This document shows positions 1-63,097 of a DNA stretch of 63,097 bases, piece by piece. The notes under the pieces were generated by a model. The model made no database searches. It had not been told where the DNA came from and worked only from the letters and a program-made list of their open reading frames with translations. The stretch lies in UHGV virus genome UHGV-0209665; one strand, written 5' to 3'. Each line of letters begins with the position of its first letter. Positions within the stretch are counted from its first letter, which is position 1. Made by a program: the position numbers and the translations under genes. The DNA comes from a virus.

Positions 1-42
1 ATTGCGTATGGAAGTATTGTCCATACAGGAAGGAGAAAAGAG

Positions 43-270
43 ATGGAAGAAGAGAAGGATGTTAAGAAAATAGTGATACATTATGAGGATGGCACAGAAA
101 AGGTTATTGATAAAGGCTTTTTCTGTAACATGAAAGAGGAAGATGGAAGCGCGGTATTAGAATTTACAATGTGTCATGTATCAGGAAGAGAGATAGAGCT
201 GATCGTTGAGGGATGTCTGCAGCTTGGATTTAAACTTGGGATGTTTGATGACAAGAAAGAGGAGGAGTGA
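43..270 (+). CDS. hypothetical protein (75 aa)
   Basis: ORF with upstream AGGAGA RBS; acidic C-terminus; no recognisable family. Confidence 0.35.
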   Translation: MEEEKDVKKIVIHYEDGTEKVIDKGFFCNMKEEDGSAVLEFTMCHVSGREIELIVEGCLQLGFKLGMFDDKKEEE

Positions 271-275
271 TTCTA

Positions 276-511
276 TGGAGGACCATTGCGTAGCATGTGG
301 GGAAGTGATACCAGAGGGGCGCCAAGTGTGCCCGATCTGTAATCGGGAATATGAAGGGGTGCCAGCGCTGTCGAGGACGGATAACGAAACATTGATCTGC
401 CCGGAGTGCGGTACCGCCCAGGCGTTAGATGACGCATTAAGGGGATCTGATATGCCGGAGGAAGAAAAGCAGGCATACAAAGCAGGGATCCTGAAGGTAA
501 TATACAAATAG
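276..511 (+). CDS. zinc-ribbon protein (two CxxC pairs)
   Basis: Internal ATG at 276 preceded by GAGGAGGAG RBS; CVACG...CPIC...CPECG motifs. Confidence 0.45.
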
Positions 512-528
512 TCGGAGGTAAAATAGAC

Positions 529-1110
529 ATGGATATGAATAATTGCGTTGAATTTGTGGCTCTCACGAAAGAAGAAGTGGAGGAAATGATCGCAAAAGCA
601 GCCCTTGCAGGGGCGTCTGTCGCGGCCGAGACGCTGGAAAAGGCGCATCAGAAAGAACAGAAAGAAATGAAAGACCGCAGATTGCACAACACAAGGCTGC
701 TTCTTAGAAATTATAGGATGCTAAAGGAAAGCTGCTCAAAAGCAGTTTATCAGAAAGAGCATTCGGAAAAAACTACAGAAGAAGTCATAGAAGAACTTAT
801 GAGCATGAAGGCGAGCGATGGGGTAATTGTGAATTCAATCAAGGAGTCTGCAGAGCGGACGGGGATTATCATATCACATGTTGACCGGATGTTCGATGTT
901 TACAGGATGTACTGCGGAAAGTATGGAGAGAAGGAGAAACGACAGTATAAAGTGATAAAATCAATGTATATGACAAAAGAAAAGTCGTCAGCTGCGGAAC
1001 TTGCGAAAAAATTTAATGTAAGCAAGGTAACAATCTATGATGATATCAAGACTGCAGAGGAGAGACTTTCAGCATTATTTTTTGGAATTAACGGATTGCG
1101 TTTCTATTGA
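529..1110 (+). CDS. putative phage late transcriptional regulator (sigma-70 region-4 / ArpU-like HTH at C-terminus)
   Basis: C-terminal segment AAELAKKFNVSKVTIYDDIKTAEERL resembles a sigma region-4 HTH; located upstream of the packaging genes as in many Firmicutes phages. Confidence 0.45.
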   Translation: MDMNNCVEFVALTKEEVEEMIAKAALAGASVAAETLEKAHQKEQKEMKDRRLHNTRLLLRNYRMLKESCSKAVYQKEHSEKTTEEVIEELMSMKASDGVIVNSIKESAERTGIIISHVDRMFDVYRMYCGKYGEKEKRQYKVIKSMYMTKEKSSAAELAKKFNVSKVTIYDDIKTAEERLSALFFGINGLRFY

Positions 1111-1165
1111 TTTTATAAGGCTTAGACGTAAATAACGGATACCGTTAAGTTAAACTTGACTTAAT

Positions 1166-1194
1166 AACGGAAAACGAGTATGATAGGGGAGTAA
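1166..1194 (+). promoter_or_regulatory. sigma-A type promoter candidate (TTGACT-17-TATGAT)
   Basis: Near-consensus -35/-10 with 17-nt spacer in the intergenic region upstream of the transporter gene. Confidence 0.4.
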
Positions 1195-1213
1195 AATCTT
1201 ATCATGAGCCATG

Positions 1214-1242
1214 AGCCACTGGGGTTGCCCGGTGGCTTTTTT
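1214..1242 (+). terminator. intrinsic terminator-like hairpin (attenuator) in the 5' leader of the transporter operon
   Basis: AGCCACTGGGG-TTG-CCCGGTGGCT stem of about 10 bp followed by TTTTTT, starting about 13 nt after the predicted TSS. Confidence 0.45.
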
Positions 1243-1318
1243 CAGTTATTCTGGAGAGGAGGAAGAGTAAAAAAAGATGAGAGAATGCTCCTTTTAAAAA
1301 ACAAAAGGAGATTTTACA

Positions 1319-2707
1319 ATGAATGGGTTTGCGATTTTGGCAATCTATGCAGTGGTAATGATCACTGCAACACTAATATTTACCAAAAAGGAAAAAAACG
1401 TGGAAAGATTCTGCGTTGGAAGCCGTAAGGAAAATTGGATAATGTCTGCTTTGAGCATAGCAGCTACATGGATCTGGGCACCGGCACTGTTTGTATCTAC
1501 GGAAAAATCGTATACGAATGGGTTTGTCGGCCTTTTTTGGTTTTTGATCCCGAATGTATTATGTCTGATCCTTTTCATACCATTTGCGAAAAGGATACGG
1601 AGGGAAATGCCAGAAGGAATTACGCTGTCTGGATACATGAGAGATAAGTACAAATCGGACGGAGTTAAGCGTGTATACCTCTTTCAGCTCATGGGCCTTT
1701 CGGTATTATCGACAGGAGTGCAATTATTGGCCGGAAGCCAGGTGCTAAGCGCGGCAACTGGAATGCCGTTCCAGTTGGTTACGGTTTTATTGGCTGTCAT
1801 TGCTTTGTCTTACTCACTTTTTTCTGGAATAAAGGCTTCAATGCTGACGGACGCAATACAGATGGTTTTTATGCTGGCGGCAAGTACAGCATTCTTAATC
1901 ATGGCAATTAGAGCGGGCGGAACATCCGGAATACTGGAAGGAATACACGGAATATCTGGAAATTATACGTCGTTTTGGTCGGAAGATGGTATAGAGGTGT
2001 TCCTCGCATTCGGACTACCGACTACAATCGGCCTGCTTTCCGGACCATTTGGAGATCAATCGTTCTGGCAGAGGGCATTTGCTGTAAAGAGCAATCGGAT
2101 CGGCCGTGCGTTTTTTGTCGGAGCGATATTGTTCGGACTGGTACCGCTCTCCATGGGCATTATCGGATTTGCTGGAGCGGGAGCTGGTTACCAGGCGAAA
2201 GATCTTGGTGTCATCAACTTCGAACTGATTCAAGAGATGTTCCCAGCTTGGGCAGTACTGCCGTTCCTGTTCATGATTGTGTCTGGACTCTTGTCAACGG
2301 TAGACAGTAATTTATGTGCGGCATCATCGCTAGTGACAGATATGAGTGGTGGAAAGGAACTCAAAAAAACAAAGTGGGCTATGATTGCCCTGCTTGGAGT
2401 GGGTATTCTGATCGCCAATATACCGGGGATGACAGTCACGCACCTGTTCCTGTTTTATGGTACGCTGAGGGCGTCAACGCTGTTGCCGACTGTCATGACA
2501 TTGAAGGGAGTAAAGTTTACGCCTAAAGGAATTCAGTACGGAGTTATCTCTGCTTTGGCCGTAGGGCTCCCTATTTTCGCCTACGGAACGGTTTTGAACA
2601 GTGGACCATATAAAACACTTGGAAGCCTTGCAACAGTGCTGCTGGGTGGAATTGTAGGGATGATAGTTACAAAGGCGGAGGTGCGGCATGGAAAGAGTGC
2701 TAGGTAA
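1319..2707 (+). CDS. sodium:solute symporter (SSS)-like polytopic membrane transporter
   Basis: 462 aa with about 12 hydrophobic segments. N-terminal GSRKENWIMSALSIAATWIWAPALF resembles the SSS family signature region. AAGGAG RBS. The stop overlaps the next gene by 20 nt. Confidence 0.55.
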   Translation: MNGFAILAIYAVVMITATLIFTKKEKNVERFCVGSRKENWIMSALSIAATWIWAPALFVSTEKSYTNGFVGLFWFLIPNVLCLILFIPFAKRIRREMPEGITLSGYMRDKYKSDGVKRVYLFQLMGLSVLSTGVQLLAGSQVLSAATGMPFQLVTVLLAVIALSYSLFSGIKASMLTDAIQMVFMLAASTAFLIMAIRAGGTSGILEGIHGISGNYTSFWSEDGIEVFLAFGLPTTIGLLSGPFGDQSFWQRAFAVKSNRIGRAFFVGAILFGLVPLSMGIIGFAGAGAGYQAKDLGVINFELIQEMFPAWAVLPFLFMIVSGLLSTVDSNLCAASSLVTDMSGGKELKKTKWAMIALLGVGILIANIPGMTVTHLFLFYGTLRASTLLPTVMTLKGVKFTPKGIQYGVISALAVGLPIFAYGTVLNSGPYKTLGSLATVLLGGIVGMIVTKAEVRHGKSAR

Positions 2708-3470
2708 AAAGCAATCAATACAGAATGAAGACTGGCTAAAAGCCGGAAAGCGCATTGAAGAACTGGTTTCAAGAGAGGAACTGGATGAAAAGGTGCACTC
2801 AACCGTAGAGGAAATCCGGCAGATGACTGACGGGAAAAAAGCTGCATACGCATGGTCCGCCGGAAAGGATAGTCTCGTACTTGGAGAAATATGCCAGGAA
2901 AGCGGAGTTACTGATTGCATGATGGCAATTTGCAACCTAGAATACCCGGATTTTCTTAAATGGGTAGACCAGTACAAACCGAAAGGGCTTGAGATCATCA
3001 ACACTGGGCAGGATCTTGAGTGGCTGTCGAAACATTTGAATATGCTGTTTCCGCAGGACAGTGCCACGGCCGCAAAATGGTTTTCAATCGTTCAGCACAG
3101 AGCACAGGCAAAATATTATAAGGTTCGTGAGCTGGATCTGATTCTGCTTGGTCGGCGCCGCGCAGACGGCAACTATTGCGGAAGACGATCAAACATCTAT
3201 ACCGACGGAAAAGGAGTTACAAGATATAGCCCTTTAGCCGCATGGAGCCATGAAGAGATATTGGCCTATATCCATTATCACAATGTGCGGATGCCGCCAA
3301 TCTATAAGTGGAAGAAGGGATATTTGTGTGGCACACATCCATGGGCGGCAAGACAATGGACCGGATCCGTGGAAAATGGATGGCGCGAGGTATACGAAAT
3401 AGATGAAAGCATTGTAAGGGAAGCGGCGAAAGTTATTGACAGTGCTGCTGATTTTCTCAAAGCACTTTAA
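2688..3470 (+). CDS. PAPS reductase-like PP-loop ATP pyrophosphatase family protein (copy 1)
   Basis: SAGKDS PP-loop motif and overall PAPS reductase-like layout; translationally coupled to the transporter. Confidence 0.65.
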   Translation: MERVLGKKQSIQNEDWLKAGKRIEELVSREELDEKVHSTVEEIRQMTDGKKAAYAWSAGKDSLVLGEICQESGVTDCMMAICNLEYPDFLKWVDQYKPKGLEIINTGQDLEWLSKHLNMLFPQDSATAAKWFSIVQHRAQAKYYKVRELDLILLGRRRADGNYCGRRSNIYTDGKGVTRYSPLAAWSHEEILAYIHYHNVRMPPIYKWKKGYLCGTHPWAARQWTGSVENGWREVYEIDESIVREAAKVIDSAADFLKAL

Positions 3471-3530
3471 GTGGATTATTTGCAGATAATCCCATTGCTC
3501 CTTCAAATCAAGAATTTGGAGGAAAACGCT

Positions 3531-4160
3531 ATGAAACAATTAACCATGAAACTGAAAGATCTTGTTCGCCCAGAACGCAACATACGAATCCATACGGAAA
3601 AACAGTTGGAGGAGTTTGAAAGAAGCGTCAGGATGTTCGGACAGATCAGACCTATTGTGGTGGATGAAAACAACACAATTCTTGCCGGAAATGGATTGTA
3701 CGAAACCCTCTTGCGAATGAATCGGGAGGATGCGTTGGTTTATAAGTATGAAGATCTGACAGAGGCACAGAAGAAAAAACTGATGATTGCTGACAACAAG
3801 ATTTTCTCCCTCGGGATTGAGAACTTGGATACTTTGAATGAGTTTCTGGAAGAACTTAGTGGGGATCTGGATATCCCGGGATTTGATGAGGAAATTTTGA
3901 AGCAAATGGTAGCTGATGCTGACGAGATCACTGAGAAGATAGCGGAGTACGGGACGCTCGATGAGGATGAAGTACAAAAGATAAAAGAAGCGAACGAGAG
4001 AAGGGAGCAGCGCGAAGCGACAGGAAACACCGCGCAATATGAAACACCGACGTTTAGTGACGGCGATTCCGAAGGGCGCGACTCCGAGCCCGAACAGAAA
4101 CCGGCCGAAACAGGGAGATTCGTTATTTGCACGAAGTGTGGTGAGAAGATATGGCTGTAA
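3531..4160 (+). CDS. ParB N-terminal (ParB/Srx) domain protein (copy 1)
   Basis: KDLVRPERNIRIH...IRPIVVDENNTILAGNGLYE matches the ParB-like nuclease domain pattern. Start at internal ATG 3531 preferred (GGAGG RBS) over the 3471 start in the ORF track. Confidence 0.55.
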   Translation: MKQLTMKLKDLVRPERNIRIHTEKQLEEFERSVRMFGQIRPIVVDENNTILAGNGLYETLLRMNREDALVYKYEDLTEAQKKKLMIADNKIFSLGIENLDTLNEFLEELSGDLDIPGFDEEILKQMVADADEITEKIAEYGTLDEDEVQKIKEANERREQREATGNTAQYETPTFSDGDSEGRDSEPEQKPAETGRFVICTKCGEKIWL

Positions 4161-5302
4161 AACGCTGCGAATCGAATATAGATGTGGTAAAAGCTGCTGA
4201 AATACGTATAAAAAATGTGTTCCGGAACGGACTTCCTGTATTCTTTTCTTTCAGTGGAGGAAAAGACAGCCTGTGCGTAGCACAACTCATTGTGAATCTC
4301 GCAAACCGCGGGGAAATAGACATAAGGCAGTTGACTGTCCAGTTCATAGACGAAGAGGCGATCTTCCCGTGCATGGAAGAGATGACGAAGAAGTGGAGAC
4401 GAAAGTTTATGATGATGGGGGCGAAATTCGAATGGTTTTGCATAGAGGTAAAACATTTCAACTGCTTCAATGCCTTGTCGAATGATGAGACGTTTATATG
4501 CTGGGATTCAACAAAGCAAGACGTATGGGTAAGACGCCCGCCGGCATTTGCGATCAGGACGCACAAGCTACTTCGCCCGAGGATTGACGCATATCAGGAC
4601 TTCCTTCCCAGGACTTGCGCATCGGGAATCACACTGGTAGGTATTCGTACTGCCGAATCATTGCAGCGATTACAGAACATCGCGGCAATGACACAGGCCG
4701 GAAAGACCATGACGAACAAAAGACAGGTATTCCCGATATATGACTGGACCAATAATGATGTATGGCTGTACTTAAAACAGGAGAAGGTTGATATACCGGA
4801 AATATACCTGTTCTTATGGCAGTCAGGAAGTTCAAAGCAACAACTTAGAGTGTCACAGTTCTTTTCTGTAGATACGGCCAGATCTCTGGTAAAGATGAAT
4901 GAGTATTATCCGGATCTCATGGAACGGATTATACGCAGAGAACCAAATGCATATCTGGCGGCACTATACTGGGATAGCGAAATGTTTGGACGTAGTAGCA
5001 GGAAACGTAGGACGATGGAAGACGGTGCCAAGGAAAAGGATTACAAGAAGGAACTCATATATATGTTCTCGAACATGGATGTATTCTTTGATACACCTCA
5101 TAAAAGGAATATTGCGGAGAGATATCGGAACTTTTTTCTTCAGGTATCAGCCATTGCCAAACAAGAGGACTTCAAGCACATATATGAAGGACTCATTTCC
5201 GGCGATCCCAAAATGAGAACGTTCCGCGCGCTGTATCATCGGATTTACGGGAAATACATATCTGAGGCAAAGAAAACGGAGGAAAGCAGACATGGAAAAT
5301 AA
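4151..5302 (+). CDS. PAPS reductase-like PP-loop ATP pyrophosphatase family protein (copy 2, with ~130 aa C-terminal extension)
   Basis: FSFSGGKDSLCVAQL PP-loop; overlaps the upstream gene. Confidence 0.65.
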   Translation: MAVKRCESNIDVVKAAEIRIKNVFRNGLPVFFSFSGGKDSLCVAQLIVNLANRGEIDIRQLTVQFIDEEAIFPCMEEMTKKWRRKFMMMGAKFEWFCIEVKHFNCFNALSNDETFICWDSTKQDVWVRRPPAFAIRTHKLLRPRIDAYQDFLPRTCASGITLVGIRTAESLQRLQNIAAMTQAGKTMTNKRQVFPIYDWTNNDVWLYLKQEKVDIPEIYLFLWQSGSSKQQLRVSQFFSVDTARSLVKMNEYYPDLMERIIRREPNAYLAALYWDSEMFGRSSRKRRTMEDGAKEKDYKKELIYMFSNMDVFFDTPHKRNIAERYRNFFLQVSAIAKQEDFKHIYEGLISGDPKMRTFRALYHRIYGKYISEAKKTEESRHGK

Positions 5303-5813
5303 ATTGTTTGCCCCGTTGGGTACACTGCAATGGGTACCGCGGAGCATGTTAAAGCCAAACGATTACAACCCGAACAAAGTTTCGAAAGAAAATTTAAAGC
5401 TGCTCACACAGTCCATTCTTACCAATGGATGGACACTTCCGATTGTTGTAAGACCGGATTATACGATTATAGACGGATTCCACCGATGGACTGTTTCGGG
5501 CGAAGAGCCCCTATTGTCTATGCTTGGCGGGAAGGTGCCTATTGTTATCGTTGAACATTCGGAGAGATCGGAGGATATCTATGGCACCGTAACGCATAAC
5601 AGAGCGAGAGGTACCCACCTGTTAGAGCCTATGAAGGCGATTGTGAAAGAACTCATGAACGAGGGGAAAACCGTAGATGAAATAGGAAAACAGCTTGGAA
5701 TGAAGCCGGAAGAGATTTTCCGGTTATCTGACTTCTCGAAAGAGGACTTTCTTAACATGATGACCAAAGGAGTTACGGGGTTTTCTAAAGCAGAATATGT
5801 CACAAAAATCTGA
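5292..5813 (+). CDS. ParB-like nuclease domain protein (DGxHR-type, copy 2)
   Basis: LPIVVRPDYTIIDGFHRW: DGxHR motif of the ParB/sulfiredoxin/DndB-like superfamily. Confidence 0.65.
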   Translation: MENKLFAPLGTLQWVPRSMLKPNDYNPNKVSKENLKLLTQSILTNGWTLPIVVRPDYTIIDGFHRWTVSGEEPLLSMLGGKVPIVIVEHSERSEDIYGTVTHNRARGTHLLEPMKAIVKELMNEGKTVDEIGKQLGMKPEEIFRLSDFSKEDFLNMMTKGVTGFSKAEYVTKI

Positions 5814-5842
5814 TGTCATTGCGTTATAGTACATATAGAACA

Positions 5843-5877
5843 AAGACCGGCGGCGCGGAAGAAAGCGACTGCCGGTC
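5843..5877 (+). other. hairpin (8-bp perfect stem AGACCGGC/GCCGGTCT) between ParB-like gene and terS
   Basis: Inverted repeat seen directly; weak T-run downstream. Confidence 0.35.
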
Positions 5878-5909
5878 TATTTGTATCCGAAAAAAATACG
5901 ATATAGGAG

Positions 5910-6734
5910 GTGATGGCGGTGCCGAGAGCAAGAAGCCCTGACAGCATAGAGGCGGAGAAGTTGTATAAATCTGGCATGGCTCTTGTTGATATCGCAAAGA
6001 AACTCGGCAAGCCAGAGGGAACCGTCCGAAGATGGAAATCAACCCAAAAATGGGATGATAACGGTAAAAAAAAACAAGGCGAGCGTTCGCAAAAGAAAAG
6101 TGGATCAGAAAAAGCGAGCGTTCGTAAACGAGGCGGGCAGCCGGGGAACCAGAATTGCAAAGGAAAACAGAATGCGAAGGGGCATGGAGCTCCGAAGGGA
6201 ACACAAAATGCCTTAAAGCATGGAGGATATTCCGCAGTCTATTGGGATACGCTCGATGAAGACGAAAAAGAGCTAATTGAGACGATGCCGCAAGATGAAG
6301 AAGAAATACTGATAAATCAGATTATGCTTTTTACAGTCAGGGAGCGTCGGATCATGCAAGCGATTAATAAATACCGCAACGCAAAGGGCGGAGTATATGT
6401 GGCAGGAGTCACAAAGTTTGAAGAAAAGAGAGTTTTCAAAGACGATGAAGAAAGAGAGCTTTATGATAATCGGGTGCGAGATAAGGTAGAAAAGGGAGAC
6501 AGGCTTCCTGGTGAACATTATAGTCTGCAGACAATGACTGCCTCTACGGCAGACTTGGTAGCCCGTCTGGAAAAGGAGCTTACCTCCGTTCAGAGTCAAA
6601 AGACAAAAGCAGTTGATGCCTTGGCTAAGCTGCGGTTTGAGAAACAGAAAATTGCGGGAGAGTCGAAAGGCAACGAACTGGTGCGTACATGGGCGGAAAG
6701 TGTCGTGAAAGCAAGGAGGGAGAAGGATGGATAA
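5910..6734 (+). CDS. terS: terminase small subunit
   Basis: N-terminal HTH plus GAPKGTQNALKHG motif typical of phage terS. Precise start uncertain (GTG 5910, ATG 5913 or GTG 5919). Confidence 0.75.
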   Translation: MMAVPRARSPDSIEAEKLYKSGMALVDIAKKLGKPEGTVRRWKSTQKWDDNGKKKQGERSQKKSGSEKASVRKRGGQPGNQNCKGKQNAKGHGAPKGTQNALKHGGYSAVYWDTLDEDEKELIETMPQDEEEILINQIMLFTVRERRIMQAINKYRNAKGGVYVAGVTKFEEKRVFKDDEERELYDNRVRDKVEKGDRLPGEHYSLQTMTASTADLVARLEKELTSVQSQKTKAVDALAKLRFEKQKIAGESKGNELVRTWAESVVKARREKDG

Positions 6735-8205
6735 CAACATGGACTGGCTTAAAGACTTCCTCGATGAGAGCATTCCGCTATGGCGAAACGATCCAGTGAT
6801 GTACTTCCGTGAGGTGCTGTCCTTTGAACCGGATGAATGGCAGGCGGAAGCTGCCGAAGATCTGGCGCACAATCCGAAAGTCAGCATTAAGTCCGGACAG
6901 GGCGTAGGAAAGACCGGTCTGGAGGCTGCGGTATTCCTGTGGTTTATTACCTGTTTTCCGTACCCTCGTATTGTGGCAACGGCGCCAACGAAACAGCAGC
7001 TACACGATGTACTGTGGTCTGAAATTTCAAAGTGGATGAGCCACTCTCCTTTGCTCTCCAGGCTCCTAAAATGGACAAAGACATATGTTTATATGGTCGG
7101 CAATGAAAAGCGTTGGTTTGGGGTAGCGAGGACTGCTACAAAGCCAGAGAACATGCAGGGATTCCACGAGGATAATATGCTGTTCATCGTTGACGAAGCG
7201 TCCGGCGTAGCAGATCCGATCATGGAGGCTGTCCTCGGTACCTTGTCAGGAGAGAACAATAAGCTGCTTATGTGCGGTAACCCGACCAAGACTTCCGGAA
7301 CATTTTACGATAGCCATACACGGGATCGGGCCTTATATAAGTGCCATACTGTATCATCGGCAGACAGCAAGCGGACCAATAAAGAGAATATTGATTCGCT
7401 GATCAGGAAGTATGGGTGGGATTCCAATGTGGTGCGTGTGCGTGTCAGGGGAGAGTTCCCGAACCAAGAGGACGATGTGTTTATAGCTCTTTCAACAATA
7501 GAGCAATGCGGAAGCCGCTTGTTTGAACTTCCAGATGATAAGCGGTTGCCGTACATCATTTTAGGTGTTGACGTTGCGAGATTTGGAGACGATGAAACAG
7601 TCATATACAGAAACGCCAGAGGAAAGCTACAAATCGTAGCGAATAGGCGAGGGCAGGACTTGATGCGCACTGTAGGAGATATTGTCAGGCAGTACAAGAA
7701 AGTTCTCAAAGAATATCCGGATTATCGAGGAAGGATCTATGTAAATATAGACGATACCGGTCTTGGAGGCGGAGTTACCGACCGTTTGAGGGAAGTAAAG
7801 CGAGAACAGAGGCTTGGACGGCTGTATGTTATACCGATCAATGCTGCGGAGAAAATAGAAACTGACACCAAGGCGGGAAAAGACGCCGCAGAGCATTACA
7901 ACAATTTGACCACGCACATGTGGGCGACGCTGAAGGATCTCATGGAGAACAAAGAAGTCGAAATTGAGGAGGATCAGGAGACATTCGCACAGCTTTCGTC
8001 CCGGAAGTATTTCCTCGCGAGCAACGGAAAGTTGGAGGTCGAAAGCAAGAAGGAAATGAAAAAGCGAGGACTGGATTCACCGGACCGCGCAGATGCACTG
8101 GCATTATCTGTATATCTTGGAAAGATCAAGAAATATACCGGAAGTGCTCCGAATCAGGAAAGTGCTGCCGGCCTTGGAAAGAGCAGCTACTGGAGAAATA
8201 AATAG
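6727..8205 (+). CDS. terL: terminase large subunit
   Basis: ATPase Walker A (SGQGVGKT) and Walker B (LFIVDEASGV) followed by a nuclease domain; overlaps terS. Confidence 0.85.
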   Translation: MDNNMDWLKDFLDESIPLWRNDPVMYFREVLSFEPDEWQAEAAEDLAHNPKVSIKSGQGVGKTGLEAAVFLWFITCFPYPRIVATAPTKQQLHDVLWSEISKWMSHSPLLSRLLKWTKTYVYMVGNEKRWFGVARTATKPENMQGFHEDNMLFIVDEASGVADPIMEAVLGTLSGENNKLLMCGNPTKTSGTFYDSHTRDRALYKCHTVSSADSKRTNKENIDSLIRKYGWDSNVVRVRVRGEFPNQEDDVFIALSTIEQCGSRLFELPDDKRLPYIILGVDVARFGDDETVIYRNARGKLQIVANRRGQDLMRTVGDIVRQYKKVLKEYPDYRGRIYVNIDDTGLGGGVTDRLREVKREQRLGRLYVIPINAAEKIETDTKAGKDAAEHYNNLTTHMWATLKDLMENKEVEIEEDQETFAQLSSRKYFLASNGKLEVESKKEMKKRGLDSPDRADALALSVYLGKIKKYTGSAPNQESAAGLGKSSYWRNK

Positions 8206-8218
8206 GAGGTAGATATCT

Positions 8219-8527
8219 GTGGGCATAATGAAGAAGAAAGAAGCGTATGTCACAAAAGGAAACCGGCTGATTGAGGAAAAGAGACTGCCGGAAGCAACCG
8301 GAGTTGTTGTGGATGGACTAAATTTCTACCAGAACAAGATTATAAAGGCTTTGAATGGCCATCCCGTTGCGGACACTGCATTGGTAGTCGTAGCACTGAG
8401 AAATACGGCCGACATGCTTGAAAAACAGGAGCCGAACTGCAGAGGTTTAGTTGCCTGGCTTGATAAAACCACTACGAAACCAGAGCTGCAAGGACAGAAA
8501 CGGGTAGAAAAGACGAGAAAACGTTAG
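8219..8527 (+). CDS. hypothetical protein (102 aa)
   Basis: ORF with RBS between terL and portal. Confidence 0.35.
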   Translation: MGIMKKKEAYVTKGNRLIEEKRLPEATGVVVDGLNFYQNKIIKALNGHPVADTALVVVALRNTADMLEKQEPNCRGLVAWLDKTTTKPELQGQKRVEKTRKR

Positions 8528-8545
8528 AAGAAAGGAGGGGTCAGA

Positions 8546-9928
8546 ATGGCGGAAATAGGCCGCATAGGGCAGAAGCGGTGGAATGGTGTGTTCCACGAAG
8601 AATTCCTGCGAGAACTGCAAGGGATACGCGGAGTCGAGGTGTATCGGGAAATGGCAAACAATGATGATACCATCGGCGCTATCCTGTTCGCCATCAAGAT
8701 GCTGATCAGGCACACGGTGTGGAATATTGAACCTGGCGGAGATTCAGCGAAAGATCGTGAAGCTGCAGAGTTTATCGAATCTTGCATGGATGACATGCAG
8801 AGCACATGGACCGATACAATTTCGGAAATCTTATCGTTTCTTGTCTATGGATGGAGCCTGCATGAGATTGTGTACAAACGCCGGATGGGAAAAACAAGGA
8901 ATCCGAGGACTAACAGCAAATATTCCGACGGGCTGATAGGCTGGCAGAAGCTTCCGATCCGTAGCCAAGATACGCTATACAAATGGGAGTACGACAAGCA
9001 CGACAACCTGATTGGGATGACACAGATGCCGCCGCCGGATTATGGGTTTATCACAATTCCGATAAAAAAAGCTATGCTTTTTCGTACGGAAAGCGCGAAG
9101 GACAATCCGGAGGGGCGCAGCATACTAAGAAATGCGTATCGACCATGGTACTTTAAACGTCGAATCCAGGAGATTGAGGCAATAGGAATTGAGCGAGATC
9201 TGGCAGGTCTCCCAGTGTTTCATGTTCCGGAAGGAACGGATATTTGGGATGACACGGATTCGGAAATGATAAAAATAAATGCTGCTCTCACGAAGATGGT
9301 GAAATCGGTCCGCCGCGATGAATACGAAGGGCTTGTATTGCCGCACGGATTTGAATTTGAACTGGTCAGCACGGGCGGCGCCAGACAGTTTGACACAAAC
9401 GCGATTATCAACAGGTATGATACGAAGATAGCTATGACGGTTTTGGCGGACTTCCTCATGCTTGGACACAATAAGGTTGGAAGTTTTGCGCTTAGCTCCG
9501 ATAAAACGGAGCTTTTTTCTGTTGCGATATCCTCTTTTTTGGATGTTATCTGCGAGACGTTCAATAACCAGAGTATACCAGCCCTTATCGATATCAACGG
9601 AGATCACTTCAACGGCATTACGGATTATCCCAAAATGACACATGGAGAGATCGAAGATGTTGATATAAAATCCGCAGGACAGTACATTAAAGACATGGCC
9701 GGTATAGGCATCCTTGTTCCTGATGATGGCCTGGAGGATTATGTCCGGGAGATCGGTCATCTTCCGGAAAGAACCACGGATAGCAGAAGAGAGGATCCGA
9801 CCAGAACAAAACAGCAGAATCAAAGCCAACCGCCGGAGACGGACGAGAGCGAGATCCAGGAAGACGAAATAGACGAAAGCGAAGATGAAAAGACCGCTGA
9901 GGCGGCAAAGAGAAGGTTGGGGAGGTAG
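8546..9928 (+). CDS. portal protein (Mu gp29/DUF935-like)
   Basis: Size, position after terL and acidic C-terminus; resemblance to Mu-type portal. Confidence 0.65.
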   Translation: MAEIGRIGQKRWNGVFHEEFLRELQGIRGVEVYREMANNDDTIGAILFAIKMLIRHTVWNIEPGGDSAKDREAAEFIESCMDDMQSTWTDTISEILSFLVYGWSLHEIVYKRRMGKTRNPRTNSKYSDGLIGWQKLPIRSQDTLYKWEYDKHDNLIGMTQMPPPDYGFITIPIKKAMLFRTESAKDNPEGRSILRNAYRPWYFKRRIQEIEAIGIERDLAGLPVFHVPEGTDIWDDTDSEMIKINAALTKMVKSVRRDEYEGLVLPHGFEFELVSTGGARQFDTNAIINRYDTKIAMTVLADFLMLGHNKVGSFALSSDKTELFSVAISSFLDVICETFNNQSIPALIDINGDHFNGITDYPKMTHGEIEDVDIKSAGQYIKDMAGIGILVPDDGLEDYVREIGHLPERTTDSRREDPTRTKQQNQSQPPETDESEIQEDEIDESEDEKTAEAAKRRLGR

Positions 9929-9937
9929 AAGAGAACT

Positions 9938-10885
9938 ATGTATATCTTCAAAAAACCAAAACCTTTAGGAAAAGCGAAGAAGCGGAGCAAGGAAAATCTT
10001 CGCCTTTTAAATATGCTGAATCGGTATATAACGGATACTGCGGCGGTTCCGGTATCTGTCCTTACACGGTTTTGGGCAGATCAGGCAGCGGCTATTACAT
10101 ACAAGGAAATACGGAAGCTGATTGAGGATGGAGATGTATCCGAGGAAGATCTCCAGAATTGGTCGAAGGACTATTCGTCATTCGTGGTAAATACCCTCGA
10201 ACCGATGTGGGTGGAAGCTATAATAGCAGGACAACTCAGTGACGCTATACTGGATGAAGTCAGGGGCAAAGGATTTGAATTCGATGCAACCGATGTTGGT
10301 ATAAGAAACTGGATCAAAGACCGGGGAAGCGAATTTGTGACAAATGCTGTCCAAGAGCAGAAAAAAGCGATACAGCGGCTTACCATGAAGGCGGTGCGAG
10401 AAGATCTCACGCCAAATGAATTGGCAAGAGTCATTCGCCCGTGCATTGGGCTTACCGAAAGGCAGGCGCAGGCAAATTTGAAGTATTATAACCACATCAA
10501 GGAACAGATGCGGAAAGAACATCCTCGAATGAAGGAGGAGAATATCGTCAGGAGGGCGAGGGATAAGGCTTTGAAGTATGCCGAAAAGCAACATCGATAC
10601 CGCGCTGAAACGATTGCACAGACAGAACTTGCAGAGGCATACAATGCCGGAGCACATCAGGGAATCAAGCAGGCCCAGGAAAGAGGATATATAGGGCATG
10701 TGAAAAAAGTATGGGTGACGGCCAGACAGGATAACGTGTGCAAATTTTGTGAGAGCGTGGAGGGTGTCAGCAAAGAGATGGATGAATACTTTGATGTGGG
10801 AAAATGCGGAAGGGTCCTTATTCCGCCGGCGCATCCGAGATGCAGATGCGTTGTTAAGTATGTAGAGGTTAAGGAGGATCAGTGA
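9938..10885 (+). CDS. head morphogenesis protein (Mu F / SPP1 gp7-like) with C-terminal Cys cluster
   Basis: Position after portal; F-like central region; CKFC...CRC motif. Confidence 0.55.
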   Translation: MYIFKKPKPLGKAKKRSKENLRLLNMLNRYITDTAAVPVSVLTRFWADQAAAITYKEIRKLIEDGDVSEEDLQNWSKDYSSFVVNTLEPMWVEAIIAGQLSDAILDEVRGKGFEFDATDVGIRNWIKDRGSEFVTNAVQEQKKAIQRLTMKAVREDLTPNELARVIRPCIGLTERQAQANLKYYNHIKEQMRKEHPRMKEENIVRRARDKALKYAEKQHRYRAETIAQTELAEAYNAGAHQGIKQAQERGYIGHVKKVWVTARQDNVCKFCESVEGVSKEMDEYFDVGKCGRVLIPPAHPRCRCVVKYVEVKEDQ

Positions 10886-11391
10886 TGAAGAGCCTGTATG
10901 ATATTTTAGGAATCCACAAAAGCTCTGGAAAAAGAGCGGTGAATGTGGATAAACCTTGTGAAAAAGAGACCTCTGTGTTGAAAGGTCGCTTTAAGATACA
11001 AAAGTCAGAAGACGACAAGCGTCTGGCTTTTGGGTGGGCGAGCATTGCCATCGATGAAAACGGAGAACAGCTTGTTGATTGGCAGGAAGATATGATAGAT
11101 CCGGAAGAGCTTGAAAAAGCTGCATATAATTTCGTCCGACTCTACAGGGAGGGCGGAGAGATGCATGAGCGTGGCGACTGCGCGACATTAGTTGAAAGCG
11201 TAGTTTTCACGGAGGAAAAGATGATTGCGATGGGCATTCCGGAAGGAGCCCTTCCTGTTGGATGGTGGATCGGATTCCTGGTCACAGATGATGATGTGTG
11301 GGAAAAGGTAAAGGATGGAACGTATACCATGTTTTCGATTGAAGGCGAAGCTGAAAGAGTGGAGGTAGAGGAAGATGGAGATTCTGATTGA
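10882..11391 (+). CDS. hypothetical head-module protein (169 aa)
   Basis: ORF overlapping the upstream stop; acidic tail. Confidence 0.35.
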   Translation: MMKSLYDILGIHKSSGKRAVNVDKPCEKETSVLKGRFKIQKSEDDKRLAFGWASIAIDENGEQLVDWQEDMIDPEELEKAAYNFVRLYREGGEMHERGDCATLVESVVFTEEKMIAMGIPEGALPVGWWIGFLVTDDDVWEKVKDGTYTMFSIEGEAERVEVEEDGDSD

Positions 11392-11501
11392 TATTGGGAT
11401 TTTCTTTATCGGCGCATTTGTTGGATTTGTTTTGGCGTGCGTCGTAGCGGCTTCCAAAAGAAATGAATAACGGTAATTCAGAAGGCGGTTAACACCGCTT
11501 T

Positions 11502-12761
11502 TTGTTTTATAAAAAACCATGGAAGGAGGTAAGGGTATTGGCAACAAAATTAAGAAATTTGAATGTCAAAAAAGTCGATTTCGTTGACGAAGGAGCAAAC
11601 CAGCAGGCGGATATTAAGTTGTTCAAAAGAAGAGGCGAAGGAGAGCTGTCACCGCAGAAAGAGCCGACGTTGAAGCGGTTTGTAGCCGCTTTTGCGAAAA
11701 TGGCAGGGCTTTACGATGAAGCTATGGGAGAAATTGCCGAAAATGTTGACGTAACCATAGAAAAAGGCAACTCTCAGACGTTTGGTGAGAAGATGACCGA
11801 GGTAAAGCGTCAGAAGGTGGCTGATGAGATGTGGAGCATCTGTTATGCACTACAGTCTTCCCTGCAGTCGATTCTTTACGACGATGATCTCGATGGATCC
11901 ACGGCGCAGTCCATGATGGAAGAAAGCATATCCGAATTTGATGGAATCATCGCTGATGCTATCAGTAGCTGGGCTGCCGGAAAAGTCAGCGGAATCAAAA
12001 AGGATATCGGCATCAATGATATCGAATCCTTAAAGAAGTTCAGGACAAGCCTGGACGAAAGAATTGAGAAAGCGATGAACAGCGAGAAAGGAGAAAATGA
12101 AGAAATGGCAAAAATCGACAAATCTAAAATGACCCCGGAAGACAGGGCGGCTTACGAGGAAATCATGAAGAAGTACGGTATCGAAGAAGAGGAGGATCCT
12201 GTTGCAAAGTCTACAGTGAAGCCGGGAGCCAACAAGGCGAGCACAGACGAGGAAGAGGATCTTGATAATGGCGGCGGAAAGCAGACAACGAAAAAATCCG
12301 TTACTGGGCAGGCTGAACCGGAGGAGGATATCTTCAAAGGCCTGCATCCGGCTGTCAAAGCGGAGATTGAGGCCCTTAGAAAATACCGGGAGTCCGCAGA
12401 AAACAGAGAATTCATGGAAATTGCAAAGAAATACGAGATTATCGGAAAGAAAGCGGAAGAGCTCGGACCGGTCCTGAAGACTTTGAAAGCTGCTGGCGGC
12501 ACCGCTTATGACGATATGATCTCCACACTCGATTCTATGGTTGCGATGGCTGACAATTCCGGCATCTTTTCCGAGATCGGGAAATCGGGAAGAGGAAGTC
12601 ACGTATCCGTTGCGAAGGGAAAATCTGAAGCGCAGGTAGAGTCTATCGCAAAAGGATATATGGAAAAAGATCCGGACCTGAACTATGCGGACGCTCTCGC
12701 GAAAGCGTGGGAAAGCAACCCTGAGTTACTGGCTTCTTACGATGAAGAGGCAGGATTTTAA
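11502..12761 (+). CDS. scaffolding protein
   Basis: E/K-rich, predicted coiled-coil, located before decoration/capsid genes. A true start may be TTG near 11539 after the AAGGAGG RBS. Confidence 0.5.
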   Translation: MFYKKPWKEVRVLATKLRNLNVKKVDFVDEGANQQADIKLFKRRGEGELSPQKEPTLKRFVAAFAKMAGLYDEAMGEIAENVDVTIEKGNSQTFGEKMTEVKRQKVADEMWSICYALQSSLQSILYDDDLDGSTAQSMMEESISEFDGIIADAISSWAAGKVSGIKKDIGINDIESLKKFRTSLDERIEKAMNSEKGENEEMAKIDKSKMTPEDRAAYEEIMKKYGIEEEEDPVAKSTVKPGANKASTDEEEDLDNGGGKQTTKKSVTGQAEPEEDIFKGLHPAVKAEIEALRKYRESAENREFMEIAKKYEIIGKKAEELGPVLKTLKAAGGTAYDDMISTLDSMVAMADNSGIFSEIGKSGRGSHVSVAKGKSEAQVESIAKGYMEKDPDLNYADALAKAWESNPELLASYDEEAGF

Positions 12762-12778
12762 GGAAGGAGGAAAGACTT

Positions 12779-13225
12779 ATGGCAAAGAATTTTAACGGAA
12801 CACAGATCAATAATTCCGCAACGATCGTTGAAAAAGCAGGCGCTGAAATTGCCGACTGCAGAAATAAGATTATGAAATATGACGGAAACGGCAATGTGGT
12901 TCTTGCTACGGCAGGCACAGATATTCCGGTTGGAGTTGCCCTTATCGAGGCGGGCTACAATGACATCTCTGGAGCTGAGTCCGGGAAGGTAGCCATCGGG
13001 GACGATGTGGACATTCTGGTAAAGGATATCGGCTTTGTTCTTGCCGGCGTCGCAATCACAAAAGGACAGGAGATTACGGCAGGGGCAAATGGACTTGCTG
13101 CGGTAGCGACTGACGGAAACTATGTCTTGGGCATTGCATTATCCAGCGCAAAGGCAAACGAATACTGTTGCATCCAGATCACCAAATACCAGAAAGCAGC
13201 GGCGGCTGCCGGTGGAGAAGGCTAA
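12779..13225 (+). CDS. DUF2190-like head decoration/fibre protein
   Basis: 148 aa, Gly/Ala-rich small protein immediately upstream of the major capsid gene. Confidence 0.45.
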   Translation: MAKNFNGTQINNSATIVEKAGAEIADCRNKIMKYDGNGNVVLATAGTDIPVGVALIEAGYNDISGAESGKVAIGDDVDILVKDIGFVLAGVAITKGQEITAGANGLAAVATDGNYVLGIALSSAKANEYCCIQITKYQKAAAAAGGEG

Positions 13226-13245
13226 TAGAAAAGGAGGAATAACAC

Positions 13246-14271
13246 ATGAGAAACACTACAAAGGGAATTGCGGCAGAGATTGCAAAGGGAGCATTCAGAC
13301 CGCACACAGCACTGACTAACATGGCACTGTCCTACTACCAGAATTCAGCGAATTATTTTGCGAAATCCCTGTTTCCGGTATGCCCGGTAGATTTGTCATC
13401 CGATAATTACTACATTTTTGACAAAGAGGATTTGCTGAGAGACAGTTGGCAGAGAAAGCCGGCATATGGCAAAGTTGCTCCGGCTGTTGTATCCGAGCAT
13501 ACGGAAACATATAACTGCAAAGTAGACCAGATGATTATGGGGATCGATCAGATCAGACAGACGGATCTTCAGCGCCGTCAGGGACCGGCAACAAGAGATC
13601 CGAGAGTGCAGAGGACAAAGACAATCGCTGAGCAGGCTAATATCCATCAGGATGTGCTGTTTGCAGGAAGTTTCTTTAAGTCTGGCGTTTGGTCCAACGA
13701 ATACACGGGTGTTGATTCAACAAGCGTGTCCGGAAAGCAGTTTATCAAATTCAGCAATGACAACTCGGATCCGGTTAAGTTCTTCGATGAAAAAGCGACG
13801 GAGATGCAGGAGCTGACTGGACGCAGACCAAACCGTATTGGGCTTGGGGCAAATGTGTTTACCGCGCTGAAGAACCATCCTGGAATCCTCGAAAGAGTAA
13901 AATATGGCGGATCAACGATGAATCCGGCGAACGTAAATCTGAATGTTCTTTCCCAGCTCTTCAGCACGGAAAGGGTAGTTGTTATGCAGTCCATTATGAA
14001 CAAGGCAGCGATGGGGGCTGATGCAGACATGGGATTTATCGGAGATCCGAATGCAATCCTGCTCTGTTATGCTACCAACAATCCGTCTATTGATGAGCCG
14101 AGCGCAGGATACATCTTCACGTGGGACATGCTTGGCGACGGGCAGATTCTTCCGGTCCTCAATTATCTGGGAGAAAATGGAACACATTCGGAATATGTAG
14201 AAGGACTTATGGCAAGTGATATGAAGAAAACGGCAGATGATCTTGGAATGTTCTTTAAAGATGCTGTTTAA
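13246..14271 (+). CDS. major capsid protein
   Basis: 341 aa, position after scaffold/decoration genes, strong AGGAGG RBS. Confidence 0.65.
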   Translation: MRNTTKGIAAEIAKGAFRPHTALTNMALSYYQNSANYFAKSLFPVCPVDLSSDNYYIFDKEDLLRDSWQRKPAYGKVAPAVVSEHTETYNCKVDQMIMGIDQIRQTDLQRRQGPATRDPRVQRTKTIAEQANIHQDVLFAGSFFKSGVWSNEYTGVDSTSVSGKQFIKFSNDNSDPVKFFDEKATEMQELTGRRPNRIGLGANVFTALKNHPGILERVKYGGSTMNPANVNLNVLSQLFSTERVVVMQSIMNKAAMGADADMGFIGDPNAILLCYATNNPSIDEPSAGYIFTWDMLGDGQILPVLNYLGENGTHSEYVEGLMASDMKKTADDLGMFFKDAV

Positions 14272-14282
14272 GGAGGGAGCTT

Positions 14283-14726
14283 ATGAGGCTGATAGCAAAA
14301 AAGCCCTGTTCGTTTAATGGGCAGACCTTTTATATTGGCGATGAAATTCCGTCTGAATTTGTCATCAATCCCAAAGCGCAGGAGAAACTTGGAGTGATTG
14401 CGATCGCCGCCGGCGGGGGAGATCCGAGCGAACCGGCCGTCACTGGCGCATTCATAGGTCAGGTTGAGTTTGCAATCCCGATTAACCAGAGGGATGGAAA
14501 GATGATTCTCCACTGTAACGAAGAACAGATATGCAAAGCCGCAGAGGTAATGCAGATGACCGCCGGAGAAGCAAAAGAGACTATTAATGAGATCGAGGAC
14601 GAGAAAGTTCTGATTCTGCTTAATGCTTGTGATTCGAGAAAAGCTATCAAAGAAGCAACAGAAGCGGCCGCCACAAAACTCAACTTTGAAGAGGATGTGC
14701 AGGAGGAAAGCGCAGGTGATGAATAA
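14283..14726 (+). CDS. hypothetical head protein (147 aa)
   Basis: Operon position; GGAGGGAGC RBS. Confidence 0.35.
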   Translation: MRLIAKKPCSFNGQTFYIGDEIPSEFVINPKAQEKLGVIAIAAGGGDPSEPAVTGAFIGQVEFAIPINQRDGKMILHCNEEQICKAAEVMQMTAGEAKETINEIEDEKVLILLNACDSRKAIKEATEAAATKLNFEEDVQEESAGDE

Positions 14727-15133
14727 TGGCAGGCGCATACAGTTACGATCCTGGAAAATTATCTGAACGAGGGAAAGACCTTATGCGTTTTGAGCTTGGC
14801 GATACAATGGTAGAGGGGAAGGAGAAAACTTGCGCTCTTACTGATGAAGAATACACAGCCATACTTGAAATGCACAAGAACTGGAAGCGGGCAAAGCTGG
14901 CCTGCTTAGAGACTATTTTTAGGCGCTTTTCCTATGAGGTTGATACACAAACGGGTCCACTATCGTTACAGTTCGGAAATCGGGCAAAGTTGTGGCAGGA
15001 AGAATACGAGAAGCTCAAAGCATCGGTAGCACAGAACTGCCTTTCCGCAGCGGCTATTTCAGCACAAGGAAACGAATGTGAACGCCCTTATTTCTATACC
15101 GGTATGATGTCTACGGAGAGGGAGGGTGGCTGA
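14726..15133 (+). CDS. putative head-tail connector protein
   Basis: Operon position between capsid and tail genes; size. Confidence 0.35.
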   Translation: MAGAYSYDPGKLSERGKDLMRFELGDTMVEGKEKTCALTDEEYTAILEMHKNWKRAKLACLETIFRRFSYEVDTQTGPLSLQFGNRAKLWQEEYEKLKASVAQNCLSAAAISAQGNECERPYFYTGMMSTEREGG

Positions 15134-15488
15134 TGTGCTTATGTATTTTCGCCCGGGAAATCTTTTTAAAGAGTTCCTGGTAAAAAGAAAAGACTCTGAC
15201 ATATCAAGCATCGGGCTTCCCGTGGTGGAATATAAGGATACAGGGATTCTTGTCAATGGTGTTTTGGCAGAAGCTGATACTGATGACCGCGAAAAGACTA
15301 AGCACATGTGGGACCAGGATCAGCACTCCCTAACCCATACTATTGTAAGTTGGGATGGGCCGGCTGCCAAAAAGGGAGACGTTCTCGCGATGGACAGCCG
15401 GTTATTTCTTGTGCTTGCCATAGATGATGCCGGTTCGTTGGGCGTGGCAACAATCTATTACGCAGAAGAAAGGAATGATTTGAGATGA
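15126..15488 (+). CDS. putative head closure protein
   Basis: Operon position; overlapping start/stop. Confidence 0.3.
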   Translation: MADVLMYFRPGNLFKEFLVKRKDSDISSIGLPVVEYKDTGILVNGVLAEADTDDREKTKHMWDQDQHSLTHTIVSWDGPAAKKGDVLAMDSRLFLVLAIDDAGSLGVATIYYAEERNDLR

Positions 15489-15874
15489 CACCTGGAGGAG
15501 CATCCGAAGCGATCCGCCAAGCTGTGCGCGAGGCGGTTAGGGAGGTAAATCAAAAGACAATGTCTAAGGCATTTCGCGTGTCAAATGCCATGCGGAATAG
15601 CGCCATAGAAGTTCTGACAAACCCAAGTCCATCATCACCGGGAAACCCTCCCGGGGTGAGGACGGGCTTCCTGCGACGAGCGTGGAAGACGGGGGTGCGA
15701 ATGAATGGAGGAAACTCGAACTCAAGCATCTCTATAACGGCTTACGCAGACTCCAAAGCTTCATATGCCGGATATCTTGAAGACGGAACGAAAAAAATGG
15801 AGGCAAGACCATTCGTGGATCCTATTTTGGACGATGTGGAACCGGAGGTTGATTCGATTTTTTCTGATTTTTAG
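15485..15874 (+). CDS. HK97 gp10-like tail-completion/virion morphogenesis protein
   Basis: Size and position; overlapping start/stop. Confidence 0.35.
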   Translation: MTPGGASEAIRQAVREAVREVNQKTMSKAFRVSNAMRNSAIEVLTNPSPSSPGNPPGVRTGFLRRAWKTGVRMNGGNSNSSISITAYADSKASYAGYLEDGTKKMEARPFVDPILDDVEPEVDSIFSDF

Positions 15875-15883
15875 GAGGTTTAT

Positions 15884-16186
15884 ATGCTGATTATTAGGAA
15901 TCCGACTAACGTATTCGATACGGAGGAAATACAGCGCGGCACCTTGATATATGCAAAGCATAAAAGCTGGAGCAAAGGGGAGCAAGGGTTTGTCGTTTCC
16001 GTTACGGGAAACAAGGTCACTGTGCAATATCCACCGCAGATCGGGAATGTCACGAACCACTTTTTTATTTATGCTGACGAGGTGGCAAACGGGGATTGGG
16101 AAATTCGATACAGCAAGGATATGCAGACGATCGTGAAATATCCGGAGGAAGGAGCAGGAGATGAATCTGATAAGCCTGATTTATAA
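15884..16186 (+). CDS. hypothetical protein (100 aa)
   Basis: ORF in the morphogenesis operon. Confidence 0.3.
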   Translation: MLIIRNPTNVFDTEEIQRGTLIYAKHKSWSKGEQGFVVSVTGNKVTVQYPPQIGNVTNHFFIYADEVANGDWEIRYSKDMQTIVKYPEEGAGDESDKPDL

Positions 16187-17030
16187 AAGATTGCTTGATT
16201 CTGAAAAGTTGAAGGCGCTATGCGCGACTTACGCAGACAAACCGGCCATATTCAACACAGAAGCTCCGGATGATAAGCAGGAAGGATGGAAAGGGAAAAG
16301 CCAGTACCCACGTATCAATTTTACGTGCGATATGCAGGCAAATGAGGAAAGATCCAGTGTAGGCGCTCTGAACATCGTCGCCTATACAGAAAGCACCTCT
16401 CTGGTCATTTTAGAGATCGAGGCGGCTATTAAGGAGTGCTTCAGGGATGTCCTGATTTACCCGGATGATGGCGGACCGTACAGTTTTGCGTGGGCAAGAA
16501 CGGATCCATTCCTGCTTGAAGGAAATGTGATTGGACAGGAGATATCCATAGACATGATGGAATATTCGCCGCAGGAGACAACGGATCCCGATCCTATTGT
16601 TGCCTTGAACCAGTATATTAAAGAATTATATCCGGAGTCTGTAGTCATTGGCGTGGATCGGCTGAGCGAGATTACAGACACATCAGAAAAACCGGTATTT
16701 TACTGCCGGCTGACCGCGCTGAACAAAGTGAATGGAAATAATATGAATACTGTTGCATGGATGGACTGCAGAATAGCGGTCCATCTTTTATGCCCGGATA
16801 AATCAAAGAACATCAAAATGATTGCTGCTGTAGCCCAGAGAATCGCTGCGGACGAAAGAATAATCCTGCTGGACGGATCCCCTATGAACGTATTTGAGGT
16901 TCAGCTAGATCGTCAGGCGGATTATCTGAAAGCAGGTCAACTGTATGTGACGGGAAGATATGGAATCTTGAAATACAGGGCGAAAGAACACGCGATTATG
17001 AAAAATGTCATTTTAAGTAAGGAGGAATAA
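16161..17030 (+). CDS. hypothetical tail/neck protein (289 aa)
   Basis: ORF in the morphogenesis operon. Confidence 0.3.
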   Translation: MNLISLIYKRLLDSEKLKALCATYADKPAIFNTEAPDDKQEGWKGKSQYPRINFTCDMQANEERSSVGALNIVAYTESTSLVILEIEAAIKECFRDVLIYPDDGGPYSFAWARTDPFLLEGNVIGQEISIDMMEYSPQETTDPDPIVALNQYIKELYPESVVIGVDRLSEITDTSEKPVFYCRLTALNKVNGNNMNTVAWMDCRIAVHLLCPDKSKNIKMIAAVAQRIAADERIILLDGSPMNVFEVQLDRQADYLKAGQLYVTGRYGILKYRAKEHAIMKNVILSKEE

Positions 17031-17035
17031 ATATT

Positions 17036-17263
17036 ATGGCAGAAGCAAAGACATCTGGCGCAAATACTTCGTCAAAGGAAAAGGCGCCAAAGAAAATTGC
17101 TGAACCGGTTTACAGCGCGCAGGAGCTTTCCAATGCGGCAGAACGGTTCGGAACACGTAAAGAATGTGTTGCTGCGGCTTTGAGATACTACGGTAAAGAC
17201 AGGGCCACGGTAAAAGAAGCGAAAGAGCTTGTAAACAAATTTATGAGCAAGGAGGTTAAGTGA
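17036..17263 (+). CDS. hypothetical protein (75 aa)
   Basis: ORF with RBS preceding the sheath gene. Confidence 0.3.
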   Translation: MAEAKTSGANTSSKEKAPKKIAEPVYSAQELSNAAERFGTRKECVAAALRYYGKDRATVKEAKELVNKFMSKEVK

Positions 17264-18672
17264 TGGCAGGAACATTTATTGTTGGTGAAACCAAAATTCG
17301 ACCGGGAACATATTTCAACATCCAGAAGGTCGGGGAAAATCAGATCGTAGGAGCGTCAGATGGAGTAGTGGCAATCTTCTTTAAATCCGATTTTGGACCG
17401 CTTGCTGAAGCGGTAGAGATCACGCCAGAAGAAGGGTATGAAAAGCTGTACGGCACTGCAGGTTCGACTAACGCAATCCGTGAAGTGATTAGGGCAGGAG
17501 CAACGAAATGCGTTTGCGTTCGCGTTGGAAAAGGCGGAACTGCGGCCACAGTTACCCTTGATAAGGACGGCGATACAGAAGCATTAAAGATCACAGCGAA
17601 ATATCCGGGCGCCAAGGACTTTGCGGTTACTGTAAGAGAAAAACTGTCCGATTCATCCCTCAAAGAATGCGTTATCTATTCCGGGGCAAAAGAATTTGAG
17701 AAGCTCGAATTCGCGGCCGGAGATGATGAAGTAAAGGCGCTGAACGATGCGTTTGTAAATTCCAAGTGCTTTACTTCCGAGATCGTAGCAAGCGCAACAG
17801 GTGTTCTCGCAGATGTGAGCGAAGAGGCATTTACTCCGGGAACAGATCCTACGGCAAGTAATGCGGAATACAGCGAAGCGTTTGTTGCAGCGGAGCCTTA
17901 CCGGTTCAATGTAGCGTGTGTTGATACGGAAGAAACCGCCGTACATCAGTTGCTTGCTTCGTTTATTGATCGGATTTTCGATGCAGGACAGCTTGCAATG
18001 GCGGTTGTGGCCGAAAAGAAAACGGTCGCGCTTACGGACCGTATGGCACATGCGGCTGCGTTCAACAGTGAGAAGATGCATTATGTAGTAAACGCATCCG
18101 CAGAAATCTCTGGAGAACCTGTAGAGGGATACCTCGTAGCGGCAAGGATCGCAGGAATGATTGCTGCGTGTGCGTCCAATAAATCTCTTACCCACACGGT
18201 TGTGGAAGGGTATACGAAACTTAACGACGCCCTCACTCCGACAGACATCTCTACAGCAGAGCAGAAAGGATGCATCGTTCTCAGCACAAACACGAGCGGG
18301 CAGATCTGGATCGACAGCGCAATCAATACGCTGGTAAGCCCGGCGGATAATCAGGATGACGGTTGGAAAAAGATCAGAAGAACAAAAACGAGATATGAAC
18401 TGATTACCCGCTGCAATGACCAGGCTGATGCTTTGATCGGAAAGGTGGATAACGATGTAAACGGACGGGCTACGGTTGTTAGTCAGCTGCAGGGCGTCAT
18501 CAATGCGATGATCAACGAAGGTAAGCTTGTATCCGGTACCGCATCCGAGAATACCACATATCAGTCCGATGGTGATTATGCATACATGGATATCCAGGTG
18601 ATCGACAAGGATTCCATTGAGCATCTGTATCTGACATACAAATTCCAGTTCTCGAGCAGGACAACTGAATAA
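17260..18672 (+). CDS. tail sheath protein (XkdK-like)
   Basis: 470 aa; followed by a ~150 aa tube protein and chaperone, the PBSX-like gene order. Confidence 0.65.
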   Translation: MMAGTFIVGETKIRPGTYFNIQKVGENQIVGASDGVVAIFFKSDFGPLAEAVEITPEEGYEKLYGTAGSTNAIREVIRAGATKCVCVRVGKGGTAATVTLDKDGDTEALKITAKYPGAKDFAVTVREKLSDSSLKECVIYSGAKEFEKLEFAAGDDEVKALNDAFVNSKCFTSEIVASATGVLADVSEEAFTPGTDPTASNAEYSEAFVAAEPYRFNVACVDTEETAVHQLLASFIDRIFDAGQLAMAVVAEKKTVALTDRMAHAAAFNSEKMHYVVNASAEISGEPVEGYLVAARIAGMIAACASNKSLTHTVVEGYTKLNDALTPTDISTAEQKGCIVLSTNTSGQIWIDSAINTLVSPADNQDDGWKKIRRTKTRYELITRCNDQADALIGKVDNDVNGRATVVSQLQGVINAMINEGKLVSGTASENTTYQSDGDYAYMDIQVIDKDSIEHLYLTYKFQFSSRTTE

Positions 18673-18686
18673 AGGAGGGAAACTAA

Positions 18687-19145
18687 ATGGCTATTAACGA
18701 AAGAGCATCATCTGATGCGCGTCATGCGCGTACCGGCAAGGACGCCGGACTCTACAATGGAACCGGCGATCTTCTGGCTTCCATGGAGTCTTTTCAGGCA
18801 AAGGCTACATACAACAATGTGAAGTATAAACCTATGGGAGATCCGCAGGAGCATGAGACCAGTGACTCTTACGGAATCACGATCACTGTTACAGAAATCG
18901 TGATCGAAGATATCGACATGTTCCGTGAACTCATGGCATCTATGAAGTCTGGAACAACACCGCAGTTCGTGTTCCAGGGCGTTCTCCAGGGACTTAACGG
19001 TTCCGAAGAGCGTGTTGTATACAGAGAATGTATCCCATCTGGAGACATTGATCTCCAGAATGTTGCGAATGGAGACGTTATCAAACGTAACTGGAACTTC
19101 TTTGTCAATGGAAAACCGGATCTCCAGAAGGAACTCACAATCTAA
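18687..19145 (+). CDS. tail tube protein (XkdM-like)
   Basis: 152 aa, position after the sheath gene. Confidence 0.6.
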   Translation: MAINERASSDARHARTGKDAGLYNGTGDLLASMESFQAKATYNNVKYKPMGDPQEHETSDSYGITITVTEIVIEDIDMFRELMASMKSGTTPQFVFQGVLQGLNGSEERVVYRECIPSGDIDLQNVANGDVIKRNWNFFVNGKPDLQKELTI

Positions 19146-19161
19146 ACTGATAAATTTGATG

Positions 19162-19190
19162 AAGGGCGGCCCTGCGGCCACCCTTCGGCA
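19162..19190 (+). other. hairpin (attenuator-like) between tube and chaperone genes
   Basis: GAAGGGCGGCC-CTGC-GGCCACCCTTC imperfect inverted repeat. Confidence 0.3.
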
Positions 19191-19208
19191 TTTTAAGGAG
19201 GATATGCA

Positions 19209-19775
19209 ATGGCAAGTTTAGCAAAAACAGCAGGAAATAGGGAAAATTCGCAGGAAATTCGAGAGGAAGAATTTTCCGAAAAAGAAACGCAGGGGCAGCT
19301 TCTTACGGTGGAGAGTGACTTTATCGCTGGAATGCTCGCGGCGGCCGCTTATAAGACGGACGAAATTGTACAGTTCGATATTGTACGCGGCGGAAAGCTC
19401 TATTTTTCGTTCAGAATCCATGCTCTCGGAGAAGAGGAAGCAAACAAGTGCCGCAAGAAGTATACAAAGTATGTTCGGAATAAGCAGATCGGAATCAAGT
19501 TCGCCGAAGAAACGGACAATGCAAAATTCCGTTCCTCACTGATCTACCATGCAACAGTTGAAGAGGATCGAACAAAGCTTTGGGACAATCAGCAGGCGTG
19601 GGATGGACTTAGAAAGCAGGGAGTTCTTGTCGTGACTGCACTTGATGTTATCGAGGCGGTTCTTCTGGGCGGAGAAAAAGACAAGGTCATCGACGAGATC
19701 AACAAGCTGAGCGGATTTGACTCCGAAAATCTGGAAGAGGTTGAAAACAAGATGGAGGAAACAGCAAAAAACTGA
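19209..19775 (+). CDS. tail assembly chaperone (XkdN/gpG-like)
   Basis: Position between tube and tape measure; ends with an in-frame slippery heptamer. Confidence 0.55.
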   Translation: MASLAKTAGNRENSQEIREEEFSEKETQGQLLTVESDFIAGMLAAAAYKTDEIVQFDIVRGGKLYFSFRIHALGEEEANKCRKKYTKYVRNKQIGIKFAEETDNAKFRSSLIYHATVEEDRTKLWDNQQAWDGLRKQGVLVVTALDVIEAVLLGGEKDKVIDEINKLSGFDSENLEEVENKMEETAKN

Positions 19776-19941
19776 TCCGGGCAGGAGGGAAAACCACCCT
19801 CTTGCATCAGATTTTTCAGCGGTTAGGCATAACTCCGGATGAAGTATATGCAAAGCCTGCTGGCGTGCGGGCGTTTATGTTCGCGTCCATGAGAATACGT
19901 CTGGAAGATGACGAGAAAGGAGGAAGAACGGGTGGCGACTA
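19766..19941 (+). other. programmed -1 ribosomal frameshift site and ~56-codon -1 extension (gpGT-like)
   Basis: A_AAA_AAC heptamer in the zero frame at 19766-19772 right before the stop. A stem-loop (CAGGAGGG...CCCTCTTG) lies 8 nt downstream. The -1 frame stays open to TAA at ~19939-19941. Confidence 0.5.
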
Positions 19942-22900
19942 AGGTTATAAAAATCGAGATCCCTATAGAGACGAAAGACAATACCGGCCAGGTTGTCGAT
20001 AGTATATCCGAAAAGATGGAAGGCCTTGATTCGGCAGCGAAAAAGGCGCAAAAGAGCATGGAAAATACCGTGAATAGCGCTAATAAGGCCGCAAGGGGAT
20101 TCGAAAACGCATCCAAGAGCGTTTCTGGCTTTGAAAAATCTGTTGGAAGTGGTTTTGACAACGCTTCTAAAAAGGCTTCTGGCTTTGAAAAGTCTGTAAA
20201 CCAGACGCAGAAATCGCTTCTTGCAATGCTGAAAGAGAAGTATCAGATCCTACTTGAGGCGAAGGACCGGATAACACCGACAGTAAAGCAGGCGATAACC
20301 TATGTAAAAAGCCTGACGTCAAAAGCGTGGAAGGTTACGCTTAAAGCTGTGGATCTCGTGACATCCCCTGTCAGGCGAGTGTTCGGGCTACTGCAAAGTC
20401 CGCTTGTCGCTGCCGGTGTCACTATATCAGCAGGCGCCGGTATTGCGGATACGGTTCAGACGTACGCTGATTTTGAGGCGGCTATGTCTGAGGTAAAAGC
20501 GATATCAGGTGCCACGAGCGAAGAATTTGCGCAGTTGACTGACAAAGCAAACCAGATGGGTGCTGTTACGAAGTTTACGGCTTCTGAATCAGCAGAGGCG
20601 TTTAAGTACATGGCGCAGGCAGGCTGGGATGCAAAAGAAATGATGGACGGTATCGAAGGGCTCATGTCATTAGCAGCAGCTTCCGGAGAAGATCTGGGAA
20701 CTACATCAGATATCGTAACAGATGCCCTTACGGCGTTCGGAATGTCGGCGAAAGAAAGCGGAAGATTTGCAGACGTCATGGCCATGGCAGCAAATGCAAC
20801 GAATACTGATGTTGCCAAAATGGGTGACACGTTTAAGTATGTTGCACCGGTTGCCGGCGCCCTGGGATACAGCATAGAAGATACTGCGGTGGCTATCGGC
20901 CTTATGGCTAATAATGGCATTAAGGCATCTCAGGCAGGAACGAGCTTGAGAAGCCTTCTCACAAACCTTACACATCCTGTAGGTCAGGCTGAGGATGCCA
21001 TTAACGACCTCGGTATCAGCATAACAAATGCGGATGGATCGGTTAAGCCGTTATCCCAGACATTGCAGGAATTGAGATCAAAATTCGGTGCCTTATCCGA
21101 AGCAGAGAGGGCACAGTATGCTGCGATGCTGGCCGGACAGGAAGGAATGAGTGGTCTCTTGGCAATCGTAAATGCCTCCGATCAGGACTTCGCAGATCTT
21201 ACAGAGCAGATCAATAACAGTTCTGGAGCTGCACAGGAGATGGCTGATATCATGATGGATAATCTTGCTGGAAAATTTGAACTGTTCACGGGAGCCCTTG
21301 ACTCCATGAAAATGTCTCTCGGAGAAAGGTTCAAGCCATATCTCATGGATGCGTTAGAGTGGCTGACGGATAAAGTACCAGATGTGGAAAACGCATTACT
21401 AACCGCCATGAACTCCTTTGATCGCTTCGTTGATGAAACGAAATCAAAAATAGCTGAGTTTACAGCTACGGATGAATGGGAAAATGCTGATCTGTTTGGG
21501 AAAATCGAAATAGCATGGGATGAACTTGTGGCGGAGCCGTTTTCAGATTGGTGGAATGGATCCGGAAAACTGAAAGTAGCTGGTGTTGCAAGAGATATAG
21601 GCACCGGAATCGGAAGTGCGATTTCTGCTGGTATTTTGGCATTGATGGGGATTGACGTATCGTCAGTGATTGATGAAGGAAGCAGCATTGGCCGTCAGTT
21701 CGCAGAAGGGTTTTCGGAAGGCATGAGTGGCGTGGATGTATCAGCAGCTCTTGGTACAATGGTAAGCGGAGCGTTTTCGAGTGCCGGAAAACTTCTTCCT
21801 GGAGGGACAGCTCCGGATATTGGTTCTCTCTTGTCTGCGGCGGCAATAGCAAAGATCGCGGGACCGTTGATGAGCTTTGGATCTGGAGCATTCAAAGTAG
21901 GAAAGGGCGTATATAAAAGTGCTACAGGAGGAGTTCTTAAAAAAATAATTGGCTCTGCATCCGTTGCAGATGAATTAGCGGGCATTGGAACAATGACTGG
22001 AACAGGACTGGCAGGTGGCCTTGCCAAGATAGGAGCAAATTTAGGAGGTGCTAGTATTGCTTCCACAGGAACGGGATTAGCGCTTGCCGGAGGCGGTGCT
22101 GTTGCCGGCGGACTAATTGGAGGAGCTGCACTAATAAGCAGTGGCTTCGATGCTTATGATGCATACAAGGCATACAAAAAAGGCGATACAGAGAAAGCAA
22201 AATCGTCTGCCACATCCGCTGGACTAACAGCAGGCGGTGCACTTACTGGAGCAGCTATAGGAACTGCGATTCTTCCAGGTGTTGGAACACTAATTGGCGC
22301 TGGTGTCGGAGGTCTTGCTGGATGGTTTGGTGGAAATAAGGTAAAAGAGGATTATGAGGAAGCTGCGGCAGCGGCTGAAAACCTTGAGCAAAAAAGCAAA
22401 TATGCTCTCGAAGGTGCAAAATTCGACAGCAAAGAGCTCAAAGAAGCTTTTGATGATACGAATGTATCTGCTGAACAGTTTGGCGCTATGATGCAGGAAG
22501 CAACCTCGAATAAGATAAGGGATGCCTTTGGCGATATAAAGCTTACCATGCAGGAAATTGAAGAAGCGGCAAAGCAAATTGTTTTTGCTGATCAAGCGGA
22601 TGCACTTGACAAATTTTCAACCGCGGCAGAAACGGCAGATAGCTCGCTTACATCTTTGCAGAGTTCAGTTCAAACGATGGATAAGTTGAACTGGAAGGCT
22701 TCGTTAGGAATGAAGTTTGATGAAGGTGATATATCGGAATATATATCGGCGGTTGATTCCATGATTGAGAGCTCGAAACAGTATCTTGAAGATAAGCATT
22801 ATGAGGCAACTGCGGCAATAAATCTTTTGATAGAGCCGGGAAATGATGTAGACATGATATCTGGATTGAACCAAATGTATTCGGATCTGCAGTCTAAGAT

Positions 22901-24803
22901 TGAGAGTATTGGGAGGGATCTGAAAGCGAAGGTAAATGTCGCACTCGAAGATGGAGTAATCACGCTTGATGAACAAGCAGAGATTACAAATTTACAGAAT
23001 CAGATTACGGAAATTACGAACCAAATAAGCCAGGCAGAAACGGAAGCAAGTTTCCAGAGTTTGAAGATTAAATATTCCGGTGCTTCACTTGATGCTGATT
23101 CCTTTGCTTCTCTGGTAACAGAAATACAGGCGAATGTGCAGGAGGCTATATCACAGTATGATGAAGGTTTGGAAGTTTCACTAACAAATCTGAATTTGCA
23201 GCTAGATGATGCAAAAGCAAAGCTGGATGCAGGAGAAATAACAATTGACAATTATGATGAAATTAAAACATCAATTCAGAATCAAATAGATGCATTAGGA
23301 GAAGATTATCAAGCGAAAATCACCGACTTGTCCGTACGTGTGGAAAGTTTCGAACTGCAGTCAATAGCGGATGCGTTTGGTAGTGAGTTGGACGGAATCC
23401 TTCCGGATCTGGAAGGAACGGTAGCTGAACGACTTGGAACTGCCATGCACAATGCAATGGCTAATGGAGTGGATGTAGAAAATTGGGATGTGTCAACAGC
23501 ATCCGAATGGTTGGATCTTGATGGGCTGTCTGCTGAGACACAATCTGCGATTACAGAAATGATGAGCCAAGTTGCCGCATCCATGCCGGAACAAATGACA
23601 TCTGCGCTTGAAGGTAGCGGAGCGAATTTGAGCGAGAGCGTAAACAATATGGTAAAATCCGGCATTGAAAATTCGGATTTCTCTGAAACAGGATCAATTC
23701 TAACACAGAAAATAGGAGAATCCATGTCTGCTGTAGATATGTCAGAATCTGGAGCTGGATTACAAGAAGGGTTGCAAAACTCACTCACATCATCCATTGA
23801 AAATATAGATCTGACAGAAGCTGGGGCTTCTCTAAATGCCAAGCTTGGAGAATCAATATCGGCGGTTGATATGTCGGAATCGGGGGCAGGTCTACAGGAA
23901 GGCTTACAGAATTCATTGAATGCAGCTTTGGAAGGAGTAGATTTTACACAGGGAGCGCAAACAATCAACACAAATATTATGACTGCTCTGTCATCTGCAG
24001 AGAATGTCGATATGACCGGGTTTGTTACTGCTCTGCAGAGTAGTATAACCTCTTCCGTAGAGGGAATTGAGTATTCTGGGGTTACTTCGGCGGTTGGTAC
24101 GGGAATATCTAATGCCATAACAGCAACCATGAGCACGATACAGGGCTCTATAACAAACCTGTATAATTCCGTTGGTGCGGCAATTAACAGTGCGTTTTCA
24201 GCAGGATTTTCGACCACGACGACCGTCACAATTACGGCGAATTATAAGCTCGCAAATCCATCAGCCACTATCAGCTTTAGTGGTGGCGGAACTGGAACAG
24301 CTACGGTCAGCGGAAGCATTTCAAGCCATGCGAATGGTGGTTTCGCTTATGGTCCGGAGCTTACGTGGTGGGGTGAGGACGGACCGGAAGTGATCATCCC
24401 GCTTGGAAGTAAGAGGCGGCAAAGAGGTTTGGAACTGTGGGCGCAAGCCGGAGAAATGCTCGGAGTTGGAAAGCATGCTGACGGCGGCATTATCGGCTCC
24501 GGAGGGGGTACAAGTAAAAATATATGGGATAACACAGAAAGGCTCATAGAGCCAATATCCGAGGGAGACAGCGGCACATCTGATGTATCAACGGTTATTG
24601 ACAGCGAAAGGAACTCGGATACAAAAGAAGTAAACCTTAGCGTGACTGTAAATCCGCAGTTTGTGATATCGTCAACAAGTCAGAGAGAAGACGATATCCT
24701 GCAAATTATCAAAACGCACATGAAAGAACTGGCAGACGACCTTGGCGGAGAGCTTGCTGATCGCCTGGGTGAAGTTTTCTCAAACATGCCGATAAGTAGT
24801 TAA
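19908..24803 (+). CDS. tail tape measure protein
   Basis: 1631 aa, internal repeats, Gly/Ala-rich predicted transmembrane segment, position. Real start may be GTG 19932 after the AAGGAGGAAG RBS. Confidence 0.8.
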   Translation: MTRKEEERVATKVIKIEIPIETKDNTGQVVDSISEKMEGLDSAAKKAQKSMENTVNSANKAARGFENASKSVSGFEKSVGSGFDNASKKASGFEKSVNQTQKSLLAMLKEKYQILLEAKDRITPTVKQAITYVKSLTSKAWKVTLKAVDLVTSPVRRVFGLLQSPLVAAGVTISAGAGIADTVQTYADFEAAMSEVKAISGATSEEFAQLTDKANQMGAVTKFTASESAEAFKYMAQAGWDAKEMMDGIEGLMSLAAASGEDLGTTSDIVTDALTAFGMSAKESGRFADVMAMAANATNTDVAKMGDTFKYVAPVAGALGYSIEDTAVAIGLMANNGIKASQAGTSLRSLLTNLTHPVGQAEDAINDLGISITNADGSVKPLSQTLQELRSKFGALSEAERAQYAAMLAGQEGMSGLLAIVNASDQDFADLTEQINNSSGAAQEMADIMMDNLAGKFELFTGALDSMKMSLGERFKPYLMDALEWLTDKVPDVENALLTAMNSFDRFVDETKSKIAEFTATDEWENADLFGKIEIAWDELVAEPFSDWWNGSGKLKVAGVARDIGTGIGSAISAGILALMGIDVSSVIDEGSSIGRQFAEGFSEGMSGVDVSAALGTMVSGAFSSAGKLLPGGTAPDIGSLLSAAAIAKIAGPLMSFGSGAFKVGKGVYKSATGGVLKKIIGSASVADELAGIGTMTGTGLAGGLAKIGANLGGASIASTGTGLALAGGGAVAGGLIGGAALISSGFDAYDAYKAYKKGDTEKAKSSATSAGLTAGGALTGAAIGTAILPGVGTLIGAGVGGLAGWFGGNKVKEDYEEAAAAAENLEQKSKYALEGAKFDSKELKEAFDDTNVSAEQFGAMMQEATSNKIRDAFGDIKLTMQEIEEAAKQIVFADQADALDKFSTAAETADSSLTSLQSSVQTMDKLNWKASLGMKFDEGDISEYISAVDSMIESSKQYLEDKHYEATAAINLLIEPGNDVDMISGLNQMYSDLQSKIESIGRDLKAKVNVALEDGVITLDEQAEITNLQNQITEITNQISQAETEASFQSLKIKYSGASLDADSFASLVTEIQANVQEAISQYDEGLEVSLTNLNLQLDDAKAKLDAGEITIDNYDEIKTSIQNQIDALGEDYQAKITDLSVRVESFELQSIADAFGSELDGILPDLEGTVAERLGTAMHNAMANGVDVENWDVSTASEWLDLDGLSAETQSAITEMMSQVAASMPEQMTSALEGSGANLSESVNNMVKSGIENSDFSETGSILTQKIGESMSAVDMSESGAGLQEGLQNSLTSSIENIDLTEAGASLNAKLGESISAVDMSESGAGLQEGLQNSLNAALEGVDFTQGAQTINTNIMTALSSAENVDMTGFVTALQSSITSSVEGIEYSGVTSAVGTGISNAITATMSTIQGSITNLYNSVGAAINSAFSAGFSTTTTVTITANYKLANPSATISFSGGGTGTATVSGSISSHANGGFAYGPELTWWGEDGPEVIIPLGSKRRQRGLELWAQAGEMLGVGKHADGGIIGSGGGTSKNIWDNTERLIEPISEGDSGTSDVSTVIDSERNSDTKEVNLSVTVNPQFVISSTSQREDDILQIIKTHMKELADDLGGELADRLGEVFSNMPISS

Positions 24804-24815
24804 GGGAGGCGCTTT

Positions 24816-25505
24816 ATGGATGTTATTTTAACTGAAGTTGAAAACGGTAAAAGCAAATTTATCTTTCCTAGCCTCCCAGAGGAGGTAAAGGGGACGAATC
24901 GGACCAATTATCAGTCTTACGATATTCTGTCCTATGGTGAGGTAAAAATCCCAAAGGGGATGAAGCTTACAGAGATTTCATTCGATGGAATATTTTTCGG
25001 AGCAGCGAAAAGGAATGAGTCCATTGTAAAACAATGGGTTAAGCCGGCAGAGTGCGAAAAAATTCTGAAAAACTGGCAGGAAAAAGGAACTGTTCTGCGG
25101 CTGATGGTCACTGAAACTAATGTCAATATCGATGTTACGATTAGTAGCTTTGAATGTACTGATTACGGCGGATACGGAAACAAGAAGTATTCGCTGGAGT
25201 TCGTACAGTATCGATCGCTGAAAGTTTATACGACAGACGAGTTGAAAATCGTAAAGTTCGTAAAGAAGACAATAACGAGACCAGCGGCAGCCTCTCCGTC
25301 GAATAAAGGAAGCTACACTATACGGTCGGGCGATACGCTGTGGGCCATTGCCCGAAAATTTTACGGTGGTTCTGGATCGAACTGGACAAAGATATACAGT
25401 GCAAACGAATCGACCATTGAGTCCACCGCCAGAAGATACGGGAGATCGAGCAGTGACAATGGACACTGGATTTACCCTGGAACTGTCTTGGTTATCCCGA
25501 ACTAG
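24816..25505 (+). CDS. LysM-domain tail protein (XkdP-like)
   Basis: C-terminal YTIRSGDTLWAIARKFYG LysM motif. Confidence 0.6.
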   Translation: MDVILTEVENGKSKFIFPSLPEEVKGTNRTNYQSYDILSYGEVKIPKGMKLTEISFDGIFFGAAKRNESIVKQWVKPAECEKILKNWQEKGTVLRLMVTETNVNIDVTISSFECTDYGGYGNKKYSLEFVQYRSLKVYTTDELKIVKFVKKTITRPAAASPSNKGSYTIRSGDTLWAIARKFYGGSGSNWTKIYSANESTIESTARRYGRSSSDNGHWIYPGTVLVIPN

Positions 25506-25520
25506 AAAGGAGGCGGACAC

Positions 25521-26765
25521 TTGATTGATTTGTCGAAAATCCAATACCGATTTGTCATTATGGACGAAAAGGGAAATCAGTACAATATAAAAGATTATGT
25601 GGAAAATCTCGGGTGGGAGCAAGGTGAAGACGAACTCTCCACCCGAATTTCATTTACAACTAAAAATGAAAAGTCGTCAAAAGAGGTGTTCTCGGATATA
25701 GCGAAACTTGGATGTTTAGTGGGGATATTCGCCTCTGATGGGGTTGCGGATGAAGAGGTGGCCAGAGGAAACATTATAGACTGGAAACCAGCATATTCTT
25801 CAGACGCATATAAGTTTGATGGTAAATGCTACGATAATTTGTATAATCTGCAAGAAAGTCAGGACAACATTTACTATCCCGCGGGTACCGGTACAAAGTC
25901 TGCTGTAACGAAGATTTTTGATGACTGGGAAATTCCACTCGGTTCGTATGAAGGACCGAATGAAACACACGCAAAGTTGACTTTTAAGTCACAGGATCTT
26001 GCGAATGTAATTGCAGAAATACTGGACGATGCCTACAAAAAAGGCGGCGTGAAATGCGTCGTGCAGGACAGAAAAGGAAAAGCGTATGTGGTTCCGTATG
26101 CGAATAATAAGACGGTATATCACTTCGCAGCCGAGAATGTGATCAATGCCACACACAAAAGAAGCACTGCAGGCATGATTACCCGGGTGAAAGTGATAGG
26201 TCAGGAAGATGATGACGGTAAAAGCTCGGTGGAAGCTGTGCTGAACGGCAGCACAAAATATGGCGTACGGCAGAAAATTGTTCGCAGAGGAACAGATGAA
26301 AGTTTAGAGGATGCAAAGACATCGGCACAGACAATTCTCGATGAAGAAGGAGAAGTGCAGGAGGAGATGACCGTAAAGGCGCCCGATATACCATGGGTAC
26401 GGAAAGGAGATCTGGTTCACGTAACGGTTGGAACTATGAATGCATACTACTATGTTATCGGCATAAGACATGATGTGGATAGCCACAGCATGACATTGGA
26501 CCTTCATGTGCCATTCAAAGAATACGAGAAGAAAGCGCAACAGACGGTACAGAAAAAGTCTTACAACGTGGGCGATATTGTGAATTTCCACGGTGGAACG
26601 CATTACGTCAGTTCTTATGCGGGATCCCGCGGATATAACGCAAGAGCCGGACGGGCAAAAATAACCATTAAGAATGGATCGGGAAAGATCCATCCGTGGC
26701 ACCTGATACATGTGGATAGCTCAAGCAATGTATATGGATGGGTAGACGATGGTACATTTGATTAA
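25521..26765 (+). CDS. tail/baseplate protein (XkdQ-like)
   Basis: Position in the PBSX-like tail module; TTG start with AAGGAGG RBS. Confidence 0.4.
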   Translation: MIDLSKIQYRFVIMDEKGNQYNIKDYVENLGWEQGEDELSTRISFTTKNEKSSKEVFSDIAKLGCLVGIFASDGVADEEVARGNIIDWKPAYSSDAYKFDGKCYDNLYNLQESQDNIYYPAGTGTKSAVTKIFDDWEIPLGSYEGPNETHAKLTFKSQDLANVIAEILDDAYKKGGVKCVVQDRKGKAYVVPYANNKTVYHFAAENVINATHKRSTAGMITRVKVIGQEDDDGKSSVEAVLNGSTKYGVRQKIVRRGTDESLEDAKTSAQTILDEEGEVQEEMTVKAPDIPWVRKGDLVHVTVGTMNAYYYVIGIRHDVDSHSMTLDLHVPFKEYEKKAQQTVQKKSYNVGDIVNFHGGTHYVSSYAGSRGYNARAGRAKITIKNGSGKIHPWHLIHVDSSSNVYGWVDDGTFD

Positions 26766-26777
26766 GGAGGGATGACA

Positions 26778-27122
26778 ATGGCGTTTGATGGGCATGCTGG
26801 AGCAAACAAACTGGCAAGGACGCTTCATAAAAGGATGAAAAGCATGTCGGACTTTCCTCTTGTCCTTGATTTTGGGAAGATAGAGTCTGACTATGGGCTG
26901 ATTACGAATACCTTTCCGGTAAAAATCCCAAGGGGAGATTATACAGTGTGCCGGCATGTGACGGGCATATCACTAGGAACTTCGGGAGGAAACCATGGCG
27001 GGCATGAATATGGCGATGGTTCGCATTCGCATTCTATATCGGTTCCAGGATTATCTCCTGGAAATCATGTACTTGTGGCATGGGTACAGAATGAGGCAGT
27101 AGTCATCGATGTGATCAATTAG
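26778..27122 (+). CDS. small baseplate protein (XkdR-like)
   Basis: Position; AAGGAGGG RBS 7 nt before ATG 26778. Confidence 0.35.
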   Translation: MAFDGHAGANKLARTLHKRMKSMSDFPLVLDFGKIESDYGLITNTFPVKIPRGDYTVCRHVTGISLGTSGGNHGGHEYGDGSHSHSISVPGLSPGNHVLVAWVQNEAVVIDVIN

Positions 27123-27135
27123 TGGAGGTGGAAGC

Positions 27136-27576
27136 ATGGACGAAGAGAATACACTATTTCCGGTAGAAGAATCCCCCGAATTTATCGATGACGGAGAACG
27201 ATTAGATCGGGATTACCATTATACGGTTGCGTGGGATGTTGAGAAACAGGATTTTGTCCTCAACGGTAAAGGACAGATGGATCAGTGCGATGGTGTGGAA
27301 GGGTATAAAGTGTGGTGTTGCAAAATGGCTCTTACACAGCGCTATGCCTGCGCAGCTTATCCGGACGAAATTGGTACTGAGTTGGATGAGGCTCTTGCAG
27401 AGGACAGTGAAAAGGCAGTTGAGTCCGCGATAGAGAGAACGATATCAGAGGCACTGTTGGTGAATCCGAGGACGGAATATGTTAGGCAATTTGAATTTGT
27501 TTGGAATGGTGATGCTGTAAGTGTTTCGTTCGTTGTTAAAGGCGTGGATATTGACGAGTTTAAAGTTTCTATATAG
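27136..27576 (+). CDS. baseplate protein (XkdS/DUF2634-like)
   Basis: Position and size. Confidence 0.35.
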   Translation: MDEENTLFPVEESPEFIDDGERLDRDYHYTVAWDVEKQDFVLNGKGQMDQCDGVEGYKVWCCKMALTQRYACAAYPDEIGTELDEALAEDSEKAVESAIERTISEALLVNPRTEYVRQFEFVWNGDAVSVSFVVKGVDIDEFKVSI

Positions 27577-27592
27577 CGAGGAGGTGAAATGA

Positions 27593-28726
27593 GTGAATGC
27601 ATGGAGTAAAGAATTTACGCCACCGGAATTCGTGGGTTATAGCGAGCCGGAGGAAATACAGCAGAGGATGATGAGTGAACTTCCAGAAGGTATTGATGAT
27701 ATGCCGGGAGGATTCCCTTATGATTTTACAATGCCAACGGCGATTGAAAAGTCAGAACTGATTCAGTTTCATATGGTTCGGACGCTCATGCTCATGTTTC
27801 CGATGTGGGCGTGGGATGATTGGCTTGATCTACACGCAGCAGTGGCAGGCATAGAACGCCGTCCGGCTGGTTATGCAAGCGGTAAAATCGATGTTACCGG
27901 AGATCCGGGAACCATAATTCCGAAAGGAACAATTTTTTGTACGGAGGCAACAGATGTATCTCCGGCGTTGGAATATTCATCCGATGAATCCATGGCAATA
28001 CCAGATGATGGGATAGTTGAAATCTCAGTGATTGCTGTTGATCCTGGAAAAGGGTCTAATACAAATGCGAACACAATAAAATTTTTGCTGAATAACATAA
28101 AGGGTGTTTCGTCAGTAAAAAATTCTGAAGCGATTACTGGTGGTACGGACATAGAAAGTGACGAGTCTCTGCGGCAGAGAATAGAAGAAAAATGTACGCA
28201 GGAAGGAGTAAGCTATATTGGAAATGATGCTGATTATATCCGATGGGCCAAGGAAGTGGTTGGGGTGGGGGATTGCATTGTAGATGCAACATGGAATGGT
28301 CCAGGAACGGTTAAACTTATAATTGTAGACTCAAATGGATCTCCGGCCAATGAGAAATTGATACAAGATGTATATGACCATATTGTTTCTCCAAATGATC
28401 GTTCGCAACGATTGCTCCCTACAGGAAGCGCAGAGCTGACCATAGTTCCGGCTACTATTAAAAATGTGTCATATACATGTACCGGCTTAGTTTATGATGA
28501 AACGACAGACATACCTACTATTATAAGTGCTTTCAAAAATCTTGTCCTGCAGGAATACTCAGAATCAAAATTTGATGGAGTCCTGATTTATAACCAGATT
28601 CGCCCTTTTATTACGGATATTCCTGGAGTGTCTGACTTCGATACGTTTTTGATAAACGGGAGCGATGAAAACATTGTCTTAGATAAGGGAGAGTACCCAG
28701 CGACAGAAAATGTGGATTTCAGTTAG
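27593..28726 (+). CDS. baseplate J-like protein (XkdT-like)
   Basis: 377 aa, position and size typical of baseplate J. Confidence 0.55.
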   Translation: MNAWSKEFTPPEFVGYSEPEEIQQRMMSELPEGIDDMPGGFPYDFTMPTAIEKSELIQFHMVRTLMLMFPMWAWDDWLDLHAAVAGIERRPAGYASGKIDVTGDPGTIIPKGTIFCTEATDVSPALEYSSDESMAIPDDGIVEISVIAVDPGKGSNTNANTIKFLLNNIKGVSSVKNSEAITGGTDIESDESLRQRIEEKCTQEGVSYIGNDADYIRWAKEVVGVGDCIVDATWNGPGTVKLIIVDSNGSPANEKLIQDVYDHIVSPNDRSQRLLPTGSAELTIVPATIKNVSYTCTGLVYDETTDIPTIISAFKNLVLQEYSESKFDGVLIYNQIRPFITDIPGVSDFDTFLINGSDENIVLDKGEYPATENVDFS

Positions 28727-29744
28727 GAGGGATCTTATGAATATAGAAAATTTCCCGACATCTCAATCTGCCAAAAGGATGATGGGATACATAACAGGAA
28801 ATGAATTCTATGGAAAATCCTATGTGGGAAAATGGATCTTTCAGGCAATGGGTAAAGAGATGGACGATGCGCATCTTCGCATTGAAGAGGAACTCCCATA
28901 TCAGGCATTTCCTGAGACGGCAACATGGGGGCTTCGGTATCATGAGGAGAAATACGGCCTTCCGGTAAGAGAGAATTTGAGTTACAAAGAACGTAGAAAG
29001 CTCATACTGGAAAAAAGGAATACTAGAGCTCCCATGAATCCATATATGATGGAAAAAATACTGGAAAATATAATAGGAAGAAAGGTTTATGTAAATGACG
29101 AAGATACACCTATCAATACTTTTACAGTCGAGATTGAACCTGGAGATAATGCGGTTGATGTTATAGCTGCGATAAAGAAATTAAAAGAAATCAAACAGTC
29201 TCATGTGGCGTTTACGTTTTCGTTTACATCGCTTGCCAGAATAGAGATATGTGGTCACACACAAAAATGGAAGACATCGTATGCTCAGTGCGGTACAACA
29301 CCGATGGTAAGCAACGGCCTTGGACTTGCAGAAACAGGAATAGATGTAGTTCCGTCAACTGATTATTACAAAACAGAAGTACCTCTAACCGGTGAAATAC
29401 ATAAATCCGGTCAATATCCTATCACAAGCGTTGGAATGGAATTGGTGGATAATAATATTTATGTATCAGGACAAGGAAAAGGACTTTCAGTTGTATATCC
29501 AAACACGGGTGAACATGTCAAAACGGGAATGTATCCAAATACGCAGGCTAGTGCTAGGTATTCTGCCGTGGAAATTGATGCAGAAGCAGAAGCAGAAGGA
29601 CACATTTATTGCAGTAAATTAACAGGCACAGATCCAAAAGTAAGTGTCCGGTCGGCAGAATCCGATAACGGAGTGGTTCCAGAGGTTTCCACAGAAGCAT
29701 ATCAAATCAGATACAAGCTTTGTGGAGATGCCTTTGAGATATAA
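28710..29744 (+). CDS. tail protein (XkdU/DUF2313-like)
   Basis: Position after the baseplate J gene. Confidence 0.4.
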   Translation: MWISVRRDLMNIENFPTSQSAKRMMGYITGNEFYGKSYVGKWIFQAMGKEMDDAHLRIEEELPYQAFPETATWGLRYHEEKYGLPVRENLSYKERRKLILEKRNTRAPMNPYMMEKILENIIGRKVYVNDEDTPINTFTVEIEPGDNAVDVIAAIKKLKEIKQSHVAFTFSFTSLARIEICGHTQKWKTSYAQCGTTPMVSNGLGLAETGIDVVPSTDYYKTEVPLTGEIHKSGQYPITSVGMELVDNNIYVSGQGKGLSVVYPNTGEHVKTGMYPNTQASARYSAVEIDAEAEAEGHIYCSKLTGTDPKVSVRSAESDNGVVPEVSTEAYQIRYKLCGDAFEI

Positions 29745-29753
29745 AAAGGAGGT

Positions 29754-30083
29754 ATGCAGATGAAACTATTGACAAGCAAGGCAATCCAGGGATATCGCGA
29801 TTACACGAAACGTACGATTGCCTATGCGAAGTACAAAGTCGGTTCGACTTATCACAAGACGAAGATTGAATCGGTGGATGTAACGGAAGAGGGGATTGTA
29901 GAAGTTCGATTTAAGATCGAAGCAGCTACCACAGGTGCCGCTACTGTTACGGAAATCCAATTGTATGACACGAATAATGACTTATGGCTCTCTAAACAGG
30001 AATTCTTAGAAATGAATTCTGTTGCAGAGGGCTTTTATTATGTCTGCCAGTTGGAAATCAGTGAAAGGGAGGTTGAAGAATAA
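29754..30083 (+). CDS. hypothetical tail protein (109 aa)
   Basis: ORF with AAGGAGG RBS. Confidence 0.3.
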   Translation: MQMKLLTSKAIQGYRDYTKRTIAYAKYKVGSTYHKTKIESVDVTEEGIVEVRFKIEAATTGAATVTEIQLYDTNNDLWLSKQEFLEMNSVAEGFYYVCQLEISEREVEE

Positions 30084-30574
30084 TGCGAGAACTTGTGAAC
30101 TGGAAAGATCATGTGGTTCAGTATCCCGGAAGGTTCGAAGAACAGGTTTTGGGCGGAGGGCTTGTGCAACATACACCATCTCCGGGAAAAGTAGAACAAC
30201 AGGGAACTCCACAGAATGCTACGAATTTGAACACGATGGATCTGGCAGCGTTGGAGGCTATGCTGATGGCATCGGAAAACAGTAGAAATATTCTTCTTAT
30301 GGGAAGAATCATGGAAGGACTGTCTGGTGACAAAATTCAGGTTACGCTCACAAATTCCCAGGTATATCCGCATAATAACTCAAAGAAGACAGTTCAGCTT
30401 CCGGTGACGAAAAATAATATGAAATATACAGTCAGTTGTGAAGTTGTGGAAGTAGAAGGTGGAGCAGTTGGAGAATTTGAGTTTAGCGATAAGCTGCTCA
30501 ATGGATTCAAGATTGCATATACCGGATCAGCAACCAAAGTTATTGTGAATTGCTATGTGAGAGGAGGTGTATAG
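30083..30574 (+). CDS. putative tail fibre/baseplate-associated protein (163 aa)
   Basis: Position before the receptor-binding gene. Confidence 0.3.
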   Translation: MRELVNWKDHVVQYPGRFEEQVLGGGLVQHTPSPGKVEQQGTPQNATNLNTMDLAALEAMLMASENSRNILLMGRIMEGLSGDKIQVTLTNSQVYPHNNSKKTVQLPVTKNNMKYTVSCEVVEVEGGAVGEFEFSDKLLNGFKIAYTGSATKVIVNCYVRGGV

Positions 30575-30747
30575 GTATGGCGAATGTGATTATCAAAAAT
30601 GAGAACCGAAAAGCTGATGCAGAACACATCATGAAAGCCTATGGCGTGGACAGAAGAGATTCAGCTATGAGGGAGGCGGCTGAAATTGCAGCGGCAAGAA
30701 CAAATGAAGCAGTTAGAATGTCACAGAACAGAAGGAGGTATTTCTGA
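30550..30747 (+). CDS. hypothetical protein (65 aa)
   Basis: Small ORF with GGAGG RBS. Confidence 0.25.
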   Translation: MLCERRCIGMANVIIKNENRKADAEHIMKAYGVDRRDSAMREAAEIAAARTNEAVRMSQNRRRYF

Positions 30748-31112
30748 TGAAAGTAGTATATCTGCCGGAAGACGGCACAAATTTCATTCCCTACGAAGTA
30801 ATGGGAAAGAACATTGATTTCAATGATGGAGATTTGATGTTCAATGTTTCAAAGAAGGAAAGGGACTACGAAGTTGTGATTGATATTTGCCAGGATTACA
30901 CAGGAGCATTAGTTATGGGTACTGATTCCGGCGAAAGATATGTGGCACAACTTATTGTACCGGCAAGAGAGTACATTGAGACAACCACAGTAAATCCGGA
31001 CTATGATCCGGAAAATGAGGAGAGCATGGAATCTCCGACTATTACAAACAAAGAACCGGTTCCTTTTGATATTAACAAATGCGAACTGAGATTATGGGAT
31101 ATGGAGGTATAA
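30747..31112 (+). CDS. hypothetical tail protein (121 aa)
   Basis: ORF preceding the DGR target gene. Confidence 0.3.
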   Translation: MKVVYLPEDGTNFIPYEVMGKNIDFNDGDLMFNVSKKERDYEVVIDICQDYTGALVMGTDSGERYVAQLIVPAREYIETTTVNPDYDPENEESMESPTITNKEPVPFDINKCELRLWDMEV

Positions 31113-31115
31113 GAG

Positions 31116-32189
31116 ATGCCAAATTTTGATGATTTTAAGTTAGCGATTGAAGCGATGACGGGCGGTAAAAATACCGTCCTTTTTGATGACATGGAAATGC
31201 CGTCTGTTATGGTTCCGTTTCCAAAAATGAAAATTGCAGAAATTATGAGCGGCGGCAGTCAGAATATTCATCCGGCTTTTTCTGTGGGTGGCGTAGAGAA
31301 GGACGTTCTGTATATATCTAAATTCCAGAATATCGTACTGAATGACAGAGCTTACTCCCTTCCTATGCGTGATCCGAAGGTTTATGTTACGTTCGATCAG
31401 GCATTATCGTTTTGTCGCAATAAAGGAAAAGGCTGGAGTTTGAATCCGTATTCGCTGTGGAGTGCGATTGCTCTCTGGTGCAGAAAAAATGGAACTATGC
31501 CAAGAGGAAACAATTTCTGGGGTAAAGATTACACATACCAGCATGAAAAAGGTGTTCCCTGTGCATGGGAAAGCAAGGAAGCGGAATCACATCCAGGCGA
31601 ACCAGTACGTTGCCTTACCGGATCCGGACCAGCCACATGGTATCACAACTGGATGCCAGATGGCATTGCTGATTTGAATGGAAATGTGTGGGAATGGTGT
31701 GCTGGTATGCGTGTAAAGAATGGAGAAATCCAAATTATTCCGTATGCGAACAGTATGCTGGCAGAGACAAACATGGGAGATAAGTCAACGGAGTGGAAAG
31801 CTATCAAGAAGGACGGAACTCTTGTAGAACCTGGAACAGCAGATACATTGAAGTGGGATTGGGTATCAGGAAAGATTCAGCTTACTTCCGGTGCAGTATC
31901 CTACAAGACGGATCAGGGCAATGGTTGTCAGTATAAGGATATGACTCTCAACTCTTCTGTATCGGCAGCACCGGAAATTGCGAAGGCATTGTTGCTCTAT
32001 CCGGATGAGCCAGGCGGCGATTATGGTAGCGACTATCATTGGGTAAATACTGTCGGCGAGCGGCTGCCGTTATGCGGGGGCGGGTGGTACCATGGTGCCG
32101 ACGCCGGCGTTTTCGACGTCAATCTGTACTATCCCCGTTCCAGCTCCTACTCCACCGTTGGCTTCCGCTCCGCTTTTGTAGATCTGTAA
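31116..32189 (+). CDS. DGR target protein: tail fibre / receptor-binding protein with C-terminal FGE-sulfatase (C-type lectin fold) domain
   Basis: GNVWEWC and RLP...GG(G)W...GFR motifs of the formylglycine-generating-enzyme/CLec fold; VR at the extreme 3' end. Confidence 0.75.
   Translation: MPNFDDFKLAIEAMTGGKNTVLFDDMEMPSVMVPFPKMKIAEIMSGGSQNIHPAFSVGGVEKDVLYISKFQNIVLNDRAYSLPMRDPKVYVTFDQALSFCRNKGKGWSLNPYSLWSAIALWCRKNGTMPRGNNFWGKDYTYQHEKGVPCAWESKEAESHPGEPVRCLTGSGPATWYHNWMPDGIADLNGNVWEWCAGMRVKNGEIQIIPYANSMLAETNMGDKSTEWKAIKKDGTLVEPGTADTLKWDWVSGKIQLTSGAVSYKTDQGNGCQYKDMTLNSSVSAAPEIAKALLLYPDEPGGDYGSDYHWVNTVGERLPLCGGGWYHGADAGVFDVNLYYPRSSSYSTVGFRSAFVDL
32059..32174 (+). repeat. DGR variable repeat (VR)
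   Basis: 116-bp match to the TR at 32705-32820 with 10 mismatches, every one at a TR adenine. Confidence 0.85.
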
Positions 32190-32210
32190 TCTGCTTTACT
32201 GTGTTCTGCC

Positions 32211-32232
32211 CTCTCCCACGATAGTGGGAGAG
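32211..32232 (+). other. perfect hairpin downstream of VR (CTCTCCCAC-GATA-GTGGGAGAG), DGR homing-associated stem-loop
   Basis: 9-bp perfect inverted repeat with 4-nt loop, 37 nt after the VR end, as in characterised DGRs. Confidence 0.7.
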
Positions 32233-32302
32233 ATATTTTGATATTTGAAGTAATAACAGAATACGATATAAGATAACTTATACAGATTAAAAAGGCTGAA
32301 AT

Positions 32303-32683
32303 ATGATAATATCGATAAGAAAATGGCATACCGGAGGTTTCCAAGTGGAAGATCTTATTATTTTGCAGAAGGCGTTTGAAATGATGGAATATGGATACAC
32401 AGCGCTTGCACAGTACCCGAAATCAGAAAAATTTGCTCTTGTAGTAGATATAAAACGCTGTATGCACAAAATATTGGAAAAAATAATTGAGGCTAACAAG
32501 AAGTATTACAAAAAGACTACGCTCCAGGAGTTAGATGTGGAAATAATGAAATTAAAAGCTTATTTGCGATTATCGTATAATTTAAAGTTTCTTCCTTCTA
32601 AAAAGTATGAAATCTGGAGCAGCAAGTCTGTTGAGTTAGGACGCATGGTCGGCGGATGGATTAAAAGTACCAAAAAAGATTAG
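32303..32683 (+). CDS. avd: DGR accessory variability determinant
   Basis: 126 aa basic helical protein located between VR and TR. Confidence 0.65.
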   Translation: MIISIRKWHTGGFQVEDLIILQKAFEMMEYGYTALAQYPKSEKFALVVDIKRCMHKILEKIIEANKKYYKKTTLQELDVEIMKLKAYLRLSYNLKFLPSKKYEIWSSKSVELGRMVGGWIKSTKKD

Positions 32684-32704
32684 TGTGTTTTGGGAATAGG
32701 ATAC

Positions 32705-32820
32705 AGCGGCTGCCGTTATGCGGGGGCAGGTGGAACAATGGTGCCAACGCCGGCGTTTTCAACGTCAATCTGAACAATCCCCGTTCCAACTCCAACTCCA
32801 ACGTTGGCTTCCGCTCCGCT
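32705..32820 (+). repeat. DGR template repeat (TR)
   Basis: Non-coding copy of VR. The six-frame ORF 32683..32904 covering it is not a gene. Confidence 0.85.
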
Positions 32821-33008
32821 CTACCTTCGTTGGTCAGATGTTGCAAACTCAAGGGTTTGCATCCAGAACAGAAGGGTAAAGGATTCTATTTCCATGCTGA
32901 ATAAGCAAAAAAGGAAGGGACCTGATCCGGCCCCGTTGGATGCGGAATGCCGAGAGTAAGACAATCTGAAATTCGCAATGCCTAAAATTTAAATAATGGA
33001 GGGATAGT

Positions 33009-34118
33009 GTGTCCATAAAAAATATTTATTCAGAAATCTGTTCGTTTGATACATTGCTGCGGGCTGAAAGAAATGTAAGGAATGGAAAACGGTATGGTAG
33101 GAAAGAGCTAAGCTTCTGGGCGAATCTCGAAGAGAATATATACCGCATTTCCGAATCAATCAAAAGCCTCGATTTTCCTCCGGACTGTTACACATCTTTT
33201 TATGTATATGAACCCAAATTGAGAAAGATTGTGTCAGCAGATTACACGACCAAGATCATACAAAGGGCAGCTTACGATGTCATAAACCCTTTGGTGTGCA
33301 AGGGGTTTATATCAGATACATATGCGTGTATAAAAGGCAGAGGGCAGTTAAATGCCATGAAGCGCCTTGCGTCATGGGTGGACTATGTTCACGAAAGTGG
33401 AGATACTTGGTATTATCTGAAGATGGATATCGAAAAATTTTTTTACAGAATAGACCACGAAATCTTAATGAAGATCATACGAAAGAAAATAAGTGATAAA
33501 AAAGCACTAAGGTTGATGGAACATTATATTTGCGAGGCATCAAGCCCTTTTGGACTTCCGCTTGGAGTCACGAATCCTATGGATATCCCGGAAGAAGATA
33601 TGCTATGGGACGTTGGCATCACAATAGGAGGCGGATTGTCGCATATGTATGGGAATATGTATCTGGATCCTGCAGATCAGTTAGCAAAAAGAGAGCTTGG
33701 AATACAGAAGTATATCAGGCTGATGGACGACTCTGTCATTTTGCATCGGGATAAAGAAAAATTACATCAGTATAAAAAAGAATTTTCCGATTTTTTTGGA
33801 GATGTATTGCATTTAAGACTTAATGGAAAAACAGCGATACGCCCAATTAATCAAGGAATGGAATTTGTTGGATATCGTATTTGGCCACATAAAGTGAGAC
33901 TTAGAAAATCAACGAGTCTGCGAATGAAACGTCGTCTTAAACGAGTGCAGGATGATTATCGAGATTACAGGTTGTCGTTTGAAAAGGCGAATGACACAGT
34001 GATGAGTTACGCCGCATTAATGAAACATTGTGATTGCGAAGCCCTTAAAAAGAAAATTTTTGATAATTTTGTCCTTACTCATAATCCGAAGGAGGTAATA
34101 ACAAAAAATGGGCGATAG
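33009..34118 (+). CDS. DGR reverse transcriptase
   Basis: RT motifs including the IRLMDD (YxDD-like) box. GTG start with GGAGGG RBS. Immediately downstream of TR. Confidence 0.8.
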   Translation: MSIKNIYSEICSFDTLLRAERNVRNGKRYGRKELSFWANLEENIYRISESIKSLDFPPDCYTSFYVYEPKLRKIVSADYTTKIIQRAAYDVINPLVCKGFISDTYACIKGRGQLNAMKRLASWVDYVHESGDTWYYLKMDIEKFFYRIDHEILMKIIRKKISDKKALRLMEHYICEASSPFGLPLGVTNPMDIPEEDMLWDVGITIGGGLSHMYGNMYLDPADQLAKRELGIQKYIRLMDDSVILHRDKEKLHQYKKEFSDFFGDVLHLRLNGKTAIRPINQGMEFVGYRIWPHKVRLRKSTSLRMKRRLKRVQDDYRDYRLSFEKANDTVMSYAALMKHCDCEALKKKIFDNFVLTHNPKEVITKNGR

Positions 34119-34326
34119 CAATTTACTTGAGCTGCTGGACATGTATATTGATATGGTCGAAAAGCAGGACGAGGCCATACATCAATTGTCTGAATTGGTA
34201 AAGAAACAGGCTTTTGAAATCGCACATATGAAAAATATTTGCGGATTTGCAGATGAAAAAGCACTTGAACAAACGGAAGGAACTAAACTTGTTCAAGAAG
34301 TCTTAGTAAAATATGGAAAACTTTAA
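34108..34326 (+). CDS. hypothetical small protein (72 aa) overlapping the RT 3' end
   Basis: ORF with AAGGAGG RBS inside the RT tail. Confidence 0.3.
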   Translation: MGDSNLLELLDMYIDMVEKQDEAIHQLSELVKKQAFEIAHMKNICGFADEKALEQTEGTKLVQEVLVKYGKL

Positions 34327-34367
34327 ATATGGAATGAGGAGAAAAAAGACTCATCAGATGTTAGAGA

Positions 34368-34396
34368 AAAGATCGGGAAACCGATCTTTTTCTTTT
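34368..34396 (+). terminator. rho-independent terminator after the DGR cassette
   Basis: AAAGATCGG-GAAA-CCGATCTTT followed by a T-run. Confidence 0.65.
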
Positions 34397-34490
34397 GCGG
34401 AAAGGAGGGGGGATATGAATCTAATAAGGGCAAGACCTGTTTATTATTCATCGACTAAAAATAGACGATAATTTGTAGGGGAGAGTAACT

Positions 34491-35045
34491 ATGGAATATT
34501 TGCTACAAGTATTCGGTGGTATGAGGCTTGATACAGCGGTTCTCTTAATTGCTGCCTTGATCTTTATGTGGAAGATATACAAGAAGGTCGAGATGTATTT
34601 CAAGGATAAATACGTGATTGAATTCGAAAAAGAAAAGCAGATGAAAGATATTCTGGGGCAGGTACAACAGTATCCTAAGTGGAGAGAACAGAGTATTGAA
34701 CGTCAGAAAGAGTTTTCGTCTGAAATCAACGATTTAAGAAATACGCAGAAAGAGATAATTAAAGAGCTAAAAGACATCGAGGAGAGAAGAAAAAAGACGA
34801 AGAGAAATGAATTGCGTGATAGGTTACTTCAGAGTTACCGCTATTATACCAGTAAAGACAAGAATCCACTGCTTGCGTGGTCAGAAATGGAATCAGATGC
34901 TTTTTGGAAAATGTTTGGCGACTATGAAGAAGCGGGTGGAGATGGTGATATGCATACTACAGTACAACCTGCAATGAGATTGTTGGATAAAATTCCTATG
35001 CATGAAGAGGAAAGACTATCTGAACTGATGCAGAGTCGCAAATAG
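34491..35045 (+). CDS. XhlA-like membrane/coiled-coil protein of the lysis cassette
   Basis: N-terminal predicted transmembrane helix, charged coiled-coil, position before holin and endolysin. Confidence 0.35.
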   Translation: MEYLLQVFGGMRLDTAVLLIAALIFMWKIYKKVEMYFKDKYVIEFEKEKQMKDILGQVQQYPKWREQSIERQKEFSSEINDLRNTQKEIIKELKDIEERRKKTKRNELRDRLLQSYRYYTSKDKNPLLAWSEMESDAFWKMFGDYEEAGGDGDMHTTVQPAMRLLDKIPMHEEERLSELMQSRK

Positions 35046-35153
35046 AATAGGGTATCTTACGTATTATATTTGATCAGAAAGTGACCAATGACGCAAAAAA
35101 AGGAACACAAAAATCTTTAAAGCTCACAGAGCTACATATGAGAGGAGAATACT

Positions 35154-35504
35154 ATGGAATTATTAGAATTTTTGAAACAGATACCACTGCCTATTTTGAT
35201 TTTGGTTGTCGCAATCTTGCTTATTGTTACGATTGTGATTGCCGTTCAGTATATGAAGGCTAAGGGATTGGATGGAATCAGGGAAGATGTATATCAGCTT
35301 ATTTTAAAGGCTGAGCATATGTATAATGAGTCTGGAACTGGAAAACAAAAATTACAATGGGTAATTCAGCAGGCAAGAGGGCTGCTTCCGAAGTGGCTAC
35401 AAGTTCTTGTACCGGAAAAAGCCATGGAGAAACTTATACAGAAATGGTTTGAGGGAGTGAAAGATCTTCTGGACGATGGGAAAGTAAATAATTCACAGAA
35501 ATAA
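35154..35504 (+). CDS. putative holin
   Basis: 116 aa, N-terminal hydrophobic helix IPLPILILVVAILLIVTIVIAV, immediately upstream of the endolysin. Confidence 0.45.
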   Translation: MELLEFLKQIPLPILILVVAILLIVTIVIAVQYMKAKGLDGIREDVYQLILKAEHMYNESGTGKQKLQWVIQQARGLLPKWLQVLVPEKAMEKLIQKWFEGVKDLLDDGKVNNSQK

Positions 35505-35538
35505 TGAAGAAGCAGTCGGAGAAATCCGACTGCTCTTT

Positions 35539-37317
35539 TTGGAGGAAACTATGACAGAGAGAGAATTTATTGACAAGATTGGTTCACTTGCGGCTCAAGA
35601 CATGAAACAGAGCGGTATTTTGGCATCCATTACGGTGGCGCAGGCATGTCTGGAATCGGGATATGGTAGCACAGAACTTGCGGTTAATGCAAATAACCTA
35701 TTTGGAATGAAATGTTCCCTATCTGGCAATACATGGGACTCTGTGTGGGATGGTGTGAGTAAATATACAAAACAGACACAAGAGCAGAAACTGGATGGAA
35801 CAATATATACCATTATGGCAGATTTTCGGAAGTATCCAGATATTCTTGCAAGCATCAAAGATCATTCGTGCTATTTGAACGGAGCCATGAACGGGAATCA
35901 AAAAAGGTATGAAGGGCTTTCTGGAGAAAAGAACTATCGGAAAGTTGCAGAACTAATTAAAGCTGGAGGATACGCAACAGACATTTCTTATGTTGATAAA
36001 CTCTGCAGTTTAATTGAAAGATGGAATCTTACACAGTATGACAAGGAGGATAAAGGTATGAGTAATAGTAGTTTAGTAAATTGTGTAGTAAAAAGTCCTA
36101 ATCACAGTGGAGCGAGGACGCATTCGATTGACCGCATTACACCGCATTGTGTGGTTGGACAATTATCGGCGGAAGGAATTGGATCTTGTTTTCCGGACGG
36201 CCGAGAGGCAAGTTGTAACTATGGCATTGGATCCGATGGTCGTGTATGTTTGGTGGTAGATGAGGCTAATCGGAGTTGGTGTTCTTCCAGCAATGCAAAC
36301 GACCAGAGGGCGGTAACAATTGAGTGCGCAAGCGATATGTCACACCCATATGCTATGACAAATGCAGTGTATGAGAAGTTGATTGCCCTTTGCGTTGACA
36401 TTTGCCGAAGAAATGGAAAGACAAAGCTACTCTGGTTTGGAGATGAGAATACGTCTCTAAATTACGATCCGAAGCCAAATGAGATGGTTCTGACTGTACA
36501 TCGTTGGTTCGCAAATAAATCTTGCCCAGGTGACTGGTTGTATTCTAGACTTGGAGATGTGGCAAATAGGGTAACTGCTCAGCTGAGTGGGAGTACCGGT
36601 GGTGGAGGATCAACTGGTGGAGGAAGTGGATCCAGCAGCTATAAAACAGGAATGTACAAAGTCAATGTCGGAGACCTCAATATCAGAAAAGGACCAGGAA
36701 CAAATTACGGAACTAATGGGGTTATTACCGACAAAGGAACTTACACAATTACTGAAATCCAGAATGGCTCATGGGGAAAGCTTAAATCAGGGGCAGGTTG
36801 GATTAACGTCAGCGCAGCATATTGTTCTTACGTTGGCGCCTCATCAGGTGGAGGAAGTTCTTCTGGCGGCGGTTCTTCTTCTGGCTCTTCTTACAAGACC
36901 GGAACGTACAAGGTTAATGTGGAGGAACTCAATATTCGGAAAGGTCCAGGAACAAATTATGGAATTAATGGATCAATCAAGGACAAAGGTGTCTACACAA
37001 TTACAGAAATTAAAAATGATTCTTGGGGAAAATTAAAGTCCGGCTCTGGATGGATCAATGTCGATAAAGCATATTGCACCTATAAAGGTGCATCTTCTGG
37101 AGGAGGATCTTCATCTGGAACAGGAAACTTTATGGTACAGGTAAATATTTCAGATCTTTATATCAGAAAAGGACCTGGCACTAATTATGGAACAAACGGC
37201 TTTTGCCCAAAAGGCACATATACTATTGTGGAAACAAAGAATTCCGGTGGACATACATGGGGAAAACTTAAATCCGGTGCTGGTTGGATTGCCCTTGAAT
37301 ATGCAAAACGGGCATAA
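35539..37317 (+). CDS. endolysin: GH73 N-acetylglucosaminidase + N-acetylmuramoyl-L-alanine amidase + three SH3b cell-wall-binding repeats
   Basis: AQACLESGYG (GH73) motif. Central amidase_2-like region. Three ~80-aa repeats (YKxGxYKVNVxxLNIRKGPGTNYG...SWGKLKSGxGWI) are separated by Gly/Ser linkers. Confidence 0.8.
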   Translation: MEETMTEREFIDKIGSLAAQDMKQSGILASITVAQACLESGYGSTELAVNANNLFGMKCSLSGNTWDSVWDGVSKYTKQTQEQKLDGTIYTIMADFRKYPDILASIKDHSCYLNGAMNGNQKRYEGLSGEKNYRKVAELIKAGGYATDISYVDKLCSLIERWNLTQYDKEDKGMSNSSLVNCVVKSPNHSGARTHSIDRITPHCVVGQLSAEGIGSCFPDGREASCNYGIGSDGRVCLVVDEANRSWCSSSNANDQRAVTIECASDMSHPYAMTNAVYEKLIALCVDICRRNGKTKLLWFGDENTSLNYDPKPNEMVLTVHRWFANKSCPGDWLYSRLGDVANRVTAQLSGSTGGGGSTGGGSGSSSYKTGMYKVNVGDLNIRKGPGTNYGTNGVITDKGTYTITEIQNGSWGKLKSGAGWINVSAAYCSYVGASSGGGSSSGGGSSSGSSYKTGTYKVNVEELNIRKGPGTNYGINGSIKDKGVYTITEIKNDSWGKLKSGSGWINVDKAYCTYKGASSGGGSSSGTGNFMVQVNISDLYIRKGPGTNYGTNGFCPKGTYTIVETKNSGGHTWGKLKSGAGWIALEYAKRA

Positions 37318-37422
37318 TAAATTATACAGTAAAAAACGCCATAACCTAATTTGATATAATCTATCAAAATCCACTATGAATTACCATATTATGGTATTTT
37401 ATAGCGGAAGGAGCAATGGCGA

Positions 37423-37707
37423 ATGATAAAGATTTTACTGTCGAAAAAGCTTGGCGAGTTGCGGCTTACACAGGCGGATTTGGCACGAGCTACCGGCATA
37501 CGTCCGAATACAATCAATGAGTTGTACCACGAACTCGCGGATCGTGTGAATCTGGAACATCTGGATCTTATATGTGAGGCATTGGACTGCGAGTTAGATG
37601 AATTGATTGTACGTATTCCGAACAGAGAATCTAACATTACTCACACAAGGCGTGGAAATCAAAAAACGCAGGGAAAGTGTCGCTGCAACGGCATCACCAA
37701 GAAATGA
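37423..37707 (+). CDS. small XRE-family HTH regulator
   Basis: LRLTQADLARATGIRPNTINELY HTH; paralogous to the 39305..39517 protein. Confidence 0.55.
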   Translation: MIKILLSKKLGELRLTQADLARATGIRPNTINELYHELADRVNLEHLDLICEALDCELDELIVRIPNRESNITHTRRGNQKTQGKCRCNGITKK

Positions 37708-37735
37708 AAAGAGAGAGGCTTAACCCCTCTCTTTT
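37705..37735. terminator. bidirectional terminator between convergent genes
   Basis: AGAGAGAGG-CTTAA-CCCCTCTCTTTTTT hairpin. Confidence 0.5.
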
Positions 37736-38175
37736 TTCGTTTCTTGAATATTTGTTAATAAGGACGTTCTCAGAAAGTCATAATCAAGTCCAAAGTCCTT
37801 GTATCCTTGATATATGGTATCTATATATCTCTCGCTTGGTTGTCCTGGCTTCGCGCCTTTAAACATAATATAAACCATGGCCTTTATGTGCGAATCGTCC
37901 GAAATAGTCACGTAGACGTTTTGCTTAGAATAAAACCGAGGATAGCCCTCATATATATCAAGGTTTCTTTCGTCTGAGTGCTGAATGCCCCATACTACAA
38001 CGGGAACCCGATACCCCTTTTTTCGACGTATTGTTGCGTATGATCCTGTCTTACTTCCCCTGTAAATCAACTCCCAGTTATTCAGATAACCGGTATATAC
38101 CGGTTTGGCACTTGGACAACGGTGCCTCATTTGTTGTTTGTTCAGATTACTCCCATAAGCTACATATAATTTCAT
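37720..38175 (-). CDS. AIG2/gamma-glutamyl cyclotransferase (GGCT)-like protein
   Basis: N-terminal LYVAYGSNLN (YGSNx) motif and conserved Glu in LDIYEGYP. Confidence 0.7.
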   Translation of the reverse strand: MKLYVAYGSNLNKQQMRHRCPSAKPVYTGYLNNWELIYRGSKTGSYATIRRKKGYRVPVVVWGIQHSDERNLDIYEGYPRFYSKQNVYVTISDDSHIKAMVYIMFKGAKPGQPSERYIDTIYQGYKDFGLDYDFLRTSLLTNIQETKKERG

Positions 38176-38191
38176 AATTAATCCTCCTCTC

Positions 38192-39115
38192 TTACGCTGC
38201 TATGGTTGCGGTGTTTTCTTTAAGATTCTTCATCATGTGGAATCTGCAAGTTTTAAATTCATCTCCGTACAACCCAAGCCTGTTTGTTAAAATGTGGTAC
38301 ATCAAAGTTACTTTCTTATCAGCAGAGTACCCAGAAACGCTTCTGAAGACAACTTTGCCGGTTGACTCTATTGACCATGCGGACAAAGCGAGACAAAACT
38401 GGATGTATGCTTTGATTCGACCAGCATGCAATGTGCTATTGAAAAGCCTAAATTCTACAGTCCCTTTTGAAAAAAAGCTGTGAAGATTAAGTGCATGATA
38501 TCTTGTTTCATTGTAATGGTTGTGGTTTACGCCGCCCCAATAATGATCGTTCGCCTCGCTATACCAAATTTGCTCTGCTTTATCTTTTGTGAGATTAGAT
38601 TCCTTTTTCATTGTATCGTAAAGGCTCTTGCAGATTGGTTTGCACCAGCGATTTTTTCTTTCCCCAACTCCCAATGCTTCATATATGATTTCTTGTCTGG
38701 ATAACATGAAGTTTACCATTCTACGAAGTGATGTGGCTGTGTGGTTTGCACCGTCAATATGGATATGAATACCGCAGCTACTATGAGGAACACCGCCGAT
38801 TTCTTTGAATTTTCGAATGATGTTTTGCAAAGTCTCAATGTCCTCATATTTAAGAGGTGGTGTAACGAATTCGACTCTGTATTCATCTATATTTGCGGTT
38901 CCGACATTTGCCTTTGGCGAAATTGAACTATCTCGCATCACTTTCCATGTTCTTCGTTGTGAATCCTTTATGGTTCTTGTGTAGTACGCATCTCTTTTTG
39001 GACCGGAAATTGTTCCGCCAACGATTTCTTGAACAGCCTTTGCGGCCATTTCTCTTGTTATACCGGTGAATTCTACTTCAACTCCAAATTTTTGCTTTTT
39101 TAAAAGTTCTGACAT
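38192..39115 (-). CDS. amidoligase (Amidoligase_2 / glutamine-synthetase-like carboxylate-amine ligase) family protein
   Basis: N-terminal FGVEVEF motif; size ~300 aa; coupled by a 16-nt spacer to the downstream GGCT-like gene. Confidence 0.65.
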   Translation of the reverse strand: MSELLKKQKFGVEVEFTGITREMAAKAVQEIVGGTISGPKRDAYYTRTIKDSQRRTWKVMRDSSISPKANVGTANIDEYRVEFVTPPLKYEDIETLQNIIRKFKEIGGVPHSSCGIHIHIDGANHTATSLRRMVNFMLSRQEIIYEALGVGERKNRWCKPICKSLYDTMKKESNLTKDKAEQIWYSEANDHYWGGVNHNHYNETRYHALNLHSFFSKGTVEFRLFNSTLHAGRIKAYIQFCLALSAWSIESTGKVVFRSVSGYSADKKVTLMYHILTNRLGLYGDEFKTCRFHMMKNLKENTATIAA

Positions 39116-39174
39116 AATGCTTCCTCCTTATTCATTCGCCGTCTACGAATATATGTTCTTGTTTTTGTGGTTGT

Positions 39175-39202
39175 ATATTAACATATGGACAGCGAGAGTC
39201 AA
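39175..39202 (-). promoter_or_regulatory. promoter candidate for the amidoligase operon (TTGACT-16-TAATAT on - strand)
   Basis: Reverse complement of 39175-39202. Confidence 0.35.
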
Positions 39203-39255
39203 TAGAAAAATTAAAAAAAATAGAAAAAATATCTAACAAGTTAGAAATAAAATTT

Positions 39256-39284
39256 GACATTATAAAATATATGATGTATTCTAA
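39256..39284 (+). promoter_or_regulatory. divergent promoter candidate for the HTH gene (TTGACA-17-TATTCT)
   Basis: Seen in the AT-rich intergenic region 39116-39304. Confidence 0.35.
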
Positions 39285-39304
39285 AAAGAAAAAGGAGGTC
39301 AAGT

Positions 39305-39517
39305 ATGATTTCTTATAAGCCATTATGGAAAACCCTTATAGAAAAGGGGATTAAAAAAACTGAACTTCGTGATATGGCTGGATTCAGCAGCGGCACACTT
39401 GCCAGAATGGGGAAGGGGCAGTATGTTGAAATGAAGCATATCGACAAGATATGCCAGGTTCTCGACTGCGAAATATCAGATGTAATAGAGATTGACAGGA
39501 CTGCTAACGGGATATAA
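39305..39517 (+). CDS. small XRE-family HTH regulator, divergent from the amidoligase operon
   Basis: HTH; C-terminal IDKICQVLDCEISDVI similar to the 37423 product. Confidence 0.55.
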   Translation: MISYKPLWKTLIEKGIKKTELRDMAGFSSGTLARMGKGQYVEMKHIDKICQVLDCEISDVIEIDRTANGI

Positions 39518-39865
39518 AATAAAATTAAATTTTACGATTTATATAAGAAGGAGCCAAGGCGAAAACCCTTTCGTGATTCAGTTCATAGTGGGAAATTTCG
39601 GCGCCGGAAACGGTAGGGTGGGTATGAAATAAAAATAACAAAAGTATTTGTGATGTTATTTTGATGTTGAAATATTGAAGAAATAAAAATTATATGTGTA
39701 ATACAAATAAATAAGGCATAAAAAAGTATTACAAGAACATGATATAACAGAAAACATCCTGCTAAATCTTGAGTTCGAATAATAAGCAAATCCCGAGAAC
39801 CCTTGAAAATAAAGGGCTCCCGGGATTTTTCCCATCCTCGTGATGTTAATGTGATGTTAAAACTT

Positions 39866-41368
39866 CTATTTTCCACCTATTCCATACAGTTTGCTGTATT
39901 TCGGAATCGTTGTATCAACCATAAACTGATCAAGATTTTTTAAGCTTCCCTGCGACAATTCACAAGATGATATGGCATCAGAGTACATGGCCATAATAAG
40001 ATCTTTGAGAGTTGCCGAAGGTTTAAAAGAAGAAATAGTCTGTATAATTGCATCCCCAAAAGCTATCAAATCCAGATACGTTTCCAGTTTATATCCGTAA
40101 ACCATTTCTGATTCAATATCAATCCCATACTTTATAAAGATGTTTTTGTTGTTTTTTCGTATATGTTCGTTTCCTTGCTGCTCAGCCGTTGCCAGGGCGT
40201 GTTGGCTGAGCCGGCCAAGCGGCGAACCGGGTACCATATCTACAACAATGCCATCGGCTCCGTTTTCGGCGACGGATGAAGTCTCCTGTTCTTTTTTAAT
40301 AACACCTTCTATTCTTTGCGCTAGCTCCCTGTCTGTTCCAGGATAAAGGTGTGAGTAAGTATCCCACGTGGTTTTTATGGAATCATGCCCGAGGCGACGG
40401 GAGATCTCTTCGATTGCAAATCCCATATTAACCAGCATGGCCACATGGCTGTGTCTCAGATCATGAACTCTTATCTCTTTGTCTCCAGAACGCTTGATCA
40501 TCCTTTTGAATTCGCTGTAAAGTCCGCCCTTTTTGAAATAGAATATACGTTCTTCCGGTTCAAGGCACATACTGTCTATGAATTCAAGAACTTCTGCATG
40601 TATAGAATTTGGTATTGTGATTTTCCGTATGCTCCGCTTTGTCTTTGGAGTTAAAAAATATTCAATACCATCTACTACGGCATAGTTCTTATTTACATCT
40701 ACAATTGCGGTATCTCGTGGAAAATCTTCCGGTGTAAGCGCAAGCAGCTCCCCCTCTCTCATGCCGCTGTAAAAAAGCAGCTTGAAAGCAACTATATAAG
40801 ACGGTTTCTGTTCAAACTGCATAGTATGTTCAAATTCTTCTTTGGTCCAGAAATTCATTTCTTCAGCTCGGCTTTTCCCGATGCTTCCTGCGACATAACA
40901 TGGATTTATTCCAAGTTTGTAGTATTTGACTGCATAGTTAAACACAGCCGAAAGCTGTGAGTTTATTGAGTGCAGATATGTTTCGGCATAAGGCTCACCT
41001 TTTTCATTACGATAATCAATTAAGCTATTCTGCCACCTTCTAACAAGATCTGCATCAATGTCGCATATCTGCATTTTCCCGAAATAAGGAAGCAGCTTTG
41101 TTTCGACAATGTATCTCTTACCCTTTAATGTTGTCGGCTTCAGTCTGGATTCCATATCTTCCATATAATTTCCGGCCAAAGAGGAAAAGAGGATTGTTGG
41201 GCTTTTAGAATACTTATCCAAGAACAGCCGTTCATACTCTTTTGCAGCTCCTTTTGTATCAAATCCACGTTTGCATTTATGCTTTTTTTCGCCGAGCCAG
41301 TCTGTGTAGTAAAAATTTGCATACCATTTTGTTTTCCCGTCCTTTGTTTGATATTTATATGCAGGCAT
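39866..41368 (-). CDS. int: tyrosine integrase with N-terminal AP2-like DNA-binding domain and ~150-aa C-terminal extension
   Basis: HDLRHSH and TWDTYSHLY catalytic motifs; N-terminal KYQTKDGKTKWYANFYY AP2-like region. Confidence 0.85.
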   Translation of the reverse strand: MPAYKYQTKDGKTKWYANFYYTDWLGEKKHKCKRGFDTKGAAKEYERLFLDKYSKSPTILFSSLAGNYMEDMESRLKPTTLKGKRYIVETKLLPYFGKMQICDIDADLVRRWQNSLIDYRNEKGEPYAETYLHSINSQLSAVFNYAVKYYKLGINPCYVAGSIGKSRAEEMNFWTKEEFEHTMQFEQKPSYIVAFKLLFYSGMREGELLALTPEDFPRDTAIVDVNKNYAVVDGIEYFLTPKTKRSIRKITIPNSIHAEVLEFIDSMCLEPEERIFYFKKGGLYSEFKRMIKRSGDKEIRVHDLRHSHVAMLVNMGFAIEEISRRLGHDSIKTTWDTYSHLYPGTDRELAQRIEGVIKKEQETSSVAENGADGIVVDMVPGSPLGRLSQHALATAEQQGNEHIRKNNKNIFIKYGIDIESEMVYGYKLETYLDLIAFGDAIIQTISSFKPSATLKDLIMAMYSDAISSCELSQGSLKNLDQFMVDTTIPKYSKLYGIGGK

Positions 41369-41393
41369 ATTATTTCTCCTTGTTGCATAGTAT

Positions 41394-41422
41394 TTGACAA
41401 ATGGAAATGTATTGGATATAAT
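41394..41422 (+). promoter_or_regulatory. consensus sigma-A promoter (TTGACA-17-TATAAT)
   Basis: Perfect hexamers with 17-nt spacer, oriented away from int. Confidence 0.55.
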
Positions 41423-41428
41423 GTACTT

Positions 41429-41527
41429 AACAAGGGAATCGTTGGTCAGTGTACACCTGACCGCCGGTAAAATATGTAACTATAAAAATAGCGCCTTATC
41501 TTACCAGGACAGGGGCGCTATTTTTTG
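41429..41527 (+). ncRNA. candidate ~100-nt small RNA (consensus promoter, internal GGTCAG/CTGACC hairpin, intrinsic terminator)
   Basis: Promoter at 41394-41422; hairpin at 41444-41462; terminator stem 41488-41520 plus T-run 41521-41526; no coding potential. Confidence 0.35.
41488..41527. terminator. bidirectional rho-independent terminator
   Basis: ATAGCGCC...GGCGCTAT stem flanked by A-run and T-run; also terminates the - strand 42236..41685 gene. Confidence 0.6.
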
Positions 41528-41684
41528 TGCTTCATTATCGTTACGACAAGGGTAATTACAGCACAAAGCATGATGACAAAAGTAAACAAGTCACTGTATG
41601 TAACCATAAGCACCAGCCTCCTTTCTTTCGTCCGGCGGCTGTATAGCACCTCAACGGTTCCCCGGTTAAGTACATTATATATTC

Positions 41685-42236
41685 CTATCTGTCTTTCAGT
41701 TTTTCAAAATCTCCCATGATCATCCGTTTCCCGCTTTTTGACATTCCCCTATAATAAAGAATGATATCTTGTTCTTCCTCGGAGGATATGATTGTCTGAA
41801 ACGGGACGGCGCCGATCAAGAAATCAATAGAAGTGTTTAGCACTTTAGAGATCTTGGCCAACACGTCTATATTTGGAGTTATTGCTCCGCTTAAAATTTC
41901 CAGAGCAGTTTGTACGGATATTTCTACACGGTTCGCTAGATCTTCCGGAGACATATTCGCATCCTGCATCAGATCAGAGATACGTGATCCGATGCAAGGC
42001 ATCCTCGTTTCCGGATCAAGCGCAATCCACTGAGATTTTGATTTTCCTAATAAATAATCTGAAGGAACATGGAAAAATTCTGCTATCTTATTTAAAACCT
42101 GTGCGGACGGATTTGTATATCCTCTTTCAATGTTTGAAATTACCTGTCCTGAGCACCCGGCATACTCACCGAGCTGCAACTGGGTGGCCCCGGATTCTGT
42201 CCGCAATTCCTTTATCTTTTCTCCAATATTACTCAT
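41685..42236 (-). CDS. tandem XRE-HTH domain regulator
   Basis: Two HTH_XRE-like segments (QLGEYAGCSGQVISNIERG and DLANRVEISVQTALEILSG). Confidence 0.6.
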   Translation of the reverse strand: MSNIGEKIKELRTESGATQLQLGEYAGCSGQVISNIERGYTNPSAQVLNKIAEFFHVPSDYLLGKSKSQWIALDPETRMPCIGSRISDLMQDANMSPEDLANRVEISVQTALEILSGAITPNIDVLAKISKVLNTSIDFLIGAVPFQTIISSEEEQDIILYYRGMSKSGKRMIMGDFEKLKDR

Positions 42237-42246
42237 ACAACCATAC

Positions 42247-42771
42247 CTATTTTAAAGCGTTGTTTAAATACGGAACAATTTTGTTAAAATCTTCTAAGTT
42301 TACCATAGAGGTATTTTGTTTGAAGGAACCGTCAGCACCCTTTAATAATTGGAACGAAATCATGTCCAGACCAGTTTCTTCTTCAAGCACAATTATTGTC
42401 ACGGAATCATACGGAAGCTTTTCTGGATTCTCGCGACAATAATTACCATATAGTGACAATGAAGATTGTATGTCACTCCATAGAGCCTCAATAGACTTTT
42501 CTGATAGAGTATATCCAGTATCAAGAGTAACGTATAAATCATTATCTGATATAGAATATTTTGCTTTTTCTCCAAATGATTCTAAAACCCAAGCCTTTGC
42601 TCCAGCTTGCGACATATCTTCTTGAGCCTTTTCTTTTTTTAATTCGGTTAATTCTTTTTGAACCTTTTCTAATTCGCTAACTTTTGTGTCATAATTCTCT
42701 TGAGAAACGGAAGATGCACATCCAGTCAACATAGTGGCCGAAATAAACAACGCAATTAAAATCCTTTTCAT
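42247..42771 (-). CDS. lipoprotein (signal peptide + LTGC lipobox), candidate superinfection-exclusion protein
   Basis: MKRILIALFISATMLTGCASS; located between int and the repressor. Confidence 0.5.
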   Translation of the reverse strand: MKRILIALFISATMLTGCASSVSQENYDTKVSELEKVQKELTELKKEKAQEDMSQAGAKAWVLESFGEKAKYSISDNDLYVTLDTGYTLSEKSIEALWSDIQSSLSLYGNYCRENPEKLPYDSVTIIVLEEETGLDMISFQLLKGADGSFKQNTSMVNLEDFNKIVPYLNNALK

Positions 42772-42810
42772 ATTATTTCCTCCTCCCCCTTCGGTACCAC
42801 TCGAAGGGTA

Positions 42811-43164
42811 TTATTTTGCTTCTTTCAATTTTCTCGAACCCTCATTTTCTTGATTCATTCTCTTAATATATCCTTTTAATTCTCCTTTGAATTCTAATTG
42901 GGCGTCCATTGGCAGCTGATGTATTAAAGAAATCCACTCAGCATCAGATTGAGAAATACAGTTATTATGTCGATTTTTTCCATATACGAGAAAATCTAAT
43001 GAAACCCCAAAATGTTCAGAAAAACGCACAAGCATTTCTCCGCTTGGCAATTTCCCGGATTTCCAATTAGCCATAGAACCTTTGCTCATGCCAAGTTCTG
43101 TAAGTAATGTTGTTGGTTTTATGTTCTTTTCTTTACATAGTTTTAAAAGTTGATCGTAAAACAA
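42811..43164 (-). CDS. CI-like repressor (XRE HTH)
   Basis: HTH near the N-terminus; divergent from the early operon. Confidence 0.6.
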   Translation of the reverse strand: MFYDQLLKLCKEKNIKPTTLLTELGMSKGSMANWKSGKLPSGEMLVRFSEHFGVSLDFLVYGKNRHNNCISQSDAEWISLIHQLPMDAQLEFKGELKGYIKRMNQENEGSRKLKEAK

Positions 43165-43196
43165 AAAAACTCCTTTCCTAAAAAAAGTTCAAAAAA

Positions 43197-43238
43197 ATGC
43201 ACATAACTATTGACAAGTGCATTTTAATGCACTATTAT
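43197..43238 (+). promoter_or_regulatory. promoter TTGACA-17-TATTAT with ATGCAC/GTGCAT operator half-sites in and around the spacer
   Basis: Half-sites at 43197-43202, 43217-43222 and 43227-43232. Confidence 0.4.
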
Positions 43239-43320
43239 TAAAGTGTAATAACCAAATGTTTAAAACATTTTTCAAAAAAAGAGTGACGGCAATCACTCAA
43301 GGTGTAATGCAACTGAATAA

Positions 43321-43536
43321 TTATTGATCGGCTTCTACTAAAAGAGCCTTGTTATTTTCTTCAATCATAACAGATACAGCTCTTATTATTGCTTCTGCGG
43401 AAGCTTGCAATATTGAAGCGTCATTTAGTTTAACGCCGCTGTTTTCGATACTGGACAGAATCTTACGGTTGGCATCTGAAAATTCTGTCAATCCAATATT
43501 TTGAAGTTGCTCGGCCCATGATGATGAATTATTCAT
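43321..43536 (-). CDS. hypothetical small protein (71 aa) in the switch region
   Basis: ORF with AGGAG RBS. Confidence 0.35.
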   Translation of the reverse strand: MNNSSSWAEQLQNIGLTEFSDANRKILSSIENSGVKLNDASILQASAEAIIRAVSVMIEENNKALLVEADQ

Positions 43537-43561
43537 ATCTGATACTCCTTTCTGTGATTGT

Positions 43562-43627
43562 TAACGTATAACGTTATTCTAAGACAAAATTGAACGAATG
43601 TAAACAACAAATGTAATTAACAAATGT
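43562..43627 (+). promoter_or_regulatory. operator-like repeats upstream of the early operon (TAACGT-ATA-ACGTTA inverted repeat; AACAAATGT direct repeats)
   Basis: Seen directly. Confidence 0.35.
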
Positions 43628-43863
43628 TTAAAGACGATAAGGGGGTGGAAAATGTGAAACGAACTCTTCCGACATGGTGCAAAGAAGTTAAAAAGTCCAT
43701 GATTGATGATGATATAAACATGACGGAACTGGCTGAGCGTGTTGGTATGTGCCGGAATTATGTATCTGGTGTTGTTAATGGTCGAGTTTATGCACCGGAG
43801 ATTGCGAAGAAGATAAGCCAGGACAGAAATATCACAGTTCCATATACGGAAAATATCGTTTGA
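43624..43863 (+). CDS. Cro/CII-like HTH protein
   Basis: MTELAERVGMCRNYVSGVVNG HTH; first gene of the rightward early operon; start may be GTG 43651. Confidence 0.5.
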   Translation: MFKDDKGVENVKRTLPTWCKEVKKSMIDDDINMTELAERVGMCRNYVSGVVNGRVYAPEIAKKISQDRNITVPYTENIV

Positions 43864-43895
43864 TTATATTTTAGCTTAGCGAGGAGGAAAATTAA

Positions 43896-44372
43896 ATGGG
43901 AAAGCATGCTACGAAAGCGGGGGAAAACATATTTACCCAGGCACGTTACAATGCGGCAAAGTTCAATGACCGCCTAAACAGCAGAGAAGGTGCATCGGAA
44001 GAACTTGGAATAGATAGAAGTCGTCTGGCACGCATAGAACTTGGAAGCAAGAATCCATTTCCGGACGAGGTGCTGATGATGTCAGATATTTACAACGCAC
44101 CAGAGCTGAAATCTTATTACTGTAAAAATATGTGTCCGCTTGGAAAAGATTTTCCGGAAATTAGGGTAGAGGCGTTGGACAGGATTAGTATTAAGGCCTT
44201 GTCATCGTTCAGAAAAATTTCTGCTGCGAAAGAACTTCTTCTTGATATTACTGAGGATGGCGTAATAACGGAAGATGAAAAGGAAGATCTCAACAAGATT
44301 ATCAAGACATTGGACGAGTTGAATAAAATTACACAGAGCTTAAAAATTTGGGCTGAAAAAAATTTAGAGTAA
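43896..44372 (+). CDS. XRE-family HTH protein (158 aa)
   Basis: ELGIDRSRLARIELG HTH. Confidence 0.5.
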   Translation: MGKHATKAGENIFTQARYNAAKFNDRLNSREGASEELGIDRSRLARIELGSKNPFPDEVLMMSDIYNAPELKSYYCKNMCPLGKDFPEIRVEALDRISIKALSSFRKISAAKELLLDITEDGVITEDEKEDLNKIIKTLDELNKITQSLKIWAEKNLE

Positions 44373-44385
44373 AGGAGGCGGTTGT

Positions 44386-44601
44386 ATGGCTGCTGGCATC
44401 GTAAAAGAAATTAACAGTACAAACCGTTCATATTACATGGTAAACGACATAACTGAATTGCTTGGAATAAGCCGGTCAAAAGCGTATGAAATGATTCGCA
44501 CGATGCGAAAAGAGTGCATCGCATCCGGTAAACTTACAAAGGCTTATCCGTCCGGAAGAATTCCAAAAAAATATTTCAATGAACATTGCATGATTGAGTA
44601 G
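44386..44601 (+). CDS. excisionase-like / MerR-type HTH DNA-binding protein
   Basis: YMVNDITELLGISRSKAYEMIR motif. Confidence 0.45.
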   Translation: MAAGIVKEINSTNRSYYMVNDITELLGISRSKAYEMIRTMRKECIASGKLTKAYPSGRIPKKYFNEHCMIE

Positions 44602-44614
44602 GAGGTGGAAGAAA

Positions 44615-44782
44615 ATGTATTATCGTACATGTCCGGAATGTGGAAGTAATCTGGATCCGGGAGAACAATGTGACTGTAATGAGGAAAAAGAGTTCAGGAA
44701 AGAAGAGTCAAAGCGTGTTTCTAGGATGTTAAAAATTGAGGAAAGCGGTCAAATGAGTATTTTATTTGAGGAGGCAGTATGA
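44615..44782 (+). CDS. zinc-ribbon protein (55 aa)
   Basis: CPECG...CDC; AGGAGG RBS before ATG 44615. Confidence 0.35.
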   Translation: MYYRTCPECGSNLDPGEQCDCNEEKEFRKEESKRVSRMLKIEESGQMSILFEEAV

Positions 44783-45135
44783 AGGTACTTAGATTATACG
44801 ATCTGATAAATGATAAAGAAACAATTATTATTTGCTATAGGTATCCAAGAACTGCCGTCCTTAGGCAGATGGATGCCGAGAAAATAGAGAACGAAAGGAG
44901 GAAAAGGAAAAGACAGATTTTCGTAAGAAAGATAAAGGAAGCGGCAATTTCTGCCATTGAGATTGCTGTATCCATAGTAGCTGGTTTGGCATTTTTGCAT
45001 ATCATATCCGAGAAGCTTCTTGAAATACGAGGGTATGAAGCTCTTGGTGGAGAAGTAATAGCGGCAGGATTTATCACATTTTTTACATTTTATGTTTTCG
45101 AATGGATAGGAGATCGGATATGGACAAGAAGATGA
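44779..45135 (+). CDS. small membrane protein
   Basis: Two C-terminal hydrophobic helices. Confidence 0.35.
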   Translation: MKVLRLYDLINDKETIIICYRYPRTAVLRQMDAEKIENERRKRKRQIFVRKIKEAAISAIEIAVSIVAGLAFLHIISEKLLEIRGYEALGGEVIAAGFITFFTFYVFEWIGDRIWTRR

Positions 45136-45359
45136 TTGATGATGCAATAGGATTTGAGATACCAGAAGAGCTTTATGAAAACGCTGTGATTTCGGCAAGA
45201 AAAAAACTCCAATCACTAATACAGCGTTTTGGCGATTGCAACGGTGTTAGACGGACACCGGGCTATCTGGCTGAATTAGTGATTGAAGCCATTAAGTCAG
45301 AACTTTTAACCAAATACACTCTGACGATGGCGATTGCCGATCAGGCGCATGAGAATTAA
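45102..45359 (+). CDS. hypothetical protein (85 aa)
   Basis: ORF in the early operon. Confidence 0.3.
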   Translation: MDRRSDMDKKMIDDAIGFEIPEELYENAVISARKKLQSLIQRFGDCNGVRRTPGYLAELVIEAIKSELLTKYTLTMAIADQAHEN

Positions 45360-45399
45360 AAGCAATTTTATTTTAGCACATGAAAGAGAGGAAAGCAAT

Positions 45400-46518
45400 A
45401 TGAAAGATGTAATGGCATCATTGCCGGAAGTAATAAAAGAGTACAAAGGTTATAATCTGTTAATCCCGACAGCGACAGATGTTCAGCTCAACCCATTCTA
45501 TAAATTCCATGTGGAAGAAGTTGCGGTGGATTTGAGTGAAACAAGTGGAGATATTTTCAAAGTCGGATCCGTTGACACTGGCAGAAAAGACGACAAAGGA
45601 AACAAGATATATGCGGACGCCTTCTCCCTGTCCAAACCGTTACTAAATAAAATGGCTATGGCGGCTGGTATTCAGTTCAATCCCGAACAGACATATGGGG
45701 AACGGATCAACCGGGTGACGTACCGGGCACATGCACAGGGTGCTATGCGAAAAGCCGATGGAACCTGTCGAACCGAAACGGACCAGAAAGAAATTTGTCT
45801 TGAAGATGAAGAGGAAAAATACAGAATCGAATTCTCTGATAAAGCTGCAAGAGGGATAACCGATGATAAACAGGCAAAAGCCGCAGCTGAGATCTTTAAA
45901 GGAACGTGGACTAAAGCAAAGAATAAATGTGGGAAAACAGTTGATGCCTATGTGATTGATGAGGTAGACCGTGAGAAGTACATTGAAAGATCAGTCATGG
46001 TAAATATGGCGTTACTAAAAAAGACTTGGGCGGAAAAGGCAATCACAGGAGCAAAACTACGAGTAATAAGAGCCTTGCTTGGCGTAAAAGGTACGTACAC
46101 AAAAGAGGAACTGAAAAAGAATTTCGCAATTCCTACAGTAGTTTTTTCTCCAGATTACTCGGAGCCGTCGGTAAGACAGGCGATGCTTACCCAAGGGATC
46201 AGTTCTGTAAATAATATGTTTGGCGTTGGGGCCCTTCCGGTAAAAAGAATGGATTTTGAAAACGAGGATACATTCGATGCAGAGGCATTTGAAAACAATC
46301 CAGCATTTCAAAGTGACGCTTCGGAAGATGACGTAATGGATATTCCGGAAAACATTCCTGATGAACCACATACAAAGGAGCCGACATCTCCGTCGGAGAA
46401 TGAAGGATATTTCTGTGACGGATGCGGAATTGAAATTAATGAGAGGGTGTACGAATATTCACTGAATAAATACGGACGTCCGCTGTGCATTAAATGCCAG
46501 AGAGGGGGCAGCAGGTAA
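45400..46518 (+). CDS. hypothetical early protein with C-terminal CxxC...CxxC zinc ribbon (possible recombination/annealing function)
   Basis: 372 aa upstream of the SbcCD-like gene; no family recognised. Confidence 0.35.
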   Translation: MKDVMASLPEVIKEYKGYNLLIPTATDVQLNPFYKFHVEEVAVDLSETSGDIFKVGSVDTGRKDDKGNKIYADAFSLSKPLLNKMAMAAGIQFNPEQTYGERINRVTYRAHAQGAMRKADGTCRTETDQKEICLEDEEEKYRIEFSDKAARGITDDKQAKAAAEIFKGTWTKAKNKCGKTVDAYVIDEVDREKYIERSVMVNMALLKKTWAEKAITGAKLRVIRALLGVKGTYTKEELKKNFAIPTVVFSPDYSEPSVRQAMLTQGISSVNNMFGVGALPVKRMDFENEDTFDAEAFENNPAFQSDASEDDVMDIPENIPDEPHTKEPTSPSENEGYFCDGCGIEINERVYEYSLNKYGRPLCIKCQRGGSR

Positions 46519-46934
46519 TGAAGATGATCAAGATTACTACTGGCAATCAAATTTCTGTTCATGACTTTCCGGATGGGAGCATTTCAGAACAAACGAAGTT
46601 GCTGTGCAAGTACATAGGACCGGAATGCGAGCTGGTAGAACACGTAATGCCAAAACGATTATATACAGAACTCAATGCTCCTCGTAAAAGAGGAAATTGC
46701 GTAAGCATGTTGGTTGATGAAGACGGATATTACCATGAATTATCCCCAAATATCATCGGCTCATGGCTTTATGAAACAGATATTCATGGGTATCCAATAC
46801 TTGGAAACATATTGATTGTAGGCGAACAATGGATAAACGAAGGAATTTCTTTTTGCGGATTAACAGAAGAGCAGTTTTCCCTGCTCTTTCCACAGCTTAG
46901 AAATTTAACAGAGAAAGCGAGGAAAAACGGATGA
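46518..46934 (+). CDS. hypothetical protein (138 aa)
   Basis: ATG 46518 preceded by a G-rich RBS. Confidence 0.3.
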   Translation: MKMIKITTGNQISVHDFPDGSISEQTKLLCKYIGPECELVEHVMPKRLYTELNAPRKRGNCVSMLVDEDGYYHELSPNIIGSWLYETDIHGYPILGNILIVGEQWINEGISFCGLTEEQFSLLFPQLRNLTEKARKNG

Positions 46935-49900
46935 AAATATTACACACAGCAGACTGGCATATAGGACAGTTTAAAGGACCTGTTGAGGATGGAGTAAATC
47001 TCCGTTCTCTTGATACCATTAAATGCCTTGAGTATATGGTTAAAGTTGCGGAAGAAGAGAAGCCGGATATGGTGTGCATTAGCGGGGATATCTTCCACCA
47101 AGAGCAGATAGGACCGGTTAGGTACTCTGATGAAATGGTTACGGCCACGAGGATTATCGAGGGATTGGCAGAGCGCTCCAAGTTTGTAGTTGTGATGCGT
47201 GGAACACCGAATCACGATGGAGCCGGACAGTTTCGGGTTCTGGAAAAGATGCTGTCGAAGAATAAAAAAATTGCAGTTGTCACTACACCGCAGGTTATCT
47301 CTACTCCAATAGCGGATGTTGCCTGTATTCCCGGGTTTGACAAACAGGAATTTCGAGCGAAATTCCCTGGCTTGTCTGCAGAGGAAGAAAATCTGACATG
47401 GACCAAGTATATATCAGATATGGTTATGGGGTTAAGGGCGCAATGCTCAAATACAAATATCATACCAGATATGACTCCTGCAATTTTGATGGCACATTAT
47501 ACAGTGCCAGGATGCAACATGGAATCTGGACAAACCTCATTCTTTTCAAATTTTGAACCTGTTATTCCAAGAGAAGCCATACAAGCGGCGGATTATTCGG
47601 CAGTTCTTTTAGGACACATCCACCGTCCGCAGACCATAGAGGGACTGGAAAACGTATTTTATTCTGGCGCAATAAATGCAATGAATTTTAATGATGAGGG
47701 ACAAAGCAGAGGGTTCTGGATACATGAATTTGACGGGAGAAGACTTAAATCCGGAAAGCGATATGAGACTCCGTACAGGAAGTTTCAGACGGTAACATGG
47801 GCACAAGAGGATGTTGAGAATTATCTCTGCCGGGGAAAGGAGTTTCTCTTTACAGAGGGATATCCGTTCCTTGTATCAGATAAAATTGTCAGAATCAAAT
47901 ATAGCTGTACTGTTGAACAGAAAAAGGCACTTAATATACCGGTTTTGCAGTCTGATTTATATGAGATGGGTGCATTCTATGTAGCTGACATTGAAGCGGA
48001 AAGTATGGTTGATGTAGCAAACAGAGGTCTCTTGTCAGAGGAAAGCGATCCGTTGCTCAACTTGAAAAAATGGCTCTCTGAGAAATGTGTAAAAGATGCG
48101 GACAAGATCGTTGAACTGGGCGAACCAATTATTTCAGTTGCTATGAAGTCGGAAACGACATCAGAGAACCATGGAGTTTTCCGTCCGGTATCAATCTCGG
48201 TTAAGAACTATCGAAATTATAAAGAAGAAGGTTTTGATTTTTCTGATGTTTCATTTTGCTCTATCAATGGTGTAAATGGAGCGGGAAAGAGCAGTCTTTT
48301 CATGGATGCTATTGCTGATTGCCTATACGAAGAAACAAGAGAAGGGGATAACAAAGCATGGATCCGAGGGACGGAAGATGCAAGAAGTGGCTCGATAGAA
48401 TTTGTGTTTGATATTGGGGATAAGCGTTTCCGGGTTGTGCGGACAAGAACGAAGTCAGGCAGGGCAACCTTGAACATTTCGCAAAAGGATGGAGAAGAAT
48501 GGCTGAACCTGTCTGCAGAGAGAATAAAAGATACACAGGCTGAAATAGAGAAAATCCTTGGTATGGATTCAATGACATTCCGCAGCTGCGCTTTAATCAT
48601 GCAGGACCAGTATGGGTTATTCTTGCAGGCTAAGAAAGAAGATCGCATGACTATCCTTGGAAATTTATTGGGGCTTTCGGTTTATGGTCTGATGGAACAG
48701 GAAGCAAAGAAGCTTCTGGCAGATACAAAGCGGAATCTTCTTTCTAAGAAGGAAGCTGTAAAAGTAAAATCCGAGTTCGTTGCAGAAAAAGGAAATCCGG
48801 ACGGAGAACTTGAGAATTTGGAAAAAGAGGCTTCTGAATTTGACCAGATACGTAAGATGACAGAACAGGACATTGAGGTATGCAAAAAGCAGATTGCAGA
48901 CCGTAAAGAGGCACAGGATAAAAGTACTGAACTTTTGCAATCTACTGATACAGAGAAAAAAGCGCTTCTCTCAATACAATCCGAAAAAGAAGCAGCAGAG
49001 AAAGAAATGGAAACGTGCGATGTTTTTCTGAAAAATTCTGAAATCATCATGGCGAAAGCGGCGGAATATGAAGCTGCGGAAGAAACCGTAAAAAAACTGG
49101 CTCCCGATGTAATGGAATACGAGTCGTGCAAGCGATCTTTGGAAGAAAAACAAAACCAGATCCTGCGTTATGAAAATATTATTAACACAACTCAAATTCA
49201 GAACCGATCAATAGAGGAACAACTTTCTAAGATTGAGACTGCAGAGGAAGAACTTATTTCGCAGAAGCTTTCTGAGCTTGAAGACAAACGAAAGGAACTT
49301 GCAGAAATACGGGAGAAAAAGGACCGGTGTTCAGCCGTATGTGCAGAGGTAAATAAGAAGCATGGAGAAGTAACCGAAACTGTACATGGTCTTTCTACAC
49401 AATTGCGGCTCGCAGAGTCGGATCTTGATTCGTACAAGAAACAGCAGGAGTTTATGGATAATTCCGGATGCCCTGATATTGAAAATGCAACATGCAGATT
49501 TCTTGAAAAAGCCAGGGAAGATGTTGCGAAAATCAAAAAGACGGAAGAAGAGATAGCGGAAATAAAAGAAAGTATCCGAATTGCCAAAGAAGATTACGCA
49601 ACGTATGCAGCTGAAAAGAAAAAGGAGATTGCAGAAATCGGGTATTCAGAGGAACAGGAGAAGAACGTTCTTAGTGAAATCACTAATCTGGAGACTTACC
49701 AAAAGCGGAAAGATGAGATAGACAGACTGAAAGCTTTAAAAGCCCGTTTAGAAGGGGAGAAAGCCTCTAATGATAAAACAATAGTTTCATGTACTGAAAA
49801 TGTCTCTACGGTCAAATTAGAAAGCCATAAGATAACGGAAAACGTTTTAAAGCTAACTGAAACAGTTGAAAGATATCAAGAAGCAAAACGAATATCGGAA

Positions 49901-50773
49901 GAACTGCGGATATATGCAGATCAGAAAACCAATATTCCGGTTTACGCAGAGAGAAAGAAGCATATAGCCGAAAAGCTGAAAGATCTTGAAGAACGGGAAC
50001 GGCTTAAAAATGAAGAGTGGTCTAAGTTGTGTGCCGAATATATCCGTTTGAACGAAGAACTTGCTGGATTGCCGGAAGGAAAAGAAGAAAAACTTTCCGA
50101 GCTGGAAAGAAAGAAGATGGAATTGGAGGAAAAAGCAGCTTCCATGCAAGTCAGAAAAGGGGTGCTGCTTCAGCGGATAGAGGATACAAAAAAAGCAAAT
50201 GAAGAAATCAACCAGCTTAAAGCAGAGATTTCCCGGGATGCAGAGAAAGCGGCTCGGTATGAGGTGCTGAAACAGGCATTCTCCCAGGACGGAGTGCCGC
50301 ATCAGATTGTCAGAAATATTATTCCTCATATCACTGATACGGCGAATAACATCCTTGGTCAGATGACCGGCGGAACCATGGGAGTTGAATTTGTAATGGA
50401 ACGCACCGTAAAAGGAAAGGATGGAGATAAAGCTACTCTGGATGTACTGATCAACGAATACGGAAAAACGACACTGCCGTATGCTTCAAAGTCTGGAGGC
50501 GAAAAAGTAAAGTCTTCCCTTGCTGTTATTCTTGCTCTTTCGGAAATTAAGGCGACTGCAGCCGGTATCCAGCTTGGGATGTTGTTCATTGACGAGCCCC
50601 CGTTCTTGGATGATGATGGAGCACAGGCCTATGTGGATTCTCTTGAAACAATCCGTAGCAGGTATCCGGATGTAAAAGTGATGGCAATCACACATGATGA
50701 TGCGATGAAAGCAAGGTTTAGTCAGAGTATCACAGTTATTAAGACTGACGAAGGATCAAAAGTAATCTGCTAG
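46931..50773 (+). CDS. fused SbcD-SbcC (Mre11-Rad50-like) nuclease/ATPase, 1280 aa
   Basis: N-terminal phosphoesterase motifs (DWHIG, GDIFH, GTPNHDG, GHIH). Then Walker A NGVNGAGKSS, a long coiled-coil with a C-x7-C hook-like site, signature SGGEKV, Walker B LFIDEP and H-loop ITHD. Confidence 0.75.
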   Translation: MKILHTADWHIGQFKGPVEDGVNLRSLDTIKCLEYMVKVAEEEKPDMVCISGDIFHQEQIGPVRYSDEMVTATRIIEGLAERSKFVVVMRGTPNHDGAGQFRVLEKMLSKNKKIAVVTTPQVISTPIADVACIPGFDKQEFRAKFPGLSAEEENLTWTKYISDMVMGLRAQCSNTNIIPDMTPAILMAHYTVPGCNMESGQTSFFSNFEPVIPREAIQAADYSAVLLGHIHRPQTIEGLENVFYSGAINAMNFNDEGQSRGFWIHEFDGRRLKSGKRYETPYRKFQTVTWAQEDVENYLCRGKEFLFTEGYPFLVSDKIVRIKYSCTVEQKKALNIPVLQSDLYEMGAFYVADIEAESMVDVANRGLLSEESDPLLNLKKWLSEKCVKDADKIVELGEPIISVAMKSETTSENHGVFRPVSISVKNYRNYKEEGFDFSDVSFCSINGVNGAGKSSLFMDAIADCLYEETREGDNKAWIRGTEDARSGSIEFVFDIGDKRFRVVRTRTKSGRATLNISQKDGEEWLNLSAERIKDTQAEIEKILGMDSMTFRSCALIMQDQYGLFLQAKKEDRMTILGNLLGLSVYGLMEQEAKKLLADTKRNLLSKKEAVKVKSEFVAEKGNPDGELENLEKEASEFDQIRKMTEQDIEVCKKQIADRKEAQDKSTELLQSTDTEKKALLSIQSEKEAAEKEMETCDVFLKNSEIIMAKAAEYEAAEETVKKLAPDVMEYESCKRSLEEKQNQILRYENIINTTQIQNRSIEEQLSKIETAEEELISQKLSELEDKRKELAEIREKKDRCSAVCAEVNKKHGEVTETVHGLSTQLRLAESDLDSYKKQQEFMDNSGCPDIENATCRFLEKAREDVAKIKKTEEEIAEIKESIRIAKEDYATYAAEKKKEIAEIGYSEEQEKNVLSEITNLETYQKRKDEIDRLKALKARLEGEKASNDKTIVSCTENVSTVKLESHKITENVLKLTETVERYQEAKRISEELRIYADQKTNIPVYAERKKHIAEKLKDLEERERLKNEEWSKLCAEYIRLNEELAGLPEGKEEKLSELERKKMELEEKAASMQVRKGVLLQRIEDTKKANEEINQLKAEISRDAEKAARYEVLKQAFSQDGVPHQIVRNIIPHITDTANNILGQMTGGTMGVEFVMERTVKGKDGDKATLDVLINEYGKTTLPYASKSGGEKVKSSLAVILALSEIKATAAGIQLGMLFIDEPPFLDDDGAQAYVDSLETIRSRYPDVKVMAITHDDAMKARFSQSITVIKTDEGSKVIC

Positions 50774-50784
50774 GAGGAAACATA

Positions 50785-51579
50785 ATGGGAAAACGATACT
50801 ATTGGTTAAAGCTGCCGGAGGGATTCTTCCGGCAGAAGCCGATAAAGAAATTACGGAAGATTGCTGGCGGGGATACCTACACAATCATTTATCTGAAAAT
50901 GCTGCTTATTGCGATGAAAAATGATGGCAAGCTTTACTTCGAAGGCGTAGAAGATGATTTTTATGAGGAATTGGCACTGGATCTTGATGAAGATTCGGAA
51001 AACGTAAAAGTAACGGTCTTATTCCTGATTCGACAAGGGTTAATGGAGTTGGTTGATGAAACAGAGTACCGCCTAACGGAATGCGATAAAATGGTTGGTT
51101 CAGAAAGTGCAAGTGCTGAACGAGTAAGAAAACATAGAGAACAGAAAGCGTTACAATGTAACAGCAATGTAACAGGAGTGAAACGCATCGGTAACGTAGA
51201 GAAAGAGATAGAGAAAGAGATAGAGAAAGATACTATATGTCCGGAGGTAATAACCTCCAGACCGGAAGTGTTCATTTCACTTCCTCTGGTTACTGGATCA
51301 GGATCTTTTGATGTCACCTTGGACTACCTCAATTCTCTTAGAAACTTATATCCAGCCATTGATGTTGAGCAGGAGTTTCGGAAGATGTATGCGTGGCTTG
51401 ACAGCAATCCTAAGAACCGAAAGACAGAAAGAGGGATAAAGCGTTTCATAACTGGATGGCTCGGAAGGGCGCAGGATAAGGCACCGATCATAAAAGCAGG
51501 AGGAATGCAGGACAACCGTAGAATGACAACGGGGCAATACATGGAATCTACGGCAAATTGGTATGGAGGTGGAAACTAA
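50785..51579 (+). CDS. phage replisome organizer (N-terminal domain)
   Basis: N-terminal YYWLKLPEGFF pattern; internal direct repeats. Confidence 0.5.
   Translation: MGKRYYWLKLPEGFFRQKPIKKLRKIAGGDTYTIIYLKMLLIAMKNDGKLYFEGVEDDFYEELALDLDEDSENVKVTVLFLIRQGLMELVDETEYRLTECDKMVGSESASAERVRKHREQKALQCNSNVTGVKRIGNVEKEIEKEIEKDTICPEVITSRPEVFISLPLVTGSGSFDVTLDYLNSLRNLYPAIDVEQEFRKMYAWLDSNPKNRKTERGIKRFITGWLGRAQDKAPIIKAGGMQDNRRMTTGQYMESTANWYGGGN
51198..51230 (+). repeat. 2.75 tandem copies of AGAGAAAGAGAT inside the replisome organizer gene (candidate iteron origin)
   Basis: Seen directly; followed by an AT-rich stretch. Confidence 0.4.
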
Positions 51580-51580
51580 T

Positions 51581-52192
51581 ATGACACCACAGGAGTTTGA
51601 TGTGATAAGAGCTGCGATCAAAAGTGCATATCCAACGTTTAACATCATGCCTGACAGGTACAGTATTCAGTTGTGGTACCGAATGCTTGGAGACATCGAC
51701 TTCAAGATCTGCGAGACAGCACTTCAAGAACTGATCGCAACACAGACGTATCCTCCGCAGATTGCAGAAATAAGAGCGAAATGTGCGGATTATACATCGC
51801 CACAAATAAAAGATTCCGGAGAAGCCTGGGGTGATGTACAACGTGCAATCCAGAAATACGGATATTACCGGTCAGACGAGGCGGTGGAAAGCCTGTCTGG
51901 TCCGACAAGGGAAGCTGTAGAACGGATGGGCTTCCGGGAGCTGTGCCTGGGAGATAATCCAGTTGCGAACCGAGCACATTTCTTTAAGATTTATGACGCT
52001 ATTGTACAGCGCAAGATCAATGACAGCCTACTTCCGGAGCTTGTATTGAAAAAGAAATCAGAGTACATGCTTAGCAGCAGGGAACAGGAGAAGAAGACAC
52101 CGAAAATCGAGGATAAAGACCCAGACTCTGCAAGAAATGTATCAACCCCTGAATTCATAGATAAGCTCATGAGGGAGAAGGGATTGCGATGA
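51581..52192 (+). CDS. putative replication/loader-associated protein
   Basis: Position after the replisome organizer; GGAGGTGG RBS. Confidence 0.3.
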   Translation: MTPQEFDVIRAAIKSAYPTFNIMPDRYSIQLWYRMLGDIDFKICETALQELIATQTYPPQIAEIRAKCADYTSPQIKDSGEAWGDVQRAIQKYGYYRSDEAVESLSGPTREAVERMGFRELCLGDNPVANRAHFFKIYDAIVQRKINDSLLPELVLKKKSEYMLSSREQEKKTPKIEDKDPDSARNVSTPEFIDKLMREKGLR

Positions 52193-53028
52193 AGGCGAAG
52201 AAAGAAGTGCAAGAGATACAGGGGACAAAGCAGGAATTCTTAAAAGTCTTTCGGGAAATGTGCTACAGCCGGAGTGCATGGCAGGTTTGGGCAGATCTCA
52301 TTAGCATGATAGCGTGCTCTCTGGCGAATTCCACAGATCCGGACAAGGCGGGTGTTCGATATTTGGAGAGGGAGCAGGAGTACAAACAATGCGCAGAGCG
52401 TCTTGGCGGTGTAGATAAGCCGTCACGGTGCATGGCTGTAATCGTTGAAGCTCTCGAAAGAAACCCGGAACAGGATTTCCTCGGAGAATTGTTCATGGAA
52501 TTGAAGCTTGGAAATCATTGGAAAGGACAATTTTTCACGCCCTATTGCGTATGCAAGGCAATGTCAAATATGGTTACGGGCGATGTGGACGAGCAGATAG
52601 AGCAAAGGGGATATATAAGTGTTTGCGATCCTGCCTGCGGGGCGGGCGCAACACTGATTGCCACCGTAAGTGAGATGAAGTTGTCAAAATATAATTTTCA
52701 GAACCATGTCCTGTTCGTGGGGCAGGATGTTGACCGGGTGGCGGGAATGATGTGCTACATACAGCTTTCGCTGCTTGGATGCGCCGGATATATTTGCATC
52801 GGAGACACGCTGACAAATCCCGTAACAGGACATGTGCTTTTTCCACAAGAGAGAGAAGGTCAGGAATTTTGGTATATGCCTATGTTTCGGATGGATGTGT
52901 GGTCGCTGCGACGGATGCTCCATTGTATCGGAGCCATGAGCGCACCAACAAAGAAGAAGGAGAAATCCACAAAGTATTATATGTTTTTTGATTTTAAGAA
53001 GGAGGAAACACAATGGGAGAAAATGTAA
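52189..53028 (+). CDS. N6-adenine methyltransferase (HsdM-like) homologue lacking catalytic motif IV
   Basis: GQFFTP and DPACGAGATL motifs plus the L.GQD....A.M....L.G...I..GDTL block are present. No (D/N)PP(Y/F) motif follows. Confidence 0.5.
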   Translation: MKAKKEVQEIQGTKQEFLKVFREMCYSRSAWQVWADLISMIACSLANSTDPDKAGVRYLEREQEYKQCAERLGGVDKPSRCMAVIVEALERNPEQDFLGELFMELKLGNHWKGQFFTPYCVCKAMSNMVTGDVDEQIEQRGYISVCDPACGAGATLIATVSEMKLSKYNFQNHVLFVGQDVDRVAGMMCYIQLSLLGCAGYICIGDTLTNPVTGHVLFPQEREGQEFWYMPMFRMDVWSLRRMLHCIGAMSAPTKKKEKSTKYYMFFDFKKEETQWEKM

Positions 53029-53984
53029 AACATTTTTCGTTGGAAGAGAAAGATGACAATACCTATGGCTGGCCATGGAATGAAGTTGTAAAAACATTTC
53101 TTCAAAGCCATTACAACGATGAAGAAAAACAGTGCTCAATAAAAATCAGAGACAAAGAGTACAAGATCTTAAAGAGAGAAAGCGTCACAGTATTCTATGA
53201 CGCTGATGGCAACACATTGTTTGATGTAACCAATGCACGGCTGGAAAAGGAGTACGAATCCGGAGTATCCGATGCAGAAGAGGAATTGGAGAACAATGTA
53301 CCTGTAGAACCTATGGGGGAAATAATTGAAGAAACCGAGCAGGAAGCATTCGAAGCAGTTACGTCCGAAGGCGAAAAAAATATAAAAGATGAGGAGTTTG
53401 TCCCAATGGGAACTACATCGCTTGCAGATATAGTGGAAGGCTTACCAGCACCGACGGATGAAGCAATAAAGAAAGCGGAGGAGGAGAATGCGAAACCATT
53501 AAAACAGAGAGCGAAGGAAAAGCTGGAAGGAGAATTAAAGAACGCCAAAGATAAGAATTTTGCCGATCCGGTTATAACCTATTTGCTGAAGCGCTGTGAA
53601 GAAGATGACGGTCTTGCGGAAGACGTTCTTCAAAATCATAAAACATGGGAAAAGTGCTATGGCTATATTTATGAGCAGGCGAGGAAACAGAAAAGTGGAA
53701 ATTGTGCTGTGGTTCGGGATGATGTGGTTTACGAATGGGCAGAAGATTATTTCCATTTGGATGATAAAGCCATTGAAGAAAAGAAAAAGAAAGAGGAAAA
53801 AGAGCGGAGAAAGAGTCAGAAGCAAGAAACTGAGAAACGCAAGCAACAGAACTCCAAACAGAAGCCTGCCAAAGAAAAGACATCGGAAAAGACACCGGAT
53901 GCGAAATCGGTGAAAGAAGTAAAAAAGAAGACTCCAAAGAAGAATGAGCCAGAAGGACAAATGTCATTATTTGATTTGTTATAG
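53013..53984 (+). CDS. acidic/lysine-rich hypothetical protein (possibly PcfK-like)
   Basis: Adjacent to the PcfJ-like gene; low-complexity E/K-rich middle. Confidence 0.25.
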   Translation: MGENVKHFSLEEKDDNTYGWPWNEVVKTFLQSHYNDEEKQCSIKIRDKEYKILKRESVTVFYDADGNTLFDVTNARLEKEYESGVSDAEEELENNVPVEPMGEIIEETEQEAFEAVTSEGEKNIKDEEFVPMGTTSLADIVEGLPAPTDEAIKKAEEENAKPLKQRAKEKLEGELKNAKDKNFADPVITYLLKRCEEDDGLAEDVLQNHKTWEKCYGYIYEQARKQKSGNCAVVRDDVVYEWAEDYFHLDDKAIEEKKKKEEKERRKSQKQETEKRKQQNSKQKPAKEKTSEKTPDAKSVKEVKKKTPKKNEPEGQMSLFDLL

Positions 53985-53996
53985 GGAGGGATAGAT

Positions 53997-56159
53997 GTGG
54001 AAAAAAGAAAATTATCTGCTATTCCAAGACCAAGCGCAACTAAGGAAATGATAGAAGTTGCAGATCGGCTTGGAGGCATGAGACATATTGTGACAGCAGA
54101 TCTGGTTGATGATAAAAAGATACTGCTTCTGAATTTCTTTGAGATTAAGGCCCTCAAGAATGGAAAAACAGAAGCAGCTTTCCGGACATTTCTGTCGCAC
54201 GATGATTATATCACGCAGGATTTGAAAACGTCAAAGGTTAAATGGATTACAGGTTCATTTGATAGGATGGATAACTTTTCTTTAATGGATTATGCGTATA
54301 ATCAGCAAGAACATAAAAGCTCATATCGGCTCAATGTATTCATGAGATCTGACGAAGAGTTAAAAATAGTAAAGTATTTCTTTAGAGAATACTCCAGGAC
54401 CGATGATAAATACAGCCCCTGGGTAGAAATACATAGATTTCAGCAAGAGGTTTTAGATAAGCGTTTGGCAGAAAAGCATAAGAAAGAGACTGACAAGATC
54501 GATGTGGTAATGAATCCAATAAAGGACGCACCGAAAGAATTTTTCGATTGGGTGTGGAATACAGGAATGAGCTTTGCACGATACCTAATCTACAAGGAAG
54601 TGGAAAAAGGTAAGGCATTATGTGAGTGTACACATTGTAAGAAAATCGGAATTGTGGACAGAAAAAATATCCGTCTTCGGAATAACGAGAAAGGAATCTG
54701 TCCGTTCTGCGGTAGCAGGGTAACTATTAAGGCAAAAGGACGAATGCCTGCTCGGACACACGATGAACGGTGGTTCGCATATGTGGATCCTACGAAAGAC
54801 GGTTTTGTCTTCCGGTACTTCAAAGCACATCAATCAATGAGAAGCGACAGATATGTGGACATGTTAATAAATAAAGGCAGAATTGAAAGGTATGTTTCTG
54901 AGTACAGTAGGGCTATTTATACGTTCCCGAAAGGAAAACCAAAATGCGAATCATATGAGTGGGGAGTGTATAAGCAGAGAGGAAATTGCCGCTGGTGTCC
55001 AGATCAGGGAAAGATCTCCTGCATGGAATGCATATTATATCCCGGAAATCTGCCGCAGGCGTGGGAACACACTCCTATGAAATACTCGGCATTGGAAGTG
55101 CTTTCAACCAATATTCCTACAGTTTCCATGAGATATGAGGATGCAATCAAAAAGTATATAGAATTTCCGAAAATGGAATGGATCTGTAAAATGGGGCTCA
55201 ATAAGATTGCAAAAGGCATTATCAATTCTCGATATAGTGGTTATCAGACCGGTAAGGTCAATGTTAAAGGAAAGACCATATATGAGATTTTAGGACTGAC
55301 AAAGGTAAATACCAGAGTATTGCAGGTTGTTGATGGAAACCACGATGTACTTCGGCTGTTGCAGGTAGCACAGCAGATTGGCTTGCAGTTTAAACCGGAG
55401 CAGATCCAAGAGTATTACGAAACGTTCGGATGTAATACGGATTTATTGAAACAGGCAAACCGGAAGACGACGCTTCATAAAATCGTGAAGTACATTACGA
55501 AAGAAAGCGAAAACTATCCAATAGGTGAACAGGGGGTGTGCTGGAGATACTCATACATGAGGTACAAAGAACGGGAAGATCCTCGAATCGAAAGAAAAAG
55601 GAATATGGCAAAGGATTGGCTTGAATATTTAGACTGGTGCAAAGATCTCAAGTACGATTTGAATAACATGTTTATTTATATGCCAAAGAATTTCAAAAAG
55701 GTACATGACAGGACTGCAGAGGAATTCCAGATTCTTCAAGATAAAAAAGCGGCAGCGGAGAAAAAGAGAAAGGAACAGGAGGCTAAAAGAAGGATGGAGA
55801 AGACGAAGAAAGCGTTAGCAGAAATTCTCGGTCAGAACGAAGGGGTGGATGCGTTTTCGATAAAGGGAAAGGGCTTGATACTTGTGGTTCCAAAAACAGG
55901 GGATGAGATAAGAGCAGAGGGAGCTGCGCTTCACCATTGTGTCGGAACATATGTAGATCGTGTTGCAAAAGGAGAAACAAGCATATTCTTTATCCGGAAA
56001 GCAAAGGAACCGGACAAGCCATATTTTACCATGGAGTGGAAAAACGGAGATATTGTCCAGTGTCGTGGATCACATAACTGCGGAATGCCACCAGAAGTAA
56101 AAGCGTTTACGGAAGCGTTCAAGGAGAAAATGACTACACAGATGAGGAGGTGTGGATAA
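53997..56159 (+). CDS. PcfJ-like protein
   Basis: C-terminal ALHHCVGTYVDRVAKGETSIFFIR (HCV motif); GTG start. Confidence 0.45.
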   Translation: MEKRKLSAIPRPSATKEMIEVADRLGGMRHIVTADLVDDKKILLLNFFEIKALKNGKTEAAFRTFLSHDDYITQDLKTSKVKWITGSFDRMDNFSLMDYAYNQQEHKSSYRLNVFMRSDEELKIVKYFFREYSRTDDKYSPWVEIHRFQQEVLDKRLAEKHKKETDKIDVVMNPIKDAPKEFFDWVWNTGMSFARYLIYKEVEKGKALCECTHCKKIGIVDRKNIRLRNNEKGICPFCGSRVTIKAKGRMPARTHDERWFAYVDPTKDGFVFRYFKAHQSMRSDRYVDMLINKGRIERYVSEYSRAIYTFPKGKPKCESYEWGVYKQRGNCRWCPDQGKISCMECILYPGNLPQAWEHTPMKYSALEVLSTNIPTVSMRYEDAIKKYIEFPKMEWICKMGLNKIAKGIINSRYSGYQTGKVNVKGKTIYEILGLTKVNTRVLQVVDGNHDVLRLLQVAQQIGLQFKPEQIQEYYETFGCNTDLLKQANRKTTLHKIVKYITKESENYPIGEQGVCWRYSYMRYKEREDPRIERKRNMAKDWLEYLDWCKDLKYDLNNMFIYMPKNFKKVHDRTAEEFQILQDKKAAAEKKRKEQEAKRRMEKTKKALAEILGQNEGVDAFSIKGKGLILVVPKTGDEIRAEGAALHHCVGTYVDRVAKGETSIFFIRKAKEPDKPYFTMEWKNGDIVQCRGSHNCGMPPEVKAFTEAFKEKMTTQMRRCG

Positions 56160-56347
56160 TGGATCGCAAGATTATAAGGAGCATTAGAAAAGGATCTGCA
56201 CAGTGGAATGAAGAAGATAGACTGCAGCTGGTTACTCTGCTTGTGAAAGCGGGGTATTGCGTAAAGATCGGGCGGCGGCCTGTTCCAGGGCAGGAAGATA
56301 AGAAAAACGGACAGATGGAGTACACCGTTGAATACTGGGAGGAATGA
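56150..56347 (+). CDS. hypothetical protein (65 aa)
   Basis: Small ORF. Confidence 0.25.
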   Translation: MWIMDRKIIRSIRKGSAQWNEEDRLQLVTLLVKAGYCVKIGRRPVPGQEDKKNGQMEYTVEYWEE

Positions 56348-56485
56348 TTATGAAAATTGGAGAAGTTGTGGAGATCTTAATAAGAGTCAAGGATGACTAT
56401 GGATATTTTGATTACCGAAGACAGGCCGTAGAAGAAGCATGCAATCTTCTCGACAAGCTGCCAAGAATGGAGGAGGCGAGAGAAT

Positions 56486-57484
56486 ATGAACCGGTCGAAA
56501 ATAGAGTGGTGTGATCATACGTTGAATATCATTACCGGATGCCGCCATGGATGTGAATATTGCTATGCAAGGAAGATTAGTCAGCGGTTTTGCGGAAATG
56601 TAAAACTGAATAAAACAATGAAAGACAAATACCGGGAAGATGAGGGAGGATACATTCTGGACGAGCCATTCATTGGAGAAAACGGAAAGCAGATCATATA
56701 TCCGTTTGGTTTTGAACCTACGCTTCACAGGTACCGTATAAACACGCTGGATAAATTAAAGATGGGGCAAAATATTTTTGTCGGCGCTGTGGCCGATGTA
56801 TTTGGAGATTGGGTGCCGGAATCTTGGATTAGGGAGGTTTTTGAGTGCTGCGAAGAGCATAAGCAGCACAACTACCTGTTCCTTACAAAGAATCCGGAAC
56901 GGTATGCAGATCTGGATCTTCTGAGTGCTGACAATATGTTTTACGGAACGAGCATAACCAGGGAAGACGAAATGCACAGGTTCAATTTTCTGCCGGCTTT
57001 CAGAAACAGATTTGTGAGCATTGAGCCGATACTGGAGGATATGCAGCCAGAGAAACACAACTTGTTATTCCGACAAGTTGACTGGGTAATCCTAGGTGCA
57101 GAAACGGGGTTGCGCCGCGGGAAGGTAATACCGGATGCGAAGTGGATCTGGAAAATAGTTGAATTGGCAGATCGTGAGCATACGCCGATATTCATGAAAG
57201 ACAGCCTCATAAACATTGTTGGGGAAGAAAATATGCGGAGAGATTTCCCAGAGCAACTGCTTGTCAGAAAGAAAAGCGAGAAGGTGCTGAAGAAGCTGAT
57301 GGGAGAATGTGTGGAGTGCCATGATGAAATGGAGAAAAATAAAATGGTATCTTTGTCAGCCAGATCGAAGCGAGGAGGAAAAACAAGCAGCTTCGCTTAT
57401 ATGTGCCGGCCATGCTTTATCAAATGGTGCAAGGAACATGGGGTTGAAATACCAAAACTGGAAGGATTAGAAAATGAAAAGTAA
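56486..57484 (+). CDS. phage Gp37/Gp68 (DUF5131) family protein with radical-SAM-like CxxxCxxC motif
   Basis: IEWCDHTLNIITGCRHGCEYCY near the N-terminus; C-terminal Cys-rich tail. Confidence 0.5.
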   Translation: MNRSKIEWCDHTLNIITGCRHGCEYCYARKISQRFCGNVKLNKTMKDKYREDEGGYILDEPFIGENGKQIIYPFGFEPTLHRYRINTLDKLKMGQNIFVGAVADVFGDWVPESWIREVFECCEEHKQHNYLFLTKNPERYADLDLLSADNMFYGTSITREDEMHRFNFLPAFRNRFVSIEPILEDMQPEKHNLLFRQVDWVILGAETGLRRGKVIPDAKWIWKIVELADREHTPIFMKDSLINIVGEENMRRDFPEQLLVRKKSEKVLKKLMGECVECHDEMEKNKMVSLSARSKRGGKTSSFAYMCRPCFIKWCKEHGVEIPKLEGLENEK

Positions 57485-57782
57485 AGGAGCAGACATGGGT
57501 AAGAGTAAGAGAAATTGTAGAAGAACTGAAGATGAGGTGCGGATTCACGAAAAGGCCGTAAAGATGAGGAAAATGACAGATGAACAGCTTGTTCACTATG
57601 TCGAGGATAGAGTGGAAAAAGCCAGAAGCGAAGGATTTAATAGCGGGAAGAAGGAATCTGGAAGCGGTAAGGGCACAAGGGAATTCCTTGAAGAACTGCA
57701 GACGTCCAAGATTGCGGGAATTGGAGCAGTTACAATCAATAAATTATTAAAGGTGGCAACAGAGCATGGATACATACAGTAG
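57474..57782 (+). CDS. hypothetical protein (102 aa)
   Basis: ORF in the early operon. Confidence 0.3.
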   Translation: MKSKGADMGKSKRNCRRTEDEVRIHEKAVKMRKMTDEQLVHYVEDRVEKARSEGFNSGKKESGSGKGTREFLEELQTSKIAGIGAVTINKLLKVATEHGYIQ

Positions 57783-58302
57783 GGCATTAACGGGAAGTAG
57801 ATCTCGGGCATCGGGAGAATATTTTGAAGGAATGATTAGTGCAGCTTGCCGATTTTATGAAGAAAGAGGGATTTCCGTAATAGAGAAGACGCCAGAACCG
57901 ATGAAAGTCTTGAAGCCATATGACAGAAGAAGAGGGCAGTTTATCTGCTGTTTTGCAAAACAGGCACAGCCGGATTTTAAAGGTGTATTGATGGATTCAA
58001 CAATGGTCTTGTTTGATGCAAAACACACCGATAAAGAAAAAATCATGAGAAGCGTAGTTACTGAGGAACAGGAGGAATGCTTTGAAAGATATATGAAACT
58101 TGGAGCAATGTGCTTTCTGGTGGTTTCGATAGGGCTTGATAAATTTTATCGTGTTCCATGGGTGGTATTCCGCGATATGAAAAAAATCTATGGACATAAA
58201 TACATGGACGAAAAAGATCTTGAAGCATACAAAATTAAATACTTAAATGGAGTTCTGCGATTTTTGGACGGCATAGAACTTCGGGAAGGAGAGAAAGAAT
58301 GA
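57766..58302 (+). CDS. RecU-like Holliday junction resolvase (PD-(D/E)xK)
   Basis: PDFKGVLMDSTMVLFDAKHT motif; size ~180 aa. Confidence 0.5.
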   Translation: MDTYSRALTGSRSRASGEYFEGMISAACRFYEERGISVIEKTPEPMKVLKPYDRRRGQFICCFAKQAQPDFKGVLMDSTMVLFDAKHTDKEKIMRSVVTEEQEECFERYMKLGAMCFLVVSIGLDKFYRVPWVVFRDMKKIYGHKYMDEKDLEAYKIKYLNGVLRFLDGIELREGEKE

Positions 58303-59372
58303 AACTGAAAAAATATGAGTTGGTAAGAGCGATTGACAAAGTAAAAAGTGTTGTTCAGAAAAATCCACAGAGACCGGCTTTGGGAGGGGTTCTGATCAAA
58401 GAAGGTTATGTAATAGCTGCGAACAACGAAATAACGATACAGGTCAAGGTAGAGGGTGCTGATGAGGAATCATTTATACTTCCTGCAAAGGCGTTTGATT
58501 TGATAAAGAATCTCCCGGAAGGCGAGGTTGAAGTAAAGTGCGATGAGAAGTATGTTGTAACGATACAGATGGAAAAGATTAAGAATAGTTACCAGTCATT
58601 TCCTGCGGAAGATTTTATGTATAGCAAGATAGAAACTGGAGAGGAAAACGGGATAATCCTTCCGGGAAAATTATTGATAGAATCGTTTTCTCATGTTCTA
58701 TATGCAGCTGCAGATAAGTCACCGGGACACCAGGAGTTAGAGGGAATATATCTTGAAGGTGGAGAAGAATGCATGAATCTTGCGGCGACGGATGGGCATG
58801 TAATGTGTTGGGACCAGATCAAAGCCTCTGGAGTTTCTGATCTGAAACTGATAGTACCTAAAACAGCAGCTAAAAAACTTACCTCTATGGGAATGGATGA
58901 TGATGTGAACCTGTCTTACGACAGCAATAGTGCGATTTTCAAGACGGACAATTATGTAATTCACACAAGAATTTATAACGGTAAGTACATACCATATCAG
59001 AAGATGTTTATTGAGATGGATAACTACACTATTGTAAATCGTGATGAGCTGATCGGAGCCATGACACGAGCGAAGATGTGTACAGATGAAAATGTTCCGG
59101 CTGAATTTGATGTGTCTGACAGAGAAATAAACCTAATACTGAAAGATAAAGTAACGAACTACCAAGAAAAAGTAGCTTTGCAGGAACCGATTAGAAATCC
59201 GATACGAATCGGCTTTGATTCTCGGCTTGTTCTGGAGACGATAAAAGCATTCACATGCGAAAACATTACATTGAACTTTTCGGGATCTAAAACTCCGATG
59301 ATTGTACAGGCGGAGGATTCAGATATGAAAGCGTTGGTTCTTCCGGTAATGCTGAAAGGGGCATCAAAATGA
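58299..59372 (+). CDS. DNA polymerase III beta sliding clamp homologue
   Basis: 357 aa; N-terminal region and overall length typical of DnaN. Confidence 0.55.
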   Translation: MKLKKYELVRAIDKVKSVVQKNPQRPALGGVLIKEGYVIAANNEITIQVKVEGADEESFILPAKAFDLIKNLPEGEVEVKCDEKYVVTIQMEKIKNSYQSFPAEDFMYSKIETGEENGIILPGKLLIESFSHVLYAAADKSPGHQELEGIYLEGGEECMNLAATDGHVMCWDQIKASGVSDLKLIVPKTAAKKLTSMGMDDDVNLSYDSNSAIFKTDNYVIHTRIYNGKYIPYQKMFIEMDNYTIVNRDELIGAMTRAKMCTDENVPAEFDVSDREINLILKDKVTNYQEKVALQEPIRNPIRIGFDSRLVLETIKAFTCENITLNFSGSKTPMIVQAEDSDMKALVLPVMLKGASK

Positions 59373-59863
59373 GTAATATAGATGAGAAGGTAAAAAAACT
59401 TTTGGAATATGACTTGCAACCTACTCTGCGAGGTGGATGGAAAATAACAGAAGAAATGAGAGTGTTAATCCATGAAATTGCTGAGGAGTGTAACAGCTTA
59501 GAAGTAACGCAAAAAATAAATACGGATATACCGGAGTGGCTTGAAGAGGCTGCTCCGGAGGAAATCTATATACACATGCTCAAGAAGATCGTTTCCGCTC
59601 CAACAAGGATGCATATGATTTGCGTTCCTCGCGTCTTGATACCGATTATAGATCAAAAGCTTTGCAAAAACGAGGAAATTTTTCCGCATGTTGTCGGGCA
59701 GGAAGCGGAGATGTTTGTTAATGGAGAATGGAAAAGGGGAAGAGTTGTTGAAGGGTACAGGTTTAAAGATGGGATTGTGACGATTGAAACTCCGGAAGGG
59801 GAACGGATATGGTGTGGGGAAGATAGAAAGGATTTATACCGGCTAGCGAAAGTGGAAGATTAG
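59369..59863 (+). CDS. hypothetical protein (164 aa)
   Basis: ORF. Confidence 0.3.
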   Translation: MSNIDEKVKKLLEYDLQPTLRGGWKITEEMRVLIHEIAEECNSLEVTQKINTDIPEWLEEAAPEEIYIHMLKKIVSAPTRMHMICVPRVLIPIIDQKLCKNEEIFPHVVGQEAEMFVNGEWKRGRVVEGYRFKDGIVTIETPEGERIWCGEDRKDLYRLAKVED

Positions 59864-59879
59864 TCGAGAGGATAATGAG

Positions 59880-60293
59880 ATGGAAGACAGAGAAGATAGA
59901 TTGTGGTTCCTTTTCCAGTTTCTTCATGATGTTGAGGAGAAAATGTCAAAAGAAGAACAAAAGCAGGTGATGATAGAGAAAGCAATAAACCTAAAGCTCA
60001 TGTGCGATTATGTTGTAAGCTGCTCCTATCTCGACATAGTGCTGATCATATGCATGTTAAGGGATTACGTCCGGATGGTTGACGAAATAAGAAGAGACGA
60101 CATTCAATGGTCTGCATATTACCGGGATAAATTCACTAGAATGGCAGATCGGCTTTCGGAACAGATTGAATATAACTATGATGCGGCGAAAGAGAGGTGT
60201 CTGGCGAAGCGTCAGAAAGAGGAAACCGCAAGAGATATAGGCGAAGATGCAATGACACTGGCCGTTAAGTACGGAAAAGGAAAGAAAAAATGA
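59880..60293 (+). CDS. hypothetical protein (137 aa)
   Basis: ORF. Confidence 0.3.
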   Translation: MEDREDRLWFLFQFLHDVEEKMSKEEQKQVMIEKAINLKLMCDYVVSCSYLDIVLIICMLRDYVRMVDEIRRDDIQWSAYYRDKFTRMADRLSEQIEYNYDAAKERCLAKRQKEETARDIGEDAMTLAVKYGKGKKK

Positions 60294-60313
60294 TGATTTA
60301 GGAGGAAAATAGT

Positions 60314-60670
60314 ATGCACAGATTATGTTTTTACGGATATAGCGATGATACATTTGGAGAATATGGTGTGACTGGCGATGATATTGATAACTGCGGAAAC
60401 TGTGAACCCATTCAGTGTGTGATCGATTGTGGGCAGAATGGCAGACTGATGGTAATAGGACAGTATTCAAGGGCTTCCGCTGACAACGGCTGCTGGATGG
60501 TTGGGGTGAGTAAAGTTGATGAATATGATGAGTGGCCGGATTGGGCTATTTCAACTGAGTCCTGCAAAGAAGTAGAATATTCGCCAAAACTTGTTATCGA
60601 TATTCCGGCTGGAAGGTTTGAATTTACCTGGTACAAAAACGGTGAGAAGGTTGGAAAAACTGACATTTAG
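60314..60670 (+). CDS. hypothetical Cys-rich protein (118 aa)
   Basis: ORF with AGGAGG RBS. Confidence 0.3.
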   Translation: MHRLCFYGYSDDTFGEYGVTGDDIDNCGNCEPIQCVIDCGQNGRLMVIGQYSRASADNGCWMVGVSKVDEYDEWPDWAISTESCKEVEYSPKLVIDIPAGRFEFTWYKNGEKVGKTDI

Positions 60671-60685
60671 GAAGGGGGGACTGAC

Positions 60686-61000
60686 ATGACAGTATCGGAG
60701 AAGATAAAAGTAAAAGACGTTACAACGCACAGCAAAAACGACAAAGACAGGAAGCCGAGAATTGTTGAACTGGAAGTATGTGGAATCAAGTTCAGAGTTC
60801 ATAGGTACATACATATTCCGGGGACGTGGTTTCTTTCTTGCAATGAATTCAATATTGATAAAGAGGACATGAAAACGGATGATCTGAAAGAAGCAATACA
60901 CAATGCAAGAGCATTTCTGGTCGGATATTTGGATGCAATGATTATTCAGTTGCAAAGCGCAAGCAAGATTCTTCAAGAAAGCGAGGAAATTGAAATATGA
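60686..61000 (+). CDS. hypothetical protein (104 aa)
   Basis: ORF. Confidence 0.3.
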   Translation: MTVSEKIKVKDVTTHSKNDKDRKPRIVELEVCGIKFRVHRYIHIPGTWFLSCNEFNIDKEDMKTDDLKEAIHNARAFLVGYLDAMIIQLQSASKILQESEEIEI

Positions 61001-61452
61001 CAACAATAGAAAAAATATTACAGGAGATTGAAGAAATGAAATATCCAATTGATGGCATTGGATGTGGATTGGAAGATGCCGGAATCACAGATAGGTATGA
61101 ATCGGCTGAATATGGATGGAATGAGGCTGCTGACATGGCATACGATGTAGTTAAAAATCATTTATCTGATACGGAAAATGAAGGATGGATTCTCGTAGAA
61201 GATGGACTACCAGAAGAAAGAAACAGTATGTTCGCAAAATGGAAAGGAACAGATAAATGGTCTGAATCCATGTTTGAAAAAATCTCGAGTGATGTGAATG
61301 TGACTGTTGAATATGAAGATGGAACAAGACAAACGATAACTGCTCACACATTAGACGGAAAATGGGCGCTTCCGAACAGAGTTGTTAAGCAAAAGGTTAT
61401 TGCCTGGCGACCGCTTCCAGAATCCTACAATCCAGAGAAAGGATGTGGTTAA
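60997..61452 (+). CDS. hypothetical protein (151 aa)
   Basis: ORF. Confidence 0.3.
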   Translation: MTTIEKILQEIEEMKYPIDGIGCGLEDAGITDRYESAEYGWNEAADMAYDVVKNHLSDTENEGWILVEDGLPEERNSMFAKWKGTDKWSESMFEKISSDVNVTVEYEDGTRQTITAHTLDGKWALPNRVVKQKVIAWRPLPESYNPEKGCG

Positions 61453-61453
61453 A

Positions 61454-61639
61454 ATGAAGAGGGGACATAGAAGGATGCCTGCATATGGAGAATGCGAACA
61501 TGGAGGACGATATATTTTGGATGATTATACATGGTCAAGAAATCACACCAAGGCTGAAACTATCCGACGGTGGAAAAGAAATCTGAAGAAAAAAGCCAGA
61601 GCTGCAAATGCAAGGCTGTCGAGGGAGAGTGAGGAATGA
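61454..61639 (+). CDS. hypothetical basic protein (61 aa)
   Basis: ATG 61454 in frame with ORF 61382. Confidence 0.25.
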   Translation: MKRGHRRMPAYGECEHGGRYILDDYTWSRNHTKAETIRRWKRNLKKKARAANARLSRESEE

Positions 61640-61714
61640 AGTGAAAGATGAATAGTGCAGAGTGTTTGATACGTGCTCAGGGAGAACAGATATTAAGAGG
61701 GGAGGAAGGAAAAA

Positions 61715-61936
61715 ATGCCAGACAACATGGGAAAAAACGGGGAAGGATATCCGGATCCTACAGCCGGATCGGCATGGAGAAATATCCGAAAAGAAGAGAA
61801 TCGGCGGGAGATGGAGAGAGCAGCGGTAATCAGTAACCTTATACCGATTATGAAACAGACTGCGGAGCTGGCGGGATTTGAGGTTGTCGGCCGGATTGTC
61901 CTAAAGGACAAGCATACTGGAAAAGAATACAGATAG
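61715..61936 (+). CDS. hypothetical protein (73 aa)
   Basis: ORF with GGAGG RBS. Confidence 0.3.
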   Translation: MPDNMGKNGEGYPDPTAGSAWRNIRKEENRREMERAAVISNLIPIMKQTAELAGFEVVGRIVLKDKHTGKEYR

Positions 61937-61948
61937 GAGCGTGGTATT

Positions 61949-62335
61949 GTGAATGCAAGATATCCGAACTTGGAACTGCTTGAGTACAAAGCAAGAGTAG
62001 CATTATCTCAAGATGAAGAGTTTTTGAAGATCTTCGAAGAGAAGAAAAGGAACAATAAATATGCATATGCGGAAATAGATGCCGTAATGTTTCCACAAGT
62101 ATGGGGGAGCACTTGTACTGGATTTGACGTTACTGAAGATGGAAGCCCTACGCTTGGTGGCTGCGCGATGACAAAAGAATACACAACGGTGCTTCATGAG
62201 CTTGCTACTGATACATACATCATATTTTTTGGCGAGAAGATATGCTACAAAGTGACAAATGCGAATGCGAAGTTCTTTGAGGATCTTCAAAAAAGACGCA
62301 TGGCAAGTCTAAGTGAAGCGAAGCGGAGGTATTGA
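61949..62335 (+). CDS. hypothetical protein (128 aa)
   Basis: ORF. Confidence 0.3.
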   Translation: MNARYPNLELLEYKARVALSQDEEFLKIFEEKKRNNKYAYAEIDAVMFPQVWGSTCTGFDVTEDGSPTLGGCAMTKEYTTVLHELATDTYIIFFGEKICYKVTNANAKFFEDLQKRRMASLSEAKRRY

Positions 62336-62336
62336 T

Positions 62337-62987
62337 ATGGGTAAAAAGAGTGATGTTTCTCTGCAGACACTTGCGGAATTTATAAGAGATCTTGTATATG
62401 ATGATTTTTCCAGAAATTTAAGATGGAGCCTTAGTGTAATTCATCCAAAGACTGATGATGGAGATGTCGGTTTCTCTGGAGGTATATGGACTGATTATCA
62501 GAAAGCAAAAAATCAAATGAGCATAAGTTTCGGATTTAGTGATACAAAGGGAATATATAATTTCAAAGCATGGATAAATAGCTCTGAGATTCGTTTCTCG
62601 TTCGGGGAGAATCCGACGTTTGAAGATTTCAAAAAAACTGCAGAGCGTATCTTTATCGATGAAGAGTTTTGCATAAAGACCAAAACTCCATACGAGCGGA
62701 CAAGGGATAAAGTCTATGCTACGGGAAATAGGTGGGCGAAGGAGAATTTTGATGCCACTCATAATCAAAGGGAGGGCTACACTGTGTATACAAGGTGCCA
62801 AAAGTGCGGAAAGAAACTTACAGATTCGGAAAGTATGCGAAGAGGATATGGACCGGAGTGCTGGTCACAGATTAGTGGCATCTCTTCGGCCGATTCGGTC
62901 GGATCGGTAGACGAAGCTGAACTTCCAGGGCAAATGACCATATTTGACTTCCCTGATGCTATTCCAGATGGAGGTATGAATGGGTGA
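62337..62987 (+). CDS. hypothetical protein with C-terminal CxxC...GYGPEC zinc-binding-like motif
   Basis: ATG 62337 after GGAGG RBS. Confidence 0.3.
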   Translation: MGKKSDVSLQTLAEFIRDLVYDDFSRNLRWSLSVIHPKTDDGDVGFSGGIWTDYQKAKNQMSISFGFSDTKGIYNFKAWINSSEIRFSFGENPTFEDFKKTAERIFIDEEFCIKTKTPYERTRDKVYATGNRWAKENFDATHNQREGYTVYTRCQKCGKKLTDSESMRRGYGPECWSQISGISSADSVGSVDEAELPGQMTIFDFPDAIPDGGMNG

Positions 62988-63097
62988 AATTGTCTTATTC
63001 CCTACACACAAAGATTACTGTGGAAAGTGTGTGTATAACGATGAAAAAACTGGTGGATGCTCAAATGAAGAATACATAAAAAATTCGTACAAAGTGA
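62980..63097 (+). CDS. partial CDS (5' end only), Cys-rich
   Basis: ATG 62980 after GGAGGT RBS; open to the window end. Confidence 0.3.
   Translation, partial: MGEIVLFPTHKDYCGKCVYNDEKTGGCSNEEYIKNSYKV

What the first reader, a model, noticed from the sequence alone, without database searches (positions are those of the whole stretch)
2688..5813. Tandem duplicated PAPS-reductase-like + ParB/DGxHR-nuclease-like gene pairs immediately upstream of terS
Four overlapping genes alternate PP-loop ATP pyrophosphatase (SAGKDS, SGGKDS) and ParB-superfamily domains (the second with the DGFHR motif shared with DndB-type proteins). This pairing recalls DndB/DndC and SspB/SspD of DNA phosphorothioation. It could represent a phage DNA-modification (anti-restriction) module, or a packaging-associated nuclease/ATPase accessory to the terminase. 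The duplication into two diverged pairs, and the coupling to a transporter, are both unusual.
Basis: inference. Interest (0 to 1): 0.65.

Follow-up and report, generated by a model that had tools for sequence, protein, structure and literature searches.

The report
Transporter-linked IbrA/IbrB-type phage gene cassette
The four genes are real and form a widely conserved phage cassette: an IbrA/IbrB pair, a second unrelated-looking ATP-pyrophosphatase/ParB pair and a membrane transporter, always just ahead of the DNA-packaging genes; it is neither a sulfur-metabolism gene set nor a Dnd system, and its function is still unknown.

Summary
G1 (2688-3470) and G3 (4151-5302) are PAPS-reductase-fold PP-loop proteins. 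G2 (3531-4160) and G4 (5292-5813) are ParB N-domain proteins. terS starts 96 nt downstream. "Tandem duplicated" is misleading: the two pairs share only superfamily-level similarity (about 15% identity).

G3 and G4 are full-length homologues of IbrA and IbrB (hhalign E 4e-39 and 2.5e-31). G1 belongs to a separate, well-populated family (573 clusters at 50% identity) with no close solved structure.

In 62 loci with a G1 relative, from five bacterial phyla, every untruncated locus also has IbrA and IbrB, and 58 have G2. 54 have a membrane transporter directly upstream of G1: the SSF type in 48, a different multi-pass protein in 6. All 17 Bacteroidota-type loci add a signal-peptide protein. Wherever the genes downstream were examined in loci that look like prophages, packaging or head genes follow; terminases of at least three Pfam families were seen.

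Curated scores for DndC, DndB and CysH are missed by far, and no Fe-S cysteine set is conserved.

Best reading, inferred only: a late-expressed, DNA-targeted modification machine that uses ATP adenylation and an imported small nitrogenous compound. The gene content and its conservation are firm. The function is not.

The parts
529..1110 (+). HTH protein upstream of the cassette. Candidate late-gene regulator; context only.
   Evidence: Pfam HTH_11 (E 8e-8) and YlxM-like HTH; PHROG 1558. It occupies the position of the 'RinA-like activator' in Faecalibacterium phage FP_Taranis. Its role is inferred from position alone.
1156..1318 (+). Leader of the cassette. Elements: sigma-70-like promoter (1156-1184), invariant GTAAAAT box (1191-1197), terminator-like hairpin (1213-1238), Shine-Dalgarno-like GGAGAGGAGG (1253-1262), anti-Shine-Dalgarno-like GCTCCTT (1287-1293), and the real Shine-Dalgarno sequence (1304-1310).
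   Evidence: Consensus scan and sequence. The layout recurs upstream of the transporter in diverged Firmicute loci, with hairpin stems that differ in sequence but still pair. No Rfam family matches.
1319..2707 (+). Sodium:solute-symporter-family transporter, first gene of the cassette. Its stop overlaps the G1 start by 20 nt.
   Evidence: Pfam SSF, 82 bits against a cut-off of 22.8. PHROG 20720, E 3e-214. Directly upstream of G1 in 48 of 62 loci. The closest solved structures are the DUR3 urea symporter (E 7e-26) and an SLC5A7-type choline transporter (E 2e-22).
2688..3470 (+). G1: stand-alone PP-loop ATP-pyrophosphatase of the PAPS-reductase fold (SAGKDS at residues 57-62). It is a distinct family of about 260 residues.
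   Evidence: Pfam PAPS_reduct and PHROG 424. 573 clusters at 50% identity. Invariant S57, G59, K60, D61, G155, R157. AlphaFold2 model with pLDDT 97. Best PDB matches are PAPS reductase, TtuA, CysD and FAD synthase at TM about 0.5. No invariant cysteine.
3531..4160 (+). G2: ParB N-domain protein with a degenerate nucleotide-site motif (AGNGL here, CGHGKK in distant orthologues), an acidic linker and an invariant C-terminal CPxCG.
   Evidence: PHROG 620, E 3e-45. Profile vs Noc/ParB structures. Alignment A4. Start codon and ribosome-binding site. Present in 58 of 62 loci.
4151..5302 (+). G3: IbrA homologue, with a PP-loop (SGGKDS at residues 35-40) PAPS-reductase-fold domain and an IbrA-type C-terminal domain.
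   Evidence: PHROG 2302, E 6e-97. hhalign vs IbrA of Escherichia phage PhiR5_2: E 4e-39 over 327 columns. Invariant motifs in alignment A2.
5292..5813 (+). G4: IbrB homologue, with a ParB/Srx-type N-domain (DGFHR at residues 61-65, NRARG at 103-107) and a helix-turn-helix.
   Evidence: Pfam ParB_N and PHROG 2159, E 9e-72. hhalign vs IbrB: E 2.5e-31. Aligns to the ParB N-domain plus HTH of 4umk and 1vz0. Invariant columns in alignment A3.
5910..8205 (+). terS (5910-6734) and terL (6727-8205), directly downstream. Context only.
   Evidence: NCBIfam TerS_not_xtmA, 142 bits against a cut-off of 120. PHROG 1889 for terS; PHROG 5902 (best hit, no assigned function) and PHROG 2 (terminase large subunit, E 6e-45) for terL. 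In other loci the cassette sits upstream of terminases of other Pfam families.

Best explanation
IDENTITY (shown). This is a conserved phage cassette. In order it holds: a membrane transporter, PP-loop enzyme G1, the degenerate ParB-like protein G2, an IbrA homologue (G3) and an IbrB homologue (G4). It sits at the head of the packaging and morphogenesis gene block.

MECHANISM (inferred; not demonstrated for any member). The cassette is transcribed with the late genes. The steps I think most likely are:
1. The transporter imports a small compound. Its closest solved relatives carry urea, polyamines or choline, so a small nitrogenous compound is the best guess.
2. IbrB (G4), which keeps an intact DGxHR/NRARG nucleotide site and a helix-turn-helix, binds DNA.
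3. G2 has lost the equivalent site residues in this phage and probably acts as a partner or scaffold.
4. The two PP-loop enzymes use ATP to adenylate a target group, which a nucleophile then displaces. This is the chemistry of TilS, QueC, CysD and DndC.

The outcome would be a covalent modification of replicated phage DNA before or during packaging. No cysteine set is conserved, so a non-sulfur modification is more likely than phosphorothioation or thiolation.
For: Homology:
- Pfam, PHROG and NCBIfam assignments.
- G3 and G4 are full-length IbrA and IbrB homologues.
- The PP-loop is invariant in both enzyme families.
- DGFHR, NRARG and the HTH are invariant in G4.

Linkage:
- 60 of 62 loci with a G1 relative also have IbrA and IbrB; the other 2 are truncated. 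58 have G2.
- The loci come from Clostridia, C. difficile, Bacteroidales, Actinomadura, Deinococcus and Chloroflexia.

Position:
- The cassette lies directly upstream of terS/terL of the Terminase_6N, Terminase_3 and Terminase_6C types, or of head genes.

Link to transport:
- The SSF gene overlaps G1 by 20 nt and is present in 48 loci.
- In 6 loci it is replaced, at the same position, by a different protein with at least 7 membrane spans. This protein is a homologue of Taranis gp35.
- All 17 loci with the G4-G3 gene order (the five GTDB ones are titled Bacteroidales, Bacteroidaceae or Muribaculaceae) add a signal-peptide protein of about 200 residues between the transporter and G1.
- The transporter profile is closest to DUR3 and a choline transporter.

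Expression and precedent:
- ibrA transcripts rose 73-fold together with terminase, portal and capsid transcripts when prophages were induced in pig gut (PMC5550749).
- ParB-like NTPases are already known as partners in DNA modification: DndB and DpdB (PMC10853773 and PMC12839542).
Against: - No member of the IbrA/IbrB family has a demonstrated biochemical activity. The only phenotype I know of (from memory and citations; Sandt et al. 2002 was not readable here) is activation of prophage eib gene expression.
- No modified base or DNA-modification signature was or could be examined.
- IbrA/IbrB pairs occur without a transporter and without G1 or G2 (E. coli and S. thermophilus phages). Five non-gut loci also lack a detectable transporter. 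An imported substrate therefore cannot be essential to the core chemistry.
- The substrate guess rests only on distant transporter similarity.
- Late expression is inferred from position.
- A position next to the terminase genes would equally fit a packaging or regulatory role.
Confidence: 0.4

Rival explanations
1. Late-gene or prophage-gene co-activator. IbrB binds DNA near late promoters or the packaging region. IbrA, and here G1 and G2 as well, act with it to switch on or enhance late transcription. This is what the inherited annotation 'co-activator of prophage gene expression' says.
For: - Annotation of the homologues.
- The eib-activation phenotype as cited in PMC4541368 and PMC10434257.
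- G4 has a helix-turn-helix.
- The cassette lies between a putative late regulator and terS, behind a promoter-plus-terminator leader.
Against: - A pure transcription factor needs neither two intact ATP-pyrophosphatase active sites nor a dedicated transporter. Both are conserved.
- The cassette is itself downstream of the late leader, so it would be made together with its supposed targets.
- The eib effect could be an indirect result of a modification activity.
Confidence: 0.18
2. Small-molecule or nucleotide-pool enzyme set. The imported compound is adenylated or converted into a metabolite or signal that helps the phage, for example against a host defence. The ParB/Srx-fold proteins act as NTP-using enzymes, not as DNA binders.
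For: - The transporter linkage, its non-orthologous replacement and the extra signal-peptide protein.
- PP-loop relatives such as CysD and FAD synthase act on small molecules.
- ParB/Srx proteins have been proposed as nucleotide-degrading effectors (PMC10853773).
Against: - G4 retains a ParB-type HTH that aligns with the DNA-binding domain of chromosomal ParB.
- The constant position at the packaging genes is not explained.
- Core IbrA/IbrB pairs exist without any transporter.
Confidence: 0.15
3. Packaging accessory. The ParB-like proteins mark or nick the pac/cos region, or load onto DNA as clamps that hand it to the terminase, and the PP-loop proteins are cofactors.
For: - Immediate adjacency to terS/terL in every prophage-like locus where the downstream genes were examined, across terminase families.
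- ParB-superfamily nucleases exist (PMC12839542).
Against: - The cassette associates with several unrelated terminase families, so a specific protein-protein partnership is unlikely.
- Most phages with the same terminase types lack it.
- No conserved palindromic site was found between the cassette and terS across loci.
- The transporter linkage is unexplained.
Confidence: 0.1
4. Dnd/Ssp-like DNA phosphorothioation, with host IscS supplying the sulfur.
For: - Weak local similarity of G3 to DndC models over residues 157-212 (TIGR03183, E 1e-6; PADLOC DndC, E 4e-9).
- The pairing of a ParB-like protein with a PP-loop protein recalls DndB and DndC.
Against: - 27.9 bits against a cut-off of 290.4 for DndC. 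No DndB hit.
- The cysteines that would bind an Fe-S cluster or carry a persulfide are not conserved. G3 C97 is Ala in E. coli-phage IbrA. C105 and C117 are lost in Taranis. G1 has no invariant cysteine.
- No DndD, DndE or DndA-like gene among the 32 window ORFs scanned.
Confidence: 0.05
5. Auxiliary metabolic genes for host sulfate assimilation (viral 'cysH'), as such genes are commonly annotated in virome studies.
For: - A Pfam PAPS_reduct hit.
- The literature files these genes under cysH or 'host metabolism' (bioRxiv 10.1101/2021.01.05.425418; PMC11318856).
Against: - NCBIfam cysH and PAPS-reductase models score 17-25 bits against cut-offs of 154-254.
- The catalytic C-terminal cysteine motif is not conserved. 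The window's LCGTH is not kept in the family.
- The genes are always linked to ParB-type proteins and packaging genes.
Confidence: 0.02

Closest known systems
[quoted passage not shown] First described on the E. coli ECOR-9 ibrAB island and annotated in many phage genomes, including Faecalibacterium phage FP_Taranis gp37/gp38.
   Same: - G3 and G4 are homologous over their whole length (hhalign E 4e-39 and 2.5e-31; 45% and 75% identity to Taranis gp37 and gp38).
- Same adjacency and overlapping genes.
- Taranis also has the G2-type ParB protein, a membrane protein upstream and terS/terL downstream.
   Different: - This locus adds a second PP-loop enzyme (G1) of another family.
- It uses an SSF-type transporter in place of the Taranis gp35-type membrane protein.
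- Pfam DUF3440 is not detected in G3 although the region aligns.
- E. coli and S. thermophilus phage versions have only the IbrA/IbrB pair.
DndB/DndC of DNA phosphorothioation, and SspD/SspE
   Same: A ParB-superfamily protein with a DGxHR-type motif is paired with a PAPS-reductase-fold PP-loop ATP pyrophosphatase, and the target is presumed to be DNA.
   Different: - Curated model scores are missed by tenfold.
- There are no Fe-S or persulfide cysteines.
- There are no DndA, DndD or DndE partners.
- The cassette is phage-borne and next to packaging genes, not in a defence island.
CysH PAPS/APS reductase and CysD
   Same: The same fold. These are the best Foldseek and HMM matches for G1.
   Different: TM only about 0.5 and 14-20% identity. 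The catalytic cysteine motif is not conserved. The scores are far below family cut-offs.
Chromosomal and plasmid ParB/Noc CTPase clamps
   Same: G4 aligns with the N-domain plus HTH of ParB. G2 aligns with the N-domain only.
   Different: - The GERRxRA arginine motif is replaced by DGFHR in G4 and AGNGL in G2.
- There is no C-terminal dimerisation domain.
- No ParA-type (CbiA/ParA-family) match among the 32 window ORFs scanned.
Phage lambda NinC (PAPS-reductase-family protein of the nin region)
   Same: A phage-encoded PAPS-reductase-fold protein of unknown function.
   Different: - It is not an orthologue of G1 (hhalign probability 25%).
- It lies in the replication/nin region, not at the packaging genes.
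- It has no ParB partner.

Membership tests
IbrA | N-terminal PP-loop (SGGKDS) PAPS-reductase-fold domain | tested here: met
   G3: Pfam PF01507, E 1e-12. SFSGGKDS is invariant in alignment A2.
IbrA | Full-length homology including the C-terminal DUF3440-type domain | tested here: inconclusive
   hhalign of A2 against IbrA of Escherichia phage PhiR5_2 gives E 4e-39 over 327 columns, reaching residues 226-368 of that protein, where Pfam finds DUF3440. However, Pfam DUF3440 itself does not hit G3 or Taranis gp37 at E<=0.01.
IbrA/IbrB | Adjacent, co-directional IbrA and IbrB genes | tested here: met
   G3 and G4 overlap by 11 nt. The pair is adjacent in 60 of 62 related loci, in either order.
IbrA/IbrB | Activates prophage (eib) gene expression | not testable with these tools
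   This is an experimental phenotype, and the original paper is not in the held library.
IbrB | ParB/Srx N-domain with DGxHR, plus an NRARG motif and a C-terminal HTH | tested here: met
   G4: Pfam ParB_N, E 1e-7. D61, G62, H64, R65 and N103-G107 are invariant. hhalign against IbrB gives E 2.5e-31.
DndC (and SspD, BrxP) | Reaches the curated family score (TIGR03183 cut-off 290.4 bits) | tested here: not met
   G3 scores 27.9 bits, over residues 157-212 only. G1 has no DndC hit. PADLOC DndC gives 34 bits and BrxP 18-26 bits, all local.
DndC | Conserved cysteines for a [4Fe-4S] cluster and sulfur relay | tested here: not met
   G1 has no invariant cysteine in 46 sequences. In G3, C97 is Ala in E. 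coli-phage IbrA, and C105 and C117 are absent in Taranis gp37.
Dnd system | Linked dndA, dndD and dndE genes | tested here: not met
   No cysteine desulfurase, ABC/SMC-type ATPase or DndE-like hit among the 32 window ORFs scanned against Pfam. Not every small ORF was scanned.
DndB | Match to DndB/DGQHR family models | tested here: not met
   NCBIfam at E<=0.01 lists only parB_part, Noc and RepB for G4, and parB_part for G2. PADLOC lists none for G4, and only the N-terminal region of a type II methyltransferase model for G2.
CysH PAPS/APS reductase | Reaches curated scores and has the conserved catalytic C-terminal cysteine (ECGLH-type) | tested here: not met
   Scores of 17-25 bits against cut-offs of 154-254. 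G1 has LCGTH (residues 213-217), but C214 is Val in 7 of 24 close relatives and is not in the family consensus.
Canonical ParB CTPase | GERRxRA arginine motif in the N-domain | tested here: not met
   G4 has DGFHRW and G2 has AGNGLY at the aligned position.
Sodium:solute symporter family | Reaches the Pfam PF00474 gathering score | tested here: met
   82.1 bits against a cut-off of 22.8. It falls below every NCBIfam equivalog cut-off (PanF 71 vs 328; PutP 58 vs 515), so the substrate is unassigned.

The most novel reading that the evidence does not exclude
A previously unrecognised, transporter-fed DNA hypermodification pathway that is widespread in gut phages. The phage imports a small amine-type compound through its own inner-membrane transporter, and in Bacteroidota hosts also through its own outer-membrane protein. 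Two PP-loop adenylating enzymes attach it to phage DNA. They are guided by a heteromeric pair of ParB-like proteins, one active and one degenerate, just before packaging. This would also mean that part of what human-gut virome studies count as 'cysH' auxiliary metabolic genes is DNA-modification machinery. How large that part is was not measured here.
Probability: 0.2. Interest if true: 0.85.

Novelty: new variant of a known kind. Interest (0 to 1): 0.55.

Why it matters
1. Annotation. Genes of this type are routinely scored as viral cysH or 'host sulfur metabolism'. One survey reports that human-associated samples hold the largest share of viral cysH. A prophage study lists exactly this PHROG 424 + 2302 combination as 'host metabolism'. 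The tests here show these proteins are not CysH.

2. Function of IbrA/IbrB. This is one of the more common phage gene pairs with no known function. Three new comparative clues make it experimentally approachable:
- the fixed partnership with a second PP-loop/ParB pair;
- a dedicated transporter that can be replaced by a different one;
- an added signal-peptide protein in phages of hosts with two membranes.
Cultured systems carrying versions of the cassette exist: phage FP_Taranis, C. difficile and Enterocloster prophages.

3. If the target is DNA, this would be a new class of phage DNA modification that depends on an imported precursor.

Tried and rejected
- Megablast of 1200-8300 against 50,697 phage records found no match. 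Protein-level searches were needed.
- An AlphaFold2 run of G3 without an alignment gave pLDDT 37 and was discarded. That spent one of the two prediction slots, so no usable IbrA model was obtained.
- Foldseek of the good G1 model against PDB and BFVD gave only generic PP-loop neighbours. The afdb50 library was unavailable.
- The Fe-S or persulfide cysteine hypothesis was tested on alignments and rejected.
- Orthology of G1 to lambda NinC was rejected.
- A riboswitch upstream of the transporter, which could have named the ligand, was not found: no Rfam family reached significance (best FuFi-1, 19 bits against 59.6).
- A parS-like palindrome shared across loci between the cassette and terS was not found.
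- Ten full-text literature searches found no biochemical characterisation of IbrA/IbrB-type phage proteins. Sandt et al. 2002 and Maindola et al. 2014 are not in the held library.
- The idea that the transporter is an independent lysogenic-conversion gene was judged unlikely. Its stop overlaps the G1 start, it lies behind the same leader, and it is replaced in place by another membrane protein.

Full report
**What is there**

The window looks like a complete temperate tailed-phage genome of about 63 kb. It has an integrase, baseplate genes, an endolysin and a replication module. Related viral contigs are 63.8 and 64.3 kb long.

On the + strand the region reads as follows:
- an HTH protein (529-1110);
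- a 208-nt leader;
- an SSF-family transporter (1319-2707);
- G1 (2688-3470, 260 aa);
- G2 (best start ATG 3531, to 4160, 209 aa);
- G3 (4151-5302, 383 aa);
- G4 (5292-5813, 173 aa);
- terS (5910-6734) and terL (6727-8205).

G1 and G3 hit Pfam PAPS_reduct and carry intact PP-loops (SAGKDS and SGGKDS). G4 hits Pfam ParB_N and has DGFHR. G2 is ParB-like by PHROG 620 (E 3e-45) and by a profile search against Noc/ParB structures.

- G1 and G2 are 60 nt apart and do not overlap.
- The two pairs are not a recent duplication. BLASTP sees only the PP-loop between G1 and G3 and one short stretch between G2 and G4. Profile-profile comparison of G1 with G3 gives 15% identity, E 4.5e-11.

**What the proteins are**

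*G3 and G4.* They are IbrA and IbrB.
- Profiles built from relatives align end to end with the annotated IbrA and IbrB of Escherichia phage PhiR5_2 (hhalign E 4e-39 over 327 columns; E 2.5e-31 over 160 columns).
- A tblastn search with G3 finds 222 phage records, some of them annotated IbrA. Hosts include Flavobacterium, Mycobacterium, S. thermophilus, Arthrobacter, Bacillus and Faecalibacterium.
- G4 keeps the invariant motifs NDYNPN, IIDGFHRW and HNRARG and a helix-turn-helix. This HTH aligns with the DNA-binding domain of chromosomal ParB.

*G1.* It belongs to a separate family of stand-alone proteins of about 260 residues.
- The family holds 1,247 clusters at 90% identity with E<=1e-3, and 573 at 50% identity.
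- Named members come from Sellimonas, Enterocloster and Clostridium prophages.
- An AlphaFold2 model built with 46 sequences is very confident (pLDDT 97).
- Its best solved neighbours are only generic: PAPS reductase, TtuA, CysD and FAD synthase at TM about 0.5.

*G2.* It has a ParB N-domain whose nucleotide-site motif is degenerate here (AGNGL; distant orthologues have CGHGKK). An acidic linker follows, then an invariant C-terminal CPxCG.

**Families tested and rejected**

- DndC: G3 scores 27.9 bits against a cut-off of 290.4. G1 does not hit it.
- DndB: no hit for G2 or G4.
- CysH and PAPS reductase: 17-25 bits against cut-offs of 154-254.
- Cysteines: G1 has no invariant cysteine. In G3, C97 is invariant among close relatives but is alanine in E. 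coli-phage IbrA, and C105 and C117 are missing in Taranis gp37. A DndC- or TtuA-type Fe-S site and a CysH-type catalytic cysteine are therefore not supported.
- Lambda NinC is not an orthologue of G1.

**Comparative genomics: the main result**

I collected 32 IMG/VR loci and 30 GTDB species genomes that encode a G1 relative. The relatives go down to about 35% identity. The hosts include Lachnospiraceae, Oscillospiraceae, Clostridioides difficile, Bacteroidales, Actinomadura, Deinococcus and Chloroflexia.

- 60 of the 62 loci have IbrA and IbrB next to G1. The other two end at a contig edge.
- 58 have G2.
- The gene order is G1-G2-G3-G4 in Firmicute-type loci and G1-G2-G4-G3 in Bacteroidota-type loci. 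Four loci (two Actinomadura, Deinococcus, one unidentified bacterium) have G2-G1-G3-G4, and the Chloroflexia locus has G3-G4-G1.
- Where I examined the downstream genes in loci that look like prophages, terS/terL or head genes follow. The terminases seen belong to different Pfam families: Terminase_6N, Terminase_3 and Terminase_6C. One Actinomadura locus is followed by an aldehyde dehydrogenase instead.

The cassette is thus an old, mobile unit that sits at the head of the packaging block whatever the packaging machinery.

Faecalibacterium phage FP_Taranis, which is cultured, has a reduced version: RinA-like activator, membrane protein, G2-type ParB, IbrA, IbrB, terS, terL. E. coli and S. thermophilus phages have only IbrA and IbrB. 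In S. thermophilus the pair follows an SNF2 helicase.

**The transporter belongs to the cassette**

- The SSF gene overlaps G1 by 20 nt and is present in 48 of 62 loci, at 40-96% identity.
- In six Clostridia loci that lack it, the same position holds a different protein with at least 7 membrane spans. This protein is homologous to Taranis gp35 (37-48% identity).
- Three further loci are cut upstream of G1.
- Only five loci, none from gut Firmicutes or Bacteroidota, show no transporter.
- All 17 loci with the G4-G3 order carry an extra protein of about 200 residues with a signal peptide, between the transporter and G1. The five GTDB loci among them are titled Bacteroidales, Bacteroidaceae or Muribaculaceae. 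The protein matches no Pfam family.

Three observations therefore argue for co-function: replacement in place by a non-orthologous membrane protein, an added envelope protein in hosts with two membranes, and overlap of the transporter's stop with the G1 start. I read this as evidence that the cassette needs an imported compound. That is an inference.

A profile of the transporter is closest to DUR3 urea symporters (E 7e-26) and to an SLC5A7-type choline transporter (E 2e-22). Iodide, glucose, monocarboxylate and vitamin carriers all score E 1e-9 or weaker. This is a weak hint of a small nitrogenous substrate.

**Regulation**

The leader has a sigma-70-like promoter (1156-1184), an invariant GTAAAAT box (1191-1197), a terminator-like hairpin (1213-1238) and then a Shine-Dalgarno-like / anti-Shine-Dalgarno-like pair. 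The same layout recurs in diverged Firmicute loci, and the hairpin stems differ in sequence while still pairing. No Rfam family matches.

A promoter followed by a terminator fits an antitermination-controlled late operon. A pig-gut metatranscriptome reports ibrA induced 73-fold together with terminase, portal and capsid genes (PMC5550749).

**How it most likely works**

Shown:
- the gene content, the homologies and the linkage;
- intact ATP-pyrophosphatase motifs in both enzymes;
- an intact nucleotide site plus HTH in G4, and a degenerate site in G2;
- no conserved redox or Fe-S cysteines;
- the transporter linkage.

Inferred:
- The cassette is expressed late.
- G4 binds DNA, perhaps paired with G2 in the way ParB N-domains pair.
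- G1 and G3 adenylate a target group, which an imported nucleophile then displaces.
- The result is a modification of replicated phage DNA before packaging.

I put this at about 0.4. The rivals are a late-gene co-activator (0.18), small-molecule or nucleotide chemistry not directed at DNA (0.15), a packaging accessory (0.10), true phosphorothioation (0.05) and sulfur-assimilation genes (0.02).

**What is known, and what is new**

The held literature only annotates these genes:
- as IbrA/IbrB 'co-activators' (PMC4541368, PMC4490671);
- as viral cysH (bioRxiv 10.1101/2021.01.05.425418, which notes a DUF3440-bearing clade);
- as 'host metabolism', for the same PHROG 424 + 2302 combination in an Enterocloster prophage (PMC11318856).

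I found no biochemical study. G3 and G4 are members of a known but uncharacterised family. The four-gene architecture with its transporter appears not to have been described as a unit. I class it as a new variant of a known kind.

**Verdict**

The feature is real and strongly conserved. It is misnamed by current annotation and mechanistically open. Interest is moderate to high because the comparative clues make a common mystery gene pair testable.

Noticed in passing
window 1156-1318: The leader upstream of the transporter has a sigma-70-like promoter, an invariant GTAAAAT box (1191-1197), a terminator-like hairpin (1213-1238), then GGAGAGGAGG (1253-1262) and GCTCCTT (1287-1293), which could pair with each other or with the real Shine-Dalgarno sequence (1304-1310). 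The layout recurs in diverged Firmicute loci, with hairpin stems that differ in sequence but still pair. No Rfam family matches. It may be an antitermination or translational control element.
   Followed up: partly
L022:6396-7004; L062:7321-7980 (and 15 other loci): A protein of about 200 residues with a signal peptide and no Pfam match lies between the SSF transporter and G1 in all 17 Bacteroidota-type loci and in none of the others. It is a candidate outer-membrane component of the import route.
   Followed up: partly
L001:4326-5327 (Taranis gp35); L052:6829-8007; also L031, L051, L054, L057, L059: A second family of proteins with at least 7 membrane spans (no Pfam match) occupies the transporter position in loci without the SSF gene. 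It shares an 'S-I-A-A-T-W'-like N-terminal motif with the SSF protein, so it may be a very distant relative.
   Followed up: partly
window 32819-32961, 33009-34118, 31116-32189: An Rfam RT-14 RNA (51.2 bits, above its gathering score) lies next to a reverse transcriptase ORF. An upstream ORF has a weak FGE-sulfatase-type match (20.1 bits, below the 23.3 cut-off). This looks like a diversity-generating retroelement at the tail-fibre end.
   Followed up: partly
window 38192-39115 (-), 37720-38175 (-): An Amidoligase_2 gene (E 2e-62) and a neighbouring small ORF lie on the minus strand beside the integrase (39866-41368). A similar amidoligase is listed in an Enterocloster prophage paper.
   Followed up: no
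window 52189-53028, 56486-57484, 53013-56159, 58299-59372, 46931-50773: The replication region also encodes an N6 DNA methyltransferase, a DUF5131 protein, PcfK- and PcfJ-like proteins, a sliding-clamp homologue and a 1,280-residue protein with an N-terminal calcineurin-like phosphoesterase domain.
   Followed up: no
window 3324-3338 (G1 residues 213-217): G1 has LCGTH, which resembles the catalytic ECGLH motif of CysH. The cysteine is valine in 7 of 24 close relatives and is absent from the family consensus, so the resemblance is probably not functional.
   Followed up: yes
window 5843-5877: There is an imperfect hairpin (AGACCGGCGGC...GCCGGTCT) between G4 and terS. It is retained in close relatives, but the distant loci share no common palindrome there.
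   Followed up: partly
L013, L014, L047, L052, L054, L057, L059, L064 (100-130 nt after the cassette): Several Clostridia prophages share a GTTGCAAC-type palindrome, and some also AAGGTACTGTGAC, between the cassette and the packaging genes. This could be a regulatory or pac-related site for one terminase type.
   Followed up: no
L037:2767-4005: In S. thermophilus phage CHPC1148 an SNF2-family helicase gene lies directly upstream of IbrA/IbrB and overlaps it. This is another DNA-related partner for the pair.
   Followed up: no

What the first reader, a model, noticed from the sequence alone, without database searches (positions are those of the whole stretch)
31116..34396. Complete diversity-generating retroelement diversifying a lectin-fold tail fibre
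All DGR components are present in canonical order. The target gene has an FGE/C-type-lectin fold C-terminus (GNVWEWC). The 116-bp VR (32059-32174) and TR (32705-32820) differ at exactly 10 positions, all adenines in TR, mostly in AAC codons. A perfect hairpin follows the VR. An avd gene lies between VR and TR, and the RT gene follows TR. The spurious ORF 32683-32904 is the TR itself. This is a mechanistically known system class, but it indicates active receptor-binding hypervariation in this phage.
Basis: seen in the sequence. Interest (0 to 1): 0.65.

Follow-up and report, generated by a model that had tools for sequence, protein, structure and literature searches.

The report
Active diversity-generating retroelement in a gut prophage
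This is a complete, demonstrably active diversity-generating retroelement that rewrites the tip of a lectin-fold tail-module protein in a widespread human-gut prophage; it is a textbook example of a well-known system, not a new one.

Summary
VR (32059-32174) and TR (32705-32820) are 116 nt and differ at 10 sites, all TR adenines at codon positions 1-2 (chance P=1.4e-8).

The gene order is target, avd, TR, RT:
- The target is a full-length homologue of the solved DGR variable protein TaqVP (PDB 5VF4, E=1e-59), which has an FGE-type C-type-lectin fold.
- Avd passes NCBI's curated Avd model.
- The RT's best solved relative is the Bordetella phage DGR RT.

The cis elements are also present:
- A 9-bp hairpin with a GATA loop lies 36 nt after the VR, supported by covariation.
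- The TR-RT spacer matches Rfam RT-14.
- An 11-bp long-range duplex brackets the TR.

Ten independent copies with an identical RT protein all carry different VRs. All 22 variable columns are TR adenines (P=8e-23), the TR is constant in all but one fetched copy, and there are no stop codons.

"Tail fibre" is inferred only from position in the baseplate module. Cultured phages (FP_Lagaffe, Saumur, BalMu-1) have the same module at 34-46% identity. Verdict: new member of a known kind, modest interest.

The parts
31116..32189 (+). Target gene (357 aa): DGR variable protein, a full-length homologue of TaqVP (FGE-type C-type-lectin fold). It is the last gene of the baseplate/tail module.
   Evidence: PDB 5VF4 phmmer E=1e-59. 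Family profile E=1.5e-76 over residues 5-354. 5VF4 is TaqVP. phrog_2889 1.9e-134 and phrog_5302 'tail protein' for the C-terminus. Pfam FGE-sulfatase is below cutoff.
32059..32174 (+). Variable repeat (VR), encoding residues 315-353 of the target.
   Evidence: 116-nt repeat. 10 A-specific mismatches to the TR. 10 distinct VRs in 10 independent copies, with variation only at TR-adenine columns.
32175..32210 (+). VR-specific 3' flank (IMH-like region). It diverges from the TR flank, contains the stop codon (32187-32189), and is conserved in relatives down to 34% RT identity (TTTGTAGATCTG...ACTGTGTTCTG).
   Evidence: VR/TR alignment ends at 32174/32820. Conservation in alignment A1. Function inferred by analogy with BPP-1 IMH.
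32211..32232 (+). DNA hairpin/cruciform for target-site recognition: 9-bp stem with a 4-nt GATA (5'-GRNA) loop, 36 nt after the VR.
   Evidence: Fold z=-4.1. 95-100% paired, with 7 of 9 pairs changed on both sides across relatives. Criteria from Guo 2011, PMC3240598. Also scores as terminator-like.
32345..32683 (+). avd accessory gene (112 aa from GTG 32345; the alternative ATG 32303 gives 126 aa).
   Evidence: Pfam bAvd 1.8e-29. phrog_3206 'Avd protein of DGR' 5.7e-39. NCBIfam NF033474 equivalog 108.3 bits against a cutoff of 80. Gene calls in related contigs.
32692..32702 (+). 5' strand (GGGAAUAGGAU) of a long-range RNA duplex that brackets the TR; candidate 'cPRT stop' duplex.
   Evidence: RNA duplex prediction across relatives. 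11 pairs, 100% paired in 6 distinct sequences, 4 pairs changed on both sides, slid controls at most 64% paired. Concept from Handa et al. bioRxiv 10.1101/2023.10.23.563531.
32705..32820 (+). Template repeat (TR): 23 A, of which 22 are mutable (10 AAY codons, one AGG, one TTA).
   Evidence: Identical in 10 of the 11 TRs compared, the one exception being a single A-to-G change in L006.
32819..32961 (+). Spacer RNA downstream of the TR (Rfam RT-14). Its parts are a stem-loop at 32821-32876 (inner 9-bp stem 32840-32863), an invariant UAAAGG at 32877-32882, and the 3' strand of the long-range duplex at 32883-32893.
   Evidence: Rfam RF02921 51.2 bits against a gathering score of 48.1. Covariation in the stem. 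Coordinates.
33009..34118 (+). DGR reverse transcriptase (369 aa). Motifs: IGGGLSH (residues 206-212), LMDD (238-241), motif A MDIEKFF (139).
   Evidence: Best PDB hit is the 328-aa 8ub7 chain, 2.1e-31. Its numbering matches the bRT residues K29, F66, R74, I181, Q187, D215 and D216 named. phrog_1423 6.8e-119. Far below the cutoffs of the group II, retron and Drt models. Motifs.
34108..34326 (+). 72-aa ORF overlapping the RT stop by 11 nt. Function unknown; membership in the element uncertain.
   Evidence: No hit in Pfam, PHROGs or NCBIfam. Conserved directly after the RT in all relatives with at least 58% RT identity, and absent from more distant cassettes.
34371..34396 (+). Terminator-like hairpin (GATCGG-GAAA-CCGATC) plus a T-run, closing the cassette.
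   Evidence: RNA fold -18 kcal/mol, z=-2.7. Not listed by the consensus scan, so it is only suggestive.

Best explanation
This is a complete, currently active diversity-generating retroelement of the Bordetella-phage BPP-1 type, carried by a ~63-kb temperate Mu-like myophage of human-gut Clostridia/Lachnospiraceae.

Proposed mechanism, with what is shown and what is inferred:
1. An RNA spanning the avd-TR gap, the TR and the ~190-nt spacer folds so that an 11-bp long-range duplex brackets the TR, and a tetraloop-capped stem-loop sits just downstream of it. This structure is supported by covariation.
2. The RT-Avd complex copies the TR into cDNA and misincorporates at template adenines. This is inferred from homology to bRT-Avd.
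3. The cDNA replaces the VR at the 3' end of the target gene. It is directed by the VR-specific 3' flank and the GRNA-loop hairpin 36 nt downstream. This is inferred from BPP-1 genetics; the conservation is shown here.
4. As a result, 12 codons in the last 39 residues of a TaqVP-like C-type-lectin-fold protein are randomised. That allows about 3.5e12 protein variants with no possible stop codons, while the TR stays constant. This outcome is shown by cross-sample comparison.
5. The target most likely is the phage's receptor-binding protein, so the element provides host-range or tropism switching. This is inferred from gene position and analogy to Mtd.
For: - VR/TR pair: 10 of 10 mismatches at TR adenines, P=1.4e-8.
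- Avd: passes the curated Avd equivalog.
- RT: the best solved relative is bRT. The residues that promote adenine mutagenesis in bRT (R74, I181) are conserved as R72 and I206, and the catalytic DD is present.
- Target: full-length TaqVP homologue, with the VR aligned on the TaqVP VR.
- Hairpin: meets the published DGR criteria and covaries.
- RNA: Rfam RT-14 hit above gathering score exactly between the TR and the RT. Stem covariation. Long-range duplex covariation, matching the RNA elements described for bRT-Avd.
- Activity: the identical RT protein is indexed in 2647 blocks of the assembly collection. Ten independent copies have 10 different VRs, with pairwise differences of 8-19. All 22 variable columns are TR adenines (P=8e-23). 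53% of the mutable-A cells are non-A, and no VR contains a stop codon. Four copies have 0 differences in 943+530+1110 nt of flanking DNA. The TR is identical in 10 of 11 copies.
- Relatives: cassettes at 34-93% RT identity keep the 116/117-nt VR/TR pair with A-specific mismatches.
- Architecture: the same module order is annotated in the cultured phages FP_Lagaffe and Saumur.
Against: - No direct biochemical evidence exists for cDNA synthesis or retrohoming in this element.
- The RT carries IGGGLSH instead of the canonical [I/V/L]GxxxSQ, and LMDD instead of YMDD. SH is a documented variant in functional DGRs, bRT Q187P retains mutagenesis, and copies with this exact RT show diversified VRs.
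- Cross-sample differences show diversification in the recent past of the lineage, not within this particular sample.
- The virion location and receptor-binding role of the target are untested.
- The AlphaFold model of the target was too poor to use (pLDDT 52).
Confidence: 0.93

Rival explanations
1. Fossil DGR: the components are present but the element no longer functions, and the 10 VR/TR differences are relics of past activity.
For: The RT deviates from the canonical motifs (SH for SQ, LMDD for YMDD). A single genome cannot show activity.
Against: Copies encoding the identical RT protein, four of them with no difference across ~2.6 kb of flanking DNA, carry 10 different VRs that differ only at TR-adenine columns. 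That amount of VR turnover with zero flanking substitutions requires recent, repeated mutagenic homing.
Confidence: 0.03
2. The VR hypervariability comes from ordinary mutation with strong diversifying selection, or from recombination among phage lineages, not from retrohoming.
For: Receptor-binding tips of phage proteins are commonly under diversifying selection and are mosaic.
Against: All 22 variable columns coincide with the TR adenines (P=8e-23). No non-adenine position varies. Only first and second codon positions of AAY codons change. The flanks are identical.
Confidence: 0.01
3. The hairpin at 32211-32232 is simply the intrinsic transcription terminator of the target gene and has no role in retrohoming.
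For: It is the top terminator-like site in the consensus scan, with ATATTTTGAT after the stem. It lies 22 nt after the stop codon.
Against: In relatives the T-rich tail is not conserved (for example L014 TAGTAGTAGAGG and L026 TGCTATGG). The 4-nt G[A/G]TA loop is near-invariant and the stem is kept by compensatory changes. Loop size and the GRNA sequence are exactly what Guo et al. found to be required for DGR homing. A dual role is possible.
Confidence: 0.12
4. The target is not a virion receptor-binding protein. It might be an enzyme of the SUMF1/EgtB/PvdO family or a lysogen-expressed surface protein.
For: NCBI names a 79%-identical homologue 'SUMF1/EgtB/PvdO family nonheme iron enzyme'. There is a weak Pfam FGE-sulfatase hit. 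No tail-fibre domain was detected, and phrog_2889 has no assigned function.
Against: The FGE hit is below Pfam's cutoff (20.1 against 23.3 bits). The full-length match is to TaqVP, a DGR variable protein whose FGE-type C-type-lectin fold is a binding scaffold. The gene sits after Baseplate_J, Mu Gp48 and four small ORFs in every relative, and before the lysis genes. The FP_Lagaffe homologue is annotated as Mtd-like.
Confidence: 0.1

Closest known systems
Bordetella phage BPP-1 DGR (mtd-avd-TR-brt)
   Same: - Same gene order, with an Avd accessory protein.
- The RT's best solved relative is bRT, with R74, I181 and the catalytic Asp equivalents conserved.
- Adenine-specific TR-to-VR differences in AAY codons, and about 1e12-1e13 theoretical variants.
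- The VR lies at the extreme 3' end of a C-type-lectin-fold protein.
- A hairpin with a 4-nt GRNA loop lies after the VR.
- The RNA has a stem-loop just after the TR and a duplex pairing sequences on either side of the TR.
   Different: - The target is TaqVP-like; no sequence match to Mtd appeared in the PDB searches.
- The RT has SH instead of SQ and LMDD instead of YMDD.
- The 5' strand of the long-range duplex lies in the 21-nt avd-TR gap rather than inside avd.
- The hairpin is 36 bp from the VR end, just beyond the 4-34 bp range tabulated by Guo et al.
- The host phage is a Mu-like myophage of gut Firmicutes.
TaqVP, Thermus aquaticus DGR variable protein (PDB 5VF4)
   Same: Homologous over essentially the full length (residues 5-354 against 11-384, profile E=1.5e-76). 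The VR aligns with the TaqVP VR at the C-terminus. TaqVP has the FGE-type C-type-lectin fold.
   Different: Here the protein is encoded in a phage tail module. The pairwise alignment is in two blocks with a poorly aligned stretch (residues 252-270). No structure for this protein could be modelled with confidence.
DGR modules of the cultured phages Faecalibacterium phage FP_Lagaffe, Clostridium phage Saumur and Bacillus phage BalMu-1
   Same: FP_Lagaffe and Saumur share the same local order: baseplate J-like, baseplate I/Gp48-like, 3-4 small ORFs, Mtd-like/TaqVP-like target, Avd, TR, RT, small ORFs, endolysin. BalMu-1 matched by protein similarity only; its gene order was not examined.
   Different: Only 34-40% (RT) and 40-46% (target) amino-acid identity. 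There is no nucleotide-level match to any record in the cultured-phage collection. The 72-aa ORF after the RT was not detected in FP_Lagaffe or Saumur.
Rfam RT-14 RNA (RF02921)
   Same: The TR-RT spacer at 32819-32961 matches the whole model (1-144) above the gathering score. The first stem-loop is well matched.
   Different: The 3' hairpin of the model is poorly matched here (many non-canonical pairs). The family's link to DGR spacer RNA is my inference from its position, not something I verified in the literature (the search found nothing).

Membership tests
Diversity-generating retroelement (DGR) | A TR/VR repeat pair whose differences are essentially all at TR adenines | tested here: met
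   10 of 10 mismatches at TR adenines, P=1.4e-8. The same pattern holds in relatives.
Diversity-generating retroelement (DGR) | VR located at the 3' end of a protein-coding target gene, with variable adenines at codon positions 1-2 (AAY codons) | tested here: met
   The VR encodes residues 315-353 of 357. All changes are at codon positions 1 or 2, and no stop codon is possible or observed.
Diversity-generating retroelement (DGR) | An RT of the DGR clade carrying the domain-4 signature [I/V/L]GxxxSQ or one of its documented variants (SP, SH, NQ and others) | tested here: met
   The motif is IGGGLSH at residues 206-212. The SH variant is listed among functional DGRs in PMC3521204. The best solved relative is bRT at 2.1e-31, against 2.9e-15 for a group II RT. 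Scores are far below the cutoffs of the group II, retron and Drt NCBIfam models. No formal RT phylogeny was built.
Diversity-generating retroelement (DGR) | An accessory protein (Avd or an HRDC-type protein) adjacent to TR/RT | tested here: met
   NCBIfam NF033474 'diversity-generating retroelement protein Avd' equivalog, 108.3 bits against a cutoff of 80. Pfam bAvd 1.8e-29.
Diversity-generating retroelement (DGR) | Target-site elements: a VR-specific 3' flank (IMH) and a downstream hairpin with a 7-10 bp GC-rich stem and a 4-nt GRNA loop | tested here: met
   9-bp stem with a GATA loop, 36 nt after the VR. Covariation. Criteria from PMC3240598. The distance is 2 bp beyond the 4-34 bp range listed there, which the authors call flexible. 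The function of the IMH-like flank is inferred.
Diversity-generating retroelement (DGR) | Structured RNA flanking the TR: a stem-loop just downstream of the TR and a duplex between sequences upstream and downstream of the TR | tested here: met
   Rfam RT-14 hit above gathering score. Stem covariation. 11-bp bracketing duplex, 100% paired, with 4 doubly changed pairs. Compared with Handa et al.. Binding to RT or Avd was not tested.
Diversity-generating retroelement (DGR) | Unidirectional, adenine-specific diversification of the VR with an invariant TR (activity) | tested here: met
   10 independent copies give 10 distinct VRs. 22 of 22 variable columns are TR adenines (P=8e-23). The TR is identical in 10 of 11 copies, and the flanks are identical in four copies. 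This is population evidence, not an experiment.
Diversity-generating retroelement (DGR) | RT-dependent cDNA synthesis from the TR RNA (cis-priming) and retrohoming | not testable with these tools
   This needs biochemistry or genetics. The invariant UAAAGG at 32877-32882 is only a candidate priming region.
C-type-lectin-fold DGR variable proteins (Mtd / TvpA / TaqVP) | FGE-type C-type-lectin fold with the VR forming the C-terminal binding surface | tested here: met
   Full-length sequence homology to TaqVP, PDB 5VF4 (1e-59 and 1.5e-76). The fold is described. An independent structure prediction failed (pLDDT 52), so the fold rests on homology only.
Phage tail fibre / receptor-binding protein | Located on the virion tail tip and mediating adsorption | not testable with these tools
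   Only positional evidence is available. The gene follows Baseplate_J, Mu Gp48 and four small ORFs and precedes the lysis genes. phrog_5302 'tail protein' matches the C-terminus only.

The most novel reading that the evidence does not exclude
The window's RT clade may be a distinct DGR sub-type. It is defined by IGGGLSH plus L/F/YMDD, and by a clade-specific 72-aa ORF that abuts or overlaps the RT stop in every relative with at least 58% RT identity.

Two things could follow:
- The small protein could be a new accessory factor.
- The His-for-Gln change at the dNTP-contacting position could shift the misincorporation spectrum.

Natural VRs here show G > T > C at mutated adenines (53:41:22). 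Selection on the protein could equally explain that spectrum.
Probability: 0.08. Interest if true: 0.45.

Novelty: new member of a known kind. Interest (0 to 1): 0.25.

Why it matters
The finding gives a clean, fully annotated example of an active phage DGR in a very widespread human-gut prophage. The identical RT is indexed in 2647 blocks of public assemblies.

All known cis elements could be mapped, and natural VR diversity is documented. That makes it a good candidate for experiments on tropism switching in gut Clostridia phages, or as a source of a Firmicutes-adapted DGR for targeted-mutagenesis tools.

It does not change the understanding of DGRs. The mechanism class, the target fold, the RNA elements, the SH motif variant and the module layout in Mu-like Firmicutes phages have all been described.

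Tried and rejected
- **Megablast of the cassette against 50,697 cultured-phage records:** no match.
- **Exact degenerate VR/TR pattern in IMG/VR:** no match. Relatives were found through the RT protein instead.
- **AlphaFold2 model of the target from a 26-sequence alignment:** mean pLDDT 52. It was judged unusable and no fold search was run. The fold claim rests on sequence homology to 5VF4.
- **Apparent avd-less cassettes:**
  - L012 has VR-TR spacing of 145 nt, which turned out to be a 100-N scaffold gap.
  - L029 has a 403-aa target and no avd. This is probably the same VR/TR collapse. A real recombination deletion is not excluded.
- **Global duplex energy between 100 nt upstream and 190 nt downstream of the TR:** not better than shuffles (72 of 300 as good). 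Only the specific 11-bp core is supported, by covariation.
- **RNAalifold's pairing of TR UCC (32815-32817) with the GGA of UAAAGGA:** both sides are invariant, so it cannot be tested. The A of that GGA (32883) competes with the bracketing duplex.
- **Literature search for 'RT-14' together with DGR:** nothing found.
- **Group II intron, retron and Drt RT identities:** rejected on NCBIfam scores far below the cutoffs.
- **Promoter-like sites between the hairpin and avd (32238-32307):** they exist, but the region's count is not above the shuffle expectation (14 against 11.3), so no promoter is claimed.


Full report
**Observation**

The repeat finder returns a single long direct repeat in the region: 116 nt at 32059-32174 and 32705-32820, 91% identical. 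A base-by-base comparison gives exactly 10 mismatches. Every one is an adenine in the downstream copy and a non-adenine in the upstream copy. Seven lie in AAC codons, two in AAT and one in AGG, always at codon position 1 or 2 in the frame of ORF 31116-32189. With 23 adenines among 116 positions, the chance that 10 mismatches all hit adenines is 1.4e-8. A pattern with N at every TR adenine finds only these two copies in the 63-kb window. The homology ends sharply at 32174/32820. The flanks then differ: TTTGTAGATCTG after the VR, CTACCTTCGTTG after the TR.

**Proteins**

- *Target.* The upstream ORF (357 aa) gives only a sub-threshold Pfam FGE-sulfatase hit. It matches PDB 5VF4 at E=1e-59, and a 26-member family profile matches it at 1.5e-76 over residues 5-354.
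  - 5VF4 is TaqVP, the Thermus aquaticus DGR variable protein, with an FGE-type C-type-lectin fold and a C-terminal VR (bioRxiv 10.1101/432187).
  - The VR here (residues 315-353) aligns with the TaqVP VR.
- *Avd.* ORF 32345-32683 passes NCBI's curated equivalog 'diversity-generating retroelement protein Avd' (108 bits against a cutoff of 80). It also matches Pfam bAvd (1.8e-29).
- *RT.* ORF 33009-34118 is a reverse transcriptase. Its best solved relative is the 328-aa chain of 8ub7 (2.1e-31).
  - That chain's numbering reproduces the bRT residues K29, F66, R74, I181, Q187 and D215/D216 named by Handa et al..
  - Scores for group II intron, retron and Drt models are far below their cutoffs.
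  - The bRT residues shown to promote adenine mutagenesis, R74 and I181 (PMC7826257), are conserved as R72 and I206.
- *RT deviations.* There are two.
  - The DGR signature [I/V/L]GxxxSQ reads IGGGLSH. This is conserved as SH in relatives of 58-93% identity, and is SQ in a 34% relative.
  - The YMDD box reads LMDD, where relatives have Y/F/LMDD.
  - SH is a documented variant among functional DGRs (PMC3521204). bRT Q187P keeps its misincorporation frequency.

**Cis elements**

- *Hairpin.* A perfect 9-bp hairpin with a GATA loop lies at 32211-32232, 36 nt after the VR (z=-4.1).
  - Guo et al. (PMC3240598) showed that BPP-1 homing needs such a hairpin. Phage DGRs have 7-10 bp GC-rich stems and 4-nt 5'-GRNA loops 4-34 bp after the VR. 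Stem structure matters but stem sequence does not; loop sequence does matter.
  - In seven diverged cassettes the loop is GATA or GGTA and the stem sequence differs completely but stays paired. 95% of cells are paired, 7 of 9 pairs are changed on both sides, covariation is 0.94 against 0.27 in shuffles, and slid controls are at most 55% paired.
  - The hairpin also scores as terminator-like. The T-rich tail is not conserved in relatives, so a pure terminator role is unlikely.
  - The 36 nt between the VR and the hairpin are themselves conserved and are the likely IMH equivalent.
- *Spacer RNA.* Rfam places RT-14 (RF02921, 51.2 bits against a gathering score of 48.1) at 32819-32961, exactly between the TR and the RT. 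Its first stem-loop, with a 9-bp inner stem at 32840-32863, covaries among eight relatives.
- *Long-range duplex.* The 11 nt just upstream of the TR (32692-32702, GGGAAUAGGAU) pair with 32883-32893 (AUUCUAUUUCC). The pairing is 100% in six distinct sequences, with four pairs changed on both sides. Slid controls give at most 64% pairing and at most one such pair.
  - A tetraloop-capped ~9-bp stem-loop just after the TR, and a duplex pairing sequences upstream and downstream of the TR (the 'cPRT stop'), are what Handa et al. describe for bRT-Avd RNA and predict for 207 other DGRs.
  - Assigning those functions here is inference.

**Activity**

The exact RT protein is indexed in 2647 blocks of public assemblies, on contigs up to more than 1 Mb. 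Together with the window, a MAG copy (L010) and the eight fetched contigs that include the target gene give ten VRs.

- All ten VRs are different, with pairwise differences of 8-19.
- All 22 variable columns are TR adenines (P=8e-23), that is, 22 of the 23 adenines.
- 53% of the mutable-adenine cells are non-A (G 53, T 41, C 22).
- No VR contains a stop codon.
- The TR is identical in 10 of the 11 copies compared (these ten plus the TR-only contig L009).
- Four copies have no difference at all in the remaining 943 nt of the target gene, the 530-nt VR-TR interval and the 1110-nt RT gene.

It excludes a fossil element, and it excludes ordinary mutation plus selection. Relatives at 34-93% RT identity keep a 116/117-nt VR/TR pair with adenine-specific mismatches. 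The TR design (10 AAY codons, one AGG, one TTA) allows about 1.8e13 DNA variants and 3.5e12 protein variants.

**Context**

The window reads as a complete ~63-kb temperate phage.

- *Packaging and morphogenesis:* terminase, Mu-type portal and MuF, sheath, a 1631-aa tape measure, Baseplate_J and Mu Gp48.
- *DGR neighbourhood:* four small ORFs, then the DGR, then a holin and a glucosaminidase/amidase/SH3 endolysin.
- *Lysogeny and replication:* a tyrosine integrase, a repressor and replication genes.

The identical RT occurs in a human-gut 'Clostridiales bacterium' MAG. A 79%-identical target is found in a Blautia massiliensis MAG. The target gene's position is conserved in all relatives. This is the only evidence that it is a tail or receptor-binding protein; 'tail fibre' remains an inference.

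**Comparison with known systems**

The element has the BPP-1 layout and passes every DGR membership feature I could test. The cultured phages FP_Lagaffe (target annotated 'BPP-1 major tropism-determinant-like protein') and Saumur carry the same module in the same place, and BalMu-1 encodes homologous RT and target proteins. Identity is 34-46% at the protein level, and there is no nucleotide-level match to any cultured phage. It is therefore a new member of a known kind.

The unexplained details are small. One is the clade-specific 72-aa ORF overlapping the RT stop. The other is the SH/LMDD motif variants.

**Dead ends**

- The AlphaFold model of the target was poor (pLDDT 52) and was not used.
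- Two 'avd-less' relatives are VR/TR assembly collapses: L012 certainly (100 N) and L029 probably.

Noticed in passing
window 34108-34326 (+): A 72-aa ORF overlaps the RT stop codon by 11 nt and has no hit in Pfam, PHROGs or NCBIfam. A homologue sits directly after the RT in every relative with at least 58% RT identity (L011, L012, L014, L016, L019, L020). None is detectable in L023, L026-L028, FP_Lagaffe or Saumur. It could be a clade-specific DGR accessory or just the first gene of the lysis module.
   Followed up: partly
window 33009-34118, RT residues 206-212 and 238-241: The RT carries IGGGLSH instead of the canonical [I/V/L]GxxxSQ. His replaces the Gln that contacts the incoming dNTP in bRT. 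It also carries LMDD instead of YMDD, where close relatives have Y, F or L at that position. Population data show the enzyme still produces adenine-specific diversity.
   Followed up: partly
L029 3501-4712; L012 4616-4715: In two related contigs avd is missing between the VR and the TR. L012 has a 100-N scaffold gap there. L029 has a 403-aa target that reads into TR-derived sequence. These are probably assembler collapses of the VR/TR repeat. A genuine VR-TR recombination deletion in L029 was not excluded.
   Followed up: partly
window 1319-5813 (+): Upstream of the terminase genes, the phage carries a 462-aa sodium:solute-symporter-like membrane protein (Pfam SSF 5e-23; phrog_20720). Next to it are two PAPS-reductase-like proteins and two ParB-like proteins. 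A transporter-like gene is unusual cargo at this position.
   Followed up: no
window 37720-39115 (-): A GGACT (gamma-glutamyl cyclotransferase-like) and Amidoligase_2 gene pair lies on the opposite strand between the endolysin and the integrase. It is conserved in L001-L007 and L009. It looks like a moron cassette of unknown role.
   Followed up: no
window 46931-50773 (+): A single 1280-aa ORF combines an N-terminal Metallophos/SbcD-like domain with an SbcC-like region (phrog_100 and phrog_77). It appears to be a fused SbcCD-type nuclease in the replication module.
   Followed up: no
window 39866-41368 (-) versus L001 12862-13110: Downstream of the conserved lysis/GGACT/amidoligase block, the window has a tyrosine integrase. 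The otherwise near-identical contig L001 has a large serine recombinase (Resolvase/Recombinase/Zn_ribbon_recom). The integration module has apparently been swapped between very close relatives.
   Followed up: no
window 35539-37317 (+): The endolysin (glucosaminidase plus Amidase_2) ends in three tandem SH3-type repeats separated by Gly/Ser-rich linkers. These show up as about 70-80% identical DNA repeats in related loci (for example L010 8513-9051).
   Followed up: no
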